From Anthoceros angustus (taxonomy: Eukaryota; Plantae; Anthocerotophyta): a stretch of 64,000 bases of DNA. The position numbers and the translations under genes were made by a program. The notes beneath the pieces were generated by a model. The model was not told the DNA's origin. It made no database searches and saw only the letters and a list, made by a program, of their open reading frames with translations. This document shows positions 1-64,000 of this stretch, piece after piece (position 1 is the stretch's first letter; each line of letters opens with the position of its first letter). The stretch is taken from contig MU008154.1 of assembly GCA_010909165.1 (NCBI GenBank), forward strand, positions 682,001 through 746,000, in the 5' to 3' direction.

Positions 1-429
1 ATTAAGCATTGATTAGTGTTAATTAATCTAAGTGCTTATGTTAATTAAGCATTGATTAGTGTTAATTAAACATGGTTAGCAATAGCTAAGTGGATAAGCT
101 CAAGTAATATGCTTTGGCATATTCCTTGCATATTATAGTGTATAGCTAAGTGGATAAGCTCAATATTTTGGCATATTCCTTGCATATTATAGTGTATTCT
201 TAGGATATTTTGCATATGCCGATGCCAATAGGATATCTTAGAATATGCCGTGGTCTAGATATATAGACCCTTCCATTGAGGACAAGCTCGATCATAGCTT
301 GTCCTCTAGATATGCAATGCAAGTTGTGAGGAGGCCAAAGCTATGACTCGAGAGCGATGTGTGAGGAATTTGCGTGTTGTTCTCGTGGGAGAGTGTGTTT
401 GTGCCACGACGTGCGAGCTACTCCCTCCT
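1..429 (+). repeat. Partial 5' LTR of the DNMT-gypsy element, with internal 43-bp tandem repeats
   Basis: Colinear with the 3' LTR (attaagcattgattagtgttaattaatctaagtgcttatgtta repeats through gctactccctcc); diverges abruptly at ~430. Confidence 0.85.
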
Positions 430-619
430 ATGCCATGATCTGTGTACACGCATGCAGGCGATGCTAGGCGGGCGCGACAGGCGTTAGCGATGCTAGCGAC
501 GCCAGGGCGAGCTAGGTGACGCTAGGCGCCAGGCGACGCCAGGCTAGGCCGCCAGGCCGCTAGGCGAGGCTACGAGGCAACGCCGCAAGCAGGCAAGGGA
601 CTCAAGTGTGCCCAAGGCT

Positions 620-855
620 TGAGGCCAGAGAGGGACCAAGCCAAGGCCAAGGAGAGAGGAGGAGAAGCCCAAGTCCAAGGCCAAGAGGAGGCGAAGCCCA
701 AGTCCAAGGCCAAGGAGAGGAGGAAGAAGCCCAAGTCCAAGGCCAAGGAGAGAGGAAGAAGCCCAAGTCCAAGGCCAAGGAGAGGAGGCAAGAAGCCCAA
801 GTCCAAGGCCAAGGAGGCGAAGCCCAAGTCCAAGGCCAAGGAGAGGAGGCAAGAA
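620..855. repeat. Minisatellite, ~7 copies of aagcccaagtccaaggccaaggag(agaggaggcaag), preceded by GC-rich gctaggcg/ggcgacgcca repeats (455-600)
   Basis: Visible tandem units of ~24-36 bp. Confidence 0.9.
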
Positions 856-946
856 GGCAGAAGAAGCCCATACCAAGGAGAGGAATGAGGCTCCATGTGG
901 CCTTTTAAGGCCAACCAACCAAGGAGAAACAAGAGTATTTTACCTT

Positions 947-1210
947 GGGCCCTGATTCCAAGGGATAAAGGATAGACATGGGTATGTCATCAGTCCATTG
1001 ATTTCACTTTCTGTCCAAAACTCCTAGTCGGCACCCCATCCAGGTACTGATCCACCCCACGGGTGCTTAACTCTGAGTTCCTATGCCTTTGCTATCCAAC
1101 TCACCCACCCCTCACATTTTTGACCATATATGCAGAGTATTTATGCAATTTTAACATGCATAGATACTTAGAGGTTTCACTAATCACGATCTAAGATAGG
1201 GGTGTGTTAA
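947..1210 (-). mobile_element. Cassandra-like LTR with 5S rRNA-derived core and a degenerate tRNA-Met PBS
   Basis: 1019-1085 (actcctagtcggcaccccatccaggtactgatccaccccacgggtgcttaactctgagttcctatg) aligns by eye with the reverse complement of the 5S rRNA internal control region (acttcccaggaggtcacccatcctagtactactctcgcccaagcacgcttaactgcggagttctgatg). 947-960 reads tggaatcagggccc on minus, resembling the PBS tggtatcagagcc. Confidence 0.6.
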
Positions 1211-1249
1211 CCTTGATTAAGGGTTTGATCTAGCCACTAACCGCCTGGA

Positions 1250-2480
1250 GTGCATGCTCGACACACTCGATCCGGACGGAGCTACCAACCAGAAGTCCAT
1301 CGAGCGAATTCAAGTCCCGACCAAGAGGAGAAGTGCGAACACCGATTTTGGTACCAGAAGGACGGAGGAACCCAAACACAATCAACAATCTTTGAAGGAT
1401 CCGTGAGTGGCAACACACAAGACACGTTAGTGCCGGGACAACTCAAATGGGAAGCGAGGAGGACTTGTCTCTTGGAGTCGCCAAGATGGGAGGAGACAAG
1501 GATCGAATGGAGTTGTTCACGGAGCGGGCACCTTGCTGGAGGACTTCATCGAGAAATGCGTGCGGTGTGTGCGGAGATGGAATTGAAGACCGGATACACG
1601 AAGCGATACGCTTCATCCAAATGCCGAAGTACTTGGGGATGAAGCATTGGCGTGCTATCGCGAAAGGCGAGGCTTGAGCGGTGGAGGACCCGATGAGTAG
1701 CAGTTCAAGCTCCGAAGGAACCGTCTGAGCAGGCGGTGGCACCAGTGGGCACGATCCCATCGAAGAGATGTTTGACATCTTCCTGGAGTTTCCTGCAAGC
1801 ACGGATGAGAAGATCTCCGGTGACACACTTCAAGATGAAGGCGAGATGCGAAGATGGCTTATCAAGAATCGACCGGTTAGTGCGTGACACCAAGATCATG
1901 AGTGACCCGAGATGCCGCGGGCATTGCCATATGCTGCGCATGAAGGTGCAACAAGCGGTGCACACGAAGGGGCAACACTACACCCTCAAGGAAGTGTACG
2001 AGATGGTGACAAGATAGGGCCCGACACTTTCTCGTCTTGTTGCAAGTGATTACTCCCAAAGTAGGAGTGGTGGGCGACATGACCGACGAGGTCGAGTGGA
2101 GGAGCTCGAGACAAGCCAGCCCACAGCCCCAAGAGATGCGTGAGGTGCCGAGGGGCGGACCATTCCCTCATGAGTGCGAGCATGCATTCGGAGGAGTCAA
2201 GGGTGAGGAGCCATGCCCTAGGTGTGAATGCAGGCACAATGAAGCGGCATGTTGGGAGAAGCATCCGAATTGCGGCCTCACGGGTTATCGAGCAACAACC
2301 CGGCCAATGCATGCGTCAACCTCATCCACAAAATCGAAGAGCAAAGGCGCCGTGGAGGAGGCACCGGCGAAGTCCCGTGGACAAAAGAAACGGAAGCATC
2401 AAAGAAGGCGATGGACAGCTACGTGGCACGCCTTGCAAAGCTGGAGAAGTTGGTGCGGAAGGCGAAGATCAAGGAGAGCG
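1250..2480 (+). pseudogene. Gag remnant (frameshifted) with zinc knuckle
   Basis: CPRCECRHNEAACWEKHP at ~2213-2268 (CX2CX3HX4C), located upstream of the protease. Confidence 0.6.
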
Positions 2481-2964
2481 GTTCATCATCGAGGACGAAG
2501 AAGATGAGCACAAGCTTGGATACATGGCGGACGGATCCAAGGGCAGGGGAAACCTCGCTACGAGAAGATAGCTCGGAGGAAGAGGATGTCTTGACACCGG
2601 TCACGGAAGACACGGAAGGAAGCTTGGGATCCTCTTCCGAACCTATGCCAAGATGCCAAAGTCGTTTGAGCCATTGCCAGAACAGCTGTGGAGCAACATC
2701 AAAGTCCAGTGGGCGATGTGGAGAAACCCATGCACAGTTCGGCGGAGACGATGGCACAAAAGCTTGAGATGCCATGTTTGACCTACAAGACATGGGGTTG
2801 AGCGTGAAGGAAGTCGGGGTTTGACTCGGCGGATGTTGACAACCCTTGAAGACGAAGCAAGTGTCACAATGTGCCACAGTGGCAATGATGTCATTCGACC
2901 TCGAGCCAAGCATCTCGTGGAGAAGCGGAATCTTGCCGAGTGGGAGTGGCTTTGGTCAACAATC

Positions 2965-3300
2965 GGAGAGGCACATTGAAATCAATGGATTCGCACCAAG
3001 GAGGTGTTGATTGACACCGAGCACGCCGGTGATCGTTGGAAGAAGAGTGAAGGAAGCGTTGGGTCTCCACCAAGAAAGGTTGAAGGAAACCAAGTGGAAG
3101 ATCCGGACGCATGGGACCACGGAGCATGTGTTGGGGTGACAAGGTACAAGCTGAAGGTTTCATTCAAACCAAGAATGAGACTTCACCTTTGTCGAGGTAC
3201 ACCGCTTGGTCAATCACAGACACTTTTGATGTCTTCTTGGGGACGCTTTGTACAAACACAGAGTCATGGTGGATTTGTGGGAGACAGTCTACTATCGACC
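2965..3300 (+). pseudogene. Retropepsin-type aspartic protease remnant
   Basis: Across frameshifts: (K)EVLIDT[G]ARPVIVGR at ~3001-3045 and TDTFDV(L)LG at ~3215-3242. Confidence 0.7.
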
Positions 3301-3667
3301 AGTGGAGAAGGAGCAAAACCGATGAACGGATTGCCCGCATCCCTCTCTGCATGGCAAGGATCATGAGAACCTCATTGCCACAGCGTCTACCCAGTGTTTG
3401 GCGCCGTAGTGAAGGACACGCCACGTGCTTGAACCTCTTGGCGTGTGTCTAACAACTGACCCGATGGAGGATTTCGGCGAGGAGGAGGAAAACAAGCTAG
3501 GGTTGCAACCACCCTCGGAGGAGGTTCTTCAAGTCACTCGGACATGGTGGCTGTGATGAGCCGTGCAAAAGGCAGGGAGGATGGTGCAAGAGGACCGGTG
3601 CCCTATGAGCCGGAGAACTCTGTAAGTTCTTGCCTAGGGTTGAGCCTGTTTGTGACCTAACACAGTC

Positions 3668-4145
3668 ATCACATGGCGACCTCGGGAAGGCGGCATAGTG
3701 CTCGTGGAACTCTTTGGAGGCATCGAACGGCTTGGCAGTGTGGCATCAAAGTGCGAAGATACGTGCATTGTGACCCGGATCCAAAAGCAAGGATTGTGTC
3801 AGAGCGTAAGAGACTTGATGGGGAGTACCTAACCTCGACGTGGGGAGTCGGTGAAGGGTTTACTGCCGATGGATGTTCGCATGATAGGGTTGTCCCATTT
3901 GAGTTGTCTTGGGCAACCGGTGGACCTTGTCATCGCGGGTTGGGAGTGTCAAGGACTATCCTCTGCAGGCAAGGTCAAGGTCTCAAGGATCCACAGCATT
4001 GTTCTATGACTGATGAGGATCTTGCGCTTGATCCGAAAGGGCAAGAAAGGCCTTGTGGATACATGTTGGAGAATGTGCCATGCATGAGCGTGAAGAAGCA
4101 AGTTCGGAGGACTTTGCCACGATCCGAGGAGTGTTGGGTCGGAGC
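3668..4145 (+). pseudogene. C5 cytosine DNA methyltransferase catalytic domain, motifs I-VI; frameshifted and truncated before motif VIII
   Basis: Motif I GIVLVELFGGI at ~3692-3724; CGIKVRRYVHCDPDPKAR (motif II region); motif IV PVDLVIAGWECQGLSSAG at 3917-3970 with catalytic Cys codon 3947-3949; motif VI GYMLENV at 4057-4077. Confidence 0.9.
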
Positions 4146-4189
4146 TCAAATCTTAACAAAAAGTGTAACATAGGCGGCCTTTTCTAGTA

Positions 4190-4370
4190 GGGTTTGTAGC
4201 CTTTCACGCCATCAATATATCCCACGAATATTAGTTTGTGCTCGAGCGTCAAATTTGCTGCCTTTGGATCATGAAGTCGATGACGCTTCTCTTTGGGAAT
4301 CCATGCATCACCCGAAATCCGAAGATGGGGAGAGAGAGGCTTGTGGCGCCCAAGCCTCAAAGGGAGTCCG
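4190..4370 (-). pseudogene. Copia integrase C-terminal fragment interrupting the DNMT element, next to an assembly N (4372)
   Basis: KLIFVGYIDGVKGYKPY resembles KLLMLGYTEGIKAYKLY of the copia pol elsewhere in this window. Confidence 0.55.
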
Positions 4371-5160
4371 ANATCTTTATTCTGGATGCTTTCTAAGCAA
4401 AGTGATTGCCGGGTTGTTCTCAACATGCATCACCGGGTTGTTTCAATATTTGCAGTAAGCATACCATCTTCTCCATTGCCGGGCTGCATCCTTGCAGATG
4501 CCCTTGTTGGTTGCTTCTCACCGTAATTGCTTCGCGCGATGAACCGGTGGGTTGCTTCGAACCGCAGATGCATTTCACACCGGTACGGTCCACATGCACC
4601 GCCACGCCATCGTGAGTATCCCGCCGGCGGATGCACCCCGCCTGGGCGCCATATGGGTGGCGACCGGAAGTCAAGCCCGCTTTAGCTCCACTAACGGTTT
4701 GCCTCACTCCTTCTAAACAAATTTGGTGTATAACCTTGTGGAACACAATGTACCCATCATTGTTTCTCAACTCGCAGTAGCCTCACGGACACCTACCGGC
4801 AAGACACAGTTGTCAAAAGTCTTGATCGCAGGTGAGTAGACGCGAACGACATTGGGGTTTGCCGTGGTCGCCTTCACCGCAGGGGAAAATTAGCACCTGG
4901 TCATTCTTCTCAACGAAAGTCGCTGCCTCGTCTGGGCCTCACGCCGCCTGGTTTTTTTTTCGGTAGCAGTGAAATTTTAGAGAGAGAATCGGCCTTTTGG
5001 CCATTATTTTACCCAAGATAGTAAAATTCATTACACTATAGTAGAAAACATGCCAAGTGGGGTGGATATGATCTACCATCAAGGTGGAAAAGAGCACTAG
5101 AGTAGAAAACATTTAGCGCTGAGTCGCCACCAACTTCGAAACCAAGAAGGCGGGCTGTGG

Positions 5161-5430
5161 GTGAAGGATTCCGACTCGCATCTCAACAAGAGAAGGCGAG
5201 TTTGGAGGGCAAGGAGAGTGCGAGAGGAAGCGTGCAAGCCATCCGAGCCACCACATGAGTGGTTAACAGCCGAGTTGAAGAGCAACCAACGCCGCCTAAA
5301 GGAGTTGTTGGAGGCATCGCGACATGTGTTTGCTTTCACGCTATGGAGATGGGGAAGTACACCAAAGGGAAGTTCCACATAGAACTAATCAAGAATGAAC
5401 CAAGTGTTCAGAGGCAGGCTCGAAGGCAAG
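5161..5430 (+). pseudogene. Gypsy pre-RT linker; RT, RNaseH and integrase are deleted after it
   Basis: LKELLEASRHVFAFT / MGKYTKGKFHIELIKNEPSVQRQARR is typical of the segment just before gypsy RT; no YxDD or integrase motif follows. Confidence 0.65.
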
Positions 5431-5519
5431 AAGAAAATGACGACAACACCGGGGAGAGTAGTCCACATGAGCCCATGAGGATGTCAAGACAAGCCTCCAC
5501 TCATGGACAAGGTTCATAA

Positions 5520-5573
5520 CCTCCGGACGACATTCCCAAAGGAGATTGGTTTTGTGCACAATGCACTACATGA
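5520..5573 (+). pseudogene. C-terminal half of a PHD finger ending the pol ORF
   Basis: PPDDIPKGDWFCAQCTT-stop matches the PHD tail consensus (P..vP.G.W.C..C). Confidence 0.75.
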
Positions 5574-5636
5574 GGTGCGACGTGTAGTTCTACTAATGAT
5601 AATGTTTTGACTTAGAGTCTCACATTATCGGGGGAT

Positions 5637-6390
5637 TGGTTGCACCTATATCTACAGCAGATTTGTTTGCTTGGTTGTTGGTCGAGGAAGTGCTTATATG
5701 AATTCAAGTGCTTACCTCGACATGATGCGCCGCAGTGTGATACTAATCTGCACTTGGGTTTAGTGTTTGATTAGCATTAATTAATCTAATTACTTATCTT
5801 TAAGTAAGTAATTAGTGTTAATTAATCTAAGTGCTTATGTTAATTAAGCATTGATTAGTGTTAATTAATCTAAGGTGCTTATGTTAATTAAGCATTGATT
5901 AGTGTTAATTAAACATGGTTAGCAATAGCTAAGTGGATAAGCTCAAGTAATATGCTTTGGCATATTCCTTGCATATTATAGTGTATTCTTAGGATACAAT
6001 AGCTAAGTGGATAAGCTCAAGTAATATGCTTTGGCATATTCCTTGCATATTATAGTGTATTCTTAGGATATTTCCGCATATGCCGATGCCAATAGGATAT
6101 CTTAGAATATGCCGATGCTGTGGTCTAGTATATATAGACCCTTCCATTGAGGACAAGCTCGATCATAGCTTGTCCTCTAGATATGCAATGCAAGAGCTGT
6201 TGTGAGGAGGCCAAAGCTATGACTCAGAGATGTGTGAGGAATTTGCGTGTTGTTCGTGGGAGAGTGTGTTTGTGCACACGCAAGCTACTCCCTCCACTGT
6301 TGTTACTGGTGTGCGGGTAACTTGAATCGTATAAGCACTTCCCGACCAACCAAGCAAACAAATCTAATACTGAGATATATAGTGCAACCA
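5637..6390 (+). repeat. 3' LTR (754 bp) of the DNMT-gypsy element
   Basis: TG..CA ends, terminal inverted repeat, preceded by a PPT, internal 43-bp and ~75-bp tandem duplications, matches 1-429. Confidence 0.9.
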
Positions 6391-6429
6391 AGAAGTGCTT
6401 ATATGAATTCAAGTGCTTACCTCGTGCGA

Positions 6430-6843
6430 CCACATGCGATGGGTGGTCCCTCTCGGGTGCACACTTTGGAACTCGATCTAGGTATCCATAGAACCTCCAC
6501 GTAATCAAACAGGGATTCTCTCTTCTTCCCACGGAGGGTCTCCGCCTGTGGTCCCATGCACGATAATCGAGTCCTCAAGCGATTCAAGAAAGCCGCCTGA
6601 GAGCCCCCAATCCGCTGCCACCGTGCTATAGGTGCGACCATACCATTGTTGCGCGCGTCCTCAAGATCTGTGAAAGATGCGCAATGATCTATGACTCCAT
6701 CCTCCAAGTTGGCGTGGGAGACGTGCTCGAAAGTTCGCACAAACGCCTCCGCGTCATCGCCCTTCTTCTTCTCGCCAAATTTGACGTATTGTTGGCAATT
6801 GTGGAGCTGTGGCAGCCCTCCTCCTCCAGTGGCTCCACTCATG
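6430..6843 (-). pseudogene. Retrotransposon gag N-terminal fragment
   Basis: KFGEKKKGDDAEAFVRTFEHVSHAN...FLNR...RESLFDYVE is a retrotransposon-gag-like pattern. Confidence 0.7.
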
Positions 6844-8267
6844 TTGCTCGTCCCGGCCGTTGTCGCTACTCCTATGCTTCTCCTTCCCTCGGTGGACCAG
6901 AAAACTGATCGGGATCTTTGGGTGCTGAAGTTACGAACCAGCAGGGAGTAGCGACCGCCACGTCCCAGCCAGTCGGTGAGCGGTGATACAATCGGGGCGT
7001 TCATTAAGTCCTCGGACCAAACTGAAAATTCCCACTACTTGACGACCTGCCATTTCATCGATTCATTTGGAAGTTGGAGTGGACTCACCGCCTCGAGAAA
7101 CCCAACGTTGTGGAAATCCCGCGATGGTCGCGAAGTGCAGGCCGCGCTCGGGAGGATGTCTCTCCCTCACTACCAGACACCAATTTCTCCTCCACAACCT
7201 CTTTCCTTTCGCTGTCGGTGATCTCCGCCCCTTCTTCCTCCGACCCGTCCTCTCCTTTGTGTGTCGCGGCAAGGATGTCCTCCTCTTGATCGCCGTAACT
7301 GTTTCTTCCACTGCCCAGTGCAATGTGGCAGCAATTTCTTCCCTTAGTCGATTTCTTAGCCGTAGGCTAAAATCTGCGGGTGCGGTGAGGCGACCTTCCA
7401 CGTTCTCCTCCTTGGGTCTTTCCCTTACCAGACATCTGCAAGCATCCTCATGACCTCCAACCCACATTTGTTAAGAAGGAAGCAAATCACACCCTTTAGT
7501 GTCTCAGCCGTTCACCCCTATGACAACTAGAGGACGTGAAGTTCCTTCTTCACCACATATGGTCAACCCTCAGTCCCTTCTCCAACATTCTGCAGCCTAG
7601 CGATGGAAATCACAGAACTCAAATTTTCAGCGACAAGTCCCCGGCAACGGCACAAAAATGTGGGAGGGAAAACCCCGGGGCTTCCGAGGCTTCCCCCTCT
7701 AGCGGCCACACTTATCCCACTGTCGCTTTATACGTTGGGTTTCGTACCATGAGACTCGTGTGAAAATTCGAGGTCCTGTGATAACCGATCGCCTACTCCA
7801 GACACCTTCGACCTTCTAAACAAGCAAGGCGCCTCTACTCTCCTCTTACAGCAGGCTGCACCACTTGCACTCAGAAAATCACCAATCCTGACCCACAACG
7901 ACAACACACTGCGGTGTCCCGCTTTTCTTAGCAAATGAGGAGTCACACGGCGCGCCTTGGACCCCCGGGTCCACACCGCACTTCGTCCCTACTTCTAAGA
8001 CCAATCTTCTCCACTAGGAGCGCCTTTTACTTGCATTCGGATTCGTCCCTTAGGCTCACTGCGGGCCTTCCACTAACGCTCACACTCTAATCCTCTACTC
8101 ATCTCCTCCTCTTCCTCCTATTCTAACCTCACTGGCCACTGGATCTGGCTCGCCTTACGGCACAATCACCGTGCCTCCTCCATCGCAAGTTCTTCCTGGG
8201 CCGGTTATGAGTTTGGCACCAAACAACAGGACTCCAGGAGTCTCGTCTGCGCCTTTCCTCGCCGAGA

Positions 8268-8522
8268 TGACAATTTATATGGTATATGTGGATCAATTAA
8301 ACACTTAGAATAATTACATTGTATATTGTATCAACAAGAAGTTAATGCCTAATGAACGAAAAGACAACTTAATTTAATAAACCAAAAGGTATGACTATTC
8401 AGCTAATGGACGTAACCCTAGCGAACAGGTATTAACTTAAATAACCTCATGTTCACACTAAGTATATAAAAGGTAGCTAAAACCCTAAACCCTTATCATG
8501 ATTCAGCATATATATCTCATCA
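8268..8522 (-). repeat. copia-1 3' LTR
   Basis: TG..CA; near-identical to 15287-15541. Confidence 0.97.
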
Positions 8523-8805
8523 CTCCCACTTGGTGATCATGGTAAGGACAGCATCGTCCCCTCTTGACCCCTCGTCTTCCAGCAGGTTCCTTGTGAGACT
8601 GTGGCTTGAGCTGGGTGTCCTACGAGTTGTTGCGCCTTGTGCGATCCATTACGCCCGGTTCCTGCCAATTCTGAACAGGATGGCTTGTACCAGTGTGAAG
8701 CCGCTAGCCATGAGGTGCGCGCCCTTTATAATCTACCTCTACATTCTCACTCTTATGGCAATTGAGCATCTGAAGCTCAAAATTTCTCTGCTTACGCTCA
8801 CCGCA

Positions 8806-9587
8806 ATGTCTTCCTCCTCACCTTCTGATGATGCTCCGAAGCGCACTCGCTCCTGCTAACGATTAGGCGATTTGCTTCACCACATGGGGCAGTGCCTCAA
8901 TTACACCTCGAGTCGCGCACCGCCGGAGAGGTGCCAGAAGGCACGAGGGACGCCTGTAGTGGAAGAGGGAGGTCCGCATCAAGCAAGCGAGGGCATGTGT
9001 TCTCACGCAGCATCAGCCGCCGAGATGGGCGGACCATCTCGGGCCACACCAGTAGAGGAGAATTACTTCTCCAAAACTGCATGCGCTGCTCGCCGCTTCG
9101 AGGCAGGGGAGTACGCCTACTCTGACGATGAAACTCGTCCTGCCACTCCATGGAGGTTTCCACGAGTCTATGATTACACTGAGGAGACCAAAATCGTCAG
9201 CCTTGGGAACTTCAACAATCCTGGGACACCTCTGTGGTACAAGTGCATGTATACCAGGCTTGTGATGAAACGTATCAGGGTTTCCATGTGCAGGGAGTTC
9301 CCTGGTCACGTCGTCAGCCTTTATCTTGAGTACCAAGCTTTATGTGTTTTCTATTTGCCTGCAAATCCACTTCACAAGCATGTTTCCCTAACAGTCAGGT
9401 TACTCCCACTTGCTCTCAAACTCTGTTGCTGTGTGTAGGTTCTGAACAGCGGATCCAGGAGGAAGAAGGACTTGAAACTCTCGAGCTGCATTGTGGAGGC
9501 GGAAGAAACGTAAGACCCCGGATCAGAGAGAGCTTTTCCACCTCGTTGAAGCCGCATGGCAGAATCCTCCGACTCAAGGATAATTGA
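8806..9587 (+). CDS. Antisense accessory ORF of copia-1 (disrupted, possibly spliced)
   Basis: Starts MSSSS. The domain ETKIVSLGNFNNPGTPLWYKCMYTRLVMKRIRVSMCREFPGHVVSLY is homologous to the antisense ORF of copia-2. Confidence 0.65.
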
Positions 9588-9659
9588 TGATCATGGAGAG
9601 GAGTTTGAGGAGGCAAGTTTCAACTGGGACCCCGACTACTAGGTGTAGCAGATAGGCTG

Positions 9660-12600
9660 TTAGGGACTGCTGAGGAAGTCATGCGACCCCCCCATCCCCA
9701 GACTTTTGACATGACGTTCATGTAGGTCTCTGCCAAGTGCCTTCGTTAAAATATCTGCTGGGTTTTCTTGTGTCGGAACATACTCGAGGTTAATCTTGCC
9801 CTCCTTGATGAGGTCACGTATATTGTGATATTCAACCTCGACGTGCTTGGTCCTCGAATGAAAAACCGGATTTTTAGCTAACGCCATTGATCCTTGATTG
9901 TCAGGCTTGATTGTGGTACATGTAGGTAGGTCTATGCCCATCTCGCTGAAAAGAAGCTTGCACCATGTGACCTCCTTAGCAGCAGCAGTCAGCACTTTGT
10001 ATTCTGCTTCCGTGCTAGATAGAGCTACTGTTGGTTGCTTTTTAGATGACCAGCAAATTGGGCCACCTGCCACACTGACAACATAACCTGAAACAGATTT
10101 TCTGGTGTCTATGTCTCCAGCATAGTCAGAGTCGGTATAAACATCAAGGTCTAAGTTCTGTCCAGGTGTAAACTGGTATTTGATGCCCCTGTGAGGTGTT
10201 CCCTTAAGGTGCCTGAACACACGCTTTACGCATGTCCAGTGTTCTTGTCCCGGGTTCTCCACGAATTGTGAAAGAACTCTTGTAGAGTAAGCAACTTCCA
10301 GCCTTGTAGTGTTAGCAGCATAAATGAGTTTGCCAACACCCTGCCTGTAGGGAATAAGGGCCATCTTCTGTTTTTCTGCATCTGTCTGTGGTGACATCTG
10401 CTTGCTTAGCTTCAGACCACTAGGTAGGGGTGTTGCAGCAGGTTTAGCATCCTTCAGCCCTAAGTGTTCTGCACTGTCGAGAAGGTATCGTGGCTGTGTG
10501 AGTGTAATAACCCGCTTTGTCCTGTTGCGCTGTATGTGAATACCAAGGCAACTCTCAAGTGCACCAAGGTTCGACATCTTAAACTTCGTGGCCAGCACGT
10601 TTGTTATTTGGGTGATAAACTTCGAGTTGTTGCTGGACAGTATCAAGTCATCAACATACACTGCCAGGTAACACACTACATCACCTTTCCTGTAAATGTA
10701 CAGACTGCCATCTGCCTTGCTTTTGACGAAGCCTAAGGCTAACAACTCCTCATCTAGAACTTCATTCCACGCCATAGCAGACTGCTTCAGCCCATATAAC
10801 GTTTTGATGAGTTTTAGGACATGATCTTCTTTCCCCTTAACCTCATAGCCTGGAGGCTGTTGCATATAAATTTCTGTGTCAAGCTTGCCGTTGAGGAAAG
10901 CCGTCTTCACGTCGAACATTTGCAGTTCATAGTCTTTGTACGCTGATACTGCACATAATGCTCGCAGGGTTGCTATCTTCACCACAGGGTCGAAAGTCTC
11001 AAGATAGTCCAGCCCTGGTACTTGGGAAAACCCTCGAGCTACCAGGCGGGCCTTATATCTGTCGAACGTGCCATCAGCCTTCACTTTCAGCTTAAACACC
11101 CACTTGCAAGAAACCATTTTGCATCCTGGAGGTAACTTTGCTAGCTCCCATGTTCCATTTTCGATTAAGGAATCATATTCGGACTATTTAGCCTTCTTCC
11201 ACTCTGCACTATCAGGCCTGCTCAATGCCTCTTCATAGGACTGTGGCTCTATGGGATCGAGAGCAATTGCAGCATGTGCCCTAGCAGAACGAAAGTCTGG
11301 AGCTTGATAATAGTCAGGAGCTCGTCTTTCTCGAGTGGGATAACGTGGTTCTTGTGATGGGGCTATTGCAGGTTCAGGCTGGGTTTTAACATGATCATCC
11401 TCATGTGCTTCAGCTTGATCATCCTCAACCTCAGAGACAGCATCTGGAGCTTTGGGCTCTGGAGGATGGTGGTCCTGCAAATTATCTGGCTGATCTGGCA
11501 AAGTTTCGCCGGTCAGGCATAGCAGGTTGTGGATGTTCATCATCATATTCTTTTCCGACTGAGAAGTTGTTCCCTCCTGCAGGAGCGGCATCCTGGAGAG
11601 CGGGAGCCTGAGTGCCATGGTCAGTGAGATCAAAGTGAGACACATCGGCCAGAGGATCATCATCATCTGCAGAGGTTGAAAGGTCTGGAGCATTCTGAAC
11701 TCCTCCCACTGACGCCCAAGTGCGTGTCTCGTCAAATGTAACACTTCGAGCATAGATGACCTTGTTGGAGGGTACATCATATAGCTTGTAAGCTTTTATC
11801 CCCTCCGTGTAACCTAGCATCAACAACTTGCGAGCCTTGTTCTGAAACTTCTTTCGTTTCTCTTTAGGAATGAAGGCGTACGCAAGACATCCGAAAGTCC
11901 TCAAGTGAAGTATTGAAGGCTTCCGTCCTGTAAAGGCTTCATAGGGTGTCATCCCAACAACTGAATTTGTGGGCAGCCTGTTGCGAAGGTAGGTTGCGGT
12001 CATGAGAGCTCCAAGATGTAAGGAAAACTGAGCTGCAGAAGTAAAGAGGAGATTGCCTCCTAAATGATTCATGTGCCTCTGCGACTCCATCTCAGGAGTG
12101 TAGACAACTGTGAGTTGTCGTCCTATGCCTTCAGCTAGGCAGTAGTCATGGAATTCCTTAGAGGTAAATTCACCCCCATTGTCAGACCGAAGTGTCTTCA
12201 AAGACTTCCCTGTCCATCTCTCAACATATTTGATATACTGTTTGAAGTAGTTAAAGCATTGGCTTTTGTTCTGCAGGATATAGGTGGTGACAAATCTGGT
12301 CTTGTCATCGGTGAACGTCAGAAAGTATCGTCCACCACCTATGGATGCTTGTGAGAGAGGGCCACACAGGTCAGTATGTACGAGCTCAAGAATGTCTGCA
12401 GCTCGGTGAGGGGCCTTATTTCCTGGCGGCCAGCCGCTTTTGACAACACACACACGCTCACAACAGGTAGGCGCTCAAAGGGCCTATCTGTCCATCTTGA
12501 CATGTATCACTGCATACTAACTCGCAGCTTGGCTGTATGAGGGTGACCTAGGCGTGCATGCCCCAACTTAGCTTTTTGATCTGCGTGCAGGCTTGGGAGA

Positions 12601-14015
12601 CGCCTGCAAGATGGGACTGCCATCTCCACTGTATGTAGACCTAAATGCATCATGGTCTGATGACCCATAGGCAAGTATCTTCCTATGATCATAAGCGTCT
12701 ATCACCTGGCATTCTGTCCTAGTGAACAAAACATGACTGTTATTATCAGCATTCAGCCTTCTAACTGATATGAGATTTCTTGTCATGTCTGGCACGTAAT
12801 ACACATCCTGCAATGTGAGGGTGACTCCAGATGGAACTGACAAGTCTATCGTGCCACGACCAGGAGATACTAGGGATCTATCATCACCTAGGTACACATA
12901 CTGATCCTTAACTGGTCTGTATGTCTTGTATGCATTTCTGTCAAAACAGATATGCGCAATAGCGCCTGTATCTAGATACCACTTAACAAATGGTCTAACA
13001 TCAACCTTGGATGACAGGCATGTAGGGAGCAAGAGTGGACTAGCAAACTCCCTTGTCCCAACGGTAAGGGCAGATGGAGTGTTTTGCTTTTTGACCACCA
13101 CGTGACCTTCAAAGATCGGACCCTCCTTGAGGAACCCGTGATTGCTTCTTGCGACACCACGCTCCCAAAGGACTGAGAATTTTGGCACCAATGGCAAGTA
13201 CCTGACTTTTTACTCTTCTTGTTAGAGTTGGTGGCAGCAGAGTTGCTTGAGCCTGCAGCAGGAGCTCCTTGCGAGCCTCCTCTGTTGGAACGAGAAGAAC
13301 TTGCTCCTCCTCGTCCTTGTGACTGGTATCTCCCACTTCCTCTCCCACGTCCAGATGTGTACAAAGCCTGCTGTTTGCCTGAACGTTTCTGGTTGCCCTT
13401 AGAGGCTTCTTCTTCCAGCAAAACTCCAACAAACTCAGCAAAGCTTGTTTCTAGCAGTGTCACTTTAGCAGCTTGTGCTAACTTAGTCACTAGCGAGGGA
13501 CCTGTGTGTGAATAAAATTCGACTGTGACTCCGCAATGTAGAGCATCGAACATGGACAGCTGTTTGTCCTTCATGGTTTCCCCTGAGGCTTCTTCTAACC
13601 TAGAGGCAAGTGTTCTGAATACTCCTATGTGTTTTTCAATGGAATCTCCATCCTTCATCTTCAAGTTATGGAGACTGCGCATTGCTGCCATGACAGAGGC
13701 GTCATTTCTTCCAGAAAACAGGTCTCGCAAACGTGTCCAAATCTCCTCAGCAGTCTTGGCCCCTCCAGTCTGTCTCAACATCTCAGATGTTAGCCCAGAC
13801 CGGATCAGGAACATAGCAGCATCATTTTTGACCTGCCACGCCTCAGCTTCGGATCCTTCAGACAAAGGTTTGGTCTCGATGCCCGTAGCAACTTTCCACA
13901 ACCTTCTGTTTTGCAAAGCACCTTGCATCCGGATGACCCAGATGTCATAATCAGTCCCGTTGAATCTGTCCTCTTTCCGGAACCCATCTCCAGCAATACT
14001 GGCTGTTTCTGACAT
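9660..14015 (-). CDS. copia-1 gag-pol polyprotein (several frameshifts, one stop)
   Basis: gag FNGTDYDIW; protease WYLDTGAIAHIC; HARLGHP; integrase LELVHTDLCGP..LRSDNGGEF; RT KARLVARGFSQ..YVDD; RNaseH YTDSDYAGD..SSTEAEY..ADILTKAL. Confidence 0.95.
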
Positions 14016-14198
14016 GTTGAAAATATTGTCAAACTTCGTTGTGTTGTCAGGTTCGGGTCCCGATTCAAATCGTGGATGTGATTCGGTATCGATCGTGATC
14101 GTGAACAGGTCAAGGATCGTATTGCCTTCGTGTTCTTCCTTCCTACGCGAGGCATAGGGCATGCTCACATGCAACAAAGGGAACTAAATGATGTCTAA

Positions 14199-14735
14199 TC
14201 ACAGAATGTGAGCAGGGTAAGCATTTCCTGCCATTCCTAATTCTGCCAATTGCAGCGTGTCTTGCTGTGCTAGACGTCTTTCTATTTTATTGTTTCTAGA
14301 CTCCCATCTATTAAAGGAGTATGTAGCACAAGAGGGACAGGAGTTAGGTGTATCAAACCTATGTCTCCTACTTGTATTGACAACCTTCCTGCATGCAACT
14401 CCTCGTGAGATGGGGTTAGCAAGCAGCTGTGGCTTCAACAGGGTCAGAAGCTTAAAATCCAAGTGAGAAATCTGCTCTTTCAAATCTTGTAAGTCAACGT
14501 TAGCAGCTATCACCTTTCTGCCTATTGATTTGCAGTTCCTGTCGATATGCTGCTCATGTGACTCAAGTCTGGTCACAAGTTGTGTGACTCCTGTGTGTGG
14601 TGTGACCTGCGTTGTTAGGAAAGCTCTGGGCTGGCCGTTACCGTCAAACGCACGTTGCACACGTACTTCAGGCAGATTCAAAGGATTTCTGGCTGTAGGA
14701 GCAAATCCCAAGTGCCTCTCTTCAGGATACAGCAC
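14199..14735 (-). CDS. Extra sense ORF (178 aa) in the copia-1 5' leader, unknown function
   Basis: Open frame between PBS and gag, with a heptad-like stretch (LQDLKEQISHL) and CPSC; no recognised homology. Confidence 0.4.
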   Translation of the reverse strand: MLYPEERHLGFAPTARNPLNLPEVRVQRAFDGNGQPRAFLTTQVTPHTGVTQLVTRLESHEQHIDRNCKSIGRKVIAANVDLQDLKEQISHLDFKLLTLLKPQLLANPISRGVACRKVVNTSRRHRFDTPNSCPSCATYSFNRWESRNNKIERRLAQQDTLQLAELGMAGNAYPAHIL

Positions 14736-15286
14736 TTCAAGGATTGAATCAAAAGCTTCATGCGATTACATTGCATGAAAAGTGGCGAGCGATTCACGTC
14801 CACCCGATAGCTCTAAAGAGTTGTTCAAGTGTTAGGGATCACATGCTTGCCCCGCGCGATTCTGCCTTTGTGGAATCCTCAGGCGCGCCTGTTGGCCTTG
14901 ATTATGTGCCATCTACAATGGCCTGAACTCTAGTTGCCAGAATGCTTTCTAAATGCATTCTGAATTTGTTTTGTGTAAATTACTTTAATTTCTTCATGCA
15001 ATTTGCCAAATCTGGCAGTTGTCCTAGTGTGCCTTTGCCAGAATTGCTCAAAGTAGCAGTCTGATACAAGACGCACTAGGATGCACTCCTAGATCTGCAA
15101 ACTTGTATGATTCTTTTAAAGAAAACAACTCAAAGTTCAGTTCTTGATTTTTATTTGCTTTTCTTGCTTAAAACCTATTTTCTAAACAAGAAATAGCCAA
15201 AGATACATGTTTGTGCATATCTCTCCATGCACAATTTAATGTGCATTCTCTAGAATGCAATCCACATAGTCATAGCTCTGATACCA

Positions 15287-15541
15287 TGACAATTTATATG
15301 GTATATGTGGATCAATTAAACACTTAGAATAATTACATTGTATATTGTATCAACAAGAAGTTAATGCCTAATGAACGAAAAGACAACTTAATTTAATAAA
15401 CCAAAAGGTATGACTATTCAGCTAACGGACGTAACCCTAGCGAACAGGTATTAACTTAAATAACCTCATGTTCACACTAAGTATATAAAAGGAAGCTAAA
15501 ACCCTAAACCCTTATCATGATTCAACATATATATCTCATCA
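15287..15541 (-). repeat. copia-1 5' LTR
   Basis: Directly followed on minus by the PBS. Confidence 0.97.
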
Positions 15542-16179
15542 AGTTCCCTGGGCATTGCCACACACCCAAAGCAAAGCAACTTCACAGCAACCATTCACAA
15601 GGGGAGCAACTCGTTAGGCACTGAGGAGCAGCAGTCCTCCACCAAGCACCGACCACGCGACTTCCTCTCTCTACGACTGCGTTGGCTCAAGACGGAGTTC
15701 CTTTACAAGAGCAAAGGGCTCACGAGTATGGAAGCGCAAGACATGATACTTTACTTTGTGAAATCCTCCTTAGCAACTTCACCTAAGAGCATCCTTAAAG
15801 GATGTCAGTCTATCTCACCTATCCTTCCTATTCTCTCCTAGTTCATTAATGGCCTTTGACCATACCTAGTCCTAATCCTGCTGAGGTAGGGACGTCCTGT
15901 GGATTGGCTCTCTCGCCCTCCTTTTGCTCCTGTCCCCTCCCCAAATTATGTCTTCTTCCTAGCTTGTGGGGCAAGTACTATGTTGCCCCTCCCTCCTGCT
16001 CCGCGGGGCGGCGTCCTGATCCCTCTCATCATCCAGCAATCGCGCCCCCGCCACGCCCTCAGGCGTCCTTGCTTCTACCTTCCGCGATCTGGCAGTGCTC
16101 CTTCCATCAACACCCTACCGCGGTAGTCTGGTAGACTACCGGGGTAGTCTGACCCTCATTCTTTCCTTTCTTCCTCCCA

Positions 16180-19100
16180 TGTGATGCTTTTGATCACCGG
16201 AAGGTCTCAGCTTATGGATCATCTAATTAAGATCTTTTCCGTCTTCACACAAATATTGGTGTTGCCCAAACCCACTTGGCTTCACAGGCTCCAGACGCCT
16301 CTGCAAAACAGATTGACAAAGCCAAGTTATGGCATGCCCGTTTAGGTCATCCCCATAGTGCTAAGCTGCAGAAGCTAGCTACTAGTGATGTTTATTATGA
16401 TGGCAAGATAGGCACTCTGCCACCCTTACCTTTGTGTGAAGCGTGTGTGTTTTCCAAGCGGCACCAGGCAGCTTTCAAGAACAAGACTCCACATCGAGCT
16501 TCAGAATTTCTTGAATTGGTTCACACTGATATATGTGGGCCTCTCTCACAGCCTTCCCTTGGTGGCGGTCGATATTTCCTTACGTTCACTGACGACAAAA
16601 CACGTTTTGTTATAGCCTACGTCCTGAAGGCTAAGAGTGAATGCTTCTTTCTTTTCAAAGACTATTTGAAGTATGTAGAGAGATGGATTGGAAAACAATT
16701 AAAGACCCTTCGATCTGACAATGGTGGTGAATACACATCTAATGAGTTTCAAGCCTATTGTGCAAATGAAGGGATAGGCAGACAACTTACCGTTGTTTAC
16801 ACGCCACAACAGAATGGTGTAGTCGAACGCTTGAATCTCACCCTTCAAGAGATGATTTCATCTTTGCTACATCAAGCTTCTCTGCCTCTTCCTTATTGGG
16901 CTAAGGCTCTTATGACAGCTGTTTACCTTACAAACAGGTTGCCTACTACTGCTGTAGACGGACAGACACCTTTTGAAGCTTTCTTTGGCATAAAACCTTC
17001 TCTCCAACATCTTCGCACATTTGGATGCATTGCTTATGCTTTTATTCCCAAGGAGAAGCGGAAGAAGCTATCTGCAAAGGCACAAAGACTTCTCATGATC
17101 GGTTATACTGAAGGGATCAAGGCATATAAACTCTATGATGCCTCCCGTGATAAGGTGGTCTACTCACGTAGTGTTACTTTTGACGAAGGGCGCTTTTGGA
17201 CAACAGTGGGAGCTGCTCCCACCTATGAGGAGGATGATTACCTTTCTGCCCTCCCTGATGTCACTATCTTTGATGATTCTACTCTCGAGTCGATTGCTCC
17301 TGCAGGGGGGGAAGAGCAGCAAAATGATGAGCAGGCAGTAGAGATAGAAACTGTTGATTTTGCTGATCAGCAGCAGCAACCTCCAATTGACATTCGGCCA
17401 TATCCACCTGATCCAGCTGATGATGATGCTGATGATCCGACGACTGGCGCATCTCCGGCGTGATTTTGATGATGTTCAAGACTCGAACAAGCTCCAAAAC
17501 GTCGTTATCCTACAAGGGAACGACGTGCTCCAGATTATTATCAAGCTCCAGAATTTAGAGCAACTTCTTCCCATGTTCACGTACATTCTGCCCTGGATCC
17601 CATAGAGCCACAAACTTTCCAGGAAGCCTTGAGCAGACCTGATCACAAAGAGTGGGAGAAGGTAATAAAATCAGAGTATGACTCATTGATTGAGAATGGC
17701 ACATGGGAGATAGCCAAACTGCCACCAGGCAGAAAAATGTCTCGTGCAAATGGGTGTTTAAGCTAAAAGTCAAGGTTGATGGTACCTTTGATAGGTATAA
17801 GGCCCGGCTTGTTGCGAGAGGTTTCTCTCAAGTTCCAGGACTTGACTATTTTGAGACTTTCGCTCCAGTTGTAAAGCTAGCAACCCTGCGCACCATATGT
17901 GCCATATCAACTTACAAAGATTATGAGCTGCAGATGTTTGATGTCAAAACTGCATTTCTTAATGGAAAGCTTGATACTGAAATCTATATGCAGCAACCTC
18001 CTGGTTATGAGGTAAAGGGCAAAGAAGAATATGCTTGCAAACTAATTAAATGCCTGTACAGACTGAAATAGTCAGCTATGAAGTGGAATGAAGAGCTGGA
18101 CAGAGAACTACTAGCTCTAGGATTCACTAAAAGCAATGCTGATGTGTAAACTATCTGGATTTCGAAACTCCCTGTTGGATTGTGTCTTTGAGTGATTTTT
18201 TGTTTTTTTCTGCTAAGTTTGGTGTCAAAACGAGCTAGGTTGTCAGTAGGAAGGGATATTTATACTAGAAAGTGTCCTTGACCTATGAGTTTTTGGGTTG
18301 TTTCGGGTTGAATAATAATCGGTCCTTAGACTATGAACTCGATACTCCTTGGCCTTTGGTCTAATATCAATATCTAATAGAAAGTCTATATATGTGGGAG
18401 GGGGTCCCCATATTTGGCGTAGGTCCAGGCTAGAGGTCGAACCAACCGAAGTTGAACTGGTGTGTGGTCGCCGATCGTGGGACTATGTTTCAAGACGGTT
18501 GGCGAACCGGGCGGTCGTGGAAGGAAGGAGCGGTCGCGAAGAAGAAGTGGTAGCGGTTTGCCATCGTAGAGTTTCCGGGAAATATAACCCTAAGGGAACT
18601 CGAAGGCAGGGGCGGGCCGGGTAGCTCCAGACGATCCCCGACTGTGGCACGAGCTCGCACGAGGTCAGAAGGGCAGCGTGGCGGGAGCTCGCGATTCTCG
18701 GAAGGAAGAAACCCCGGGGATTGACCAAGTTGGAGATTCCGAGGCAGTTATCAGCAATCGAGGCGTGGGCGTGAGGGTTTTGCAGAGCATGGCGCCCAAG
18801 GTTGCAGCAGAATTAACGCCTAATGGCCAAATATGGACCATTGGAGGGTCCGAGGTGGAGGATTGGTGAGGGAGCTGGGACTTGGGATCATGGAAAACAA
18901 AGGAGAGTTTATGGGAGGATTTTCCAGATAAACGAGGAAGGAGGACCCAAAAGAAGAAAGGACGAAGGGCCAACCAAATCGGAGGGGAGTGCGGAGATAA
19001 CATGGGAGTAGTGGCATCCTAGGAATAGAACTTTGGATAGGATGCCATCTTGGACCTAAGGCCCGAAATTGTAGGGCGCCTTCGCTCAGCTTTTAGGACG

Positions 19101-21129
19101 AAAGTGGCTATGACTCAAAGAATTGTATAAAGGGGCTTGGTGCCCCTCACATCGAGCAACTCTGGTTGAGATCCCCACGCCGCCTGTGGCTGTGGAGACG
19201 TCCGATTGACAGAGGTGGTGTGCGCGAGACGCCCTAGGGGTGGTAGAGCTTGCTGCAACCGGGGAGGAGGGGTGATAGAGCAATCTTGGCCGACAAAGGA
19301 GGAGGAAACCAAGGGATTGGGGGGCGGTCCGGAGCTTGCTCGTAACGCCCGCCAGGACGCCTGGGGTTCTTCTTTCCTTCACCCTTGTTCCCGTAGTTGT
19401 GTTCAAATTGAGAGAGAAGTGTTGAGTGGATGGTTGGAAGCTGGGCGAATTGAGGGAGAGAGAGAGAGAGAAGATTGGGTGAAGGAGTGATTGAACATCA
19501 GATGGCGAGGTGTAAGAGGAGTTGAGAAGGGAATTAATTGAGAGACTAGGAGATTTGTGTGGATCCAAAATAATCCAAACCGTGTGGAAGTGTGCACAAG
19601 AGGAAACAGATTCCTTGTGGAATTGTGTGAGGGTGGCGCCTTTGTGTGTGTGGAGAACGGTTGAGAGGATTGGTCTAGGAATTGTGTGTGCATGAAGTGT
19701 GGAGTGCCAAATAAAGTCCGATCAGTGAGCACGGTAGCGTGCGGGGATCGCGCTGGCGCCGAGATGAGTTGCTAGGGTTTGGTGGGACCCACCTCGTAGT
19801 CAAGCCACCGGTAGTGGAATGAGTGGAATAGATTTGTCGTGGAATAGATTTTGGTCGTGGAATGAGACCGGGTGGAATGAGATTGGTAGTTGGACAAGTC
19901 GGGAGGTAGTAGTAGTTGAGTAGATAGGTAAGAGGAGTGTAAGTCCCGACTTAGGCAAAGGTCGAGTGATAGAAGTTAGCGCCTCGGCACAAACCATTCC
20001 CTTGGGAGCGAATCCTAGGCCTACAACGACATTGAGGGTGAATGTGGACCTCACGGTGTCCCTAGACACAAATTCACACTCCACATGATGGCAGCTTATA
20101 CATATACAGAAATGGAGACATCGTGTGTTACTTAGCTGTTTACGTCGATGATCTCATTCTCTCAGCAATAGCCAGGCTTACATTGACAAGATAACAGATC
20201 TCCTGGCCAAAAGGTTCAAAATGTCAAATCTAGGCCCACTTCAGAGTTGCCTTGGCATCCATATTCAAAGGAATCGACTTACCAAGGTCATAACTTTGAC
20301 ACAACCTAGATATTTGCTGGACAGTGCTGAACAGTTTGGCCTCAAGGACGCCAAAGTTGCAGCCACACCTCTTCCTAGTGGCTTGAAGCTCAGCAAGAGC
20401 ATGTCACATGTCACACAGGCCGACAAAGATCAGATGGTTAACGTCCCATATAGACAAGGAGTTGGAAAACTCATATATGCTACGAACACAACCAGACCTG
20501 AGGTAGCCTATGCTACTAGTATCTTGTCCCAATACTTGGAAAATCCTGGACAGGAACATTGGAGCTGTGTTAAACGAGTATTCAGGTACCTAAAAGGGAT
20601 TGCACACAAAGGTATAAAGTACTCTTACCAATTAGGAGCACCTCTGGACTTGGAAGTTTACACAGACTCTGACTATGCCGGAGATATGGATATGTTTCAG
20701 GCTATGTGGTTGGTGTTGTAGGAGGACCCATATCTGGTCCGGCAAGAAACAGCCAACAATGGCTCTGTCCAGCACCGAGGCAGAATATTGATGTTGATAG
20801 CAGCAGCCAAAGAAGTAGTTTGGTGTAAGCTGTTGTTCTCAGAGCTAGGGATTGACCTTCCAACCTGCACAATAATAAACACTGACAACCAAGGATCGAT
20901 GGCCCTTGCTAAAAATCCCGTCTTCCATTCAAGGACTAAGCATGTGGAAGTAGACTATCATTACATCCGGGAGTTAGTAGTAGCAGGGACAATCAGACTT
21001 CAATATGTTCCAACACAGGACAATCCAGCAGATGTCCTAACAAAAGCACTTGGACGTGAACTACATGAGAAGCATGTGAAAGGTTTAGGACTAGGAGAAT
21101 CAAGTACTTTCCTAGCTAATCCCACCTAA
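16180..21129 (+). pseudogene. copia-2 pol (integrase, RT, RNaseH) with stops, frameshifts and a solo-LTR insertion
   Basis: LWHARLGHP..CEAC; VHTDICGP; SDNGGEY; KARLVARGF; YVDD at ~20141; YTDSDYAGD; ADVLTKAL. Confidence 0.95.
18145..20085. mobile_element. Solo LTR (1941 bp), probably gypsy
   Basis: TG..CA ends flanked by a perfect 5-bp TSD tgatg (18140-18144, 20086-20090); removing it restores RT SNADGSLY. Confidence 0.9.
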
Positions 21130-21205
21130 TCCCTTAGTGCCACTGCTGCCTTAGCCCCAGCTAGGATTCTGATTGTCTGTCTCCGAAGAAGGCTCCTCTC
21201 GAGTG

Positions 21206-21985
21206 TCATTCGAATCGTAGTCTGTCAAGGTGTGAAATGGAATCGGAGTAGCCTGAGGACATGTAGTCCTCAGGGGGAACTTTTCTCTCCACCAACTTGC
21301 TCAGAGACATCTGGACATGCGAATGATAATGTTCGACAAAGTGGGAGCTAATTGGCAAACAATGGAGAATGGTCAGTGGGCTTACGATAATAGCTAATGA
21401 CATGGTAAAGGAACTCTCCGCAATTGCATACTTGGGTTCTCTTCATGACTTACCAGTTTTGCGGCAGCGATACCATAGGGGGGAGTTTGGACAGGCAATC
21501 GACCCCAACGTCACAATTGTGGTGTCTCCGATGAGGCTCCCGTGAGGGAACTTCACTGACAGGTCAGGTTTCTTCTCTCCTTTCTCATACATGGCAACGG
21601 GACCAGAAAAGGAATAATCTGGCAATGGCTGGGGGACAAAAGACACATGATTAGTATATGCAGCAGCGCTCGGCCTGGAAGAAAAACCCATGTTTGATGC
21701 GAGCGCCCGAGCAGCCGCAGAGAGCGAAAGAGACGCCGCCTCCACCTTCCTTCCAAGAGCAGCAGCAGCCGTAGATGATGCCTCCACTTTCCTTGCAACT
21801 AACACAGCCCTTGTTGTGCCCCGAGGGCGGCCACGACCTCTCTTAATTGGTGTTGAGCTTGATGGCGCCTCAATCTTTCTTGCAGACAAGGCAGTTGTCC
21901 TAGAAATCTTCTTTCCGACAGAGCGGCCCTTGCTATCTCTCAGGTAACGGCGAGCGGCCCTCACCTCCTTAGAGGAAGAAGACAT
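21206..21985 (-). CDS. Antisense accessory ORF of copia-2: AT-hook plus a Cys/Trp-containing domain
   Basis: MSSSSKEV...PIKRGRGRPRG (AT-hook, ~21820-21843)...DTTIVTLGSIACPNSPLWYRCRKTG[fs]VMKRTQVCNCGEFLYHVISYY. Confidence 0.75.
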
Positions 21986-22249
21986 GTTGATCAGCTTACA
22001 TTCAAGCAGCTCTCTAACAAGGATGCTGAGTGTAAAAAGGGTGAACAACGTTATCACGCACCTGGTCTTTAATGGCTTTTGGGCTGCGTGGTCCATTAAG
22101 TGCCGAGCGTAAGAGTTTTAGGGCATAACGCAGGTAGAAACGAGGCACTCACAGCTGAGAGTTGGCATTGGCATCTGAGCTGGAGCGAAGGACTGGAGCT
22201 AGTAGTCAGACTGTGAAATAAATCTCCCGAAATGATCAACAAGTGGGAG

Positions 22250-22510
22250 TGAAGAAGTATAGTGTGTTGAGCATTTACGTGAATCAGGTTGCAATAATCA
22301 ACATACGTAATCATAAGGGTAGCTGAAAATAAATGTTAGTAAGTACTTGTTCATTAGGGTTGTGTCTCATGGCGAACCGTCATGTCGTTTTAAGTTCTAG
22401 TTTAAGTAATGTCTTTTCATAATAAGCATTTAAGCCTTTTTCTTGATATACAATGATATATGTAATTACTAAATGAGTAATTGATCTACACTTATTCCTC
22501 TAATTTGTTA
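22250..22510 (+). repeat. copia-2 3' LTR
   Basis: Begins TG right after the PPT; ends aatttgtta versus aattgtca in copia-1. Confidence 0.85.
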
Positions 22511-23125
22511 GATGCTTTCTTCGCGAAGTCCTTAATGAACCTCCTATAGTATCCTACCAAACCTATGAAAGCACACACCTGCTTCATGAATTGCCGCAAG
22601 AAATGTCGAAATATGGTATTCACCACTTGTTGAAAAGTAGCTGGGGCGTTGCACAACGCCAAAGGCAGCTTTGAGTAAGCATAAGTGCCCCAATCTGTCG
22701 TGAATGTGGTCTTGTCCTAATCCTCCTTCCTTAGCGAAATTTGATTGTAGCCTGAGTAACCATCGAGAAAGCTATACATCTCATGTCCAACACACTTTCC
22801 ATGAAAGGCAAGGGGTGGTGGTCCTTCTTCGTCACTTTGTTGAGGTTCCTGAAGTCTTGACACAGCCATACCTCTCCTTGCTACTTTTTGGGTACAATTA
22901 CGATCGGGGCTACCCACTCACTGGTAAGCAGAGGGTAGATCACTTTGGCCTCCAAGTACTGGCCTAGCTAGTTCTTGACCACCATAGAATACTTGGGTTT
23001 ATCCTATACTTTGATTCATCGGGATATTGCCTTCTTTCAAATCGATTCGATGTATCCCCAATTCTTCCAGGATTCCTGTCATGTCAGTAATCTTGAAGGC
23101 AAACACATCGACATATTCAAATAGG
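22511..23125 (-). pseudogene. Gypsy reverse transcriptase fragment (duplicated at ~33207-33745)
   Basis: FEYVDVFAF..HRIDLKEG; EWVAPIVIVPKK; YSFLDGYSGYNQI; LCNAPATFQ; GYYRRFIKDFAK. Confidence 0.9.
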
Positions 23126-23214
23126 GACTTAGTAATTAAAGGATGATTCGATAAATAGGTAAATAGGTAAGTAATAGATAGGTAACTTGGGGGCCGGGGA
23201 GGGGGTAAGGTTTT

Positions 23215-23576
23215 GAGATTAAGTCCAATAGAAATCTCGGGGTATGGGGTGAGCTCGGGTAGTGATCGAGCTTATCATGGACCCTCGTTGAGGTGGTAGA
23301 AATAAAACCCAAGTTGGTGTACGCCTATCTACAATTAGAAGCTGTCGTAAAGGAGGATTCGGGAGATGAGGCGAATAGGAAGGTAGCCTCGGAAAGGGAA
23401 AGCCTATGATCGGGATTTTTCCGATGAAGGATGTGGAATAGTGTAAGTAGCGTGTGGAGGAACTTACGATCCGTATGCTATAGAGGATTTAGAGCTGGAA
23501 CCCTGCAAGGTAGTCAAGATTGCTAGGTACTTAGGAGCAATAGAGAAGGAGGAATTCCATAAACTGCTTCTATTTA
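23215..23576 (+). pseudogene. Gypsy protease-RT linker, inverted relative to the adjacent RT (duplicated at 33833-34219)
   Basis: VVKIARYLGAIEKEEFHKLLLF continues naturally into FEYVDVFAF on the opposite strand. Confidence 0.65.
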
Positions 23577-24859
23577 TCTAGCTCATTGGAGTCGGGCGTA
23601 TATAGCTGATTTATCTATTTTCTCGAGGATTTTTCCCTTTCTTTGGTTGTACCCCGTGGGGTAGGCTGATACCTACAATGGTAGGTAGGATGCCTACGGT
23701 GGTAGGCTAGCAGTCTATCATGGTAGGTCCTCACCCTACGGTGGTAGGTGTTGGCTTATAGTGGTAGGTTGCTTACCTACCACAGTAGGCAAACTGCCTA
23801 CCAGCCACCTATGATACCTATTCCCGGTGCTGAAAGGCTGTCTCTACCCATTTTCCTTTCCCAGAATTCCCTTTTCCTTCTCCTTGCGCTATTCTACAAC
23901 TCCAGCTTCAAAAAGGACCAAAAAGTTCCAACATGATTCTTCAATGCCATTCCTAACTGAAAAAAAGTTGGACCTGTTCAAAAATGAACTAACTTGAACC
24001 AGTGGGGAGGGGATTTTATACAAATATATAAAATCCCCTACGATGTTATTGATTTATTAAATAAAATAATAAGGTATATCTATTGTGTACTACCAAAGTG
24101 ACGAGCACTACATAAGGTTTCGTCTGCGGGATGAAGCGCTTCGCTGTGGAGCTTGGGTGGAAGTTTTACAAGCAAGTCTTAGCGCTTGGATGGGAGAGCT
24201 AGAAATGGTTTTGTGTGGAGTGTTGTTGTCGTAGCCAGCGGCATGGATGGCTAGCATTCCGGCTTCTACTCTGTCGTAAATAAAGAGTACCATCTCGTCT
24301 AAGGTGGCCTGCGAGTTGTCAAGGACGGCGGGCTGCTTGGACCTAACACGGTGTTGAGAGGAAGAGATCGTTATCATGCTCTACGAGTAAATTAACAAGA
24401 CCAAAGAGCATGTTGAGAAAAATAGAGCATTGCGAGGTTCCACTTGCGAGTGAAATGGCAAGACCCAAGGCATTGTGTTGAACACGATAATTTTTGAAGG
24501 GGGTTAATAATCTCGAAGGGGGTTTTCCGCAAATAATCTCTGAAGGGGGTTTTTGATGGGCCCTAAAATGCTTTTGAAGGCATTCGAAAAATTCAAAAAG
24601 GGTGTCACCCAAAAAAGTTACTACTTTCCATCTAGCAATGTTTTGGCCAATGGTGGTCGCAAACCCAACCTAGGGAAATAATGCAAAGTAGGAACGGTGG
24701 AGGAAGGCCGCTCACGCCGGCAAGAACGATCAGAACTCGCTTTTGGGATGGAAATGTGGTTTTGTTATGACACCACAAAAGCCACGTGGTATTTCCAACA
24801 CGTAAACATCAAGAACGGACTTACAACATTAACTCGGGACCCCGAAAACGAGATTTCGC

Positions 24860-25670
24860 CACTCATCCCCGTAGTTCAATCCATCGTCATCACTTGGTCC
24901 AAATTTTCTCCTCCATTGTCATCACTATCTTCAGACACTTTCACTCGCAGTTGTATGAAGCCACGCAACTCGCAGCTTATCCCTTATCGCTTTTGTCCAC
25001 CGTGACATGATGTTTCCGTATGCTCAACACAAACCCATAATAGATGACTGCTTTATCTACAAATACCTCAGTATGTTTTTAGGTAATGGATCTTATTCCC
25101 TTTTTCCTAAGATTGGACCGATGGGTTACCACCTGACTATGTGTTCTCGCACATATCTCCCTTCATACGCATCTATGTGCTCGGTCCGATACTAGTGGAT
25201 AAGAAAGTGAGGTCGTGGTGCTTAGCTTCAATGACCTCCCCAATCCGTAATGCTATGCATGTCCGTATTGCACGGCACCGCCGTAAACATCCTCTCGGAT
25301 TGCTATGTCCCCATTCATCCGTGCCATTTCCGCAGCTTGCCTTCCCGCATTTTGATATGCCCCCAAATACATATCACGCGTGGAGGTCCTCAATAATGCC
25401 TCATCTAGCAAAGCTTCATCCGCACTTGAAGTGGTCAGGTATGATCCACTGCACGTGAAAACCACTTCCAAGGACGTGTAGCACTAGCCCAATGTTATTC
25501 TCCACAACGATAGCAATCTCCTTCCGTCCAACAAAGGCTTCCCACCACTTATACTCTTCAATACCACCTATGGATGCAAATCTTTTAACCCTTCCCGCAA
25601 ATGGGCCACACCTTCCATCGGTGATAGGATACCCGCTGCCCTTCTTGTCCCCCTAGCTTCACCCAGATGC
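24860..25670 (-). pseudogene. Degenerate coding remnant, probably the C-terminal part of a Sola-like transposase (second copy ~34700-35480)
   Basis: Frameshifted pieces such as EYKWWEAF and VIYYGFVL; the assignment is by resemblance only. Confidence 0.35.
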
Positions 25671-25679
25671 ACCGTAGGA

Positions 25680-26012
25680 TGGCAGGAGGCGCCCGACCGC
25701 GCCTCCCCAAGATGCCGCGCCATGGGCCACGGCCGCCCCTAGCACACCTGCGCCCGGCCCGCCTCCCTAACACCCCATGGGCCGGCCGGCCGCCCAACAC
25801 GCCGCCTGGCGGGCGGCCGGCCTCCTAGCACACGCCACGGCCCCCAGCACCGCCCATGGCCGGGCCGGCCTCCCTAGCACACTGCCATGCGCCACGGCCG
25901 CACGCCGCCACGCCGGCGCGCCCCCACCAACACGCCATGTTTGCCCATGGCCCGGCGCCTCCCTAGCACACACTGCCTACCCATGGGCGCGGCCGGCCCT
26001 CCTCCTAGGCTG
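25680..26012. repeat. GC-rich degenerate tandem repeat (gccggccgcctccctaacac..ccatgg); second copy 35495-35840
   Basis: Repeating ~30-bp units. Confidence 0.8.
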
Positions 26013-28931
26013 TCTTCAAAAATAAATATTTAGCGCCTCAAGAGTAATTCAACCATGGATTGTTGGTCTAGTGTTTGGGAAATAAGTGTAGTAACGAATA
26101 GGTTTCGTGTTCAAACCTCGTGCCTCCTCAGTTCAATTTTGTTGATTTTAAGGATGCTTGCATGGGCGCATGGGCAACTAACTTTGTTCATTTTAAGGAC
26201 GGCATTGCCTTAAAGCCCAAGTGGTTGCATTGAGTGCCGAAGGTTGAAGACCACGATGGCGACCTTTTGGATGAGGGTCGCATGCTAGATGTCAGGTGGC
26301 GACACCGCTGGACCGGGCCCAAGAATGATACTATTGAAGACGAGCAAGCAATGGAGGAGAACGACAACTCGAGGCGGAGGATATGGACCGCCTAATATGG
26401 CGGTGGTACTTGACCCGGCCAAGGCATGGATGAGTCGCCGCACTCTTGAATGGCTATTGTCGATGACCACTTCCTCCTTCAGTTGTTTGTTGCAATGTTC
26501 TCACGACCACTTAAATGAGACTCCCGCTAGTACAAGATTGTTTTCTTGTGGTAGCGATATTATATTTATATTTGGTATTTTCTTTTGTGGTATCTTTGAA
26601 TTTCTTTCACGCTTATATTGGTCCATCTTAGTAACAAAATGGCAGCCCTCTATGCATTCTACTAAACGAACGGGCCCACACCCCATCGTGCTCAGCTCGG
26701 TGTAGACTTGAAAGTGCATCTTTATCAAAGATATGACCTCGTAAAGGGTGTGTGCATTATCAAAGTAGGGCACATATGTCGCTCTAGGTAAGGTGTTCTT
26801 CGTGACAAGGTGTCTCAAGGGGCCGCGATATCCCCCTTCAAAAATTATCGTGTTGTTGCTTCCACCTGTCACAATCATAGTGGTTGCGCAGTAGAGGGTG
26901 TCATTCATATGATGTGTCATTCATATGATATTTTGTTTCTTGAAGAAGAAGAAGAAGACTAGAAAGGTACAGAAAGAAGGCAACTATACACCTAGTTTCT
27001 ATGCAACTTTTATAATTTAACTCATTCTTGAGTGTCTCTTTGTCCTAGTTTCTTCCATACGATGTTGGTAGGATTCTACAACGCTTTTCTTGCATATTTC
27101 CACTCGCCAAAGGGTATAGCTTTACAACCATCTTGTGCAACTTCCCGCTTTTTCTCGAGAACCCAACATCGCCTCCGAATATTATTCTAGGCATCAAGAC
27201 TTTGTTTTCGCTTTCACATTGATCCGACACTGCTCACCATGAGGTTTCACAAAGCAGCCTATAAGAGGAAGCGATTGAGCATAGAATGCAGACATCGCTA
27301 GAATATTCGCCTTGAACTAGATTATGGTCACATATTTAAATTTCTATTGTGCATTTCATTCGTATAGCCTTGTGCCTCTCTTACAACAAGTGGGCGTAAG
27401 GCTTTTCATAGTAGCGGGCCCCGTAGGACTTTTTACAACAAGTGGCCCCGTAGGGCCTTTTACAATAGGCGGACCCATAGGGCTTTGGCTTGGGCCCAGC
27501 TCCAAGTGCACACCATACCACTTTCGTTCTCGCATTGCGGCGAATCAAGAAGAGCATCGTGTCAAGGAAGATATTATTGTGCCAAATGTCTAAGAAACAA
27601 AGTCTTGTAGGATTCTAGCGAGAGTATAGTCTTAGGATTGACTATGAGTGAAAGGTTGATGCGCAAACAAGTTTGCACACCAAAATCACAAAGAAGCCCT
27701 AAACACTCTAAATGTTTGTACACGCATGGATTGTGAGAATGACCTTCTTTAGGAAGGCTCAAAATTGGATAAAATTGAAAATCAATCGCTTTGTGCACAC
27801 GTAAACAAGACCTAAACTATTCAAAATGGTCTTTTAGTGCGGATTTTTAGCATGCAATTTGGGGTTTAGAAGTGGTGCAAAAGGTGGAGAAACCCCTTTC
27901 TACCCGACGCTATTACCGGTAGAAACCCATGGGAGTTAATGATATCGATCCCCGCTCCTTCTTGTCCCGGTGGTAACATTAACATCAAGGCGATGGCGCG
28001 TGCATTGAACTTGAGAATTTATGGTCTTGGTAATGACATGGTAAAGGAACTCTCCGCAATTGCATACTTGGGTTCTCTTCATGACTTACCGTTTTGCAGC
28101 GATACCATAGGGGAGTTTGACAGCAATCGACCCCAACGTCACAATGTGGTGTCTCCGATGAGCTCCCGTGAGGGAACTTCACAGGTCAGTTTCTTCTCTC
28201 CTTTCTCATACATGGGACGGAAAGGAATAATCCAATGGGTGGGGACAAAAGACACATGATTAGTATATGCGCTGGCGAAGAAAAACCCATGGAGTTAATG
28301 ATATCGATCTACTCCTTCTTGTCTGGTGGTAACACAATATCAAGGCGACGTTTCTTGCATTGAACTTGAGAATTTATGGTCTTGGTAATGACATTGTTGC
28401 ACCACTTGTGGCTGCAAAGGAGTTTCTCAATAGGCTAGAGGTCGATGTGGTCGTTGCTCGAGCCTTGGCTTGGAAAGGATGGTAGAGACCGCATGATTAT
28501 GACTTTTCACTCCATGGATGATCGCTGTTATGAAGGCTAGGTCTATGTTAGACGACTCGCTATATATCAATCGATCTTACACCATTGCAATGGAAGATTA
28601 AGAAGGAGAAGTTTGAGCTGCCTGCAAAGTCACTTTCTTTCATGGGGATGAATTTGTGGTGTTTAGCCCTCGCTCATGCATTTCATTAACATTATTGATT
28701 GATTGAAGATTATTTGTCTTGTTTGAATTTTACCTTTGCATTCGTAGACCATTTTACCGCAATCTATGTAGTTGCCATATTTCAATCCTATGACAAGATG
28801 TCCTTAGTGGACTTGAATAAATTTCTTCATCTTCTTCATCTTCTTCTTGTTGTTCTTGTTGTTGTTGTTCTTCTTCTCTTCTTCATCTTCTTCTTCTTCC
28901 TCTTTCTTCTTCTTCTTCTCTTCTTCTTCTT

Positions 28932-28963
<32 letters not shown>

Positions 28964-29634
28964 AAGTTAATTGTATTTAGAAAACTATGAAACTTCTTCA
29001 CCTCTAGGTATTGTATGTATACATGTTTAGTATAGTGATTATTTTTCACTAGCATAGTAAATAAAAATTATTTATTTAATTATTTATGTATGCTATTCTT
29101 TGCAACTTCACCCTTGTTGTGCCGGGCGCGACCTCTCTTAATTGGTGTTGAGCTTGATGCGCCTCAATCTTTTCTTGCGACAAGGCAGTTGTCCTAGTTT
29201 CTTCTTCTTTCAGCGGCCTTGCTATCTCTCGGGTAGCGGCCCTCACCTCCTTAGAGGAAGAAGACATGTTGATCACTTATTCAAGCAACTCTCTAACAAG
29301 GATCTGAGTGTAAAAGGGTGAACAACGTTATCACGCACCGTCTTTAATGGCTTTTGGGCTGCGTGGTCCATTAAGTGCCGTAAGAGTTTTAGGGCATAAC
29401 GCAGTAGAAACGAGGCACTCACGGTGAGAGTTGGCATTGGCATCGTGGGCGAAGGGGAGCTAGTAGTCGACTGTGAAATAAATCTCCAAATGATCAACAA
29501 GTGGGAGTGAAGAAGTATAGTGATTATTTTTCACTAGCATAGTAAATAAAAATTATTTATGTATGCTATTCTTTGCAACAACAAAGAAACATACAACCAT
29601 ATTACATACATATCGGCCCTTCTTGTTTCCACCT

Positions 29635-30562
29635 TTAAATTTGCATCTGACTAAATTGTGCTAACATGAAGTCTTGCGATATGCAATCTCGCATCACTTG
29701 ACCATGGTACACATCTAGCTCCGCATCCAAGACCTCTGACTATTATGGCGGAGGTCTCCTCCTCTTCCTATAACATGTGCCGCCACACTCCCATTTGGGG
29801 GTCGTTGGTTCGCTTGTATTATCATTCGCATATCAATTGCCTCAATGGTCATTGGTTTGCCATCAAGATCAAGTGGTTGTTTGGCTTAGTGGTTCACGAG
29901 CTCTGAAGAGAACCACAATAATAGAAGGTTGCAACAAAGTCGGCTCAAGTATCACAAAGTTAGAGACTTCAACTTAAACTGAGACAAGATCAAACAACAA
30001 AATCCAAATGTAAAATTGAAGTTCAAAACCGCCCAATCATATATCGACAAGCTAGGCACAAGTAACACTAAATATGCACAAGTTCCACTAAGTACTTAAG
30101 CATCTAACGCACACCAAAGTGTGTAGTTACAAACCTTGGAGGTTAAGTAGGGTATTCTTGCTACACGGTTAAAGTCGTCAACACTCCGAGCCCGCCGAGA
30201 ACCTCGTCCTTGGCCAGCATTCGTCCGCATTGGATGAGCACCGCCACGCCTTGCTTTTCTTTTATTGAGCTTGATCAAGTCATCAAGACTCAATTTTTCC
30301 TTAGCTGCAACGGTTCCATACATATGGTGACCGCCAGTGGTCCTTTGCCTTAAGCTTGATCAAGTCATGCTTATTCTTTTATTGAGCTTGATCAAGTCAT
30401 CAAGACTCAATTGCCTTCCTTAGCGCGCGGTTTCATGCATGTGCCTTAAGCTTGATCAAGTCATCCACATTCTTTTATTGAGCTTGATCAAGTCAAGACT
30501 TAGATGACCACAACGTTGTCTTAGGTCCTCGAGCAACTCATTATTGCTTGCGAGGAATTCAT
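29635..30562 (-). pseudogene. ALY/REF (THOC4)-derived gene, copy A (indel-rich)
   Basis: KLSLDDLIKLNKRKARRGG..PYLTSK plus the downstream exon with LDAELDVYH. Confidence 0.7.
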
Positions 30563-33500
30563 TATTGCTTGGATGTTTGTGCTCTATAATGTATTTAAAA
30601 TTGGTCAATATGGATTATTTTGTGAAAATATATTCAACCGTGGTGGTTGCTCAATATCCTAGGCAATTGTTAGGAGTTCTGAGGTGGAACCCATTGATGA
30701 GCATACGACCACTTATTGTTTGATAGATGTTCAATTTTATAGACCACTTATTGTTTGATAGATGTTCAATTTTATAGACCACTTATTGTTTGATAGATGT
30801 TCAATTTTATAGACCACTTATTGTTTAGATGTTCAATTTTTCACCACTTATTGTTTGATAGATGTTCAATTTCACCACTTATTGTTTGATAGATGTTCAA
30901 TTTTATAGACCACTTATTGTTTGATAGATGTTCAATTTTACGAGCACTTATTGTTTGATAGATGTTCAATTTTATACACCACTTATTGTTTGATAGATCG
31001 AGGTGGAGCGTGAGGATGAGCAACTTAACAAACCACTTCTTGTTAGGCTTTCCTAAGGTGCAACGTTGCGGTGGGCAACTCAACCAACCACTTAGATGAT
31101 GGCCTTTATAGATGACCTTGAATACTAGATACTATCAGGATATTTGATATTTCCTTTCTAGCATCTTCAAATTGTTTTTTCTTGTGATAGGTACTATAAA
31201 TGGATATTTGATATTTCCTTTATGCACGTTCAAGTTGTTTTTCTTGTACATACTATTAATGGATATATGATATTTCCTTTCCTGTTCTAATTGTTTTCTT
31301 GTGGTAGCGATATTATATTTATATTTGGTATTTCTTGTGGTATCTTTGAATTTCTTTCACTATTTATTGGTCCATCTTAGTAACAAAATGGCATGGTTGT
31401 GCAACTAATTAAGTCTCTCCTTGCCTTCTTAAATCACTTTGTTGAGGTTCCCAAGTCTTGACACACATACCTCTCCTTGCTACTTTTTGGGTACAATTAC
31501 GTGGGCTACCCACTCCGTAAGAGGGTAGATCACTTTGGCCTCCAAGTACTGGCCTAGCTAGTTCTTGACCACCATAGAATACTTGGGGTTTATCCTATAC
31601 TTTGATTCTTCAGGGATATTGCCTTCTTAATGTACAACATGTCAATTGAGAACTAAACTACACCAAATCTTGTAGGAATAGAAGTTGATGTGGGAAATAG
31701 TTACCACGTGATTAGACAAAGGCATTTGTTTGGTTCCTTGATGAACTTTGTGGCGTGAACTAAGCAATGTCATGCCTAACACTTCAGCCCAAATGTGGTA
31801 ACATGGTCATAGTTTTAACCTTATTAATGTTATGAATTGCGTGCTAAACTTACGTCAACTTAAGGCTGGCCTTGATTGCCACGAACCTTTATGTTGAAGC
31901 TCACGATGGCCTCCCAAAGCGCTTCTTACTAAGGGCTGTCCATGGCATTCAAACCTTCATCAAAAGGAGCCATTCAGATATCTAGTTTGGCACGAAATCT
32001 TTATCAAGGTGCCCAATATTGCAAGGTGCAAGCGGCAATTAGGAGACCCCAATACTTTAGTGTAGATGAGACCATCCAATTTGTACACCTTTGACATAAA
32101 GAACTACTCATCATATTATGATTTCAAGGACTATCAAACTACGTGAGGCGAAAACAAACCTAGACTTGTAGGATAAGAGGTTAGTCGTGAGAGACTTTGC
32201 GTTGTGGAATAGCGGGGTTTGACCTACTTTGGGCTTTTCTTGTGAATACATAAGCATTGGGATTCTCATCTTATCTCCATTTTCAAATTTCATGGCCAAA
32301 GCGGAAAAAAAAATTACTACAATAATATAAATTAAACCACTAGCACAACAAAATTAAGGCATAATAAAGCAAAAAAGAATAAAACATAAAACATAAAACA
32401 AAACAAAACCTCAAACAACAGTACAAAACAATAGAAGAACCTTGTGCATCTTTTGAATCTTTAGACATTTGGCTTGGGCTCGATATCGATCCCCGCCACC
32501 TCACGTGGTAACACTTTGCTCAGGCGGCGGTGCTGTGTCATTGAACGAGGTATGGTCTTATGACATTGTTGCACCATGGCTGCAAAGGAGTTCTCAATAG
32601 GCTAGAGGTCGATGTGGTGGTGCTCGAGCCTTCAGTGAAAGGATCTGTAGAGACCGCTGATTATGACTTTTCACTCCATGGATGATCGCCTCCAGTTATG
32701 AAGGCTAGGTCTATGTTACAGACGACTCGGTTATATATCACGATCTTACACCATTGCAATGGAAGATTAAGAAGGAGAAGTTACCTTGAGGAATTTTCGT
32801 CTTTTTAGTCACGCTTTTCTTTCATGGGGATGAATTTGTGGTGTTTAGCCCTGTTCATGCATTTCATTAACATTATTGATTGATTGAAGATTATTTGTCT
32901 TGTTTGAATTTTACCTTTGCATTCGTCTGACCATTTTACAATAATCTATGGTTGCCATATTTCAATCCTATAGATCAGTCCTTAGTGGACTTGAATAAAT
33001 TTCTTCTTCTTCCTCTTCATCTTCTTCATTTGTTCTTCTTCTTGTTCTTCTTTTCATCTTCTTCTCGCATCTTCTTCTTCTTCCATTATTAATTGTATTT
33101 AGAAAACTATGAAACTTCTTCACCTCTAGGTATTGTATGTATACATGTTTAGTATAGTGATTATTTTCACTAGCATAGTAAATAAAAATTATTTATTTAA
33201 TTATTTATGAAAGCACACACCGCTTCATGAATTGCAAGAAATGTCAAATATGGTATTCACCACTTGTTGAAAAGTAGTTACGCCAAAGGCTTTGAGTAAG
33301 CATAAGTGCCCCAACTCGTGAATGTGGTCTTGTCCTAATCCTCCTTCCTTAGCGAAATTTGATTGTAGCCCGAGTAACCATCGAAAGCTATACATCTCAT
33401 GTCCAACACACTTTCCATGAAAGGCAAGGGGTGGTGGTCCTTCTTCGTCACTTTGTTGAGGTTCCTGAAGTCTTGACACAGCCATACCTCTCCTTGCTAC

Positions 33501-36500
33501 TTTTTGGGTACAATTACGATCGGGGCTACCCACTCACTGGTAAGCAGAGGGTAGATCACTTTGGCCTCCAAGTACTGGCCTAGCTAGTTCTTGACCACCA
33601 TAGAATACTTGGGTTTATCCTATACTTCTTGATTCTTACTGGGATATTGCCTTCTTTCAAATCGATTCGATGTATCCCCAATTCTTCCAGGATTCCTGTC
33701 ATGTCAGTAATCTTGAAGGCAAACACATCGACATATTCAAATAGGGACTTAGTAATTAAAGGATGATTCGATAAATAGGTAAATAGGTAAGTAATAGATA
33801 GGTAACTTGGGGGGCGGGGAGGGGGTAAGGTTTTGAGATTAAGTCCAATAGAAATCTCGGGGGGTATGGGGGTGAGCTCTTCGGGTAGTGATCGAGCTTA
33901 CCGCGGACCCTCAGTTGAGGTGGTAGAAATAAAACCCAAGTTGGTGTACGCCTATCTACAATTAGAAGCTGTCGTAAAGGAGGATTCGGGAGATGAGGCG
34001 AATAGGGAAGGGGTAGCCTTCTGGAAAGGGAAAGCCTATGATCGGGATTTTCCCGATGAAGGATCAGGGAATAGTGTAAGTAGCAGTGTGGAGGGAACTT
34101 ACGTAGATCCAGATGCTATAGAGGATTTAGAGCTGGAACCCTGCAAGGTAGTCAAGATTGCTAGGTACTTAGGAGCAATAGAGAAGGAGGAATTCCATAA
34201 ACTGCTTCTATTTATCTAGCTCATTGGAGTCGGGCGTATATAGCTGATTTATCTATTTTCTCGAGGATTTTTCCCTTTCTTTGGTTGTACCCCGTGGGGT
34301 AGGCTGATACCTACAATGGTAGGTAGGATGCCTACGGTGGTAGGCTAGCGATCTATCATGGTAGGTCCTCGAGCAACTCATAATTATTGCTTGGTCGCGA
34401 GGAATTCATTATTGCTTGGATGGGAGAGCTAGAAATGGTTGTGTGGAGTGTTGTTGTCGTAGCCAGCGGCATGGATGGCTAGCATTCGCTTCTACTACTC
34501 GTAAATAAAGAGTACCATCTCGTCTAAGGTGGCTCATGAGTTGTCAAGGGCGGCTGCTTGGACCTAACACTTCAGCCCAAATGTGGTTTTGTTATGACAC
34601 CACAAAAGCCACGGACGGTATTTCCTAACACGAAACATCGACAAGGACTTACAACATTAACTCTGGGACCCGGGAAAAAGCAGATTTCGGTTCACTCATC
34701 CCGAGTTCAATCCATCGTCATCACTTGGTCCGACTTCTCCTCCATTGTCATCACTATCTTGATGACACTTCACTCGCAGTTGTATGAAGCCAACTCATGA
34801 GCTTATCCCTTATCGCTTTTTGTCCACCATACAGATGTTTTCGTTCAACACAAACCCATGTCTAGGATGGTTTCATTCACAAATACCTCACTGTATGTTT
34901 TTAGGTAATGGATCTTATTCCCTTTTTCCTCGGCATTGGACGGATGGGTTACCACTCTGGCGGACTATGTGTTCTGCACATATCTCCTTCATACGCATCT
35001 ATGTGCTCGGTCCGATACTAGTGGATAAGAAAGTGAGGTCGTGGTGCGTTTAGCTTCACGTCAATGACCTCCCAATCCGAATGGCTATTATGCATGTCCG
35101 TATTGCGCAGCCTTTGAAACATCCCTCTCGGTTCCGTTATGTCCCCATTCATCCGTGCCATTTCCGGTTGCCTTCCGCATTTTGATATGCCCCAATACAT
35201 ATCACGTGGGAGGTCCCTCAATAATGCCTCATCTAGCAAAGCTTCATCCGCACTTGAAGTGGTCATGATCCACTTACGTGAAAACCACTTCCAAGGGCTA
35301 GCACTAGCCCAATGTTATTCTCCACAATGATAGCAATCTCCTTCCGGTCCAAGGCTTCCCACCACTTATACTCTTGATCCTATGGATGCAATCTTTTAAC
35401 CCTTCACCATACACCTTCCATCGGTGATAGGATACTGCCGTTCCTTCTTGTCCCCCCTAGCTTCACCCCGTATGCACCGTAGGATGGTGCTAAGGGCGAT
35501 CGGGCGCCCTCCCCCATCTGCTCATGGGCGGCCGTGGCGCCCTCCCTAACACCGCCCATGGGCGGCCCGGGCCTCCCAACACACCTACCCATGGCGCGGC
35601 CGGCCGCCTAACACGCCACCGCCCATGGCGCCGGGGCGCCTCCCCTAACACCACCCATGGGCGGCCGGCGGCGTCCTCCCCTAACACACCACCCATGGGC
35701 GCCGCGCCTCCCCTAGCACTGCCCATGGGCGTGCGCAACATGCCGTCCTTGGGCGGCCGGCCAGCGCCCCCCAACACGCCATGCCTTGGGCGGCCGGCCT
35801 CCCTAACACCTGCCTACCCATGGGCGCCGGCCCCTCCTCATGTCTTCCAAAATAAATATTTAGCGCCTCAAGAGTAATTCAACCATGGACTGTTGGTCTA
35901 GTGTTTGGGAAATAAGTGTAGGAATAGGTTTCGTGTTCAAACCTCGTGCCTCCTCAAAGTTCAATTTTGTTGATTTTAAGGATGCTTGCATGGGCGCATG
36001 GGCAACTAACTTTGTTCATTTTAAGGACGTTGGCATTGCCTTAAAGCCCAAGTGGTTGCATTGAGTGCGGAAGGTTGAAGACCACGGTGGCGACCTTTTG
36101 GATGAGGGTCGTGGACCCCTAGATCTTGTGTGGCGATCGACACCGTCGGGGGGCCCAAGAATGATACTATTGAAGGCGAGCAAGCAATGGAGGAGAGCGA
36201 CAACGAGGCGGAGGATATGGACCGCCTCCGAATATGGCGGTGGTACTTGACTCGGTTTGGCGCAAGGCATGGATGAGTCGCCGGGCCGCACTCTTGAATG
36301 GCTATTGTCGATCTTGATGACCACTTCCTCCTTAGCGATTGTTGTTGCAATGTTCTCACGACCACTTAAATGAGACTCCGCTTAAGATTGTTTTCATTGT
36401 GTTCCACCACTTGAAAGTAAAAGTTTTCGGTTGTAATAAAACATATGAAAATGGCAGCCCTCTATGCATTCTACTAAAGCATAAGCGGGCCCACCCTCAT

Positions 36501-38309
36501 GCTCCGGTTCTCGGTGTAGACTTGAAGTGCATCTTTTATCAAAGATATGACCTCGGAAAGGTGTGTGCATTATCAAAGTAGGGCACATATCTTTGTTCTA
36601 GGTAAGGTGTTCTTAAGTGACAAGGGGTCTTTGTCTCTCGGCGAGGGGGTCGATATCCCCCCTTCAAAATTCGTGTTGTTGCTTCCACATCACAATCATA
36701 GTTACTGCGCGAGGGTGTCATTCATATGATGTGTCATTCATATGATATTTTGTTTCTTGAAGAAGAAGAAGAAGACTAGAAAGGTACAGAAAGAAGGCAA
36801 CTATACACCTAGTTTCTATGCAACTTTTATAATTTAACTCATTCTTGAGTGTCTCTTTGTCCTAGTTTCTTCCGCACGATGTTGGTAGGATTCTACAACG
36901 TTTCTTGCATATTTCCACTCTGCCAGTAAAGGTATAGCTTTACAACCATCTTGCAGGCAACTTCCCAGTTTTTCTGAGAACCCGAACATCGCTCCTGAAT
37001 ATTATTCTAGGCATCAAGACTTTGTTTTCGTTTCACATTGATCCGGTACACTGTTCACCATGAGGTTTCACAAAGCAGCCTATAAGAGGAAGCGATTGAG
37101 CATAGAATGCAATAGACACTGCTAGAATATTCGGCCTTGAACTAGATTATGGTCACATATTTAAATTTCTATTGTGCATTTCATTCAGAAGTAGCCTTGC
37201 AGGCCTCTCGTTACAACAAGTGGGCCCGTAAGGCTTTTCATAGTAGCGGGCCCCGTAGGACTTTTTACAACAAGTGGCCCCGTAGGGCCTTTTACAATAG
37301 GCGGACCCATAGGGCTTTGGCTTGGGCCCAGCTCCAAGTGCACACCATACCACTTTCGTTCTCGCATTGCAGGCGAATCAAGAAGAGCATCAGGTCAAGG
37401 ACGATATTATTGTGCCAAATGTCTAAGAAACAAAGTCTTAGGATTCCGGGCGAGTATAGTCTTAGGATTGGTAGTACAGTGAAAGGTTGATGCAAAACAA
37501 GTTTGCACACCAAAATCACAAGCCCTAAACACTCTAAATGTTTGTACACGCGGATTGTGAGAATGACCTTCTTTAGGAAGGCTCAAAATTGGATAAAAAT
37601 TGAAAATCAAATGCGTTTGTGCACACGTAAACAAGACCTAAACTATTCAAAATGGTCTTTTTAGTGCGGATTTTTAGCATGCAATTTGGGGTTTATGGCA
37701 AGTGCAAAAGGTTTCGGAGAAACCCTTTCTACCCGACGCTATTCTGGTAGAAACCCATGGGAGTTAATGATATCGATCCCCTTGCTCCTTCTTGTCACTG
37801 GTAACACAATATCAGCGGACGATTCGCCGTGCATTGAACTTGAGAATTTATGGTCTTGGTAATGACATTGTTGCACCACTTGTGGCTGCAAAGGAGTTTC
37901 TCAATAGGCTAGAGGTCGATGTGGTCGCTGCTCGAGCCGCTTGGAAAGGATGGTAGAGACCGCATATTGATTATGACTTTTCACTCCATGGATGATCGCC
38001 TCCAGTTATGAAGGCTAGGTCTATGTTACAGACTAGGTTATATATCAATCGATCTTACACCATTGCAATGGAAGATTAAGAAGGAGAAGTTACCGCCGAG
38101 CTGCTGCAAGTCAACGGCTTTCTTTCATGGGGATGAATTTGTGGTGTTTAGCCCTCGCTCATGCATTTCATTAACATTATTGATTGATTGAAGATTATTT
38201 GTCTTGTTTGAATTTTACCTTTGCATTCGTCTAGACCATTTTACCGCAATCTATGTAGTTGCCATATTTCAATCCTATGAAAGATCCGTCCTTAGTGGAC
38301 TTGAATAAA

Positions 38310-38387
38310 TTTCTTCTTCTTCTTCTTCATCTTCTTCTTCTTGTTCTTCTTGTTCTTCTTCTCTTCTTCTTCTTCCTCTTCTTCTTG

Positions 38388-38432
<45 letters not shown>

Positions 38433-38471
38433 ATCTTCTTCTTCTCTTCTTCTTCTTCCTCTTCTTCTTCT
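38310..38471. repeat. (CTT)n microsatellite; also at 28822-28960, 33001-33082, 42506-42653, 46638-46786, 47121-47180 and (GAA)n at 51715-51850
   Basis: Directly visible. Confidence 0.97.
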
Positions 38472-38675
38472 TACAGTTATTAATTGTATTTAGAAAACTA
38501 TGAAACTTCTTCACCTCTAGGTATTGTATGTATACATGTTTAGTATAGTGATTATTTTTCACTAGCATAGTAAATAAAAATTATTTATTTAATTATTTAT
38601 GTATGCTATTCTTTGCAACAACAAAGAAACATACAACCATATTACATACATATCAGGCCCTTCTTGTTTCCACCT

Positions 38676-39770
38676 TTAAATTTGCATACTAAATTGTGCT
38701 AACATGAAGTCTTGCGATATGCAATCTCGCATCACTTGACCATGGTACACATCTAGCTCCGCATCCAAGACCTCTGCACTTTTGACTATGGCGGGTGGTT
38801 GGCTACCTCCTCTTCCTATAACATGTGCCGCCACACTCCCATTTGGGGGTCGTTGGTTTGCCGCTTGTATTATCATTCGCATATCAATTGCCTCAATGGT
38901 CATTGGTTTGCCATCAAGATCCAAGTGGTTGTTTGGCTTAGTGGTTCGGAGCTTTTGAGAGAACCACAATAAGTAGGGTTGCAACAAAGTCGTGGCTCAA
39001 GTATCACAAAGTTAGAGACTTCAACTTAAACCGTGAGACAAGATCAAACAACAAAATCCAAATGTAAAATTGAAGTTCAAAACCGCCCAATCATATATCG
39101 ACAAGCTAGGCACAAGTAACACTAAATATGCACAAGTTCCACTAAGTACTTAAGCATCTAACTGCACACCAAAGTGTGTAGTTACAAACCTTGGAGGTTA
39201 AGTAGGGTGCGATTCGTCTTGCTGCTTATCTAAGTCGTGTGTCAACACCTCCGAGCCCCGCCTCGAGAACCTCTCCTCTGCCAGATTCGTCCGCATTGGA
39301 TGACGAGCACCGCCACGCCTTGCTTTCTTTTATTGAGCTTGATCAAGTCATCAAGACTCAATTTGCCTTCCTTAGCGCAACGGTTCCATACATATGGTGA
39401 CCGCCACCGTGGTCCTTTGCCTTAAGCTTGATCAAGTCATGCTTATTCTTTTATTGAGCTTGATCAAGTCATCAAGACTCAATTTGCCTTCCTTAGCAGC
39501 AGCGGTTTCATGTGGTGACCGCCACCGTGGTCCTTTGCCTTAAGCTTGATCAAGTCATGCTTATTCTTTTATTGAGCTTGATCAAGTCATCAAGACTCAA
39601 TTGTTAGCCATGCATGTGGTGACCGCCACCGTGGTCCTTTGCCTTAAGCTTGATCAAGTCATCCACATTCTTTTATTGAGCTTGATCAAGTCATCAAGAC
39701 TTAGATGACCACAACGTTGTCTTAGGTCCTCGAGCAACTCATAATTATTGCTTGGTCGCGAGGAATTCAT
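38676..39770 (-). CDS. ALY/REF-derived gene, copy B (four N-terminal UBM repeats, 2 exons)
   Basis: SLDDLIKLNK x4; exon 2 LDLDGKPMTIEAI...KSAEVLDAELDVYH. Confidence 0.75.
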
Positions 39771-39915
39771 TATTGCTTGGATGTTTGTGCTCTATAATGT
39801 ATTTAAAATTGGTCAATATGGATTATTTTTGTGAAAATATATTCAACCGTGGTGGTTGCTCTCAATATCCTAGGCAAATCAATTGTTAACCGTTGCAAGG
39901 ATGAGCAATTTTACC

Positions 39916-40220
39916 GACCACTTATTGTTTGATAGATGTTCAATTTTATAGACCACTTATTGTTTGATAGATGTTCAATTTTATAGACCACTTATTGTTT
40001 GATAGATGTTCAATTTTATAGACCACTTATTGTTTGATAGATGTTCAATTTTATAGACCACTTATTGTTTGATAGATGTTCAATTTTATAGACCACTTAT
40101 TGTTTGATAGATGTTCAATTTTATAGACCACTTATTGTTTGATAGATGTTCAATTTTACCGAGCACTTATTGTTTGATAGATGTTCAATTTTATACACCA
40201 CTTATTGTTTGATAGATGTT
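39916..40220. repeat. 35-bp minisatellite (gaccacttattgtttgatagatgttcaattttata)n; also at 30707-30998, 44011-44373, 48516-48821 and inverted at 50018-50392
   Basis: About 9-11 head-to-tail units per array, no spacers. Confidence 0.95.
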
Positions 40221-42623
40221 CCTGAGGTGGAACGTAGCGAGGATGAGCAACTTAACAAACCACTTCTTGTTAGGCTTTCCTAAGGTGCAACGTTGCGAAG
40301 GTGGGCAACTCAACCAACCACTTAGATGATGGCTCCTTTATAGATGACCTTGAATACTAGATACTATACAGGGATATTTGATATTTCCTTTCTAGCATCT
40401 TCAAATTGTTTTTTCTTGTGATAGGTACTATAAATGGATATTTGATATTTCCTTTATGGCACGTTCAAGTTGTTTTTCTTGTAATACATACTATTAATGG
40501 ATATATGATATTTCCTTTCCAAAGATGTTCTAATTGTTTTTCTTGTGGTAGCGATATTATATTTATATTTGGTATTTTCTTTTGTGGTATCTTTGAATTT
40601 CTTTCACGCTCGTATTGGTCCATCTTAGTAACAAAATGGCATGGTTGTGCAACTTAATAATTAAGTCTCCTCACTTGCCTTCTTAATGTACAACATGTCA
40701 ATTGGAGAACTAAACTACACCAAATGTAGGAATAGAAGTTGATGTGGAATAGTTACCACACGTGATTAGACAAAGGCATTTGTTTCGTTCCTTGATGAAC
40801 TTTGTGACGTGAACTAAGCAATGTCATGCCTAACACTTCAGCCCAAATGTGGTAACATGGTCATAGTTTTAACCTTATTAATGTTATGAATTGCGCTAAA
40901 CTTACGTCAACTTAAGGCTGGCCTTGATTGCCACGAACCTTTATGTTGAAGCTCACGATGGCCTCCCAAAGCTTCTTACTAAGGGCTGTCCATGGCATTC
41001 AAACCTTCATCAAAAGGAGCCATTCAGATATCTAGTTTGTGACCGAAATCTTTATCAAGGTGCCCAATATTGCAAGGCAAGCGGCAATTAGGAGACCCCA
41101 ATACTTTAGTGTAGATGAGACCATCCAATTTGTACACTTTACATAAAGAACTACTCATCATATTATGATTTCAAGGATGATTTCAAGGACTATCAAACAA
41201 AACAAAACAAAACCTAGACTTGTAGGATAAGAGGTTAGTCGAGAGACTTTGCGTTGTGGAATAGCAGGTTTGACCTACTTTGGGCTTTTCTTGTGAATAC
41301 ATAAGCATTGGGATTCTCATCTTATCTCCATTTTCAAATTTCATGGCCAAACGGAAAAAACATTACTACAATAATATAAATTAAACCACTAGCACAACAA
41401 AATTAAGGCATAATAAAGCAAAAAAGAATAAAACATAAAACATAAAACAAAACAAAACCTCAAACAACGGCAAAACAATAGAGAGAACCTTGTGCATCTT
41501 TTGAATCTTTAGACATTTGGCTTGGGCTCCAAGTGCACACCATACCACTTATTGTTTTTCTTGTGAATCAAGAAGAGCATCGGTCAAGGAAGATATTATT
41601 GTGCCAAATGTCTAAGAAACAAAGTCTTGTAGGATTCCAAAAAAGAGTATAGTCTTAGGATTGGTGATGCAGTGAAAGGTTGATAAAACAAGTTTGCACA
41701 CCAAAATCACAGCAAGCCCTAAACACTCTAAATGTTTGTACGTCGGATTGTGAGAATGACCTTCTTTAGGAAGGCTCAAAATTGGATAAAAATTGAAAAT
41801 CATGCGTTGTGCACACGTAAACAAGACCTAAACTATTCAAAATGGTCTTTTTAGTGCGGATTTTTAGCATGCAATTTGGGGTTTGCGCCTCCGTGTGCAA
41901 AATTCGAGAAACCCCTACCCACGACGTAGAAACCCATGGAGTTAATGATATCGATCCCCGCTCCTTCTTGTCCCGGTGGTAACACAATATCGGCGAAGGT
42001 TCGCCGTGCATTGAACTTGAGAATTTATGGTCTTGGTAATGACATTGTTGCACCACTTGTGGCTGCAAAGGAGTTTCTCAATAGGCTAGAGGTCGATGTG
42101 GTTTGCCATCAAGATCCAAGTGGTTGTTTGGCTTGGAAAGGATCTTTGGTAGAGACCGCATATTGATTATGACTTTTCACTCCATGGATGATCGCCTCCA
42201 GTTATGAAGGCTAGGTCTATGTTACGACCTTTTATATATCAATACCGATCTTACACCATTGCAATGGAAGATTAAGAAGGTTACACCTTTTCATCGTCTG
42301 CAAGTCAACGGCTTTTCTTTCATGGGGATGAATTTGTGGTGTTTAGCCCTCGTTCATGCATTTCATTAACATTATTGATTGATTGAAGATTATTTGTCTT
42401 GTTTGAATTTTACCTTTGCATTCGTCTAGACCATTTTACCGCAATCTATGTAGTTGCCATATTTCAATCCTATGAAAGATCCGTCCTTAGTGGACTTGAA
42501 TAAATTTCTTCTTCTCTTCATCTTCTTCTTCTTGTTGTTCTTGTTGTTGTTGTTCTTCTTCTTCTTCCTCTTCATCTTCTTGTTCTTCTTCTTCCTTCTT
42601 CTTCTTCTTCTTCTTCTTCTTCA

Positions 42624-42654
<31 letters not shown>

Positions 42655-42856
42655 ACAGTTATTAATTGTATTTAGAAAACTATGAAACTTCTTCACCTCT
42701 AGGTATTGTATGTATACATGTTTAGTATAGTGATTATTTTTCACTAGCATAGTAAATAAAAATTATTTATTTAATTATTTATGTATGCTATTCTTTGCAA
42801 CAACAAAGAAACATACAACCATATTACATACATATCAGCCCTTCTTGTTTCCACCT

Positions 42857-43867
42857 TTAAATTTGCATACTAAATTGTGCTAACATGAAGTCTTGCGATA
42901 TGCAATCTCGCATCACTTGACCATGGTACACATCTAGCTCCGCATCCAAGACCTCTGCACTTTTGACTATGGCAGGAGGTCGTTGGCTACCTCCTCTTCC
43001 TATAACATGTGCCGCCACACTCCCATTTGGGGGTCGTTGGTTTGCCGCTTGTATTATCATTCGCATATCAATTGCCTCAATGGTCATTGGTTTGCCATCA
43101 AGATCCAAGTGGTTGTTTGGCTTAGTGGTTCGACGAGCTTTCTGCAGTAAGAGAACCACAATAACCGTTAGGGTTGCAACAAAGTCAGGGCTCAAGTATC
43201 ACAAAGTTAGAGACTTCAACTTAAACTGTGAGACAAGATCAAACAACAAAATCCAAATGTAAAAATTGAAGTTCAAAACCGCCCAATCATATATCGACAA
43301 GCTAGGGCACAAGTAACACTAAATATGCACAAGTTCCACTAAGTACTTAAGCATCTAACCTGGCACACCAAAGTGTGTAGTTACAAACCTTGGAGGTTAA
43401 GTAGGGTGCATTCGTCTTGCTACACGGTTATCTCAGAAGTCGTGTCAACACCTCCGAGCCCCGAGAACCTCTCGTCCTGGCAACAATTGCGTCCGCATTG
43501 GATGACGAGCACCGCCACGCCTTGCTTTCTTTTATTGAGCTTGATCAAGTCATCAAGACTCAATTGCCTTCCTTAGCGCAACGGTTCCATACATATGGTG
43601 ACCGCCACCGTGGTCCTTTGCCTTAAGCTTGATCAAGTCATGCTTATTCTTTTATTGAGCTTGATCAAGTCATCAAGACTCAATTGCCTTCCTTAGCAGC
43701 GGTTTCATGCATGTGGTGACCGCCACCGTGGTCCTTTGCCTTAAGCTTGATCAAGTCATCCACATTCTTTTATTGAGCTTGATCAAGTCATCAAGACTTA
43801 GATGACCACAACGTTGTCTTAGGTCCTCGAGCAACTCATAATTATTGCTTGGTCGCGAGGAATTCAT
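42857..43867 (-). CDS. ALY/REF-derived gene, copy C (exon 1 43867-43389, GT-AG intron 43388-43142, exon 2 43141-42857)
   Basis: N-UBM SLDDLIKLNK x3 in a ~120-bp repeat, RRGG, PYLTSK|KARR phase-0 splice, last RRM strand LDGKPMTIEAI, C-UBM SAEVLDAELDVYH. Exon 1 has small indels in this assembly. Confidence 0.8.
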
Positions 43868-46800
43868 TATTGCTTGGATGTTTGTGCTCTATAATGTATT
43901 TAAAATTGGTCAATATGGATTATTTTTGTGAAAATATATTCAACCGTGGTGGTTGCTCTCAATATCCTAGGCAAATCAATTGTTAACCGTTGCAAGGATG
44001 AGCAATTTTACCACTTATTGTTTGATAGATGTTCAATTTTACCGACCACTTATTGTTTGATAGATGTTCAATTTTATAGACCACTTATTGTTTGATAGAT
44101 GTTCAATTTTATGGACCACTTATTGTTTGATAGATGTTCAATTTTATAGACCACTTATTGTTTGATAGATGTTCAATTTTATGACCACTTATTGTTTGAT
44201 AGATGTTCAATTTTACCACTTATTGTTTGATAGATGTTCAATTTTACCACTTATTGTTTGATAGATGTTCAATTTTATACACCACTTATTGTTTGATAGA
44301 TGTTCAATTTTACGAGCACTTATTGTTTGATAGATGTTCAATTTTATACACCACTTATTGTTTGATAGATGTTCACGAGGTGGAGCGTGGCGAGGATGAG
44401 CAACTTAACAAACCACTTCTTGTTAGGCTTTCCTAAGGTGCAACGCGTTGAAGGTGGGCAACTCAACCAACCACTTAGATGATGGCTCCTTTATAGATGA
44501 CCTTGAATACTAGATACTATACAGGATATTTGATATTTCCTTTCTAGCATCTTCAAATTGTTTTCTTGTGATAGGTACTATAAATGGATATTTGATATTT
44601 CCTTTATGGCACGTTCAAGTTGTTTTCTTGTAATACATACTATTAATGGATATATGATATTTCCTTTCCAAAGATGTTCTAATTGTTTTCTTGTGGTAGC
44701 GATATTATATTTATATTTGGTATTTTCTTTTGTGGTATCTTTGAATTTCTTTCACGCTCGTATTGGTCCATCTTAGTAACAAAATGGCATGGTTGTGCAA
44801 CTTAATAATTAAGTCTCCTCACCTTGCCTTCTTAATGTACAACATGTCAATTGGAGAACTAAACTACACCAAATCTTTGTAGGAATAGAAGTTGATGTGG
44901 GAAATAGTTACCACACGTGATTAGACAAAGGCATTTGTTTCGTTCCTTGATGAACTTTGTGACGTGAACTAAGCAATGTCATGCCTAACACTTCAGCCCA
45001 AATGTGGTAACATGGTCATAGTTTTAACCTTATTAATGTTATGAATTGCGTGCTAAACTTACGTCAACTTAAGGCTGGCCTTGATTGCCACGAACCTTTA
45101 TGTTGAAGCTCACGATGGCCTCCCAAAACTGCTTCTTACTAAGGGCTGTCCATGGCATTCAAACCTTCATCAAAAGGAGCCATTCGTATATCTAGTTTGC
45201 GCACGAAATCTTTATCAAGGTGCCCAATATTGCAAGGCAAGCGGCAATTAGGAGACCCCAATACTTTAGTGTAGATGAGACCATCCAATTTGTACACTTT
45301 ACATAAAGAACTACTCATCATATTATGATTTCAAGGATGATTTCAAGGACTATCAAACTACGTGAGCGGAAAAACAAACCTAGACTTGTAGGATAAGAGG
45401 TTAGTCGAGAGAGACTTTGCGTTGTGGAATAGGTGGTTTGACCTACTTTGGGCTTTTCTTGTGAATACATAAGCATTGGGATTCTCATCTTATCTCCATT
45501 TTCAAATTTCATGGCCAAACGGAAAAAACATTACTACAATAATATAAATTAAACCACTAGCACAACAAAATTAAGGCATAATAAAGCAAAAAGAATAAAA
45601 CATAAAACATAAAACAAAACAAACCTCAAACAACGGCAAAACAATAGAGAGAACCTTGTGCATCTTTTGAATCTTTAGACATTTGGCTTGGGCTCCAAGT
45701 GCACACCATACCACTTTGTTGTTCTTCTTCTTGTGAATCAAGAAGAGCATCGGTCAAGGAAGATATTATTGTGCCAAATGTCTAAGAAACAAAGTCTTGT
45801 AGGATTAGCGAGTATAGTCTTAGGATTGAACAGTGAAAGGTTGATAAAACAAGTTTGCACACCAAAATCACAGAAGCCCTAAACACTCTAAATGTTTGTA
45901 CAGGCATTGTGAGAATGACCTTCTTTAGGAAGGCTCAAAATTGGATAAAAATTGAAAATCAAAACACGTAAACAAGACCTAAACTATTCAAAATGGTCTT
46001 TTTAGTGCGGATTTTTAGCATGCAATTTGGGGTTTCGCAAGTTATGAAGTTCTGGAGAAACCCTTTCTACCCAGACGTAGAAACCCATGGGAGTTAATGA
46101 TATCGATCCCCGCTCCTTCTTGTCCCGGTGGTAACACAATATCGGAGATTGCTTACATTATTGAGAATTTATGGTCTTGGTAATGACATTGTTGCACCAC
46201 TTGTGGCTGCAAAGGAGTTTCTCAATAGGCTAGAGGTCGATGTGGTCGTTGCTCGAGCCTTGGCTTGGAAAGGATGGTAGAGACCGCATATTGATTATGA
46301 CTTTTCACTCCATGGATGATCGCCTCCAGTTATGAAGGCTAGGTCTATGTTACGACGACTCTTATATATCAATCGATCTTACACCATTGCAATGGAAGAT
46401 TAAGAAGGAGAAGTTACTTTCGAGTCTGCTGCAAGTCAACGGCTTTCTTTCATGGGGATGAATTTGTGGTGTTTAGCCCTCGTTCATGCATTTCATTAAC
46501 ATTATTGATTGATTGAAGATTATTTGTCTTGTTTGAATTTTACCTTTGCATTCGTCTAGACCATTTTACCGCAATCTATGTAGTTGCCATATTTCAATCC
46601 TATGACGAAGATCCGTCCTTAGTGGACTTGAATAAATTTCTTCTTCCTCTTCATCTTCTTCATTTGTTGTTGTTGTTGTTGTTCTTCTTCTTCTTCCTCT
46701 TCATCTTCTTGTTCTTCTTCTTCCTTCTTCTTCTTCTTCTTCTTCTTCTCTCTTCTTCTTCTTCTTCTTCTTCATCTTCTTCTTCTTACAGTTATTAATT

Positions 46801-47144
46801 GTATTTAGAAAACTATGAAACTTCTTCACCTCTAGGTATTGTATGTATACATGTTTAGTATAGTGATTATTTTTCACTAGCATAGTAAATAAAAATTATT
46901 TATTTAATTATTTATGTATGCTATTCTTTGCAACAACAAAGAAACATACAACCATATTACATACATATCAGGCCCTTCTTGTTTCCACCTTTAAATTTGC
47001 ATACTAAATTGTGCTAACATGAAGTCTTGCGATATGCAATCTCGCATCACTTGACCATGGTACACATCTAGCTCCGCATCCAAGACCTCTGCACTTTTGA
47101 CTATGGCGGAGGTGGCTACCTCCTCTTCTTCTTCTTCTTCTTCA

Positions 47145-47179
<35 letters not shown>

Positions 47180-47384
47180 TTACAGTTATTAATTGTATTT
47201 AGAAAACTATGAAACTTCTTCACCTCTAGGTATTGTATGTATACATGTTTAGTATAGTGATTATTTTTCACTAGCATAGTAAATAAAAATTATTTATTTA
47301 ATTATTTATGTATGCTATTCTTTGCAACAACAAAGAAACATACAACCATATTACATACATATCAGGCCCTTCTTGTTTCCACCT

Positions 47385-48371
47385 TTAAATTTGCATACTA
47401 AATTGTGCTAACATGAAGTCTTGCGATATGCAATCTCGCATCACTTGACCATGGTACACATCTAGCTCCGCATCCAAGACCTCTGCACTTTTGACTATGG
47501 CGGAGGTGGCTACCTCCTCTTCCTATAACATGTGCCGCCACACTCCCATTTGGGGTCGTTGGTTTGCCGCTTGTATTATCATTCGCATATCAATTGCCTC
47601 AATGGTCATTGGTTTGCCATCAAGATCAAGTGGTTGTTTGGCTTAGTGGTTCGAGCTTTCGCAGAAGAGAACCACAATAAGTAGGGTTGCAACAAAGTCG
47701 GGCTCAAGTATCACAAAGTTAGAGACTTCAACTTAAACTGTGAGACAAGATCAAACAACAAAATCCAAATGTAAAATTGAAGTTCAAAACCGCCCAATCA
47801 TATATCGACAAGCTAGGCACAAGTAACACTAAATATGCACAAGTTCCACTAAGTACTTAAGCATCTAACTGCACACCAAAGTGTGTAGTTACAAACCTTG
47901 GAGGTTAAGTAGGGTGCGATTCGTCTTGCTACGGTTATCAGTCGTGTGTCAACACCTCCGAGCCCCGCCGAGAACCTCTCGTCCTTGGCAGCGATTCGTC
48001 CGCATTGGATGACGAGCACCGCCACGCCTTGCTTTCTTTTATTGAGCTTGATCAAGTCATCAAGACTCAATTGCCTTCCTTAGCGCAACGGTTCCATACA
48101 TATGGTGACCGCCACCGTGGTCCTTTGCCTTAAGCTTGATCAAGTCATGCTTATTCTTTTATTGAGCTTGATCAAGTCATCAAGACTCAATTGCCTTCCT
48201 TAGCGGTTTCATGCATGTGGTGACCGCCACCGTGGTCCTTTGCCTTAAGCTTGATCAAGTCATCCACATTCTTTTATTGAGCTTGATCAAGTCATCAAGA
48301 CTTAGATGACCACAACGTTGTCTTAGGTCCTCGAGCAACTCATAATTATTGCTTGGTCGCGAGGAATTCAT
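47385..48371 (-). CDS. ALY/REF-derived gene, copy D (extra 3' fragment at ~46991-47120)
   Basis: SLDDLIKLNKRK x3, RRIAPYLTSK, exon 2 as in copy C. Confidence 0.75.
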
Positions 48372-50545
48372 TATTGCTTGGATGTTTGTGCTCTATAATG
48401 TATTTAAAATTGGTCAATATGGATTATTTTTGTGAAAATATATTCAACCGTGGTGGTTGCTCTCAATATCCTAGGCAAATCAATTGTTAACCGTTGCAAG
48501 GATGAGCAATTTTACCGACCACTTATTGTTTGATAGATGTTCAATTTTATAGACCACTTATTGTTTGATAGATGTTCAATTTTATAGACCACTTATTGTT
48601 TGATAGATGTTCAATTTTATAGACCACTTATTGTTTGATAGATGTTCAATTTTACTGACCACTTATTGTTTGATAGATGTTCAATTTTACCGAGCACTTA
48701 TTGTTTGATAGATGTTCAATTTTATAGACCACTTATTGTTTGATAGATGTTCAATTTTACCGAGCACTTATTGTTTGATAGATGTTCAATTTTATACACC
48801 ACTTATTGTTTGATAGATGTTCCTGAGGTGGAACGTAGCGAGGATGAGCAACTTAACAAACCACTTCTTGTTAGGCTTTCCTAAGGTGCAACGCGTTGAA
48901 GGTGGGCAACTCAACCAACCACTTAGATGATGGCTCCTTTATAGATGACCTTGAATACTAGATACTATACAGGATATTTGATATTTCCTTTCTAGCATCT
49001 TCAAATTGTTTTTCTTGTGATAGGTACTATAAATGGATATTTGATATTTCCTTTATGGCACGTTCAAGTTGTTTTTCTTGTAATACATACTATTAATGGA
49101 TATATGATATTTCCTTTCCAAAGATGTTCTAATTGTTTTCTTGTGGTAGCGATATTATATTTATATTTGGTATTTTCTTTTGTGGTATCTTTGAATTTCT
49201 TTCACGCTCGTATTGGTCCATCTTAGTAACAAAATGGCATGGTTGTGCAACTTAATAATTAAGTCTCCTCACCTTGCCTTCTTAATGTACAACATGTCAA
49301 TTGAGAACTAAACTACACCAAATGCTGTAGGAATAGAAGTTGATGTGGGAAATAGTTACCACACGTGATTAGACAAAGGCATTTGTTTCGTTCCTTGATG
49401 AACTTTGTGACGTGAACTAAGCAATGTCATGCCTAACACTTCAGCCCAAATGTGGTAACATGGTCATAGTTTTAACCTTATTAATGTTATGAATTGCGTG
49501 CTAAACTTACGTCAACTTAAGGCTGGCCTTGATTGCCACGAACCTTTTATGTTGAAGCTCACGATGGCCTCCCAAAACTGCTTCTTACTAAGGGCTGTCC
49601 ATGGCATTCAAACCTTCATCAAAAGGAGCCATTCGTATATCTAGTTTCGCGGCACCGAAATCTTTATCAAGGTGCCCAATATTGCAAGGCGCAAGCGGCA
49701 ATTAGGAGACCCCAATACTTTAGTGTAGATGAGACCATCCAATTTGTACACTTTACATAAAGAACTACTCATCATATTATGATTTCAAGGACTGAAGGAA
49801 ATATCAAATATCCATTTATAGTACCTATCACAAGAAAAAACAATTTGAAGATGCTAGAAAGGAAATATCAAATATCCCTGTATAGTATCTAGTATTCAAG
49901 GTCATCTATAAAGGAGCCATCATCTAAGTGGTTGGTTGAGTTGCCCACCTTAGTTGCACCTTAGGAAAGCCTAACAAGAAGTGGTTTGTTAAGTTGCTCA
50001 TCCTCGCTCCACCTCGTGAACATCTATCAAACAATAAGTGGTGTATAAAATTGAACATCTATCAAACAATAAGTGGTGTATAAAATTGAACATCTATCAA
50101 ACAATAAGTGCTCGTAAAATTGAACATCTATCAAACAATAAGTGGTCTATAAAATTGAACATCTATCAAACAATAAGTGGTCTATAAAATTGAACATCTA
50201 TCAAACAATAAGTGGTCTATAAAATTGAACATCTATCAAACAATAAGTGGTCTATAAAATTGAACATCTATCAAACAATAAGTGGTCATAAAATTGAACA
50301 TCTATCAAACAATAAGTGGTCTATAAAATTGAACATCTATCAAACAATAAGTGCTCGTAAAATTGAACATCTATCAAACAATAAGTGGTCGGTAAAATTG
50401 CTCATCGCAAGGTTCCACCGAGAACTCCTAACAATTGATTGCCTAGGATATTGAGAGCAACCACCACGGTTGAATATATTTTCACAAAAATAATCCATAT
50501 TGACCAATTTTAAATACATTATAGAGCACAAACATCCAAGCAATA

Positions 50546-51512
50546 ATGAATTCCTCGCGACCAAGCAATAATTATGAGTTGCTCGAGGACCTAAGACAAC
50601 GTTGTGGTCATCTAAGTCTTGACTTGATCAAGCTCAATAAAAGAATGTGGATGACTTGATCAAGCTTAAGGCAAAGGCCACGGTCACCACATGCAAACCG
50701 CTGCTAAGGAAGGCAAATTGAGTCTTGATGACTTGATCAAGCTCAATAAAAGAATAAGCATGACTTGATCAAGCTTAAGGCAAAGGACCACGGTGGCGGT
50801 CACCATATGTATGGAACCGTTGCCGCTAAGGCAAATTGAGTCTTGATGACTTGATCAAGCTCAATAAAAGAAAGCAAGGCGTGGCGGTGCTCGTCATCCA
50901 ATGCGGGGAAGCTGTTGCCAAGGCGAGAGGTTCTCGAGGCTCGGAGGTGTTGACACACGACTTACGAGATAAGTAGCAAGACAGCGCACCCTACTTAACC
51001 TCCAAGGTTTGTAACTACACACTTTGGTGTGTGTTAGATGCTTAAGTACTTAGTGGAACTTGTGCATATTTAGTGTTACTTGTGCCCTAGCTTGTCGATA
51101 TATGATTGCGGTTTTGAACTTCAATTTTACATTTGATTTTTGTTGTGATCTTGTCTCACAGTTTAAGTTGAAGTCTCTAACTTTGTGATACTTGAGCCCC
51201 GACTTTGTTGCAACCCTAACGGATTGTGGTTCTCTTCGCGGTAAAGCTCGAACCACTAAGCCAAACAACCACTTGGATCTTGATGGCAAACCAATGACCA
51301 TTGAGGCAATTGATATGCGAATGATAATACAAGCAAAACCAACGACCCCAAATGGGAGTGTGACATGTTATAGGAAGAGGAGGTAGCCGACCTCCGCCAT
51401 AGTCAAAAGTGCAGAGGTCTTGGATGCGGAGCTAGATGTGTACCATGGTCAAGTGATGCGAGATTGCATATCGCAAGACTTCATGTTAGCACAATTTAGT
51501 ATGCAAATTTAA
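50546..51512 (+). CDS. ALY/REF-derived gene, copy E (in the inverted arm); a further exon-2 fragment lies at ~52411-52645 on minus
   Basis: Reverse complement of copies B-D. Confidence 0.7.
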
Positions 51513-52649
51513 AGGTGGAAACAAGAAGGGCCCGATATGTATGTAATATGGTTGTATGTTTCTTTGTTGTTGCAAAGAATAGCATACATAAATAATTAAA
51601 TAAATAATTTTATTTACTATGCTAGTGAAAAATAATCACTATACTAAACATGTATACATACAATACCTAGAGGTGAAGAAGTTTCATAGTTTTCTAAATA
51701 CAATTAATAACTGTAAGAAGGAAGAAGAAGAAGAAGAAGAAGATGATGAAGAAGAAGAAGAAGAAGAGGAGGAGGAAGAAGAAGAACAAGAAGATGAAGA
51801 GGAAGAAGAAGAAGAAGAACAACAACAACAACAACAAGATGAAGAAGAAACTTGTTCAAGTCCACTAAAGACGGATCTTCGTCATAGGATTGAAATATGG
51901 CAACTACATAGATTGCGGTAAAATGGTCTAGACGAATGCAAAGGTAAAATTCAAACAAGACAAATAATCTTCAATCAATCAATAATGTTAATGAAATGCA
52001 TGAGAGGGCTAAACACCACAAATTCATCCCCATGAAAGAAAGCTTGACTTGCAAGAGCAGCTCAAAAGTGTAACTTCTCCTTCTTAATCTTCCATTGCAA
52101 TGGTGTAAGATTGATATATAACGAGTCGTAACATAGACCTAGCCTTCATAACTGGAGGCGATCATCCATGGAGTGAAAAGTCATAATCAATATGCGGTGC
52201 CGGCTCCTTTCGCAAGGCTCGAGCAAGCGTACATCGACCTCTAGCCTATTGAGAAACTCCTCCACAAGTGGTGCAACAATGTCATTACCAAGACCATAAA
52301 TTTCAAGTTCAATGCACGGCAGCACCGTCGCCTTCGATATTGTGTTACCACCGTGACAAGAAGGAGCAGGGGGATCGATATCATTAACTCCATGGGTTTC
52401 CACTTGCAGCCTAAATTGTGCTAACATGAAGTCTTGCGATGCAATCTGCATCACTTGACCATGGTACACATCTAGCTCGCATCCAAGACCTCCTTTGACT
52501 ATGGCGGAGGTGGTGGCTACCTCCTCTTCCTATAACATGTGCCGCCACACTCCCATTTGGGGGTCATTGGTTTGCCGCTTGTATTATCATTCGCATATCA
52601 ATTGCCTCAATGGTCATTGGTTTGCCATCAAGATCCAAGTGGTTGTGGA

Positions 52650-53228
52650 ATGGCATTGGCACGCGGGGTGCCTTTGATGACATGTTTCCGGCATGTCGGG
52701 GGGAATAAAATGTTTGTATTTTTAAATGGGCTAACCCAGTGTGGGAACTAACTCACTTCCTTTCTAAGCGGTTGATCTGTGTTTAGCATATGTATATCAG
52801 ACGCTTTAAATAAACATCGAATACGGTTGATGAACTAGAGGAAGAAGTTGATGAAGCATCGCACTAAAGCTCCAATTGTCCCTCGAAATACATATTACTA
52901 TGCATTGTGGGATGGATCAAGAAGACGGAGTTGCCGCATATTTTGAGATGGCCAAGGACTCAAGGAGGATCGCATAGCGATCCAAGTGGTGGCATGGTAC
53001 ATAATTATACTTTGAAAGCCGGTGTACGCACTTTGGTCGAGGAATGATGCAAACTTGACTATTGCTATTATTCGTGACGTTATCCACACGTATAATGGGT
53101 TCCTTCCAAAATTTATATTTGCAATGGATAACACATGCCGAGAATAAGAACGATTGCTTTTGCGTACCTCAATATGCTTGTTGAGGTGGGCACCTTTGAA
53201 AAGGTGAAGGTCGGTTCTCGTAGGGCAT
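52650..53228 (+). pseudogene. Sola-like DDD transposase core fragment, cut by the gypsy insertion at 53229
   Basis: Across frameshifts: [D]GMDQ.KTELPH (~52910-52940), DANLTIAII, LYLQMDNTCRE[N]KN, AYLNMLVEVGTFEKVKVGF..VGH. Confidence 0.7.
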
Positions 53229-56200
53229 TGTGATTCGGACTTCTGGGGGTTAGAAATTAGGTAGGGCTTTGTTTTTTGTAGGAGTAAAGGATAAATGGCG
53301 GAAAAGGGAAATAAGCATGGGCACTCGGACGGCACTGGAGTATACTCCGGACTCCGGAGTGAGGAAGCGTACAGGGACCTACTATGGTAGGCGCCACGAT
53401 GCGGATAAGTCCGACCCACTCCAAGACCGAGGCGGGATAAATGCAGAAAATGCTGAGAGTTGGGCCGTGGGAGGCGGACCGGGCGCCGCCACGTGGGCAA
53501 CTCAGGTGGAAGCAGCATCTGTGGCGGGGAAGTAACCTTGCCGAGGCCGTTATGGCGGTATTCACGCCGCGGACCGCGCGGCACAGAAGACCGAGTACGC
53601 GCAAGGCTGAGGGCGCGGGACGTAATAAGCCGCGCACTGCGCGCTACGGATGTGTGGAAGAGGCGCCCGCCTGCCGTTACTCCCACGAGCGGGCGGGGAA
53701 GGTCACGCAGCCGAGACACCGCGATCTCGCCCGCACCGCTCGGGCGGTATCTCGTGGACACAGACGCTCGCTCACCGCTGAGGTCGGAGCACAACGCGAA
53801 GAAGGCGCAACGTGCTGCCAGCCCGGCTGCGCCATGCAACCAAGGGAGGAGAAGGCGATGGCACCCAAAAGCCCGCGAAGTTTGGGAGCCATGGAACCTT
53901 GTGGAGCGCAACATTGTGACCCGCGCTATCCGGACTTTGGGCCTGGCTCCGAGCGGGAGAATTGGTGCAGGAGTGGCATTTGGATGTGTTCCGGATAGTG
54001 CGGACATTTGTGTCTCTGGTCGGGAGTTCGCCCAAGATGCCGGGCGGTCAATAAGGAGGTGCGGTCCAAGAACCTCCGGAGGACCCAAGGCGATGGACCT
54101 TGAGGTCCCGAGGCGGCCTACAACCGCCCAAAGGAGGAAGAGGGGAGGGTGCCGAGCCCCTCAAGGCGGGGAAGATAGGGCCCGGCCACAGCGATGCTAA
54201 GGCTCGACGCAACGACCACCAACGGTTGGTCGATATCCGACTGTTGGACGGTCGAGTAAGGGCGGTGGCGGATCATTGTCCATCGAACCTACTCACCAAG
54301 GTGGATCACCTTGGTGATAATCTGATAGTATTCACCTTGCGGCCGGGAAGAAGGCGGTGAGGAAGGATTATCTTCGCCGGTTTAGCGAGGCTTAGCTCGG
54401 CCGAAGCCTTAGCCATCAATACGATCCATGTATGGGGGCATTTCGAGCTCCTCAAGGAAGGAGAGCTTGAGCGAGCCCGAAAGGACCGAGGCCCCGCCAA
54501 GTGGAGGGCAAGGGCGCCGAGGGGAGGAGGCCGTCAAAGCCAAACGGACTCGGAGGAGGACGATCGAGGATTCCTGACTCCATACGTCTGAACGGACCCC
54601 TCACCACCTGTGGAAGTATGGAAGAAATTCCCCGCCTCCCTCCTTCCGTGCCCCAACCAGCAGCCCAGAAGCGGCCCCGACCCCAGCAGCCGCCACGGCC
54701 ATCACTCCTACCGAGGAGCCCCACGACTGTGAGGGAGCCAAGAGACGCAAGACCACGGCTGGCGGCACCCGGTCGGTGCAGTTTCCCCCTTGCAGGTGAG
54801 GCGGAGGAAGCGGAGGACCCAAGGCGATGGACCTTGAGGTCCCGAGGCGGAGGACAGCGCAGCCACGAGCAGTCACATCGCCCGGCGGAAGGGCAAAAGG
54901 CTTGCTCCCGACTCTCACCTCCTCCGAGCCCTGTGGAGGAAAAGGGCGAGAAGGAGCTCGCGCCAAAAGGGCCAAGGAGGAAGCTCGGGCTCGGCCTCGG
55001 GGACCTAAGGGTCCCGATTAGGTCCGAGAACCCACCGACTTACTCAGGGTATGGAGGTCCTTGCGGACCGTGAGATCACGGCTCCACTACGGACTTTGTG
55101 GGAGCCTCACGTGACGTGGAAGAAACAGGGTCAGCTACCGTCATGGGCGGTATGCTCACAGTCTGCGGGATGGCCGAGAAGACCTGGAGGTAGAAGCCAC
55201 CCGCATGGTACTCCTCCGAGGCGGTTGGAGGAGCCCAGAGGCGAGAAGGAAGGCCAAGCCTCGGCCGATTGAGGAAGGCGGAGGCGAGAGGGAGGTCCGT
55301 CCATCCGCAAGGACCGGACCAAATTCCATTGGAGGAGCCCAGAGGCGAGAAGGAAGGCCAAGGAGGCGGAGGACCTCTGCAGGCGGAGGCGGAGGCGAGA
55401 AGGAGCTCGCGCCAAAAGGGCCAAGGAGGCGGAGGCGGAGGCGGCCGAGAGCCACGCCAATCAAGGCCGAGCAAGTGGAGGCTCGGTGAAGGTGGCCAAG
55501 GAGGCGGAGGCCACGGCCGATCGCGATCACTATCGGCGTGATCGGGCCGGTGGAGGGAGGCGGCCGAGAGCCACGCCAATCAAGGCCGAGCAGTGGCAAG
55601 AAGCGGAGGAAGAAGAAGGAGGAGGAGGCCGGAAATCGGGGACCTCGGTGCAGTGCAGAGGTAGAAGGGAGGCGGCAGGAGTTGGAGGACAGTAAGGACA
55701 CCTTGGAATTACAACTCCAAGATGCGTCGGAGCAGCAAGGAATTCTCAATGGGAGAATCCAGGACTTCGAGCAGGAGATAGAGCGCCTCCAGCTCTGCCT
55801 GAAGATGGAGCAGGAGGTGGCGGAGCAAGCGCGGACCAACCAGGCCCAAGAAGCTCGCCACAAGGAGGTAGAGGATCTCCGGACTCAGCTCCGGGAGGTG
55901 GAGCAGCAGCGGCAGGAGATGGAGGACCGCAAGGAGACTTTGGAGCTGCAGCTCCAAACTATCATTGAGAGGAATGGTAGTCTGCAGGACATGGTCGCGG
56001 AGCAGGCGAAATAAAGCTCCATTGGCGCGGAGTCGGAGGCGATGGAGCAGGGGAGGCGTCGAGATGGAAAAGGGCACAGGTGAAGCCCGCGATCAGCGTG
56101 TTGCCGCTCGGAGGCGGGAGATGGCGGAGTTAACGGGAATGGACAAGGAGGCGGAGGAGGACAAGAAGCTGCGGTCGGTGAGGAAGTCGGAAGGGGAGCA

Positions 56201-57694
56201 GCTGCTATGGCGGGCAAGGCGCGGAGCAGGCGGAGGAGTTGGAGCAAGTGGAGCAGCGGCGGGAGGTGAGGCGACCTGGCAGCCTCGCGGCAACCCGGCT
56301 CGGCTATCAACAGCGGGAGGTGGAGCAACAAGCGGGGCTCGGCTCCGGGCATCTATGGCGAAGAGTATCGGTGCTCCGGCACGTGGAAGAGGCAATCCAG
56401 AAGTGGATTCGGACTTTGCCTATTACCACGAGCTCAGGAGAGGCCTCTCGGCCACGCATAGGCGGACCTGGAAGGCTCGGAGGAAGAAGGGCACGAGAGA
56501 CAGGACCCTAGGGGCCTGCTTGGAGACGACAAGGAGGGAGCCCAAGAGGAGCGGGACGCAGGACCCCAAGGTAAGTTCACCACCACCCGATCCGGAGGGG
56601 GGTGAGGGGCAGTGCAGAGAGCCAACCCACCAAGACAAGGGTCGGGGTAAGGAGGAGGACCTAGCATCTGAGGTCCACAGGAAGTCCGGAGTTGGAGATC
56701 GGACCCGAGGTCCGGACTCGAGGTCCGGACTCGAGGTCCGGACTCGAGGTCCGGACTCGAGGTCCGGACCTTGGAGTTCGGGGCTCGGGTCGACCGGACT
56801 CGAGGTCGGGACTCCCGATGAGGAGCCCCTTCGACTTCGCTAGGGGAGCGGTGGCCGGAGGACCCAGGAGGCCGAGGGGAGGATGACGTTGTGTAGCGCG
56901 TTGTCGAGCCGCCACCGGTAACTGGGATTCGGGAAAGGAGGGGTCCGCCTCGCGGATCATCCGATTAGGCGCCTTGTGTCGGGAGATTGGACCACCAATC
57001 CCAAGGCGGAACCCGGACCTTCCATTACCGTGGCGAAGGAGATAGGAGGAAGAGGATGGTAGGCGGCCGATTAGGGCATCTTGGTGGCCGTCGGCTCGGA
57101 ATAGGGGTGTAATAAAGACGCCGACCGGCGTAGTATAAGAGGGCCGGGCTGCCACAGATAAATCATCTTTCTTGGTGTTGATGCGTTCTTGCGCACCTTG
57201 TGTGTCTTCCTAACGTGAGTCCCGAGTCACCGAAAGGTGCACGGCCCGGAGGGATTGATCGTGGTCCCGTGACGGACCTAACGTGTTGTGGTGTGTGCGG
57301 GGAAGGGTGGCGGGGACCCGTGCTCGTCGAGCGCGACCGAGCGGAGCGTGTGAGCCGGAGGGACTCGGAGGCGTCTCGGCGCCGGACGAGAGGCCCGGTG
57401 GAGCAGCGGAGGAGGTCCGACTGTAACCCGCGCCTTCTAAGACCGATAAGTGTAGTGAGAGAGGAGGACGAGAGGTGTGAGAGACGGAGCAGGCACTGAC
57501 AGGTCCTTAAACGCTTGGCCATACCGGCTGTGCGGTGTTGTTGCGAGTAGTTACGTGAACTAAGGGTGTGCGTTAGGGCGGTGGACGTAAAGTAAAGGCG
57601 AGAAAGCGCTGAAGCAGCCTATCATTCCTTTGGGAACGGACTTCTTCCTACAACGACACGGATTGTCGCGGTGGCCGTCGGTAGTCGCGCCACA
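53229..57694 (+). repeat. 5' LTR (~4.47 kb), with a 13-bp tandem repeat gaggtccggactc at ~56706-56810 and a putative TATA (tataaga, 57134-57140)
   Basis: Start defined by homology to 63163; end defined by CA plus PBS and the terminal inverted repeat (tgtggactacggac vs gtcggtagtcgcgccaca). Confidence 0.8.
53858..56670 (+). CDS. LTR(U3)-encoded accessory protein, frameshifted: Pro-rich middle and long coiled coil
   Basis: MAPK..EVWEPWNLVERNIVTRAIRTLGLAP is shared by both LTRs; 55600-56400 gives RQELEDSKDTLELQLQ / RQEMEDRKETLELQLQ heptad repeats. Confidence 0.6.
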
Positions 57695-57859
57695 TTTTGG
57701 CCGTTCTTGGAATGAAATCGTTCCGTAGCGTGGATGCGTGGAGGACGGAGGTAGTTAAGGGCAATTCGAGAGAGGACGTTGTGACCGGCGCTCGCACGAG
57801 CCGCGTGAGAGACGACGAGCTCGAGGCGAGACACGATAGCGGTGGTGGGTTGTCGGATC

Positions 57860-60800
57860 GAGAGGAGGACGCAGACCAAGTCAGCGGCGGTTCCTCATCC
57901 CTTGATCGCGATGGCAACAACGCCGACCAAGCAAGCGATTCTCTTTGGAGGTAAGAAGGAGAGGCCGAAACCTTCGTGGAGGATTTCGTGTCACGGGCAA
58001 ACTTCAACGGAGAAGGTTCGGATCGCGACTCATTCATTGTTCCAAGGTGTCTAGGGGCGGCTCGGTGGTACCGGAGGAAATACCACCGCCTCGAGCACCC
58101 CACCGCAAACTTGAGCATTGAAGGATGCCTTCAGAAAGATTCCATGAATCGATCAAGAAGGCTACGCCTTGTCCAAACTCGAGAACAAGCGAGGAAAGAC
58201 GGAGAAGTTGGGATCGTACATCGAACGGTTCTACGCTACCGGGACCGGCACCCCACTCACACTACCATGCAGGCGGTACGTTGGTTCGGAGCTGGCTTAT
58301 CCAAGCCAATGGCTAAGCATGCTCGTTGGCGAAGAAAGATGTGAGCAAGGCGGTCCGGGGCGAGAACTATGAAGAATCGATGCACCAACGACGGCCGAGG
58401 ACTCCTCCGGAGGAAAGAAGAAAAAGAAGCGGGGTCGGACTCGAAGATGAAGAACCCTGACGAGGAGGATGATGAGACCGAGGCACGGAGGAAGAGGAAG
58501 AGGACTCAAGAAGAATCCGAGGTCATGGAAGAAGAAGAACCCGCCAAAAAATAAAGAAGAAGCCCGTAGTCGCGGAGGGTGGAAAAGAAGGAGGTCATGA
58601 TGCCGCACGTGCAGGTCCACCAGCTCCTTTTGAAGGAAGTAGCGGGCCGAGGGAAGATCTAGAGCGGGTAATGAAGAGGGTGGAGGAGTTGACGATCAAC
58701 CGTGAAGGATAAAGAACGGTAAGGTGGCCACCACGGTCCGACTCATTTGTGGTGTGCGGTGTGTCACCAACATGGGCATTCAAGGCCAACCGCCTCCGCC
58801 CGTGAACCGTGTGGAGTATGACTACGGGAAGAGTCAGGAAAGTGGGAGGATGCATACCAAGTGCAAGAAGCAGGACCACGGTATCCCGACGATGTACCCC
58901 ATGCAGCTGGTCCGTCTGCATCGACCTCCGATGCAAAGACCGCATGGGAGCCCTCCAGAATTCTCGGCGGTGGTGCACTGTGGAACCCGGGCACTACTCC
59001 AACGCCCATACCCCACCGCAAGGTAACGGGACTTTGAACGCCTGTGGAGATGGCGGGGGCACATGGCGGGTACCTTGTGTCGAAACCTCGCTCGGACGGT
59101 GCGCTCGCCACCCGGCGAGAGCCCCGCCTCGCCTCCCTCCTAAGGCGGCGCATGCAAATTGAAGACGACAACCGGGCGGAGGGGAGGAGGCACCGAGGAG
59201 CTCGAACGAGGTGGTACGGGCAAGTTCGCCAAGGAGAAGAAGGCGGACACAGTCTTGGAAGTGTCAACCCGAGTCGCCGAGAAAAGGAAGGAAGAGGCAG
59301 TTTAAGAGGAAGAAAAATGGGGATAGTCCCACGGATACGGAGGACGGAACACCTGCGAAGGAAGCCGAACCCGCCAAAGAGGACGAGTTAAACCGGGCAG
59401 CTCTGCCAGAAGAAGAAACCTCCCAAAAGCCACCGGGAGTCTCCGGAGAAGCGGACTCACCTACGGCAACGCCGCAGTTTCCACCGGATGTGGTCCGAGA
59501 AGTGACCGAGATGCTTCAGGAAGAACTCCGACAGGACCCAGAAGTGGTCCGACCACCACAGCGCAGTGGCCAAACGCTGGAGGAGTCAAGGCGGTGGCGC
59601 GGCAGGAGAACCACCCGCCCTTTCAAGGTGGCCGACTTGATGATGGACCAACAACACTTGGTGTCCCTTAGTTGTTAAAAGACAACCAGTATCGGCGAAG
59701 TCCGGCCATCGAGCACAACCACGCCGGAACTCCTTGGTGGGAAGCAAACGTGGAGGTAAGGGTCGATCTCATACGGACCACAGGCGCCGATGGTGCGGTG
59801 GAAATTGCGGGTGTGTAATTAAAACGTGCCTCTAGACACGGGTCGAGTGAACCTCATCACCGAGGCCACCGCAAGGCAGGGGGGTTCACCACCTTCGAGC
59901 CATCCACCAAAACCCTCGTGATGGCGGACATGTCGCGGCGCCCGGGAGTTGTCCGAGTCCAAGCCACCATAGCGGAGCCCCTATACATTAGATTTCGTCA
60001 TCGGACCGGGACCTCCAGGGTATGAGGTCCTTAGACCTTGGCTGAGCCTCGCTCGAGACAAAACTACACTTGGACGGAAGGAAATACACTTCAAGCCGTG
60101 GACTGGGATCCAAGGTGAGGGAAGGACGGTAGCGATTACAGGTAAGGACACATCTGTGGTGGCACCGGCCTGCGAGGGTACACCTCCGCAGAAAAGTGGG
60201 GACGATGAGCGCGAGGATACGAATGAGGACTACCCTTTCCCAAAATCACGTGGTCAAGAAGAAATGGACTATCGAGGGACACCTTTGGAGCGGAGGTGAT
60301 CATTGCTTAGTGGAAGTCGCGGGACGAATAACAAGAGGGGAATCCATGAGGAGGACCAAGAAGTAACTGCACCTCGGACGAACTCTTCCGAGAATGGGGA
60401 ATGCGTGAAGATGAACCTGGTGAGGATGATGGCTTGGAGTGAGCGGCGAGGAAAGAGAGACAACCCGACGATGTGGAAGGCGATGTGGAGGTTCGCCAGG
60501 AAATTCCTAAAATTCGCAAGGGTATGCCATCGAGTTAAACAAGACCTCACCATTGTTGGGGAATTCAGGTGTTGCTTTCAAGGTCACGGACATGAAGGGC
60601 ATTCAAACAAGGCGAACACCGGATAGATTCGAAGCCGTGAGCGGTGCCTGCTCGGATTAGGCAAGATAAATCAATCCCAAGCACTCGCCAAGGTCAAGGA
60701 AGTCCCGGATAAGTATCCGAAGCGTACATCATCTTCCCAATCGTGAATAAAGGAGTGGGTGGCGCCCATTGTGGTCGTGCCGAAGAAGCGGCGGGGCGGG

Positions 60801-63126
60801 TCTCAGAGAGAAAGCTTAACGCCGCCACGAAAAGGACCATTTCCCATGCCCTTTGTGGGCGACATCTCTTGGACAAGGTGGCGGGCGGAGTACCTACTCC
60901 TTCTTGGGCGGCTACTCGGCTACAACCATTACACCTAAGGGTCGGTGGGATAAGACAACATTCACCACGGAGTGGGGACGCTTGCCTACAAACGGAGTGC
61001 CTTCGGATGACAGAGCACCCGGATCATTTATGCGGATGGTGACCAATGTCTTCCGGAATTCCCGAGGGACTTCATGGAGGTGTTCTTGGGCGACTTACAT
61101 GCGAGAGGAGGACAAACACGTGGACATTTGCGGAAGTGTTTGGAACGATGTAGGAGACTCAACTGCTCGCATCCCGAGAAATGCTACTGCATGACAGAGG
61201 GAATCTTGTTGGGGCTGTCGGCAAGAGGGATAGAGGTGGACCAAGACAAGGTGAAAGTCATCCGATCCCTGCGGCCCGAACTTGAAGGAGTTACGGGATT
61301 CCCGGCATGGTGGGTTACTATAGGCGCATACAAGATTTTGCAAAGAGGGCCTCCAGCTAGAGCTACTCAGAAGGAGGAGGAATGGACCGGACGCCGAGAG
61401 GAGGCGGCATTCAGACCTCCAGACCACTCAGTCGGTGCCCGTACTCAAGGACGGGGAGCGATTCCATGTGTGGATGTGTCAGCCATCGGGTAGTGCTCAC
61501 CAAAAGATGATAAACGGAGGGATCACCCAATCTACTACGCTGGAAGACAGCTCACGAACGCGGAACGGAGGTACACTACTACGGAGCGAGAGGCATTGGG
61601 AATGGTATACGCTAAGAAATTCGCACTACCTTCCCGCCCAATGAGTTTGTGTTCTATGTTGATCACTGCCAAGCACTTTGGTGAACAAGGCCGAGACTTG
61701 TCGGACGGTGCGAGGTGGATTCTGCTGTGGAGTTCACATTTGAGGTGGAGACTAGGCAAGGAAGCAACACCGGACTTCTTGTCCAGTTAAAGGCAGACAT
61801 CTGCGGATCGAGGAGGGCCTTCCGGATGAGGAATTGGTGGCGCGATAGAGGAGGATAGAGGAGGAGGACAAACCCTAAAAGGGGCAGCGGACCTGGCGAA
61901 GCGGAGAAGGGAGGCGGGCCGGGCGGCCCTCTTATGCGGAGAGCAGTACCTATGGGAGATGGAGCTACCAAGCGAACAGGTCAGTGGCGAGCCTTTGTGC
62001 ACTACGCCGCCTTTCTTGTATAACGGTTGCATCTTTAAGGTGGGGCCGGATGGCGTGGAACGAAGGTACCTCCAACAGGTGGTAATAAAGGGGATGCACG
62101 AAGGACTAGGTGGTGGACATTATGCAGCGCAGGTCACCACCAAGAAAATCTTGGAGGCTGGGTACTGGTGGCCCACCATGTATGGGGAAACACACCAATT
62201 CGTGAAGAAGTGTGATGCTTGTCAGCGGATCGGGAAGCCGACTGCCACAACCCAATGGCCGTTAGTGCCCATACTAGCACTAGCGCCTTTTGAGAAGTGG
62301 GGCATCGACTTCGTTGGACCTATACAGCCAACGACGAGGCACACACAAAAGCGGTACATTTTGGTGGCAACGGACTACTGCACCAGGTGGGTGGAAGCAG
62401 TCGCTACTAGAACGGACTCTGCGAGCACGGTGGCCAAATTCCTCTACGAAAACATCATCACAAGGTACGGGTGTCCGTTGCAGCTAGTAAGCGATCGGGG
62501 AACCCATTTCCTCAATGATGTGATAACTGCAATGACGGACTATTTCGGCATCACACATCGTAAAACGGCCCCCTGTCCAAATAGCGGGTGGAGAAGACCA
62601 ATGGACTTATCCGCCGATCCTCAATAAGCGACGGTTAACTATGCGCACGATCGATACAAAGCCGCCATCGCGCTATGGGCGCTCGTAACGGCAGAAGGTA
62701 ACCACGCAACGAACTCCGAGACATTCGACCTATGGGCACTCACCCGTTATGCCGGTCGAGTTTGAGGTGCCAACACTCGGGTCATGATGGAAAGGCGCTT
62801 AACGGATGAAGAGAGCCAAGCTGGAGGCGGTTGCTAGGGTTTGTGCAAAGATACGGAGGACCGGAAGAGGCGCAATCTGAGTACGAATCAGCAAACTATG
62901 GCATGATAGGCGCCTTAGGAATCAGGAGTATGTGAAGGAGGGAGATCTGGCCCTCCTTTACGACAGCCGACATATGCACTTCCCGGGTAAACTCCACCTA
63001 CGATGGATGGGACCTTACCAAGTCGTACGGGTATACACCAATGGGTCCGTTCAGCTTCGGCAGTTGGATGGTGAATTGCTGCCCACTCGGGTGAACGGGT
63101 GGCGGGTGAAAAAGTACCACGCTTAG
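57860..63126 (+). pseudogene. gag-pol of the Athila-like element (heavily frameshifted)
   Basis: Protease NVPLDTG at ~59823-59843; RT EWVAPIVVVPKK, YSFLGGYS, DKTTFTTEWG; RNaseH YTTTEREALGMVYA; integrase H..GGH..CDACQ..WGIDFVGP..VSDRGTHF; WMGPY and RVNGWRVKKYHA-stop. Confidence 0.9.
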
Positions 63127-63162
63127 TGTTGGCGGAGACGCCAACAGGTGAGAAGGGGAGTA

Positions 63163-64000
63163 TGTGGACTACGGACTTCCCAGGGGTTAGAAAATAGGTA
63201 GGGTTTTGTTTTTTTTGTAGGAGTAAAGGATAAAATGAGGCGGAAAAGGGGAAATAAGCATGGGTAGCACTCGGACTCGGAGTATACTCCGACCGGAGTG
63301 AGGAACGCATCAGACCTACTATGGCGGCGCCAGTAGCAGGATAAGTCCGGACCACCTGTGACCAGGTGATAAGTACGCCAAAGTAACTTAGAGTTGAGCC
63401 GTGGACGACCAGGCGACGCCACGTGGGCGACACGAGTGGAGCGGGCATGCAGCGGACGTAACCTTGCGAGGCCGTTATAGCAGTATTCACGCCGCTGCCG
63501 GCGGCGTAAGCCAGTGCAGCGGCGTAAGGCCGAGTAAGCGGAGGCGTAAGGGCGAATAAGCCATGGAACCTTGTGGAGCGGAGGAAGAGGCGCCTCCCGC
63601 CCGAGTTACTCCCGGCGTGGCGGCGAAGAAGGTCATTTTGCGACCTCGAGACAATTCGCGATCTCTTGCGCTCCATGATCCGGCTCTCTGGCGGTATCTC
63701 GTGGACACTCGACGTCTTGGCGGCTCACCGCTGAGGTCGGTGCAGCGAAGAGCGCCGTGCCGGCGGTCTCGACAAGCGGCCTGACAACCAAGGAGGAGAA
63801 GGCGATGGCACCCAAAAGCCCGGAAGTTTGGGAGCCATGGAACCTTGTGGAGCGCAACATTGTGACCCGCGCTATCCGGACTTTGGGCCTGGCTCCGGGA
63901 AGAGAATTGGTGCAGGAGTGGCATTTGGATGTGTTCCATGGTCCGACATTTGAGTGTCACTCTGGGAGTTGGGAAGATCTTGGCGGCGGTCAATAAGGAG
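63163..64000 (+). repeat. 3' LTR (partial)
   Basis: Follows the PPT; colinear with 53229-54060. Confidence 0.9.

Follow-up and report, generated by a model that had tools for sequence, protein, structure and literature searches.

At the left end of the window, by which we mean the whole 64-kb stretch of DNA analyzed, there is a retroelement of Gypsy type that carries part of a C5 cytosine methyltransferase. To judge from the sequence, the methyltransferase is a genuine domain of which the N-terminal half is present, and the evidence supports its position after a protease and ahead of the first part of a reverse transcriptase (RT). The explanation we prefer, and regard as reasonably likely, is an internally deleted Gypsy-type element with half a methyltransferase in pol, a likely relative of KnitGypsy-Dnmt3, residing probably in a bryophyte, whose intact family members would likely methylate their cDNA. 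Reading from 5′ to 3′, the order is repeat A1, a leader array, a gag-like region, a protease-like domain, an acidic linker, the methyltransferase, a foreign stretch, the RT start, a PHD-like motif and the 3′ repeats (Table 1).

Table 1. Features of the methyltransferase-carrying element, numbered from the first base of the window.
Feature	Position	Strand	Basis
5′ repeat A1, truncated on the left by the window edge	1..428	+	alignment to 5843-6295
Tandem array in leader, 7 copies of ~32-nt units	636..882	+	TRF score 302
Gag-like region, frameshifted	1240..2764	+	position and motif, by eye
Aspartic-protease-like domain	2972..3274	+	profile of 17 retroelement proteases
N-terminal half of C5 cytosine methyltransferase (motifs I, II, IV, VI), DNMT3-like, Glu-Cys for Pro-Cys	3665..4139	+	profile, PDB, Atlas, shuffle tests
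Internal Copia integrase/SH3 fragment, antisense, without LTRs, in place of motifs VIII-X	4187..4770	-	PF25597 E 0.0024
Ty3/Gypsy RT, first ~50 residues	5278..5423	+	rank 5 of 64 blocks, outscored by four genuine RT copies; none of 300 shuffles as good
PHD-finger-like C-terminal motif IPKGDWFCAQC	5520..5564	+	by eye; too short for Pfam
3′ LTR-like unit with TG...CA ends, holding B1 (5687-5719) and A2 (5843-6295)	5637..6390	+	
Repeat B2, 33/33 identical to B1 (5687-5719)	6392..6424	+	hairpin with 6310-6342

Motifs and origin of the methyltransferase

Three catalytic motifs are recognized on the plus strand. Motif I (ELFGGI) is at 3707-3724, motif IV (AGWECQ) at 3935-3952 and motif VI (ENV) at 4069-4077. 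The earlier note, made from the letters alone, had them in the right order and spacing, and this is borne out. The distance from the motif I Phe to the motif IV Cys is 78 codons, compared to 70 in DNMT3A and 69 in a profile built from 81 phage C5 methyltransferases; from that Cys to ENV it is ~41 codons, compared to 38 in the profile. Among the ~127,900 ungapped windows scored against the phage profile, motifs I, IV and VI rank 6, 1 and 4. The seed of the profile was chosen for its match to motif IV, but motifs I and VI played no role in that choice, and by arithmetic, each of these two would land in this 600-nt interval by chance 2-3 times in 100. The domain was also said to be split by frameshifts, as indeed it is, with eight segments delineated by eye, 7 frame changes among them and all three plus frames in use.

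When all 2041 six-frame pieces are scored with the phage profile, the one at 3833-4006, which contains motif IV, comes out on top (E 3.8e-5, 20.0 bits, with the next-best piece at 4.6 bits). A frameshift-aware search with PF00145 had been suggested as a check. The single-frame pieces, at 5-38 residues, are short, and match neither PF00145 nor any NCBIfam model, which by the earlier note's own standard would formally count against the domain, but a frameshift-aware alignment to the phage profile scores 29.5 bits, where the other 63 blocks of the window reach at most 14.6 and none of 300 shuffles does as well. Taken by themselves, motifs I-II fall short of significance (equaled in 56 of 300 shuffles), and the stretch from after motif IV to motif VI is marginal (11 of 300). 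In the Atlas, 28 of the 30 matches of piece 3833-4006 carry PF00145 (best 0.92). A tblastn comparison to phages gave two matches, both cytosine methyltransferases, but at E 7.

The catalytic Cys, at 3947, is kept, and the Pro that normally precedes it is replaced by Glu, both as originally read. The Glu codon is GAG, two substitutions from any Pro codon, and the replacement is probably real rather than noise; it may impair catalysis. Beyond motif VI the domain stops. Motifs VIII, IX and X were not found in 4140-5640, where 58 of 100 shuffles score equally well. As assembled, this copy codes for no working methyltransferase. The absence of these motifs was overlooked at first reading, as were the antisense Copia fragment and the near-total loss of RT, RNase H and integrase described below.

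Several observations tentatively suggest DNMT3 as the origin of the domain. All eight PDB matches of piece 3833-4006 are DNMT3A, although they are weak (E 0.2-0.84) and represent essentially one protein, and in a further PDB search, both matches are DNMT3A again. The segment GIKVRRYV is identical to DNMT3A GIQVDRYI at 5 of 8 positions and is unlike the phage consensus. Motifs I, IV and VI are in unrearranged order, and not in the DRM order, in which VI-X precede I-V. There is no intron-sized gap within the methyltransferase stretch. The PDB returned nothing relevant for 3661-4170, 3665-3754, the protease piece or the RT piece.

A bacterial, phage or giant-virus methyltransferase, acquired independently of Gypsy-Dnmt3, would be a different source, and we consider it the least probable of the alternatives. 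Motif IV does score well on the phage profile; 5 of the 81 phage enzymes have IVAGWPCQ at motif IV, similar to VIAGWECQ in the window, and there is one phage cluster among the Atlas clusters matched. Against it, the PDB matches are solely to DNMT3A with no bacterial enzyme among them, and the motif II stretch, which is DNMT3A-like, does badly against the phage profile.

Broader searches turned up no relatives. Searching 1.84 billion representatives with 3661-4170 using phmmer gave no match, and none of the 38 candidates from a word search with 3833-4006 was related. A metagenome scan produced seven loci, all in stop-ridden frames, which were rejected as chance matches. The domain was found in none of 14 stretches in a viral scan and in none of the 211 Gypsy proteins compared. 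Within the window, neither the element nor its domain recurs.

The surrounding element and the state of the copy

The expected Ty3/Gypsy order of gag, aspartic protease and RT is present, if weakly, with gag assigned by eye only. The gag-like region has no Pfam match; a C-x2-C-x3-H-x4-C knuckle is visible by eye in the translation at 2214-2252. The protease-like domain is collinear with profile positions 9-109 and scores 11.9 bits, ranking fifth of 64 blocks, and neither the PDB nor the Atlas assigns it to any family. The claim that the methyltransferase lies between protease and RT is supported. The protease-like domain is equaled by 4 of 300 shuffles and the RT start by none of 300, but both are weak against the window as a whole, their scores falling within its noise level. 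A tyrosine recombinase and no aspartic protease would be the alternative design (DIRS/PAT); this copy has the protease-like domain and lacks the stretch in which either an integrase or a recombinase would be expected.

The RT ends ~100 nt upstream of IPKGDWFCAQC, which by eye resembles the consensus of a PHD finger. The space between 5423 and 5520 is too small for the RT core, RNase H and integrase, so all three have been lost, and indeed, tblastn of 211 Gypsy proteins against 1-6500 found none of them. With most of these enzymes missing, the copy is unable to work alone. The methylation activity that the earlier note thought possible for the family is unsupported for this copy, which lacks half of the enzyme in addition to nearly all of the RT, RNase H and integrase. 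The order in the parent would have been Gag-protease-DNMT-RT-RNase H-integrase-PHD.

The foreign stretch is an internal piece of a Copia element in opposite orientation. Its 4187-4342 portion matches the window's own Copia proteins by tblastn with E 1e-7, with a further weak match at 4657-4770, and the sole N of the window, at 4372, falls inside it. Short motifs resembling CACTA ends lie close to the boundaries of this foreign DNA (4177-4192, 4930-4970 and 5032-5112). We rejected them as CACTA ends flanking the insert; there are 3 matches in the window to the one pattern examined, a number equaled by 3 of 100 shuffles, and their orientation does not enclose the insert.

The presence of this unrelated piece, and of the N, makes the locus a mosaic, and it might be asked whether the methyltransferase fragment is just as accidental, through a one-off capture or an assembly chimera, rather than a trait of the family. 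That the domain is truncated and that no second copy or relative of it turned up would be in keeping with such an accident. However, the methyltransferase is on the same strand as the protease, directly continuous with it through the acidic linker, and intronless. It also has nearly the base composition of the gag-protease region and not that of the insert: GC is 0.53 in the methyltransferase, 0.54 in gag-protease and 0.49 in the Copia insert, and CHG observed/expected is 0.60, 0.61 and 0.82, respectively. Finally, a Gypsy pol with Dnmt3 together with such a repeat layout is a published design. We therefore hold an accidental origin to be improbable.

The two A copies provide a measure of age. 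A1 and A2 (5843-6295) have 417 matches and 2 substitutions in 419 aligned bases, along with 14 indel events. So few substitutions relative to indels make a recent insertion likely, and much of the frameshifting may be assembly noise. Four other repeat pairs in the window show 1.3-2.5 indel events per 100 nt and fewer substitutions. In the methyltransferase, the frame changes (7 over 475 nt, or ~1.5 per 100 nt) are close to the repeat-pair rate, and so give no sign of decay; they appear to be long-read errors. Two Copia frames in the window are open over 410 and 507 codons, from which it follows that the noise is uneven and that some of the breaks are possibly decay.

Carried to its extreme, this argument would have the element intact and young in the real genome, with a noisy long-read assembly to blame for all of its broken frames, its Copia piece and the gap in RT. 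The great excess of indels over substitutions between young repeats, the N within the insert and the lack of any ends of its own on the Copia piece could be cited for that. But a loss on the kilobase scale or an antisense insertion is beyond base-level noise, and chimeric joins would be needed at two or three places, making it an unlikely account. We continue with the reading that the element is internally deleted. As assembled, the copy is dead in cis, and if the junctions are real, its latest move took place in trans, the copy being a non-autonomous derivative.

Terminal repeats

The element had been described as bounded by LTRs, with an LTR at 5637-6390, which is only partly right. A1 does match 5843-6295 but then diverges, and it is without the last 95 bases of that unit. 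What is seen is an arrangement of the form A-coding-B-A-B, in which B is just 33 nt and 96 nt from A2, and in which A1 is cut at the window edge. In this they seem closer to KnitGypsy-Dnmt3, with its DIRS-like layout, than to two plain LTRs. As A1 runs off the left edge of the window, ordinary LTRs that have been damaged keep some probability.

The 3′ LTR-like unit is preceded by a 6-nt purine run (5630-5635), and inverted repeats of ~75 nt are found at its ends (5636-5709 and 6320-6391, 83%). The region 6300-6430, chosen after the repeats had been seen, folds at -39.5 kcal/mol (z -5.1, 0 of 200 shuffles). A match to MIR395 at 6314-6420 (E 0.18, 23.9 bits vs 56) was rejected as reflecting the hairpin only. 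Of primer sites, only that for Met-tRNA was sought after A1, and there is none. A fold-back at the 3′ end that primes reverse transcription without a tRNA is a speculative substitute. The inverted part of the 3′ repeats recalls the internal complementary region of DIRS1 in the account given by PMC3266345.

In the interval following the leader array, there are two stretches at 5S-like spacing on the minus strand (980-1110). They resemble box A and box C of an internal promoter of the 5S type. A 5S-like reading of ~980-1110 was rejected, there being no 5S match in Rfam.

Host lineage, relatives and possible function

The host lineage was approached through a second Gypsy integrase at 61830-62624, which belongs to another element 55 kb from the methyltransferase element. 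The best three among its matches listed are Riccia sorocarpa proteins (74, 71 and 69% identical). An organism is named in 29 of the 120 matches listed; 15 are liverwort and 14 are fern (47-52%), with no alga or seed plant among those 29. In a quick tree of 118 of the 120 listed rows, the integrase is sister to 6 Riccia rows with SH-aLRT 87, apart from the fern rows, at the end of a long branch (0.39). Among the cluster members of 10 unnamed integrases, no plant is named. The proximity of this neighboring integrase to Riccia makes a bryophyte host fairly probable. The RT of the Copia elements, with its best database relative at 49%, is uninformative on the host. The lack of any closer relative indicates that the host's own proteins are apparently missing from the database.

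A KnitGypsy-Dnmt3 type element residing in a streptophyte alga would leave the published range unchanged. The missing Copia RT relatives above 49%, the long end branch of the integrase and the sparse representation of algal TE proteins in the database (those of hornworts are thinly named as well) are all compatible with that. The organism-named integrase matches listed are nonetheless liverwort or fern without exception, the best three being Riccia, and we find an algal host unlikely. Depletion of CG and CHG across the window (0.74 and 0.69) suits plants, yet it suits Klebsormidium too.

The most similar known element is KnitGypsy-Dnmt3 of Klebsormidium nitens, a Gypsy element with a Dnmt3-like domain (de Mendoza et al. 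2018, PMC5890265). The available text of that paper gives the A-coding-B-A-B arrangement for DIRS and states it for KnitGypsy-Dnmt3. In both elements, a Gypsy pol houses a Dnmt3-like domain that is free of introns and of motif rearrangement, with frame continuity masked here by the noisy copy, and the repeats of the present element can be read as the same DIRS-like A-coding-B-A-B arrangement. The present element differs in its probable bryophyte host, its Glu-Cys motif IV, its PHD-like remnant and the truncation of the copy, as well as in the shortness of B (33 nt), the 75-nt inverted repeat and the 3′ hairpin. In its workings it is like Gypsy-DNMT3, to which it probably belongs.

Other retroelements with C5 methyltransferases, SymbioDIRS-Dnmt3 and SymbioLINE-Dnmt, are described from dinoflagellates in the same text (PMC5890265). 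SymbioDIRS shares the A-coding-B-A-B repeats, but these elements are either DIRS with a tyrosine recombinase or LINEs, and do not have the aspartic protease design. EpiLTRs are LTR elements carrying a DNMT and a chromatin reader; as far as their preprint text goes (bioRxiv 10.64898/2026.05.21.726589), they differ in having a DNMT of a DNMT4-sister clade, with DAM and a chromodomain, and in occurring in Euglena and Cymbomonas. There, "streptophytes (Gypsy-DNMT3)" count as an acquisition of their own, and the passages covered mention no land plant; "streptophytes" is also the wording in PMC12344493, with citation of the 2018 work. The stand-alone DNMT3 genes of non-flowering plants have the same unrearranged DNMT3-type domain (Yaari et al. 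2019, PMC6453930), but with a C-terminal DUF3444 and outside pol. They are the likely ultimate donor.

The accessible text of PMC11982613, 10.1101/2021.11.30.470311 and PMC8616336 contains no land-plant retro-DNMT. In the literature covered, which was mostly outside the subscription journals, Gypsy-DNMT3 is from Klebsormidium only and from no land plant, although supplements might add hosts. The range extension that the earlier note held out, should the host prove to be a land plant, is probable, with the caution that the host is judged indirectly, from a neighboring element's integrase.

What an intact member would do can be proposed from the position of the domain and from Ty3/Gypsy biology. 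The methyltransferase would be translated within the polyprotein, packaged in the particle and freed by the element's protease, so that cDNA would be the first DNA it meets. By analogy with SymbioDIRS-Dnmt3, whose domains carry out de novo CG methylation in yeast in the account of PMC5890265, there are modest odds that intact members would methylate their cDNA de novo at CG, and a new insertion would then arrive already marked. The Klebsormidium domain produced no methylation in yeast in the same account, a result its authors termed inconclusive. The odds that the PHD-like reader would direct integration are likewise modest. The CG observed/expected ratio of this element (0.81) falls between those of Copia (0.50-0.60) and the other Gypsy (0.96), and therefore is no footprint of self-methylation.

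A more ambitious proposal, which we offer tentatively and place somewhat short of an even chance, is that this is a recently mobile, liverwort-like Gypsy-DNMT3 lineage with the Glu-Cys motif, a C-terminal PHD reader, DIRS-like split repeats and tRNA-free priming from a 3′ fold-back. If so, the Klebsormidium design would represent an ancestral streptophyte element that is still active in land plants. A young bryophyte family would mean a transposon that methylates itself in plants for which transformation and methylome tools exist, and the question raised in 2018 of what the methyltransferase does for the element would become testable there. The present copy by itself cannot answer that question.

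The remainder of the window is also rich in repeats. The second Ty3/Gypsy element (52900-64000, +) is frameshifted and without a methyltransferase, with repeats at 53236-54058 and 63172-64000 (77%). Two Copia elements with long open frames are opposed to each other at 9663-15286 (-) and 16231-20718 (+), and the former has a perfect Met-tRNA primer site at 15275-15286. Fragments of RT are found at ~22500-23100, 31400 and 33300-33700 on the minus strand. From 24700 to 52400, units of 4-9 kb, some of them inverted, form a complex array with 35-nt satellites and TTC runs. Two open reading frames, at 8860-9435 (+) and 21446-22117 (-), match no convincing Pfam family and have in common the motif (T/K)(K/T)IV(S/T)LG...P..PLWY.C; they possibly encode an undescribed repeat-borne protein.

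Follow-up and report, generated by a model that had tools for sequence, protein, structure and literature searches.

Antisense extra open reading frames (ORFs) between pol and the 3′ LTR (aORF-3R or eORF-3′R) are described for several plant LTR retrotransposons, among them maize Grande (gene23), rice RIRE2, the TRP28 ORFs of Retand and ORF2 of bean (the portion of PMC7264820 considered here; PMC11963269 and PMC4093653, as excerpted). Grande GENE23 is a nuclear protein with its own antisense promoter, and the same portion of PMC7264820 treats the role of antisense extra genes in LTR retrotransposons as an open question. In one of these excerpts, all 15 antisense cases are gypsy elements and the two copia cases are env-like (PMC4093653). 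In the sections of the REXdb survey used here, the share of elements with a 3′-reverse eORF is 86% in Retand and 60% in Ogre (PMC6317226); among copia, 13 of 16 lineages have none and SIRE has 1%, the cells for Bianca and Ikeros being ambiguous (PMC6317226, Additional file 5). The usual extra ORF in plant copia is, in the same sections, the env-like ORF of SIRE (PMC6317226). Within the scope of these excerpts, the antisense accessory gene arrangement is known from gypsy, the plant copia lineages surveyed hardly show it, and the plant antisense cases compared are long gypsy elements whose domains are poorly understood.

Here we analysed a 64,000-nucleotide stretch of the Anthoceros angustus genome (contig MU008154.1, positions 682,001 to 746,000; hereafter the window) that holds two related copia elements, each with a frame antisense to gag-pol. 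We consider this frame a genuine accessory gene, carried antisense in copia and specific to the lineage, whose domain is an orphan and whose role is predicted only. Copia-1 is a 7.3-kb element on the minus strand (8268-15541), assigned to Ty1/copia by its gag-PR-INT-RT-RH order and by its LTRs, primer-binding site (PBS) and polypurine tract (PPT), all of which were found. Its gag-pol yielded the Pfam domains Retrotran_gag_2, Pol_BBD, rve, SH3_retrovirus and RVT_2, and its PBS is presumably of the Met-tRNA type. The sequences flanking the LTRs (CGAGA and AGTTC) form no target-site duplication, and telomere-like AAACCCTAAA boxes occur within the LTR. The two elements are laid out as follows.

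8268..8522, minus strand: 3′ LTR of copia-1, 255 bp, with three differences from the 5′ LTR
8523..8532, minus strand: PPT of copia-1, CAAGTGGGAG, abutting the LTR
9660..14183, minus strand: gag-pol of copia-1, spread across five reading frames
15275-15286, minus strand: PBS of copia-1, adjoining the 5′ LTR
15287-15541, minus strand: 5′ LTR of copia-1, 255 bp
16231..22513, plus strand: copia-2, 5′-truncated, with pol, PPT (22241-22249) and 3′ LTR present

The pol proteins of copia-1 and copia-2 are 64-87% identical, with saturated third codon positions, and in a 134-row tree of RT-RNase H the two elements form a clade (SH-aLRT 100). The nearest pol relative in the database, protein P0027 (51%; search scope, proteins of 889-2535 aa), joins this clade with an SH-aLRT of 91. 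P0027 extends 223 residues beyond RNase H (residues 1541-1763); read on the opposite strand, this tail resembles the antisense core by eye at a plausible distance, and a back-translation test for a core hidden in it was not significant (8 and 9 of 60 shuffles scored equally high). Separately, a 188-codon stop-free frame lies upstream of copia-1 gag (14202-14765, minus strand), in frame with it and with two stops between; it shows a coiled-coil-like stretch and a CxxC motif, has no Pfam match, and is possibly a second, sense-oriented extra ORF.

The antisense frame sits between pol and the 3′ LTR in copia-1 and has a homologue in copia-2, with the following parts.

8806..9102, plus strand: N-terminal part of the copia-1 antisense gene, with an MSSSS start and a TAA at 8857-8859; poorly conserved
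9103..9325, plus strand: conserved region of the copia-1 antisense gene, including the core (9184-9325)
9326..9438, plus strand: predicted phase-1 intron of 113 nt, with TT at the donor position in copia-1
9439..9587, plus strand: predicted last exon in the splice model (RSEQRIQ...KDN and stop)
21267..21985, minus strand: antisense gene of copia-2, ATG at 21985, homologous to the copia-1 frame
21526-21385, minus strand: core of copia-2, with a one-base frameshift inside; predicted intron at 21385-21311
28031-28291 and 29096-29522, minus strand: fragments of the copia-2 antisense gene, in two deletion-riddled pieces

A preliminary description of this locus had placed an ATG followed by four serine codons at 8806 on the plus strand, between the RNase H stop (the pol frame ends at 9660) and the PPT, and this start was found as described. 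It had also taken the ORF that begins there to contain the core; because of the TAA at codon 18, however, the MSSSS ORF stops short of the core, which lies within a stop-to-stop frame at 8860-9438. The reported residue-for-residue alignment with copia-2 was recovered as a match (copia-1 9184-9325 against copia-2 21526-21385, minus strand; tblastn E=2.5 × 10−7 within the window), but the copia-2 peptide quoted for it is pieced together across a one-base frameshift, which lies between 21452 and 21449. Both copies are thus broken as assembled, by a stop and a frameshift, respectively, through what may be mutation or assembly error. Most differences between copia-2 and the fragments at 28-29.5 kb are short deletions, and the fragment at 28 kb has the same reading as copia-2 across the frameshift point. 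A working gene is thus proposed for active progenitors rather than for the copies seen here, which are disrupted.

Evidence for a protein comes from the pattern of substitution in the core. The first half of the core alone scored 81, a value reached by 0 of 2,000 shuffles. Over 45 codons, amino-acid identity was 51%, with identities of 0.62, 0.67 and 0.40 at the three codon positions; pN was 0.36 and pS 0.69, an omega of about 0.26, and the bootstrap gave P(pN≥pS)=0.0025. In four segments of pol, third-position identity was 0.34-0.46 and omega at most 0.12, so that third positions in the core are as saturated as those in pol. As the core had been chosen for its protein likeness, we let the entire 3′ region diverge neutrally in simulation and kept, from all 45-codon windows in six frames, the best one. 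At DNA identities of 40, 50, 56 and 65%, the observed score together with the codon contrast was reached in 0, 0, 2 and 8 of 1,000 runs, and the score alone in 0, 0, 10 and 580 of 1,000; the simulation was ungapped, whereas one gap is needed to align the real pair, a slight bias towards the observation. The second core segment contains five stops in the wobble-sharing frame of the opposite strand and none in the antisense frame, which identifies the antisense strand as the coding one. Across the 3′ region, the ORF frame holds six stops in each element versus 10-19 in the other five frames.

This comparison of two families supports purifying selection at the protein level on the antisense core, and the frame very probably is, or was, a real protein-coding gene. 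The claim that protein-level conservation implies selection is thereby supported by the excess of pS over pN, the neutral null and the distribution of stops. Omega was far from 1 in the dN/dS check of the two families and the core matched no already described copia domain, so neither of the findings that the preliminary description had named as counting against the gene was obtained. A non-coding cis-element (an RNA structure, a second priming site or an antisense RNA), with the protein likeness as a by-product, would not be expected to give such three-base periodic conservation, and we regard this explanation as very improbable, even though other retroelements have antisense RNAs without coding capacity (in the portion of PMC7264820 considered) and both families keep a further copy of the PPT directly behind the core (9403-9412, plus strand; 21339-21347, minus strand). 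These copies occupy equivalent sites, inside the predicted antisense intron and 210-250 nt behind the pol stop, and may be extra plus-strand priming sites; the PPT 9-mer occurs seven times in the window versus 0.64 expected.

Capture of a host-gene or transposon piece that is now passive cargo, decaying in both families, is also improbable. Intron-like signals would suit a genomic capture, every copy seen is disrupted, and WRKY-GCM1 domains with AT-hooks are known in Mutator-like transposases (PMC1702500, in the part considered). Against this, no donor gene was found in the protein searches, and 51% of residues are retained between families whose synonymous sites are saturated, which indicates that selection acted after any capture.

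The boundaries of the coding region suggest splicing. Conservation ends precisely at C/GTAAGC in copia-2 and C/TTGAGT in copia-1 (the slash marking the boundary), followed by aligned AGs 75 nt and 113 nt downstream of the donor position, respectively; the copia-1 intron candidate aligns with this 75-nt GT-AG candidate of copia-2. Both splice models resume with SEQ in the same phase (HVSEQ in copia-2), and the T content of the predicted copia-1 intron is 0.36 versus 0.26 and 0.19 in its flanks. The two AG sites proposed earlier as acceptors are present at 9393-9394 and 9437-9438, and the second gives a stop ending at 9587, in agreement with the end coordinate first assigned to the gene. From these signals, an intron after the core appears somewhat probable. 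Near the onset of similarity, copia-2 has a branch-point-like TACTAAT and a pyrimidine tract (12/14) ending in CAG at 21629; the strong acceptor at 21629 is aligned in copia-1 with only a weak GAG acceptor at 9102. The N-terminal half of the gene may thus be partly intronic, although the copia-1 ORF has no donor before its TAA stop.

Beyond MSSSS, the N-terminal halves of the two families cannot be aligned. That of copia-2 is open and rich in basic residues (24 K+R versus 5 D+E in 117 aa), with an AT-hook-like KRGRGRPRG at about 21815-21844 (10.1 bits for the Pfam AT-hook versus a cut-off of 17.4), whereas that of copia-1 is not basic and lacks both an RGRP-type motif and the Pfam AT-hook score. 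The copia-1 frame also stays open from MSSSS upstream into the LTR (8470-8805, plus strand); its ATG at 8539, with a donor-like GTAAGG immediately after it, is not conserved in copia-2.

The frame shares with aORF-3R genes its position between pol and the PPT, its antisense orientation, its protein conservation across families (here two) and a presumed nuclear regulatory role. It differs in its host, as the Retand and bean elements are Ty3/gypsy and copia-1 and copia-2 are Ty1/copia, and in scale: as given in the excerpts, Retand 3′ regions span 2.9-6.6 kb versus 1.1 kb here, and bean ORF2s encode 211-939 aa versus a probably spliced product of about 200 aa. The TRP28, PMD, SMC and DUF390 domains of the Retand and Ogre antisense families are unmatched here; TRP28 (PF04195), the plant mobile domain (PF10536), DUF390 and SMC gave no Pfam match at E≤1 or E≤10. 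The env-like ORF of SIRE (Sirevirus) is likewise an extra copia ORF placed between pol and the 3′ LTR but, in the sections considered, is in sense orientation and much longer (PMC6317226). CopiaMBD, as excerpted, is a further copia element with an acquired chromatin- or DNA-reading domain, in that case a recognisable host MBD (PMC6673714), for which Pfam gives no match in copia-1 or copia-2. The REXdb survey, in the same sections, required 250 unspliced codons (PMC6317226) and would therefore miss the antisense gene of copia-1 and copia-2, suggesting that surveys of this kind overlook antisense genes that are short and spliced. Among the papers listed in the literature searches, none reported a conserved antisense protein gene in plant copia.

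Homologue searches yielded no accepted match to the core. A profile search of 1.84 billion protein representatives returned two matches at E of about 10−4, one of them named Cytophagales, which were rejected as repeat proteins whose score was summed over four short stretches. A word-seeded search with the copia-1 frame (192 aa) gave 0 of 170 candidates, all of lengths 105-336. The ESM Atlas gave no usable named match (best score 0.86, low recognition), and PDB sequences gave none in one search and one in the other (E=1.2, an antibody chain). In Pfam, the Mre11 cap (PF22155) reached E=0.0035 in copia-1 only, at 17.5 bits against a cut-off of 27, and was attributed to chance; FYRN and MBD were considered as identities and Pfam gave neither. 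Among the best 80 of 452 metagenome copia loci, no core match was found (best E=0.29); at 39-49% RNase H identity, these loci are only distant relatives. In viral contigs, 41 pattern matches were examined and none was confirmed, and a BFVD fold search returned nothing at E≤0.001.

A structural model of 9154-9336, which includes the core, has four strands (residues 12-14, 27-31, 37-43 and 53-59) at a weak pLDDT of 52. The Foldseek comparison proposed at the outset was run with it and ranked AtWRKY33 first among 350,542 PDB chains, at an E-value of only 0.96 (56 aligned columns of a 58-residue chain); the WRKY idea predated this search. Among whole-domain structural neighbours of matching size, WRKY DNA-binding domains came out best, although the fold match is not specific; no NAC/NAM, FLYWCH or GCM chain was among the Foldseek matches listed. 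The WRKY-GCM1 superfamily comprises WRKY, FLYWCH and Mutator DNA-binding domains and the NAM/NAC members, which lack a metal site (PMC1702500, in the part considered here). Measured against that description, the core is similar in having four predicted strands of comparable length, in a Gly after strand 1, in a conserved Cys that closes strand 2 and is preceded, two positions earlier, by an aromatic residue (WYKC and WYRC in the two families) and in the AT-hook-like partner motif of copia-2. It is unlike the superfamily in that a Cys and a His flank the turn between strands 3 and 4, and it gives no sequence-level match to any member. Strand 1 reads KIVSLG or TIVTLG in place of the classical WRKY signature. 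Both families lack the second Cys expected where strand 3 begins and the HxH/HxC after strand 4, in spliced and unspliced readings alike, so that three of the four zinc ligands are absent. A zinc-free WRKY-GCM1/NAC-like fold is a tentative lead, conceivable rather than probable.

An alternative is a real antisense accessory protein with another job, whose target would be RNA, the small-RNA machinery (as a silencing suppressor), a chromatin protein of the host or the integration complex, possibly bound by way of a Cys/His metal site. The same selection evidence would hold for such a protein, two Cys and one His are kept in both cores, the fold match is unspecific and copia-1 has no AT-hook; a fourth conserved ligand, however, is not visible, the top neighbours of matching size are the WRKY domains, and known antisense extra proteins are nuclear or predicted to bind DNA (PMC7264820 and PMC11963269, as excerpted). 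We consider this a substantial possibility, albeit below an even chance.

We favour a reading in which the antisense frame of two sister copia families encodes a small, probably spliced, nuclear DNA-binding accessory regulator, in which our confidence is evenly balanced. Given a real gene, a promoter within or adjoining the 3′ LTR (candidate source in copia-1, 8268..8522) would quite likely drive an antisense RNA, which would be spliced into an mRNA for a protein of roughly 200 residues. Nuclear entry through the Lys/Arg-rich, AT-hook-like N-terminus and DNA binding by the modelled four-stranded beta domain stand at about equal chances of being right or wrong; the protein would then bind the DNA of its own element and tune its transcription or silencing. 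A narrower form of this regulator is unlikely, namely an unsampled copia lineage, hosted by a non-flowering plant or a streptophyte alga, with a spliced antisense transcription factor of its own, in which a zinc-free WRKY-GCM1-like domain and an AT-hook-like arm would bind the LTR and switch the element on or shield it from silencing, like a retroviral antisense regulator. This compact copia case has a selected core of 47 residues, small enough for expression, folding and LTR-binding tests.

Several further elements were observed in the window. The RT of copia-2 is broken by a strongly G-skewed insert of about 1.9 kb (18144-20072). A decayed element lies within 1-6300, between direct repeats (1-428 and 5843-6295; 90%), with what we take to be motifs resembling those of a cytosine methyltransferase (near 3700 and 3930) and of a PHD (near 5545), none of which had a match in a Pfam search. 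This element recalls a gypsy carrying Dnmt3 in Klebsormidium (PMC5890265, as excerpted). The 12 species-named entries among the 120 matches listed for a neighbouring gypsy integrase were from liverworts, a fern and a yew, which points to a non-flowering plant or a streptophyte alga as host; none of the 120 matches listed was a Chara protein. Finally, positions 28500-52700 are taken up by an array, inverted in part, whose AT-rich units measure roughly 4.2 kb and carry 35-bp tandem repeats and TTC runs; pieces of the copia-2 3′ end are embedded in its left edge.

Follow-up and report, generated by a model that had tools for sequence, protein, structure and literature searches.

The window, i.e. 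the whole stretch of 64,000 nt that was analysed, is eukaryotic repeat DNA and contains two related Copia retrotransposons, Copia-1 and Copia-2. In both elements a region behind pol, on the opposite strand, opens a reading frame with MSSSS, and, judged from its sequence, this region is a real accessory gene of the Copia lineage. The initial annotation had proposed a TE-encoded antisense protein in Copia-2, and coding constraint on the core of this protein, seen in comparison with Copia-1, bears this out. An AT-hook had been singled out as well; on the present sequence evidence, the hook is not part of the conserved function. There are only two independent copies of the antisense gene, and both are broken.

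Two related Copia elements

Copia-1 (8268..15541, minus strand) has the complete layout LTR-PBS(Met)-leader-gag-pol-antisense gene-PPT-LTR, with LTRs of 255 nt that have 3 differences and a gag-pol in five pieces. The hallmarks of Ty1/Copia elements, i.e. the order GAG-PR-INT-RT-RH, an RT of the RVT_2 type, LTRs, a PBS and a PPT, were found, and they are complete in Copia-1 alone. No 5-bp target-site duplication was found around Copia-1 (8262-8267 and 15542-15547); near-identical LTRs without a duplication suggest recombination or an assembly join. Within the LTRs (8460-8500 and 15480-15520), TATATAAAA is followed by AAAACCCTAAACCCT, which we take to be telo-box-like. The arrangement faces into the antisense gene, is a candidate antisense promoter, and is not evident in the Copia-2 LTR. 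The leader of 1.1 kb between PBS and gag contains a 188-codon stop-to-stop sense frame (14199-14765, minus strand) with a coiled-coil-like stretch and the pattern C-x14-C-x2-C. This frame had no significant match in Pfam or PHROG, and, ahead of gag, the Copia lineage may thus have one more accessory gene.

The broken pol of Copia-2 (16231..21129, plus strand; Pfam matches rve, SH3_retrovirus, and RVT_2) extends from the start of integrase at 16231 through RT to the end of RNase H at 21129. It is followed by a 3′ region of 1.1 kb, a polypurine tract (22241..22249, plus strand) identical to the Copia-1 PPT, and a 3′ LTR (22250..22510, plus strand; 261 nt, 69% AT, TG...TA ends) that aligns with the Copia-1 LTR. 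No gag and no 5′ LTR of Copia-2 were found within the window. Its RT is split by a TG...CA insertion of 1.94 kb (18145..20085, no strand assigned) with a 5-bp duplication, TGATG. Copia-2 is dead. The insertion is solo-LTR-like, and its depth in the DNA run X1 ranges from hundreds to more than 1000, compared with about 1-12 for Copia-2 pol. Contigs from X1 (share 0.07) span the LTR and parts of pol and not 21101-22171, so that this run is uninformative on the antisense region. One contig matches the LTR to 22510 and then runs on into TGGTATC. The LTR thus appears to end in TG...TA rather than TG...CA, as X1 contigs pass from TTGTTA to the PBS-like TGGTATC; Copia-1 has TTGTCA.

Copia-1 and Copia-2 share 120 of 157 RT residues, i.e. 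they differ at about a quarter, and they also have PPT and LTR ancestry in common. The RT tree comprised 42 rows, namely the two window elements and 40 of 118 usable matches. The two elements form a clade at 100/99, which joins protein P0003 at 97/96, and the clade with P0003 is separate from the named sequences of plants, algae, and animals. Among the 120 listed of 508 passing matches (1796 candidates), the best RT matches were 41-42% identical over 157 residues.

The assembly is noisy with respect to indels. Between the near-duplicates 24752-28042 and 34579-37871 there are 233 indel events and only 82 mismatches, and between 22564-23732 and its own duplicate there are 29 indels and just 7 mismatches. 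Frame breaks are therefore expected in the antisense copies, and those in the window may be errors or real decay. Two further repeat structures were observed. Repeat units, each ~4.2 kb long and containing 35-bp tandem arrays as well as TCT microsatellites, occupy ~28000-52700, the last copy being inverted (~49800-52400). Direct repeats of ~450 nt (1-428 and 5843-6295; 90% identical) surround a GC-rich interior of 5.4 kb and are probably the ends of another LTR element.

Two partial copies of the antisense region of Copia-2 lie on the minus strand, one of the core region (28031..28291; 259 matches, 2 mismatches, 16 deletions) and one of the N-terminal region (29096..29522; 425 matches, 5 mismatches, 27 deletions, 3 insertions; two of the deletions, of 4 bases each, fall across the codons of the hook). 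They keep their original order within one unit of the neighbouring repeat, a duplication of 120 bp flanks the first of them, and both differ from their source almost only by deletions. These pieces may be an assembly artefact or a templated insertion; they are not independent of Copia-2 and were rejected as independent evidence for the antisense gene.

The antisense reading frame and its core

The Copia-2 gene lies between RNase H and the polypurine tract, opposite to gag-pol. Its ORF comprises 180 codons (21443..21985, minus strand), from the ATG at 21985, which opens MSSSSKEV..., to a stop at 21445-21443 just past a frame break (...WYRCRKTGKS). The basic N-terminus and the Ala-rich linker that had been described are both present: residues 1-66 contain 20 K/R and 3 D/E, and residues 67-110 (21656..21787, minus strand) contain 15 Ala among 44 residues. 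The span 21206-21985, which had been given for the protein, is however not a single ORF, because the frame stops at 21445-21443 and the remainder of the core is in another frame. The assumed end at 21206 coincides with the stop codon of a frame that has no significant counterpart in Copia-1. The homologous region of Copia-1 (8523..9660, plus strand) has MSSSS at 8806, a stop at 8857-8859, the core in one frame (9184-9324), and no AT-hook.

The core is read in two halves in Copia-2. In the first (21455..21526, minus strand; TxIVxLG...P..PLWYxC), 12 of 24 residues are common to Copia-1, compared with 5.6 expected (p 0.00015). In the second (21387..21449, minus strand; VMKR..V..C.EF..HV.S.Y), which is in the other frame, the value is 12 of 21, compared with 7.9 expected (p 0.011). 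The local score of the second half, 57, was not reached in any of 2000 shuffles of Copia-2 versus Copia-1. Among the 18 frame pairs of the two elements, only two, both antisense, score above 44 (106 and 57). The same residue is found at 24 of 45 core codons, compared with 13.4 expected from column shuffles (0 of 20,000), in blocks that were picked from the protein alignment, which favours the core frame in this test. The DNA of these 45 ungapped codons is 57% identical, the differences at the three codon positions number 16/15/27 (p 0.004), and 13 of the 24 shared residues are encoded by different codons. The five other frames have 7-17 shared residues and stops in each. Constraint is weaker on the core than on pol, for which the differences by codon position are 32/20/101 and the shared residues 120 of 157. 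The N-terminal halves are barely similar, with a score of 39 that was reached by 84 of 2000 shuffles, and the N-terminal part of Copia-1 is not strongly basic in the frame of the core.

The W/C/C/H core of the initial annotation stands in so far as all four residues are common to Copia-1, where the pattern is W-Y-x-C-x14-C-x5-H; in Copia-2, the second Cys (21422) and the His (21404) are off-frame. GRF, FLYWCH, and BED zinc fingers have four conserved Cys/His ligands with family-specific spacing. The candidate metal ligands shared by the two copies are only three (C-x14-C-x5-H), and a fourth is not evident. The Cys and His residues are possibly metal-binding.

The frame break (21449..21454, minus strand) lies within the core and overlaps a first GTAAGT. 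Across 21452-21449, Copia-2 is one base shorter than Copia-1. The same junction is present in the partial copy 28031-28291, which, although not independent, speaks against an isolated error; given the shared break, the antisense gene of the Copia-2 subfamily may be truly dead.

Candidate splice signals and the ends of the gene

A donor-like GTAAG had been noted after the core. One is indeed found there, at 21385, but another lies inside the core at 21453, and the word itself is weak, its frequency in the window being 0.78 per kb. The first GTAAGT (21453) was rejected as the main donor because its use would delete the second half of the core, which is conserved. From the second, a 75-nt intron is predicted (GTAAG...TCCAG; 21311..21385, minus strand), with 63% pyrimidine compared with 51% in the core. 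It fits the pattern seen past the core, where similarity falls and both copies have a pyrimidine-rich stretch that leads to an aligned AG, after which S-E-Q is read in the same phase in each. The acceptor AG of the candidate intron is aligned with that AG of Copia-1, which reads TT, not GT, at the aligned donor. A possible last exon or 3′ part (21130..21310, minus strand) shows no significant frame conservation: in nine frame pairs with Copia-1, no significant protein similarity was found, and the best score was reached by 17 of 500 shuffles.

Upstream of MSSSS, the frame is open as an extension (21986..22117, minus strand) with a Met at 22096, a hydrophobic stretch, and a donor-like AG/GTGCGT at 22061. 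The extension is similar to the same frame of Copia-1 (score 57, 0 of 500 shuffles), and the Met, the AG/GTGCG site, and a hydrophobic segment are aligned in the two copies. The extension is either a coding N-terminus or a 5′ exon plus intron.

An AT-hook-like motif in Copia-2

The AT-hook reported for Copia-2 was confirmed as KRGRGRPRG (21818..21844, minus strand), an R-G-R-P core with basic flanks that is preceded by TPI. It is identical at 8 of 9 positions to AT-hook 1 of HMGA, KRGRGRPRK, which binds AT DNA at 1.5-5.8 uM (accessible text of PMC11526092); the AT-hook consensus is given as TPKRPRGRPKK (in the parts available of PMC11354804). RGRGRPR occurs once in the 127,996 codons of the six frames of the window, and plain RGRP five times. 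In a post-hoc test with 100,000 shuffles of the ORF residues, RGRP[RK] was found in 0.16% and [RK].RGRP[RK] in 0.02% of the cases. The DNA encoding RGRPR (21822-21836) also gives RGRPR on the opposite strand, so that chance counts of the motif are doubled. Pfam AT_hook (PF02178) gave 10.1 bits (E 0.89), under the cut-off of 17.4. Single short AT-hooks often fall below the Pfam cut-off. The Copia-2 hook would likely bind AT-rich DNA.

Absence of the hook from other copies had been named beforehand as a finding that would speak against its role, and the hook is indeed missing from Copia-1, a single homologue that is broken by the stop at 8857-8859. Its three antisense frames contain neither RGRP nor GRP. 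The aligned place reads ERCQKARG, and the nearest look-alike, SGRGRSAS, is not in the frame of the core. The AT-richness ascribed to the LTRs holds, with 69-70% AT compared with 53% for the window and with 31-35 AT tracts (length 6 or more) per kb compared with 9.7 for the window. AT-rich LTRs are ordinary.

Homologue and domain searches

Protein searches, which covered near-length proteins, yielded 0 of 170 candidates for the Copia-1 antisense ORF and 0 of 931 for that of Copia-2. A core profile of three rows was used for a HMMER scan over 1.84 billion representatives. Its sole match, P0121 (E 3.2e-4), was rejected; it is a repeat protein that matches profile positions 32-57 only, in four stretches, and does not have the Cys residues of the core. 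One of 234 metagenome stretches passed and was likewise rejected, being 23 residues long, off-frame, and inside an unrelated long gene. None of 21 viral contigs matched, the ESM Atlas gave no usable match with either antisense query, and PHROGs returned 0 families for four proteins. Two PDB matches of the core were discarded, i.e. adiponectin, for which three 7.2-bit repeats were summed, and a protease inhibitor (E 0.57); PDB sequences gave no match to the hook region. The AlphaFold2 model of the core (pLDDT 40.8) was unusable for a fold search. In Pfam, no plant mobile, Transposase_28, or VANC-type match was obtained at E up to 1, and the antisense protein matched neither PF04195 (TRP28) nor PF10536 (PMD) nor any zinc finger.

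P0003, the closest RT relative, reads 241 residues beyond the RNase H motif. The core was sought on its opposite strand with a negative result, as the joint score was reached by 63 of 300 shuffles and W and both C are impossible at the best place. A search of largely open-access literature found no description of the core domain or of an AT-hook in a Copia antisense gene. The accessible parts of PMC13547354 and PMC12859917 do not contain the word "antisense", and those of PMC13547354 do not contain "AT-hook".

Possible functions of the antisense protein

Our best explanation, which we hold tentatively and at slightly less than an even chance, is that the Copia-2 stretch derives from a conserved backward gene of the Copia lineage and is now broken. 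Its product would be a small nuclear accessory factor, in which the core does a shared job and a variable basic arm contacts DNA loosely. Beyond the conserved gene itself, we infer all of this. Transcription would be driven by an antisense promoter within the 3′ LTR or next to it, by analogy with gene23 of maize Grande, and the transcript would probably be spliced past the core and perhaps also before the start. The protein would enter the nucleus, where the hook could mediate AT-rich minor-groove binding of low specificity and micromolar affinity. The core might contact a chromatin factor of the host, or else the transcript or the integration complex of the element itself, and thereby favour expression or insertion. 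The hook, which would have been gained by Copia-2 or lost by Copia-1, would be an affinity aid and not an address label.

The region may instead be a decaying passenger, i.e. a captured fragment of a host gene whose core was constrained early or is slowly decaying, with RGRP arising by drift in a basic low-complexity arm and serving no purpose for the element. Both copies are broken, the hook is present in one of two, its Pfam score is under the cut-off, and plain RGRP is found five times in six frames, all of which favours this explanation. However, the breaks are expected from the indel noise of the assembly, the same place is kept in two families with RT at 120 of 157 and a synonymous bias, and the 1.84 billion representatives contain no host homologue. 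We consider a passenger unlikely, though less so than the other alternatives.

The hydrophobic upstream stretch of both copies could be a membrane anchor. The product would then be a membrane or secretory accessory protein that starts at Met 22096 (8680 in Copia-1) with a hydrophobic signal anchor, and its cytosolic RGRP arm would bind RNA or lipid and aid particle trafficking. The aligned Met, KPL..RC, and a 19-residue stretch (hydropathy 1.97 and 1.82), which the two copies have in the same frame, are in agreement with such an anchor. Yet the hydrophobic stretch shares only 5 of 21 residues when compared without gaps (p 0.21), and the gapped test is inflated by the alignment. Moreover, the stretch opens at the donor-like AG/GTGCG in both copies and is pyrimidine-rich, so that it may be an intron that is read through. 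A membrane role appears rather improbable.

The initial annotation inferred an LTR-binding factor analogous to the VANC proteins. In its full form, the protein would bind the LTR of its own family by the AT-hook, the core would add specificity, and methylation or repression would be removed from that family. The hook is a good match, the LTRs are dense in AT tracts, and LTRs and N-terminal arms have both diverged between the families, as co-evolution predicts. Against this, Copia-1 lacks the hook though its LTR is equally AT-rich, and AT-rich LTRs are ordinary. Nor does the antisense protein have a PMD, Transposase_28, or VANC-like Pfam match, and no motif arrays were found, whereas VANC21 needs dense 9-base arrays. 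A lone hook would confer a preference for AT, not the 9-base recognition of VANC, and could thus not tell AT-rich LTRs apart. We regard a VANC-like anti-silencer as quite unlikely. The same low chance is given to the most far-reaching proposal, i.e. that the antisense gene is spliced, belongs to an undescribed Copia lineage, and encodes a new Cys/His domain with an exchangeable DNA-contact arm, and that the Copia-2 hook tethers the protein to AT-rich LTRs or insertion sites and counters silencing as an independently evolved counterpart of VANC. If the protein did lift the silencing of its own family, a counter-defence of the VANC type would have evolved independently in retrotransposons.

Antisense RNA as the main product, with self-regulation via double-stranded RNA against the 3′ end of pol, has been proposed for this gene class (in the available text of PMC7264820) and fits the direction of the antisense unit, which points into RNase H, but constraint at the level of codons, as seen in the core, requires a protein product, and we deem it very unlikely that the RNA is the main product.

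Comparison with known systems

VANC proteins are encoded by the VANDAL (MuDR) DNA transposons of Arabidopsis and are structurally related to MAIN (accessible parts of PMC5735166 and PMC13547354), and the target of VANC21 is a 9-base motif that occurs in dense arrays (PMC5735166). The Copia-2 protein resembles them in being TE-encoded, in its place beside the core transposition genes, and in the fast divergence between sister families. In contrast, the Copia gene of the window shows neither a domain match of the VANC/MAIN type nor motif arrays. No tandem motif arrays were found in the non-coding parts of Copia-1 and of Copia-2 (without its 5′ part): TRF reported 14 rows for 8000-22600, all of them two- to three-copy repeats or microsatellites, and no 8-mer occurred more than three times.

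With AT-hook 1 of HMGA, the Copia-2 motif shares, besides the 8 of 9 residues, the central RGR/GRP core and an upstream TP. It differs in that there is one hook instead of three, the final Lys is replaced by Gly, the motif is not conserved in Copia-1, and binding is predicted.

Antisense ORFs between pol and the 3′ LTR (aORF-3R or eORF-3′R) are a described class whose function is an open question (available portions of PMC7264820 and PMC11963269). Examples are gene23 of maize Grande, rice RIRE2, Silene Retand, ORF2 of bean pvRetro13, and Botrytis Boty (PMC7264820, PMC11963269, PMC4093653), and the antisense products of Grande, RIRE2, and Retand are nuclear or predicted to bind DNA (PMC7264820, PMC11963269). 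Placement, antisense orientation, and protein conservation over two families, which characterise this class, were all found for Copia-1 and Copia-2. The gene is thus like the known cases in position, orientation, retention across families, the lack of a clear database homologue, and a suspected nuclear role. Grande and RIRE2 are Gypsy elements. Retand and pvRetro13 are described as Gypsy (accessible text of PMC7264820, PMC11963269, PMC4093653). These plant elements have long 3′ regions (2.9-6.6 kb in Retand) with TRP28, PMD, or SMC-like domains, whereas the elements of the window are Copia, with a 3′ region of 1.1 kb and an unrelated Cys/His core.

The part of the REXdb survey that was available (PMC6317226, Additional file 5) lists no extra ORF for 13 of the 16 plant Copia lineages. 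SIRE has eORF-3′R in 1%, and Bianca and Ikeros have values in the first two (5′) columns only; for comparison, eORF-3′R is found in 86% of Retand, 60% of Ogre, and 47% of Athila. The survey counted ORFs of at least 250 codons (PMC6317226), so that shorter or spliced genes like that of Copia-2 would be missed. SIRE also has an extra ORF behind pol, but its env-like ORF (eORF-3′F, 74%) is in sense orientation (PMC6317226), in contrast to the antisense ORF of the window elements.

The described plant cases are thus Gypsy elements, and the surveyed plant Copia lineages are nearly without such genes; the elements of the window present a new placement and a new domain, from two broken copies in an assembly with many indels. 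They offer a testable case, with a short gene, an unclassified conserved core, a recognisable DNA-binding motif in one of the families, and a candidate target of 261 nt.

Follow-up and report, generated by a model that had tools for sequence, protein, structure and literature searches.

The window analysed here, a 64,000-nt stretch of the Anthoceros angustus assembly (contig MU008154.1), carries at 42857-43867 on its minus strand what is, to judge from its motifs and sequence matches, a remnant of a plant ALY/REF (THO complex subunit 4) mRNA-export gene with a broken reading frame. It is one of five relic copies, termed A to E, and is copy C of the series; by self-comparison, copy C extends over 42840-43900 on the same strand. 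Its parts are given below, with the means by which they were located in brackets.

42857..43867, minus strand: ALY/REF-derived relic, copy C (landmarks, BLASTP, ALY profile)
43751..43867, minus strand: the only open reading frame (ORF) from the ATG (43867), 38 codons with one UBM-like motif, closed by a TGA at 43751-43753
43527..43798, minus strand: internal tandem repeat of 118-120 nt, 2.3 units (TRF)
43769-43792, 43651-43674 and 43531-43554, minus strand: full UBM-like cores (pattern positions)
43739-43758 and 43621-43640, minus strand: half UBM copies (pattern positions)
43389..43526, minus strand: RGG-like stretch and APY..K, the end of former exon 1, with scrambled frame; the most variable segment between copies
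43142..43388, minus strand: AT-rich spacer of 247 nt derived from ALY introns (Genlisea ALY exon map, DNA alignment)
42857..43141, minus strand: exon-2-like ORF, 94 codons plus stop (BLASTP, phmmer, Pfam)
43085-43099, minus strand: LDGKPM RRM tail in exon 2, which also contains GRGG
42923-42949, minus strand: C-terminal UBM-like motif in exon 2

The N- and C-terminal peptides of REF are its two UAP56-binding motifs (UBMs; PMC2828547), and copy C presents its landmarks in the order typical of ALY: an N-terminal UBM, an RGG stretch, APY..K followed by a GT donor, the LDGKPM tail of the RRM and a C-terminal UBM. Common to all five copies, and again in ALY order, are the RGG stretch, APY..K with an invariant GT, LDGKPM..IEAI, GRGG and SAEVLDAELDVYH. 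The earlier note on this DNA had remarked that all landmarks are present in order, which is borne out for every copy, but they do not lie in one reading frame. When a profile made from 120 plant ALYs was run on the stop-free pieces of each copy, sense-strand pieces of all five copies gave 4-5 matches per copy at i-E <0.01, and neither the antisense pieces nor 20 shuffles gave a single match at this threshold. The profile positions matched in every copy were, in this order, 13-27 (3-4 times, plus weaker half copies), 155-203 and 225-258.

The most extended resemblance resides in exon 2, whose 94-codon frame in copy C holds LDLDGKPMTIEAI, GRGG and SAEVLDAELDVYH ahead of the stop. In a BLASTP comparison with the 120 plant ALYs, the best match was Ginkgo P0025 (37% identity over 100 residues, E 4e-12), followed by fern and lycophyte ALYs; identity to ALYs was 33-37%, and the match to ALY C-termini was significant. 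The ALY search by BLASTP and Pfam that the earlier note had proposed was thus positive in its BLASTP part (E 4e-12), but the Pfam family FoP_duplication (PF13865) stayed under its 24.6-bit cut-off, with E 0.0043 and 18.1 bits. A phmmer search of exon 2 against 1.84 billion cluster representatives returned three matches at E <=0.001, the sole ALY among them being P0003 (Diphasiastrum; E 7e-4) and the two stronger ones being unrelated repeat proteins; a closer relative of exon 2, of any length, was not found among these representatives. No predicted protein of 52-165 aa resembling exon 2 was found either, a blank that is weakly informative given this size range, and a sequence search of exon 2 against the PDB gave chance-level matches only (ALYREF chain 7znk_L at E 5.7). 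Of the upstream part, the 38-codon ORF shares 8/13 residues with the N-terminus of plant ALY; neither this ORF nor the last UBM ORF was assigned to a Pfam family. The descent of the relic from ALY follows from the exon-2 matches, from the ordered profile matches that lack any counterpart in the controls, and from the donor position and the 3' end of the spacer described below. That copies B and C keep exon 2 open for 94 codons, despite an identity to ALYs of 33-37%, suggests in addition that the sequence went through a coding phase in the past. The proposal of a tandemly amplified, ALY-derived sequence was well founded in this regard, with five copies whose profile and BLASTP matches lie above those of the controls.

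Equally well founded was the remark that nearly all of the RRM is missing. The RRM core (profile positions 66-155) found no match anywhere in 22000-53200 on either strand, Pfam RRM_1 (PF00076) did not match, and the RRM tail (positions 155-203) was the only part of the domain recovered; the relic therefore looks like an ALY copy minus the RRM-core exons. For the exon-intron structure, intron positions were taken from a distant Genlisea ALY gene (L001). The GT donor at 43387-43388 coincides with the conserved position of ALY intron 1 and is invariant across copies; exon 1 of the Genlisea gene ends in ..APYAAPFAAPK, to which ..APYLTSK followed by GT is the equivalent in the relic. At its other side, the 3' end of the spacer aligns in DNA comparison with the end of the intron that lies ahead of the GTAEVVF exon in the Genlisea gene. 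The region that corresponds to exon 2 of the relic is divided by an intron in Genlisea. A GT-AG intron at 43388-43142 had been postulated previously. Its donor stands up to comparison, but its AG acceptor at 43142 is not conserved, the acceptor region being different in every copy; the proposed CAG falls within what were the T-A-E codons of the parental exon, the original acceptor having been deleted. The layout fits a genomic ALY copy that lost its RRM-core exons and of which exon 1, remnants of introns and the exons encoding RRM tail and C-terminus are left.

We then come to the question of what the relic might encode. Each copy contains 3 full UBM-like cores (4 in copy B) and 2-3 half copies. 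The frame that starts at the ATG comprises 38 codons in B, C and D, 37 in E and fewer in A, where a 7-bp deletion intervenes; it includes one UBM-like motif of the LSLDDLIKLNK type, and all five copies have its stop context, once each. A full UBM copy and the half copy after it are offset by 32 nt at 11/11 junctions, which creates an in-frame TGA at each of them. Being 32 nt apart, full and half copies are mutually out of frame. The sequence of the full-to-half junctions is AT-rich at all 11 and does not differ from copy to copy. The 40-aa repeat unit described in the earlier note dissolves at this point, as the internal unit is one of 118-120 nt with a 32-nt offset and a TGA at all 11 junctions; the multiplication of the N-terminal UBM (3-4 times, plus half copies) is real at the DNA level, but the motifs are out of frame with each other. 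Read as proposed, exon 1 of copy C requires at least 6 frame switches in three-frame translation, and the majority-rule consensus of the five copies still requires at least 7. Exon 2 is open in only two of the five copies (B and C). An uninterrupted coding sequence across the exons, which were examined apart, is absent from all five copies as well as from the majority consensus. In copy A, a single frame runs from the ATG of the last repeat unit through the last UBM, the RGG stretch and APY..K as far as the donor. The consensus protein presented for the five copies is consequently encoded by none of them; because the majority consensus needs at least 7 frame switches, it is to be regarded as a best-of composite assembled from favourable variants.

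The relic copies are embedded in a macrosatellite array, the units and elements of which are as follows.

28283-32481: macrosatellite unit A
29618-30580, minus strand: relic copy A, with a 7-bp deletion after the ATG and a frameshifted exon 2
37750-41929: macrosatellite unit B
38660-39800, minus strand: relic copy B, with 4 full UBM-like cores, exon 2 open and exon 1 broken
41930-46079, no strand assigned: macrosatellite unit C, ~4.15 kb, which contains copy C (self-BLAST, TRF)
46080-49795: macrosatellite unit D
47368-48400, minus strand: relic copy D, with exon 2 frameshifted and the C-terminal motif doubled
49796-52400: macrosatellite unit E, inverted
50520-51530, plus strand: relic copy E, in the inverted unit, with exons 1 and 2 frameshifted
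52404..52646, minus strand: isolated exon-2 fragment with a CGA>TGA nonsense change
34362..34422, minus strand: 61-bp fragment of the relic 5' end, including the ATG
42506-42654: (TTC)n tract in unit C (TRF)
44010-44375: 35-bp minisatellite in unit C (TRF)
44511-44730: 62-bp repeats in unit C (TRF)
39906-40221, 48507-48822, 50017-50400 and 30707-30998: 35-bp minisatellite in the other units
9660-17463 and 61959-62627: Copia/Gypsy retrotransposon ORFs

According to self-BLAST, units A to D are direct and unit E is inverted, with a period of ~4.15 kb and identities of 89-97%. Units B to D abut head to tail; between units A and B lies 33206-37868, a repeat of 22564-28039, so that the array contains a higher-order repeat. 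This segment of ~5 kb, found on both sides of unit A (higher-order period ~10.6 kb), carries 27-32-bp GC-rich minisatellites. The orientation of the array switches at 49795/49796 and again at ~52400, after which the direct exon-2 fragment follows at 52404-52646; as the break points of the inversion differ in unit coordinates, the arrangement is not a perfect palindrome. Within unit D, an internal tandem duplication of 394 bp (46729-47522, 99% identical, no indels) doubles the (TTC)n-proximal part together with the C-terminal motif of the relic. The 35-bp minisatellite is located ~150 nt upstream of each relic ATG, with 9-11 copies whose number differs by unit, and downstream of the relic, at 41766-42166 and equivalent places in each unit, there are overlapping ORFs of 76-100 codons, among them, downstream of copy C, a minus-strand ORF of 100 codons at 41766-42068. 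These ORFs take in a 44-bp duplicate of the LDGKPM region (42091-42134 in unit C), which each unit has. Pfam found no match for the plus-strand ORF 41936-42166 and no domain in the other ORFs of the unit that were scanned, including none of the transposase, RT or ORF1 type; Rfam gave no family over 28000-53000, and inverted repeats of >=25 nt were not present in 41800-46200. The array is flanked by Copia-type ORFs (RVT_2, gag, integrase) and a Gypsy-type integrase, which are split into several frames.

Sequencing runs add to this picture. In a public DNA run (X1), whose contigs total 98 Mb, 580 contigs fell on the 1,151-nt relic stretch, with word depths of 500-13,000. Going by this depth, which is uncalibrated against single-copy sequence, the relic is in all probability a very high-copy repeat. 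A second DNA run (X2) contained exon 2 at depth 3, and a possible RNA run of the same sample (a guess, with contigs only) had no match to the relic, the latter being weak evidence.

How much of the variation between copies is genuine deserves some consideration. In every repeated pair of the window, be it relic or other sequence, there are more gap openings than mismatches, with an overall ratio of about 2:1, and differences between repeats cluster in G+C/CpG-rich patches. The pairs 22564-23732 versus 33206-34370 and 53236-54058 versus 63172-64000 are dominated by indels, with, for example, 13 mismatches versus 27 gap openings. This spectrum looks like the indel-type consensus noise typical of a long-read assembly. 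As the assembly is noisy in indels, we have given no weight to copy-specific frameshifts, which may be errors, and frameshifts in any gene-like feature of the window should be viewed with caution. Within the relic, copies diverge most in the GC-rich, coding-like part and not in non-coding DNA: the RGG/APY segment (43389..43526) has 9 substitutions and 16 gap columns per 100 nt, an identity between copies of 82-90% versus 94-100% nearby and 94-97% in the intron, and, in X1, the lowest depth. Between B, C and D, on the other hand, not one difference occurs in many 100-nt bins of AT-rich non-coding DNA. Some of the indel variation between copies is nevertheless real, as deduced from the frameshifting indels that X1 contains in exon 2, at 35% of depth (position 43029) and 68% (42974); over the whole relic, indel variants in this run account for 10-88% of depth. 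At 43563 and 43683, most copies in X1 have an extra A, with which the half copy comes into frame with the next full UBM. The breaks shared by all copies, at the full-to-half junctions, are of another sort than the copy-specific ones: X1 revealed no well-supported or majority difference there at depths in the thousands. With respect to constraint, copies B, C and D have the 38-codon ORF in identical form, and copy E has it with a 3-nt in-frame deletion that removes one residue inside the UBM-like core. AT-rich non-coding DNA close by is no more variable, so that such conservation does not speak for selection. In exon 2, clean substitutions are too few for a dN/dS estimate, and most of the apparent ones fall into the misaligned acceptor region.

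Taking these findings together, we consider it quite probable that the relic is a non-functional ALY/REF remnant within the ~4.15-kb monomer of a macrosatellite, in a TE-rich land-plant genome. Part of exon 1, comprising the UBM and the start of the RGG stretch, has expanded as a 118-120-nt minisatellite, and this multiplication of the UBM may well have arisen by replication slippage, as with the 35-bp, 62-bp and TTC repeats of the same unit, rather than by selection for multivalent UAP56 binding. The whole unit would then have been amplified by unequal crossing-over or segmental duplication at a time when its DNA was presumably already non-coding, and the array, which carries an inversion, internal duplications, stray fragments and the higher-order repeat, later rearranged. 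The protein envisaged for the locus is in all likelihood not made. A decaying pseudogene array had been mentioned in the earlier note as a fallback, and it is this reading that the broken frames, the lack of coding constraint and the repeat nature of the sequence favour. For questions of gene function the locus thus carries little weight, and it should be masked as a repeat and not be annotated as an export factor. As an object, a gene relic within tandemly repeated DNA, it is of an ordinary kind, though its parent gene is unusual, and it provides a clear case of a host-gene remnant that founded, or was carried along in, a very high-copy plant macrosatellite. Our literature search for an ALY-derived satellite or plant macrosatellite found no relevant description. 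The array could serve as a cytogenetic marker, and it teaches the caution that composite 'consensus' proteins drawn from noisy repeat copies can mimic striking new genes.

Several other readings have to be weighed against a non-functional remnant. The one that drew attention to the locus, a multivalent UAP56 decoy or driver gene in which 3-4 N-terminal UBMs and the C-terminal UBM form one protein translated from the annotated ATG, has in its favour that the motifs are repeated and well preserved. It is nonetheless extremely improbable, bordering on negligible: the frame from this ATG ends after 38 codons in B, C and D, after 37 in E and still earlier in A, and the TGA lies in frame at 11/11 of the 32-nt junctions, where X1 has no majority difference. 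The same proposal is further undermined by the facts that no copy encodes the protein, that variation is highest in the coding-like part, that no RNA contig matched and that large collections contain no related predicted protein. A smaller product is conceivable if some copies encode a 'mini-ALY' protein of ~165 residues that is masked by assembly noise; it would start at the last-unit ATG and comprise one N-terminal UBM, the RGG stretch, the RRM tail and the C-terminal UBM, with the upstream units acting as a leader with short ORFs, and it could bind UAP56 without RRM-mediated RNA binding. In line with this idea are the frame shared by last-unit ATG, UBM, RGG and APY..K in copy A up to the conserved donor, the open exon 2 in B and C, the indel-dominated differences throughout the window that suggest consensus errors, and the extra A at 43563 and 43683, which in most X1 copies restores the frame from the half copy to the full UBM. 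We still judge such a protein unlikely. Both halves are never intact in the same copy of the window, and in this part the majority consensus fails as well; the frameshifting indels of exon 2 reach 35% and 68% of depth in X1; two upstream ORFs would hinder translation; and the sequence belongs to a very high-copy array with inversions and fragments, for which there was neither an RNA contig match nor a related predicted protein.

Micropeptides might be made from the 38-codon ORF and the similar ORFs of ~26 codons in later units, each binding UAP56 through its one UBM. That the 38-codon ORF does not differ between B, C and D and is nearly intact in E would agree with this, but the AT-rich non-coding DNA next to it is just as invariant, copy A is broken and no sign of expression was found, which makes such peptides highly improbable. 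Capture of ALY fragments by a transposon (Pack-MULE, CACTA, Helitron or LINE) that then spread by transposition appears very unlikely. Plant transposons commonly capture gene fragments, and a (TTC)n tract is situated at one edge of each unit; against this, the units abut head to tail without spacers, no terminal inverted repeats (>=25 nt) were found within the unit, and its scanned ORFs contain no transposase, RT or ORF1-type domain. The human D4Z4 macrosatellite consists of 3.3-kb units that each carry a DUX4 ORF, intact and expressible. A plant counterpart of D4Z4/DUX4, in which a subset of copies is intact and expressed as the ~165-residue protein or as single-UBM peptides, is in our estimation improbable. 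If it existed, its products could titrate UAP56 and so affect the mRNA export that depends on TREX; such an effect might be tissue- or chromosome-specific.

Returning to the non-functional remnant, its relationship to known systems can be described as follows. With the ALY/REF export adaptors (plant ALY1-4), it has in common the order of landmarks and the position of the intron-1 donor. It departs from them by the loss of the RRM core, the lack of a continuous ORF, N-terminal motif copies that are out of frame with each other, an identity of no more than 33-37% in exon 2 and its place in a high-copy tandem repeat. An architecture with UBM but without RRM is also that of the UBM-only adaptors, UIF/FYTTD1 of animals and UIEF1/2 of Arabidopsis. 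In UIF, the UBM is the only region homologous to REF (PMC2828547), and UIEF1 has been named together with UAP56 (PMC8421220). UIF and UIEF are, however, single-copy, with intact ORFs and tested binding, whereas the relic is ALY-descended, broken and amplified; an intact ORF of the UIF/UIEF type, with a UBM and no RRM, was not encountered here, intact UBM ORFs being at most 38 codons in length. The ALY array resembles D4Z4 in its kilobase units arranged head to tail, with gene-derived sequence in each, and differs from it in that D4Z4 has kept an intact ORF and the ORF of the ALY relic is broken in every copy seen. Intron remnants, an internal exon deletion, variable frameshifts and nonsense changes are features that the relic shares with unprocessed pseudogenes and gene fragments in plant heterochromatic repeats. 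It stands out from these by its unusually high copy number, and by a minisatellite that has expanded a recognisable protein-interaction motif.
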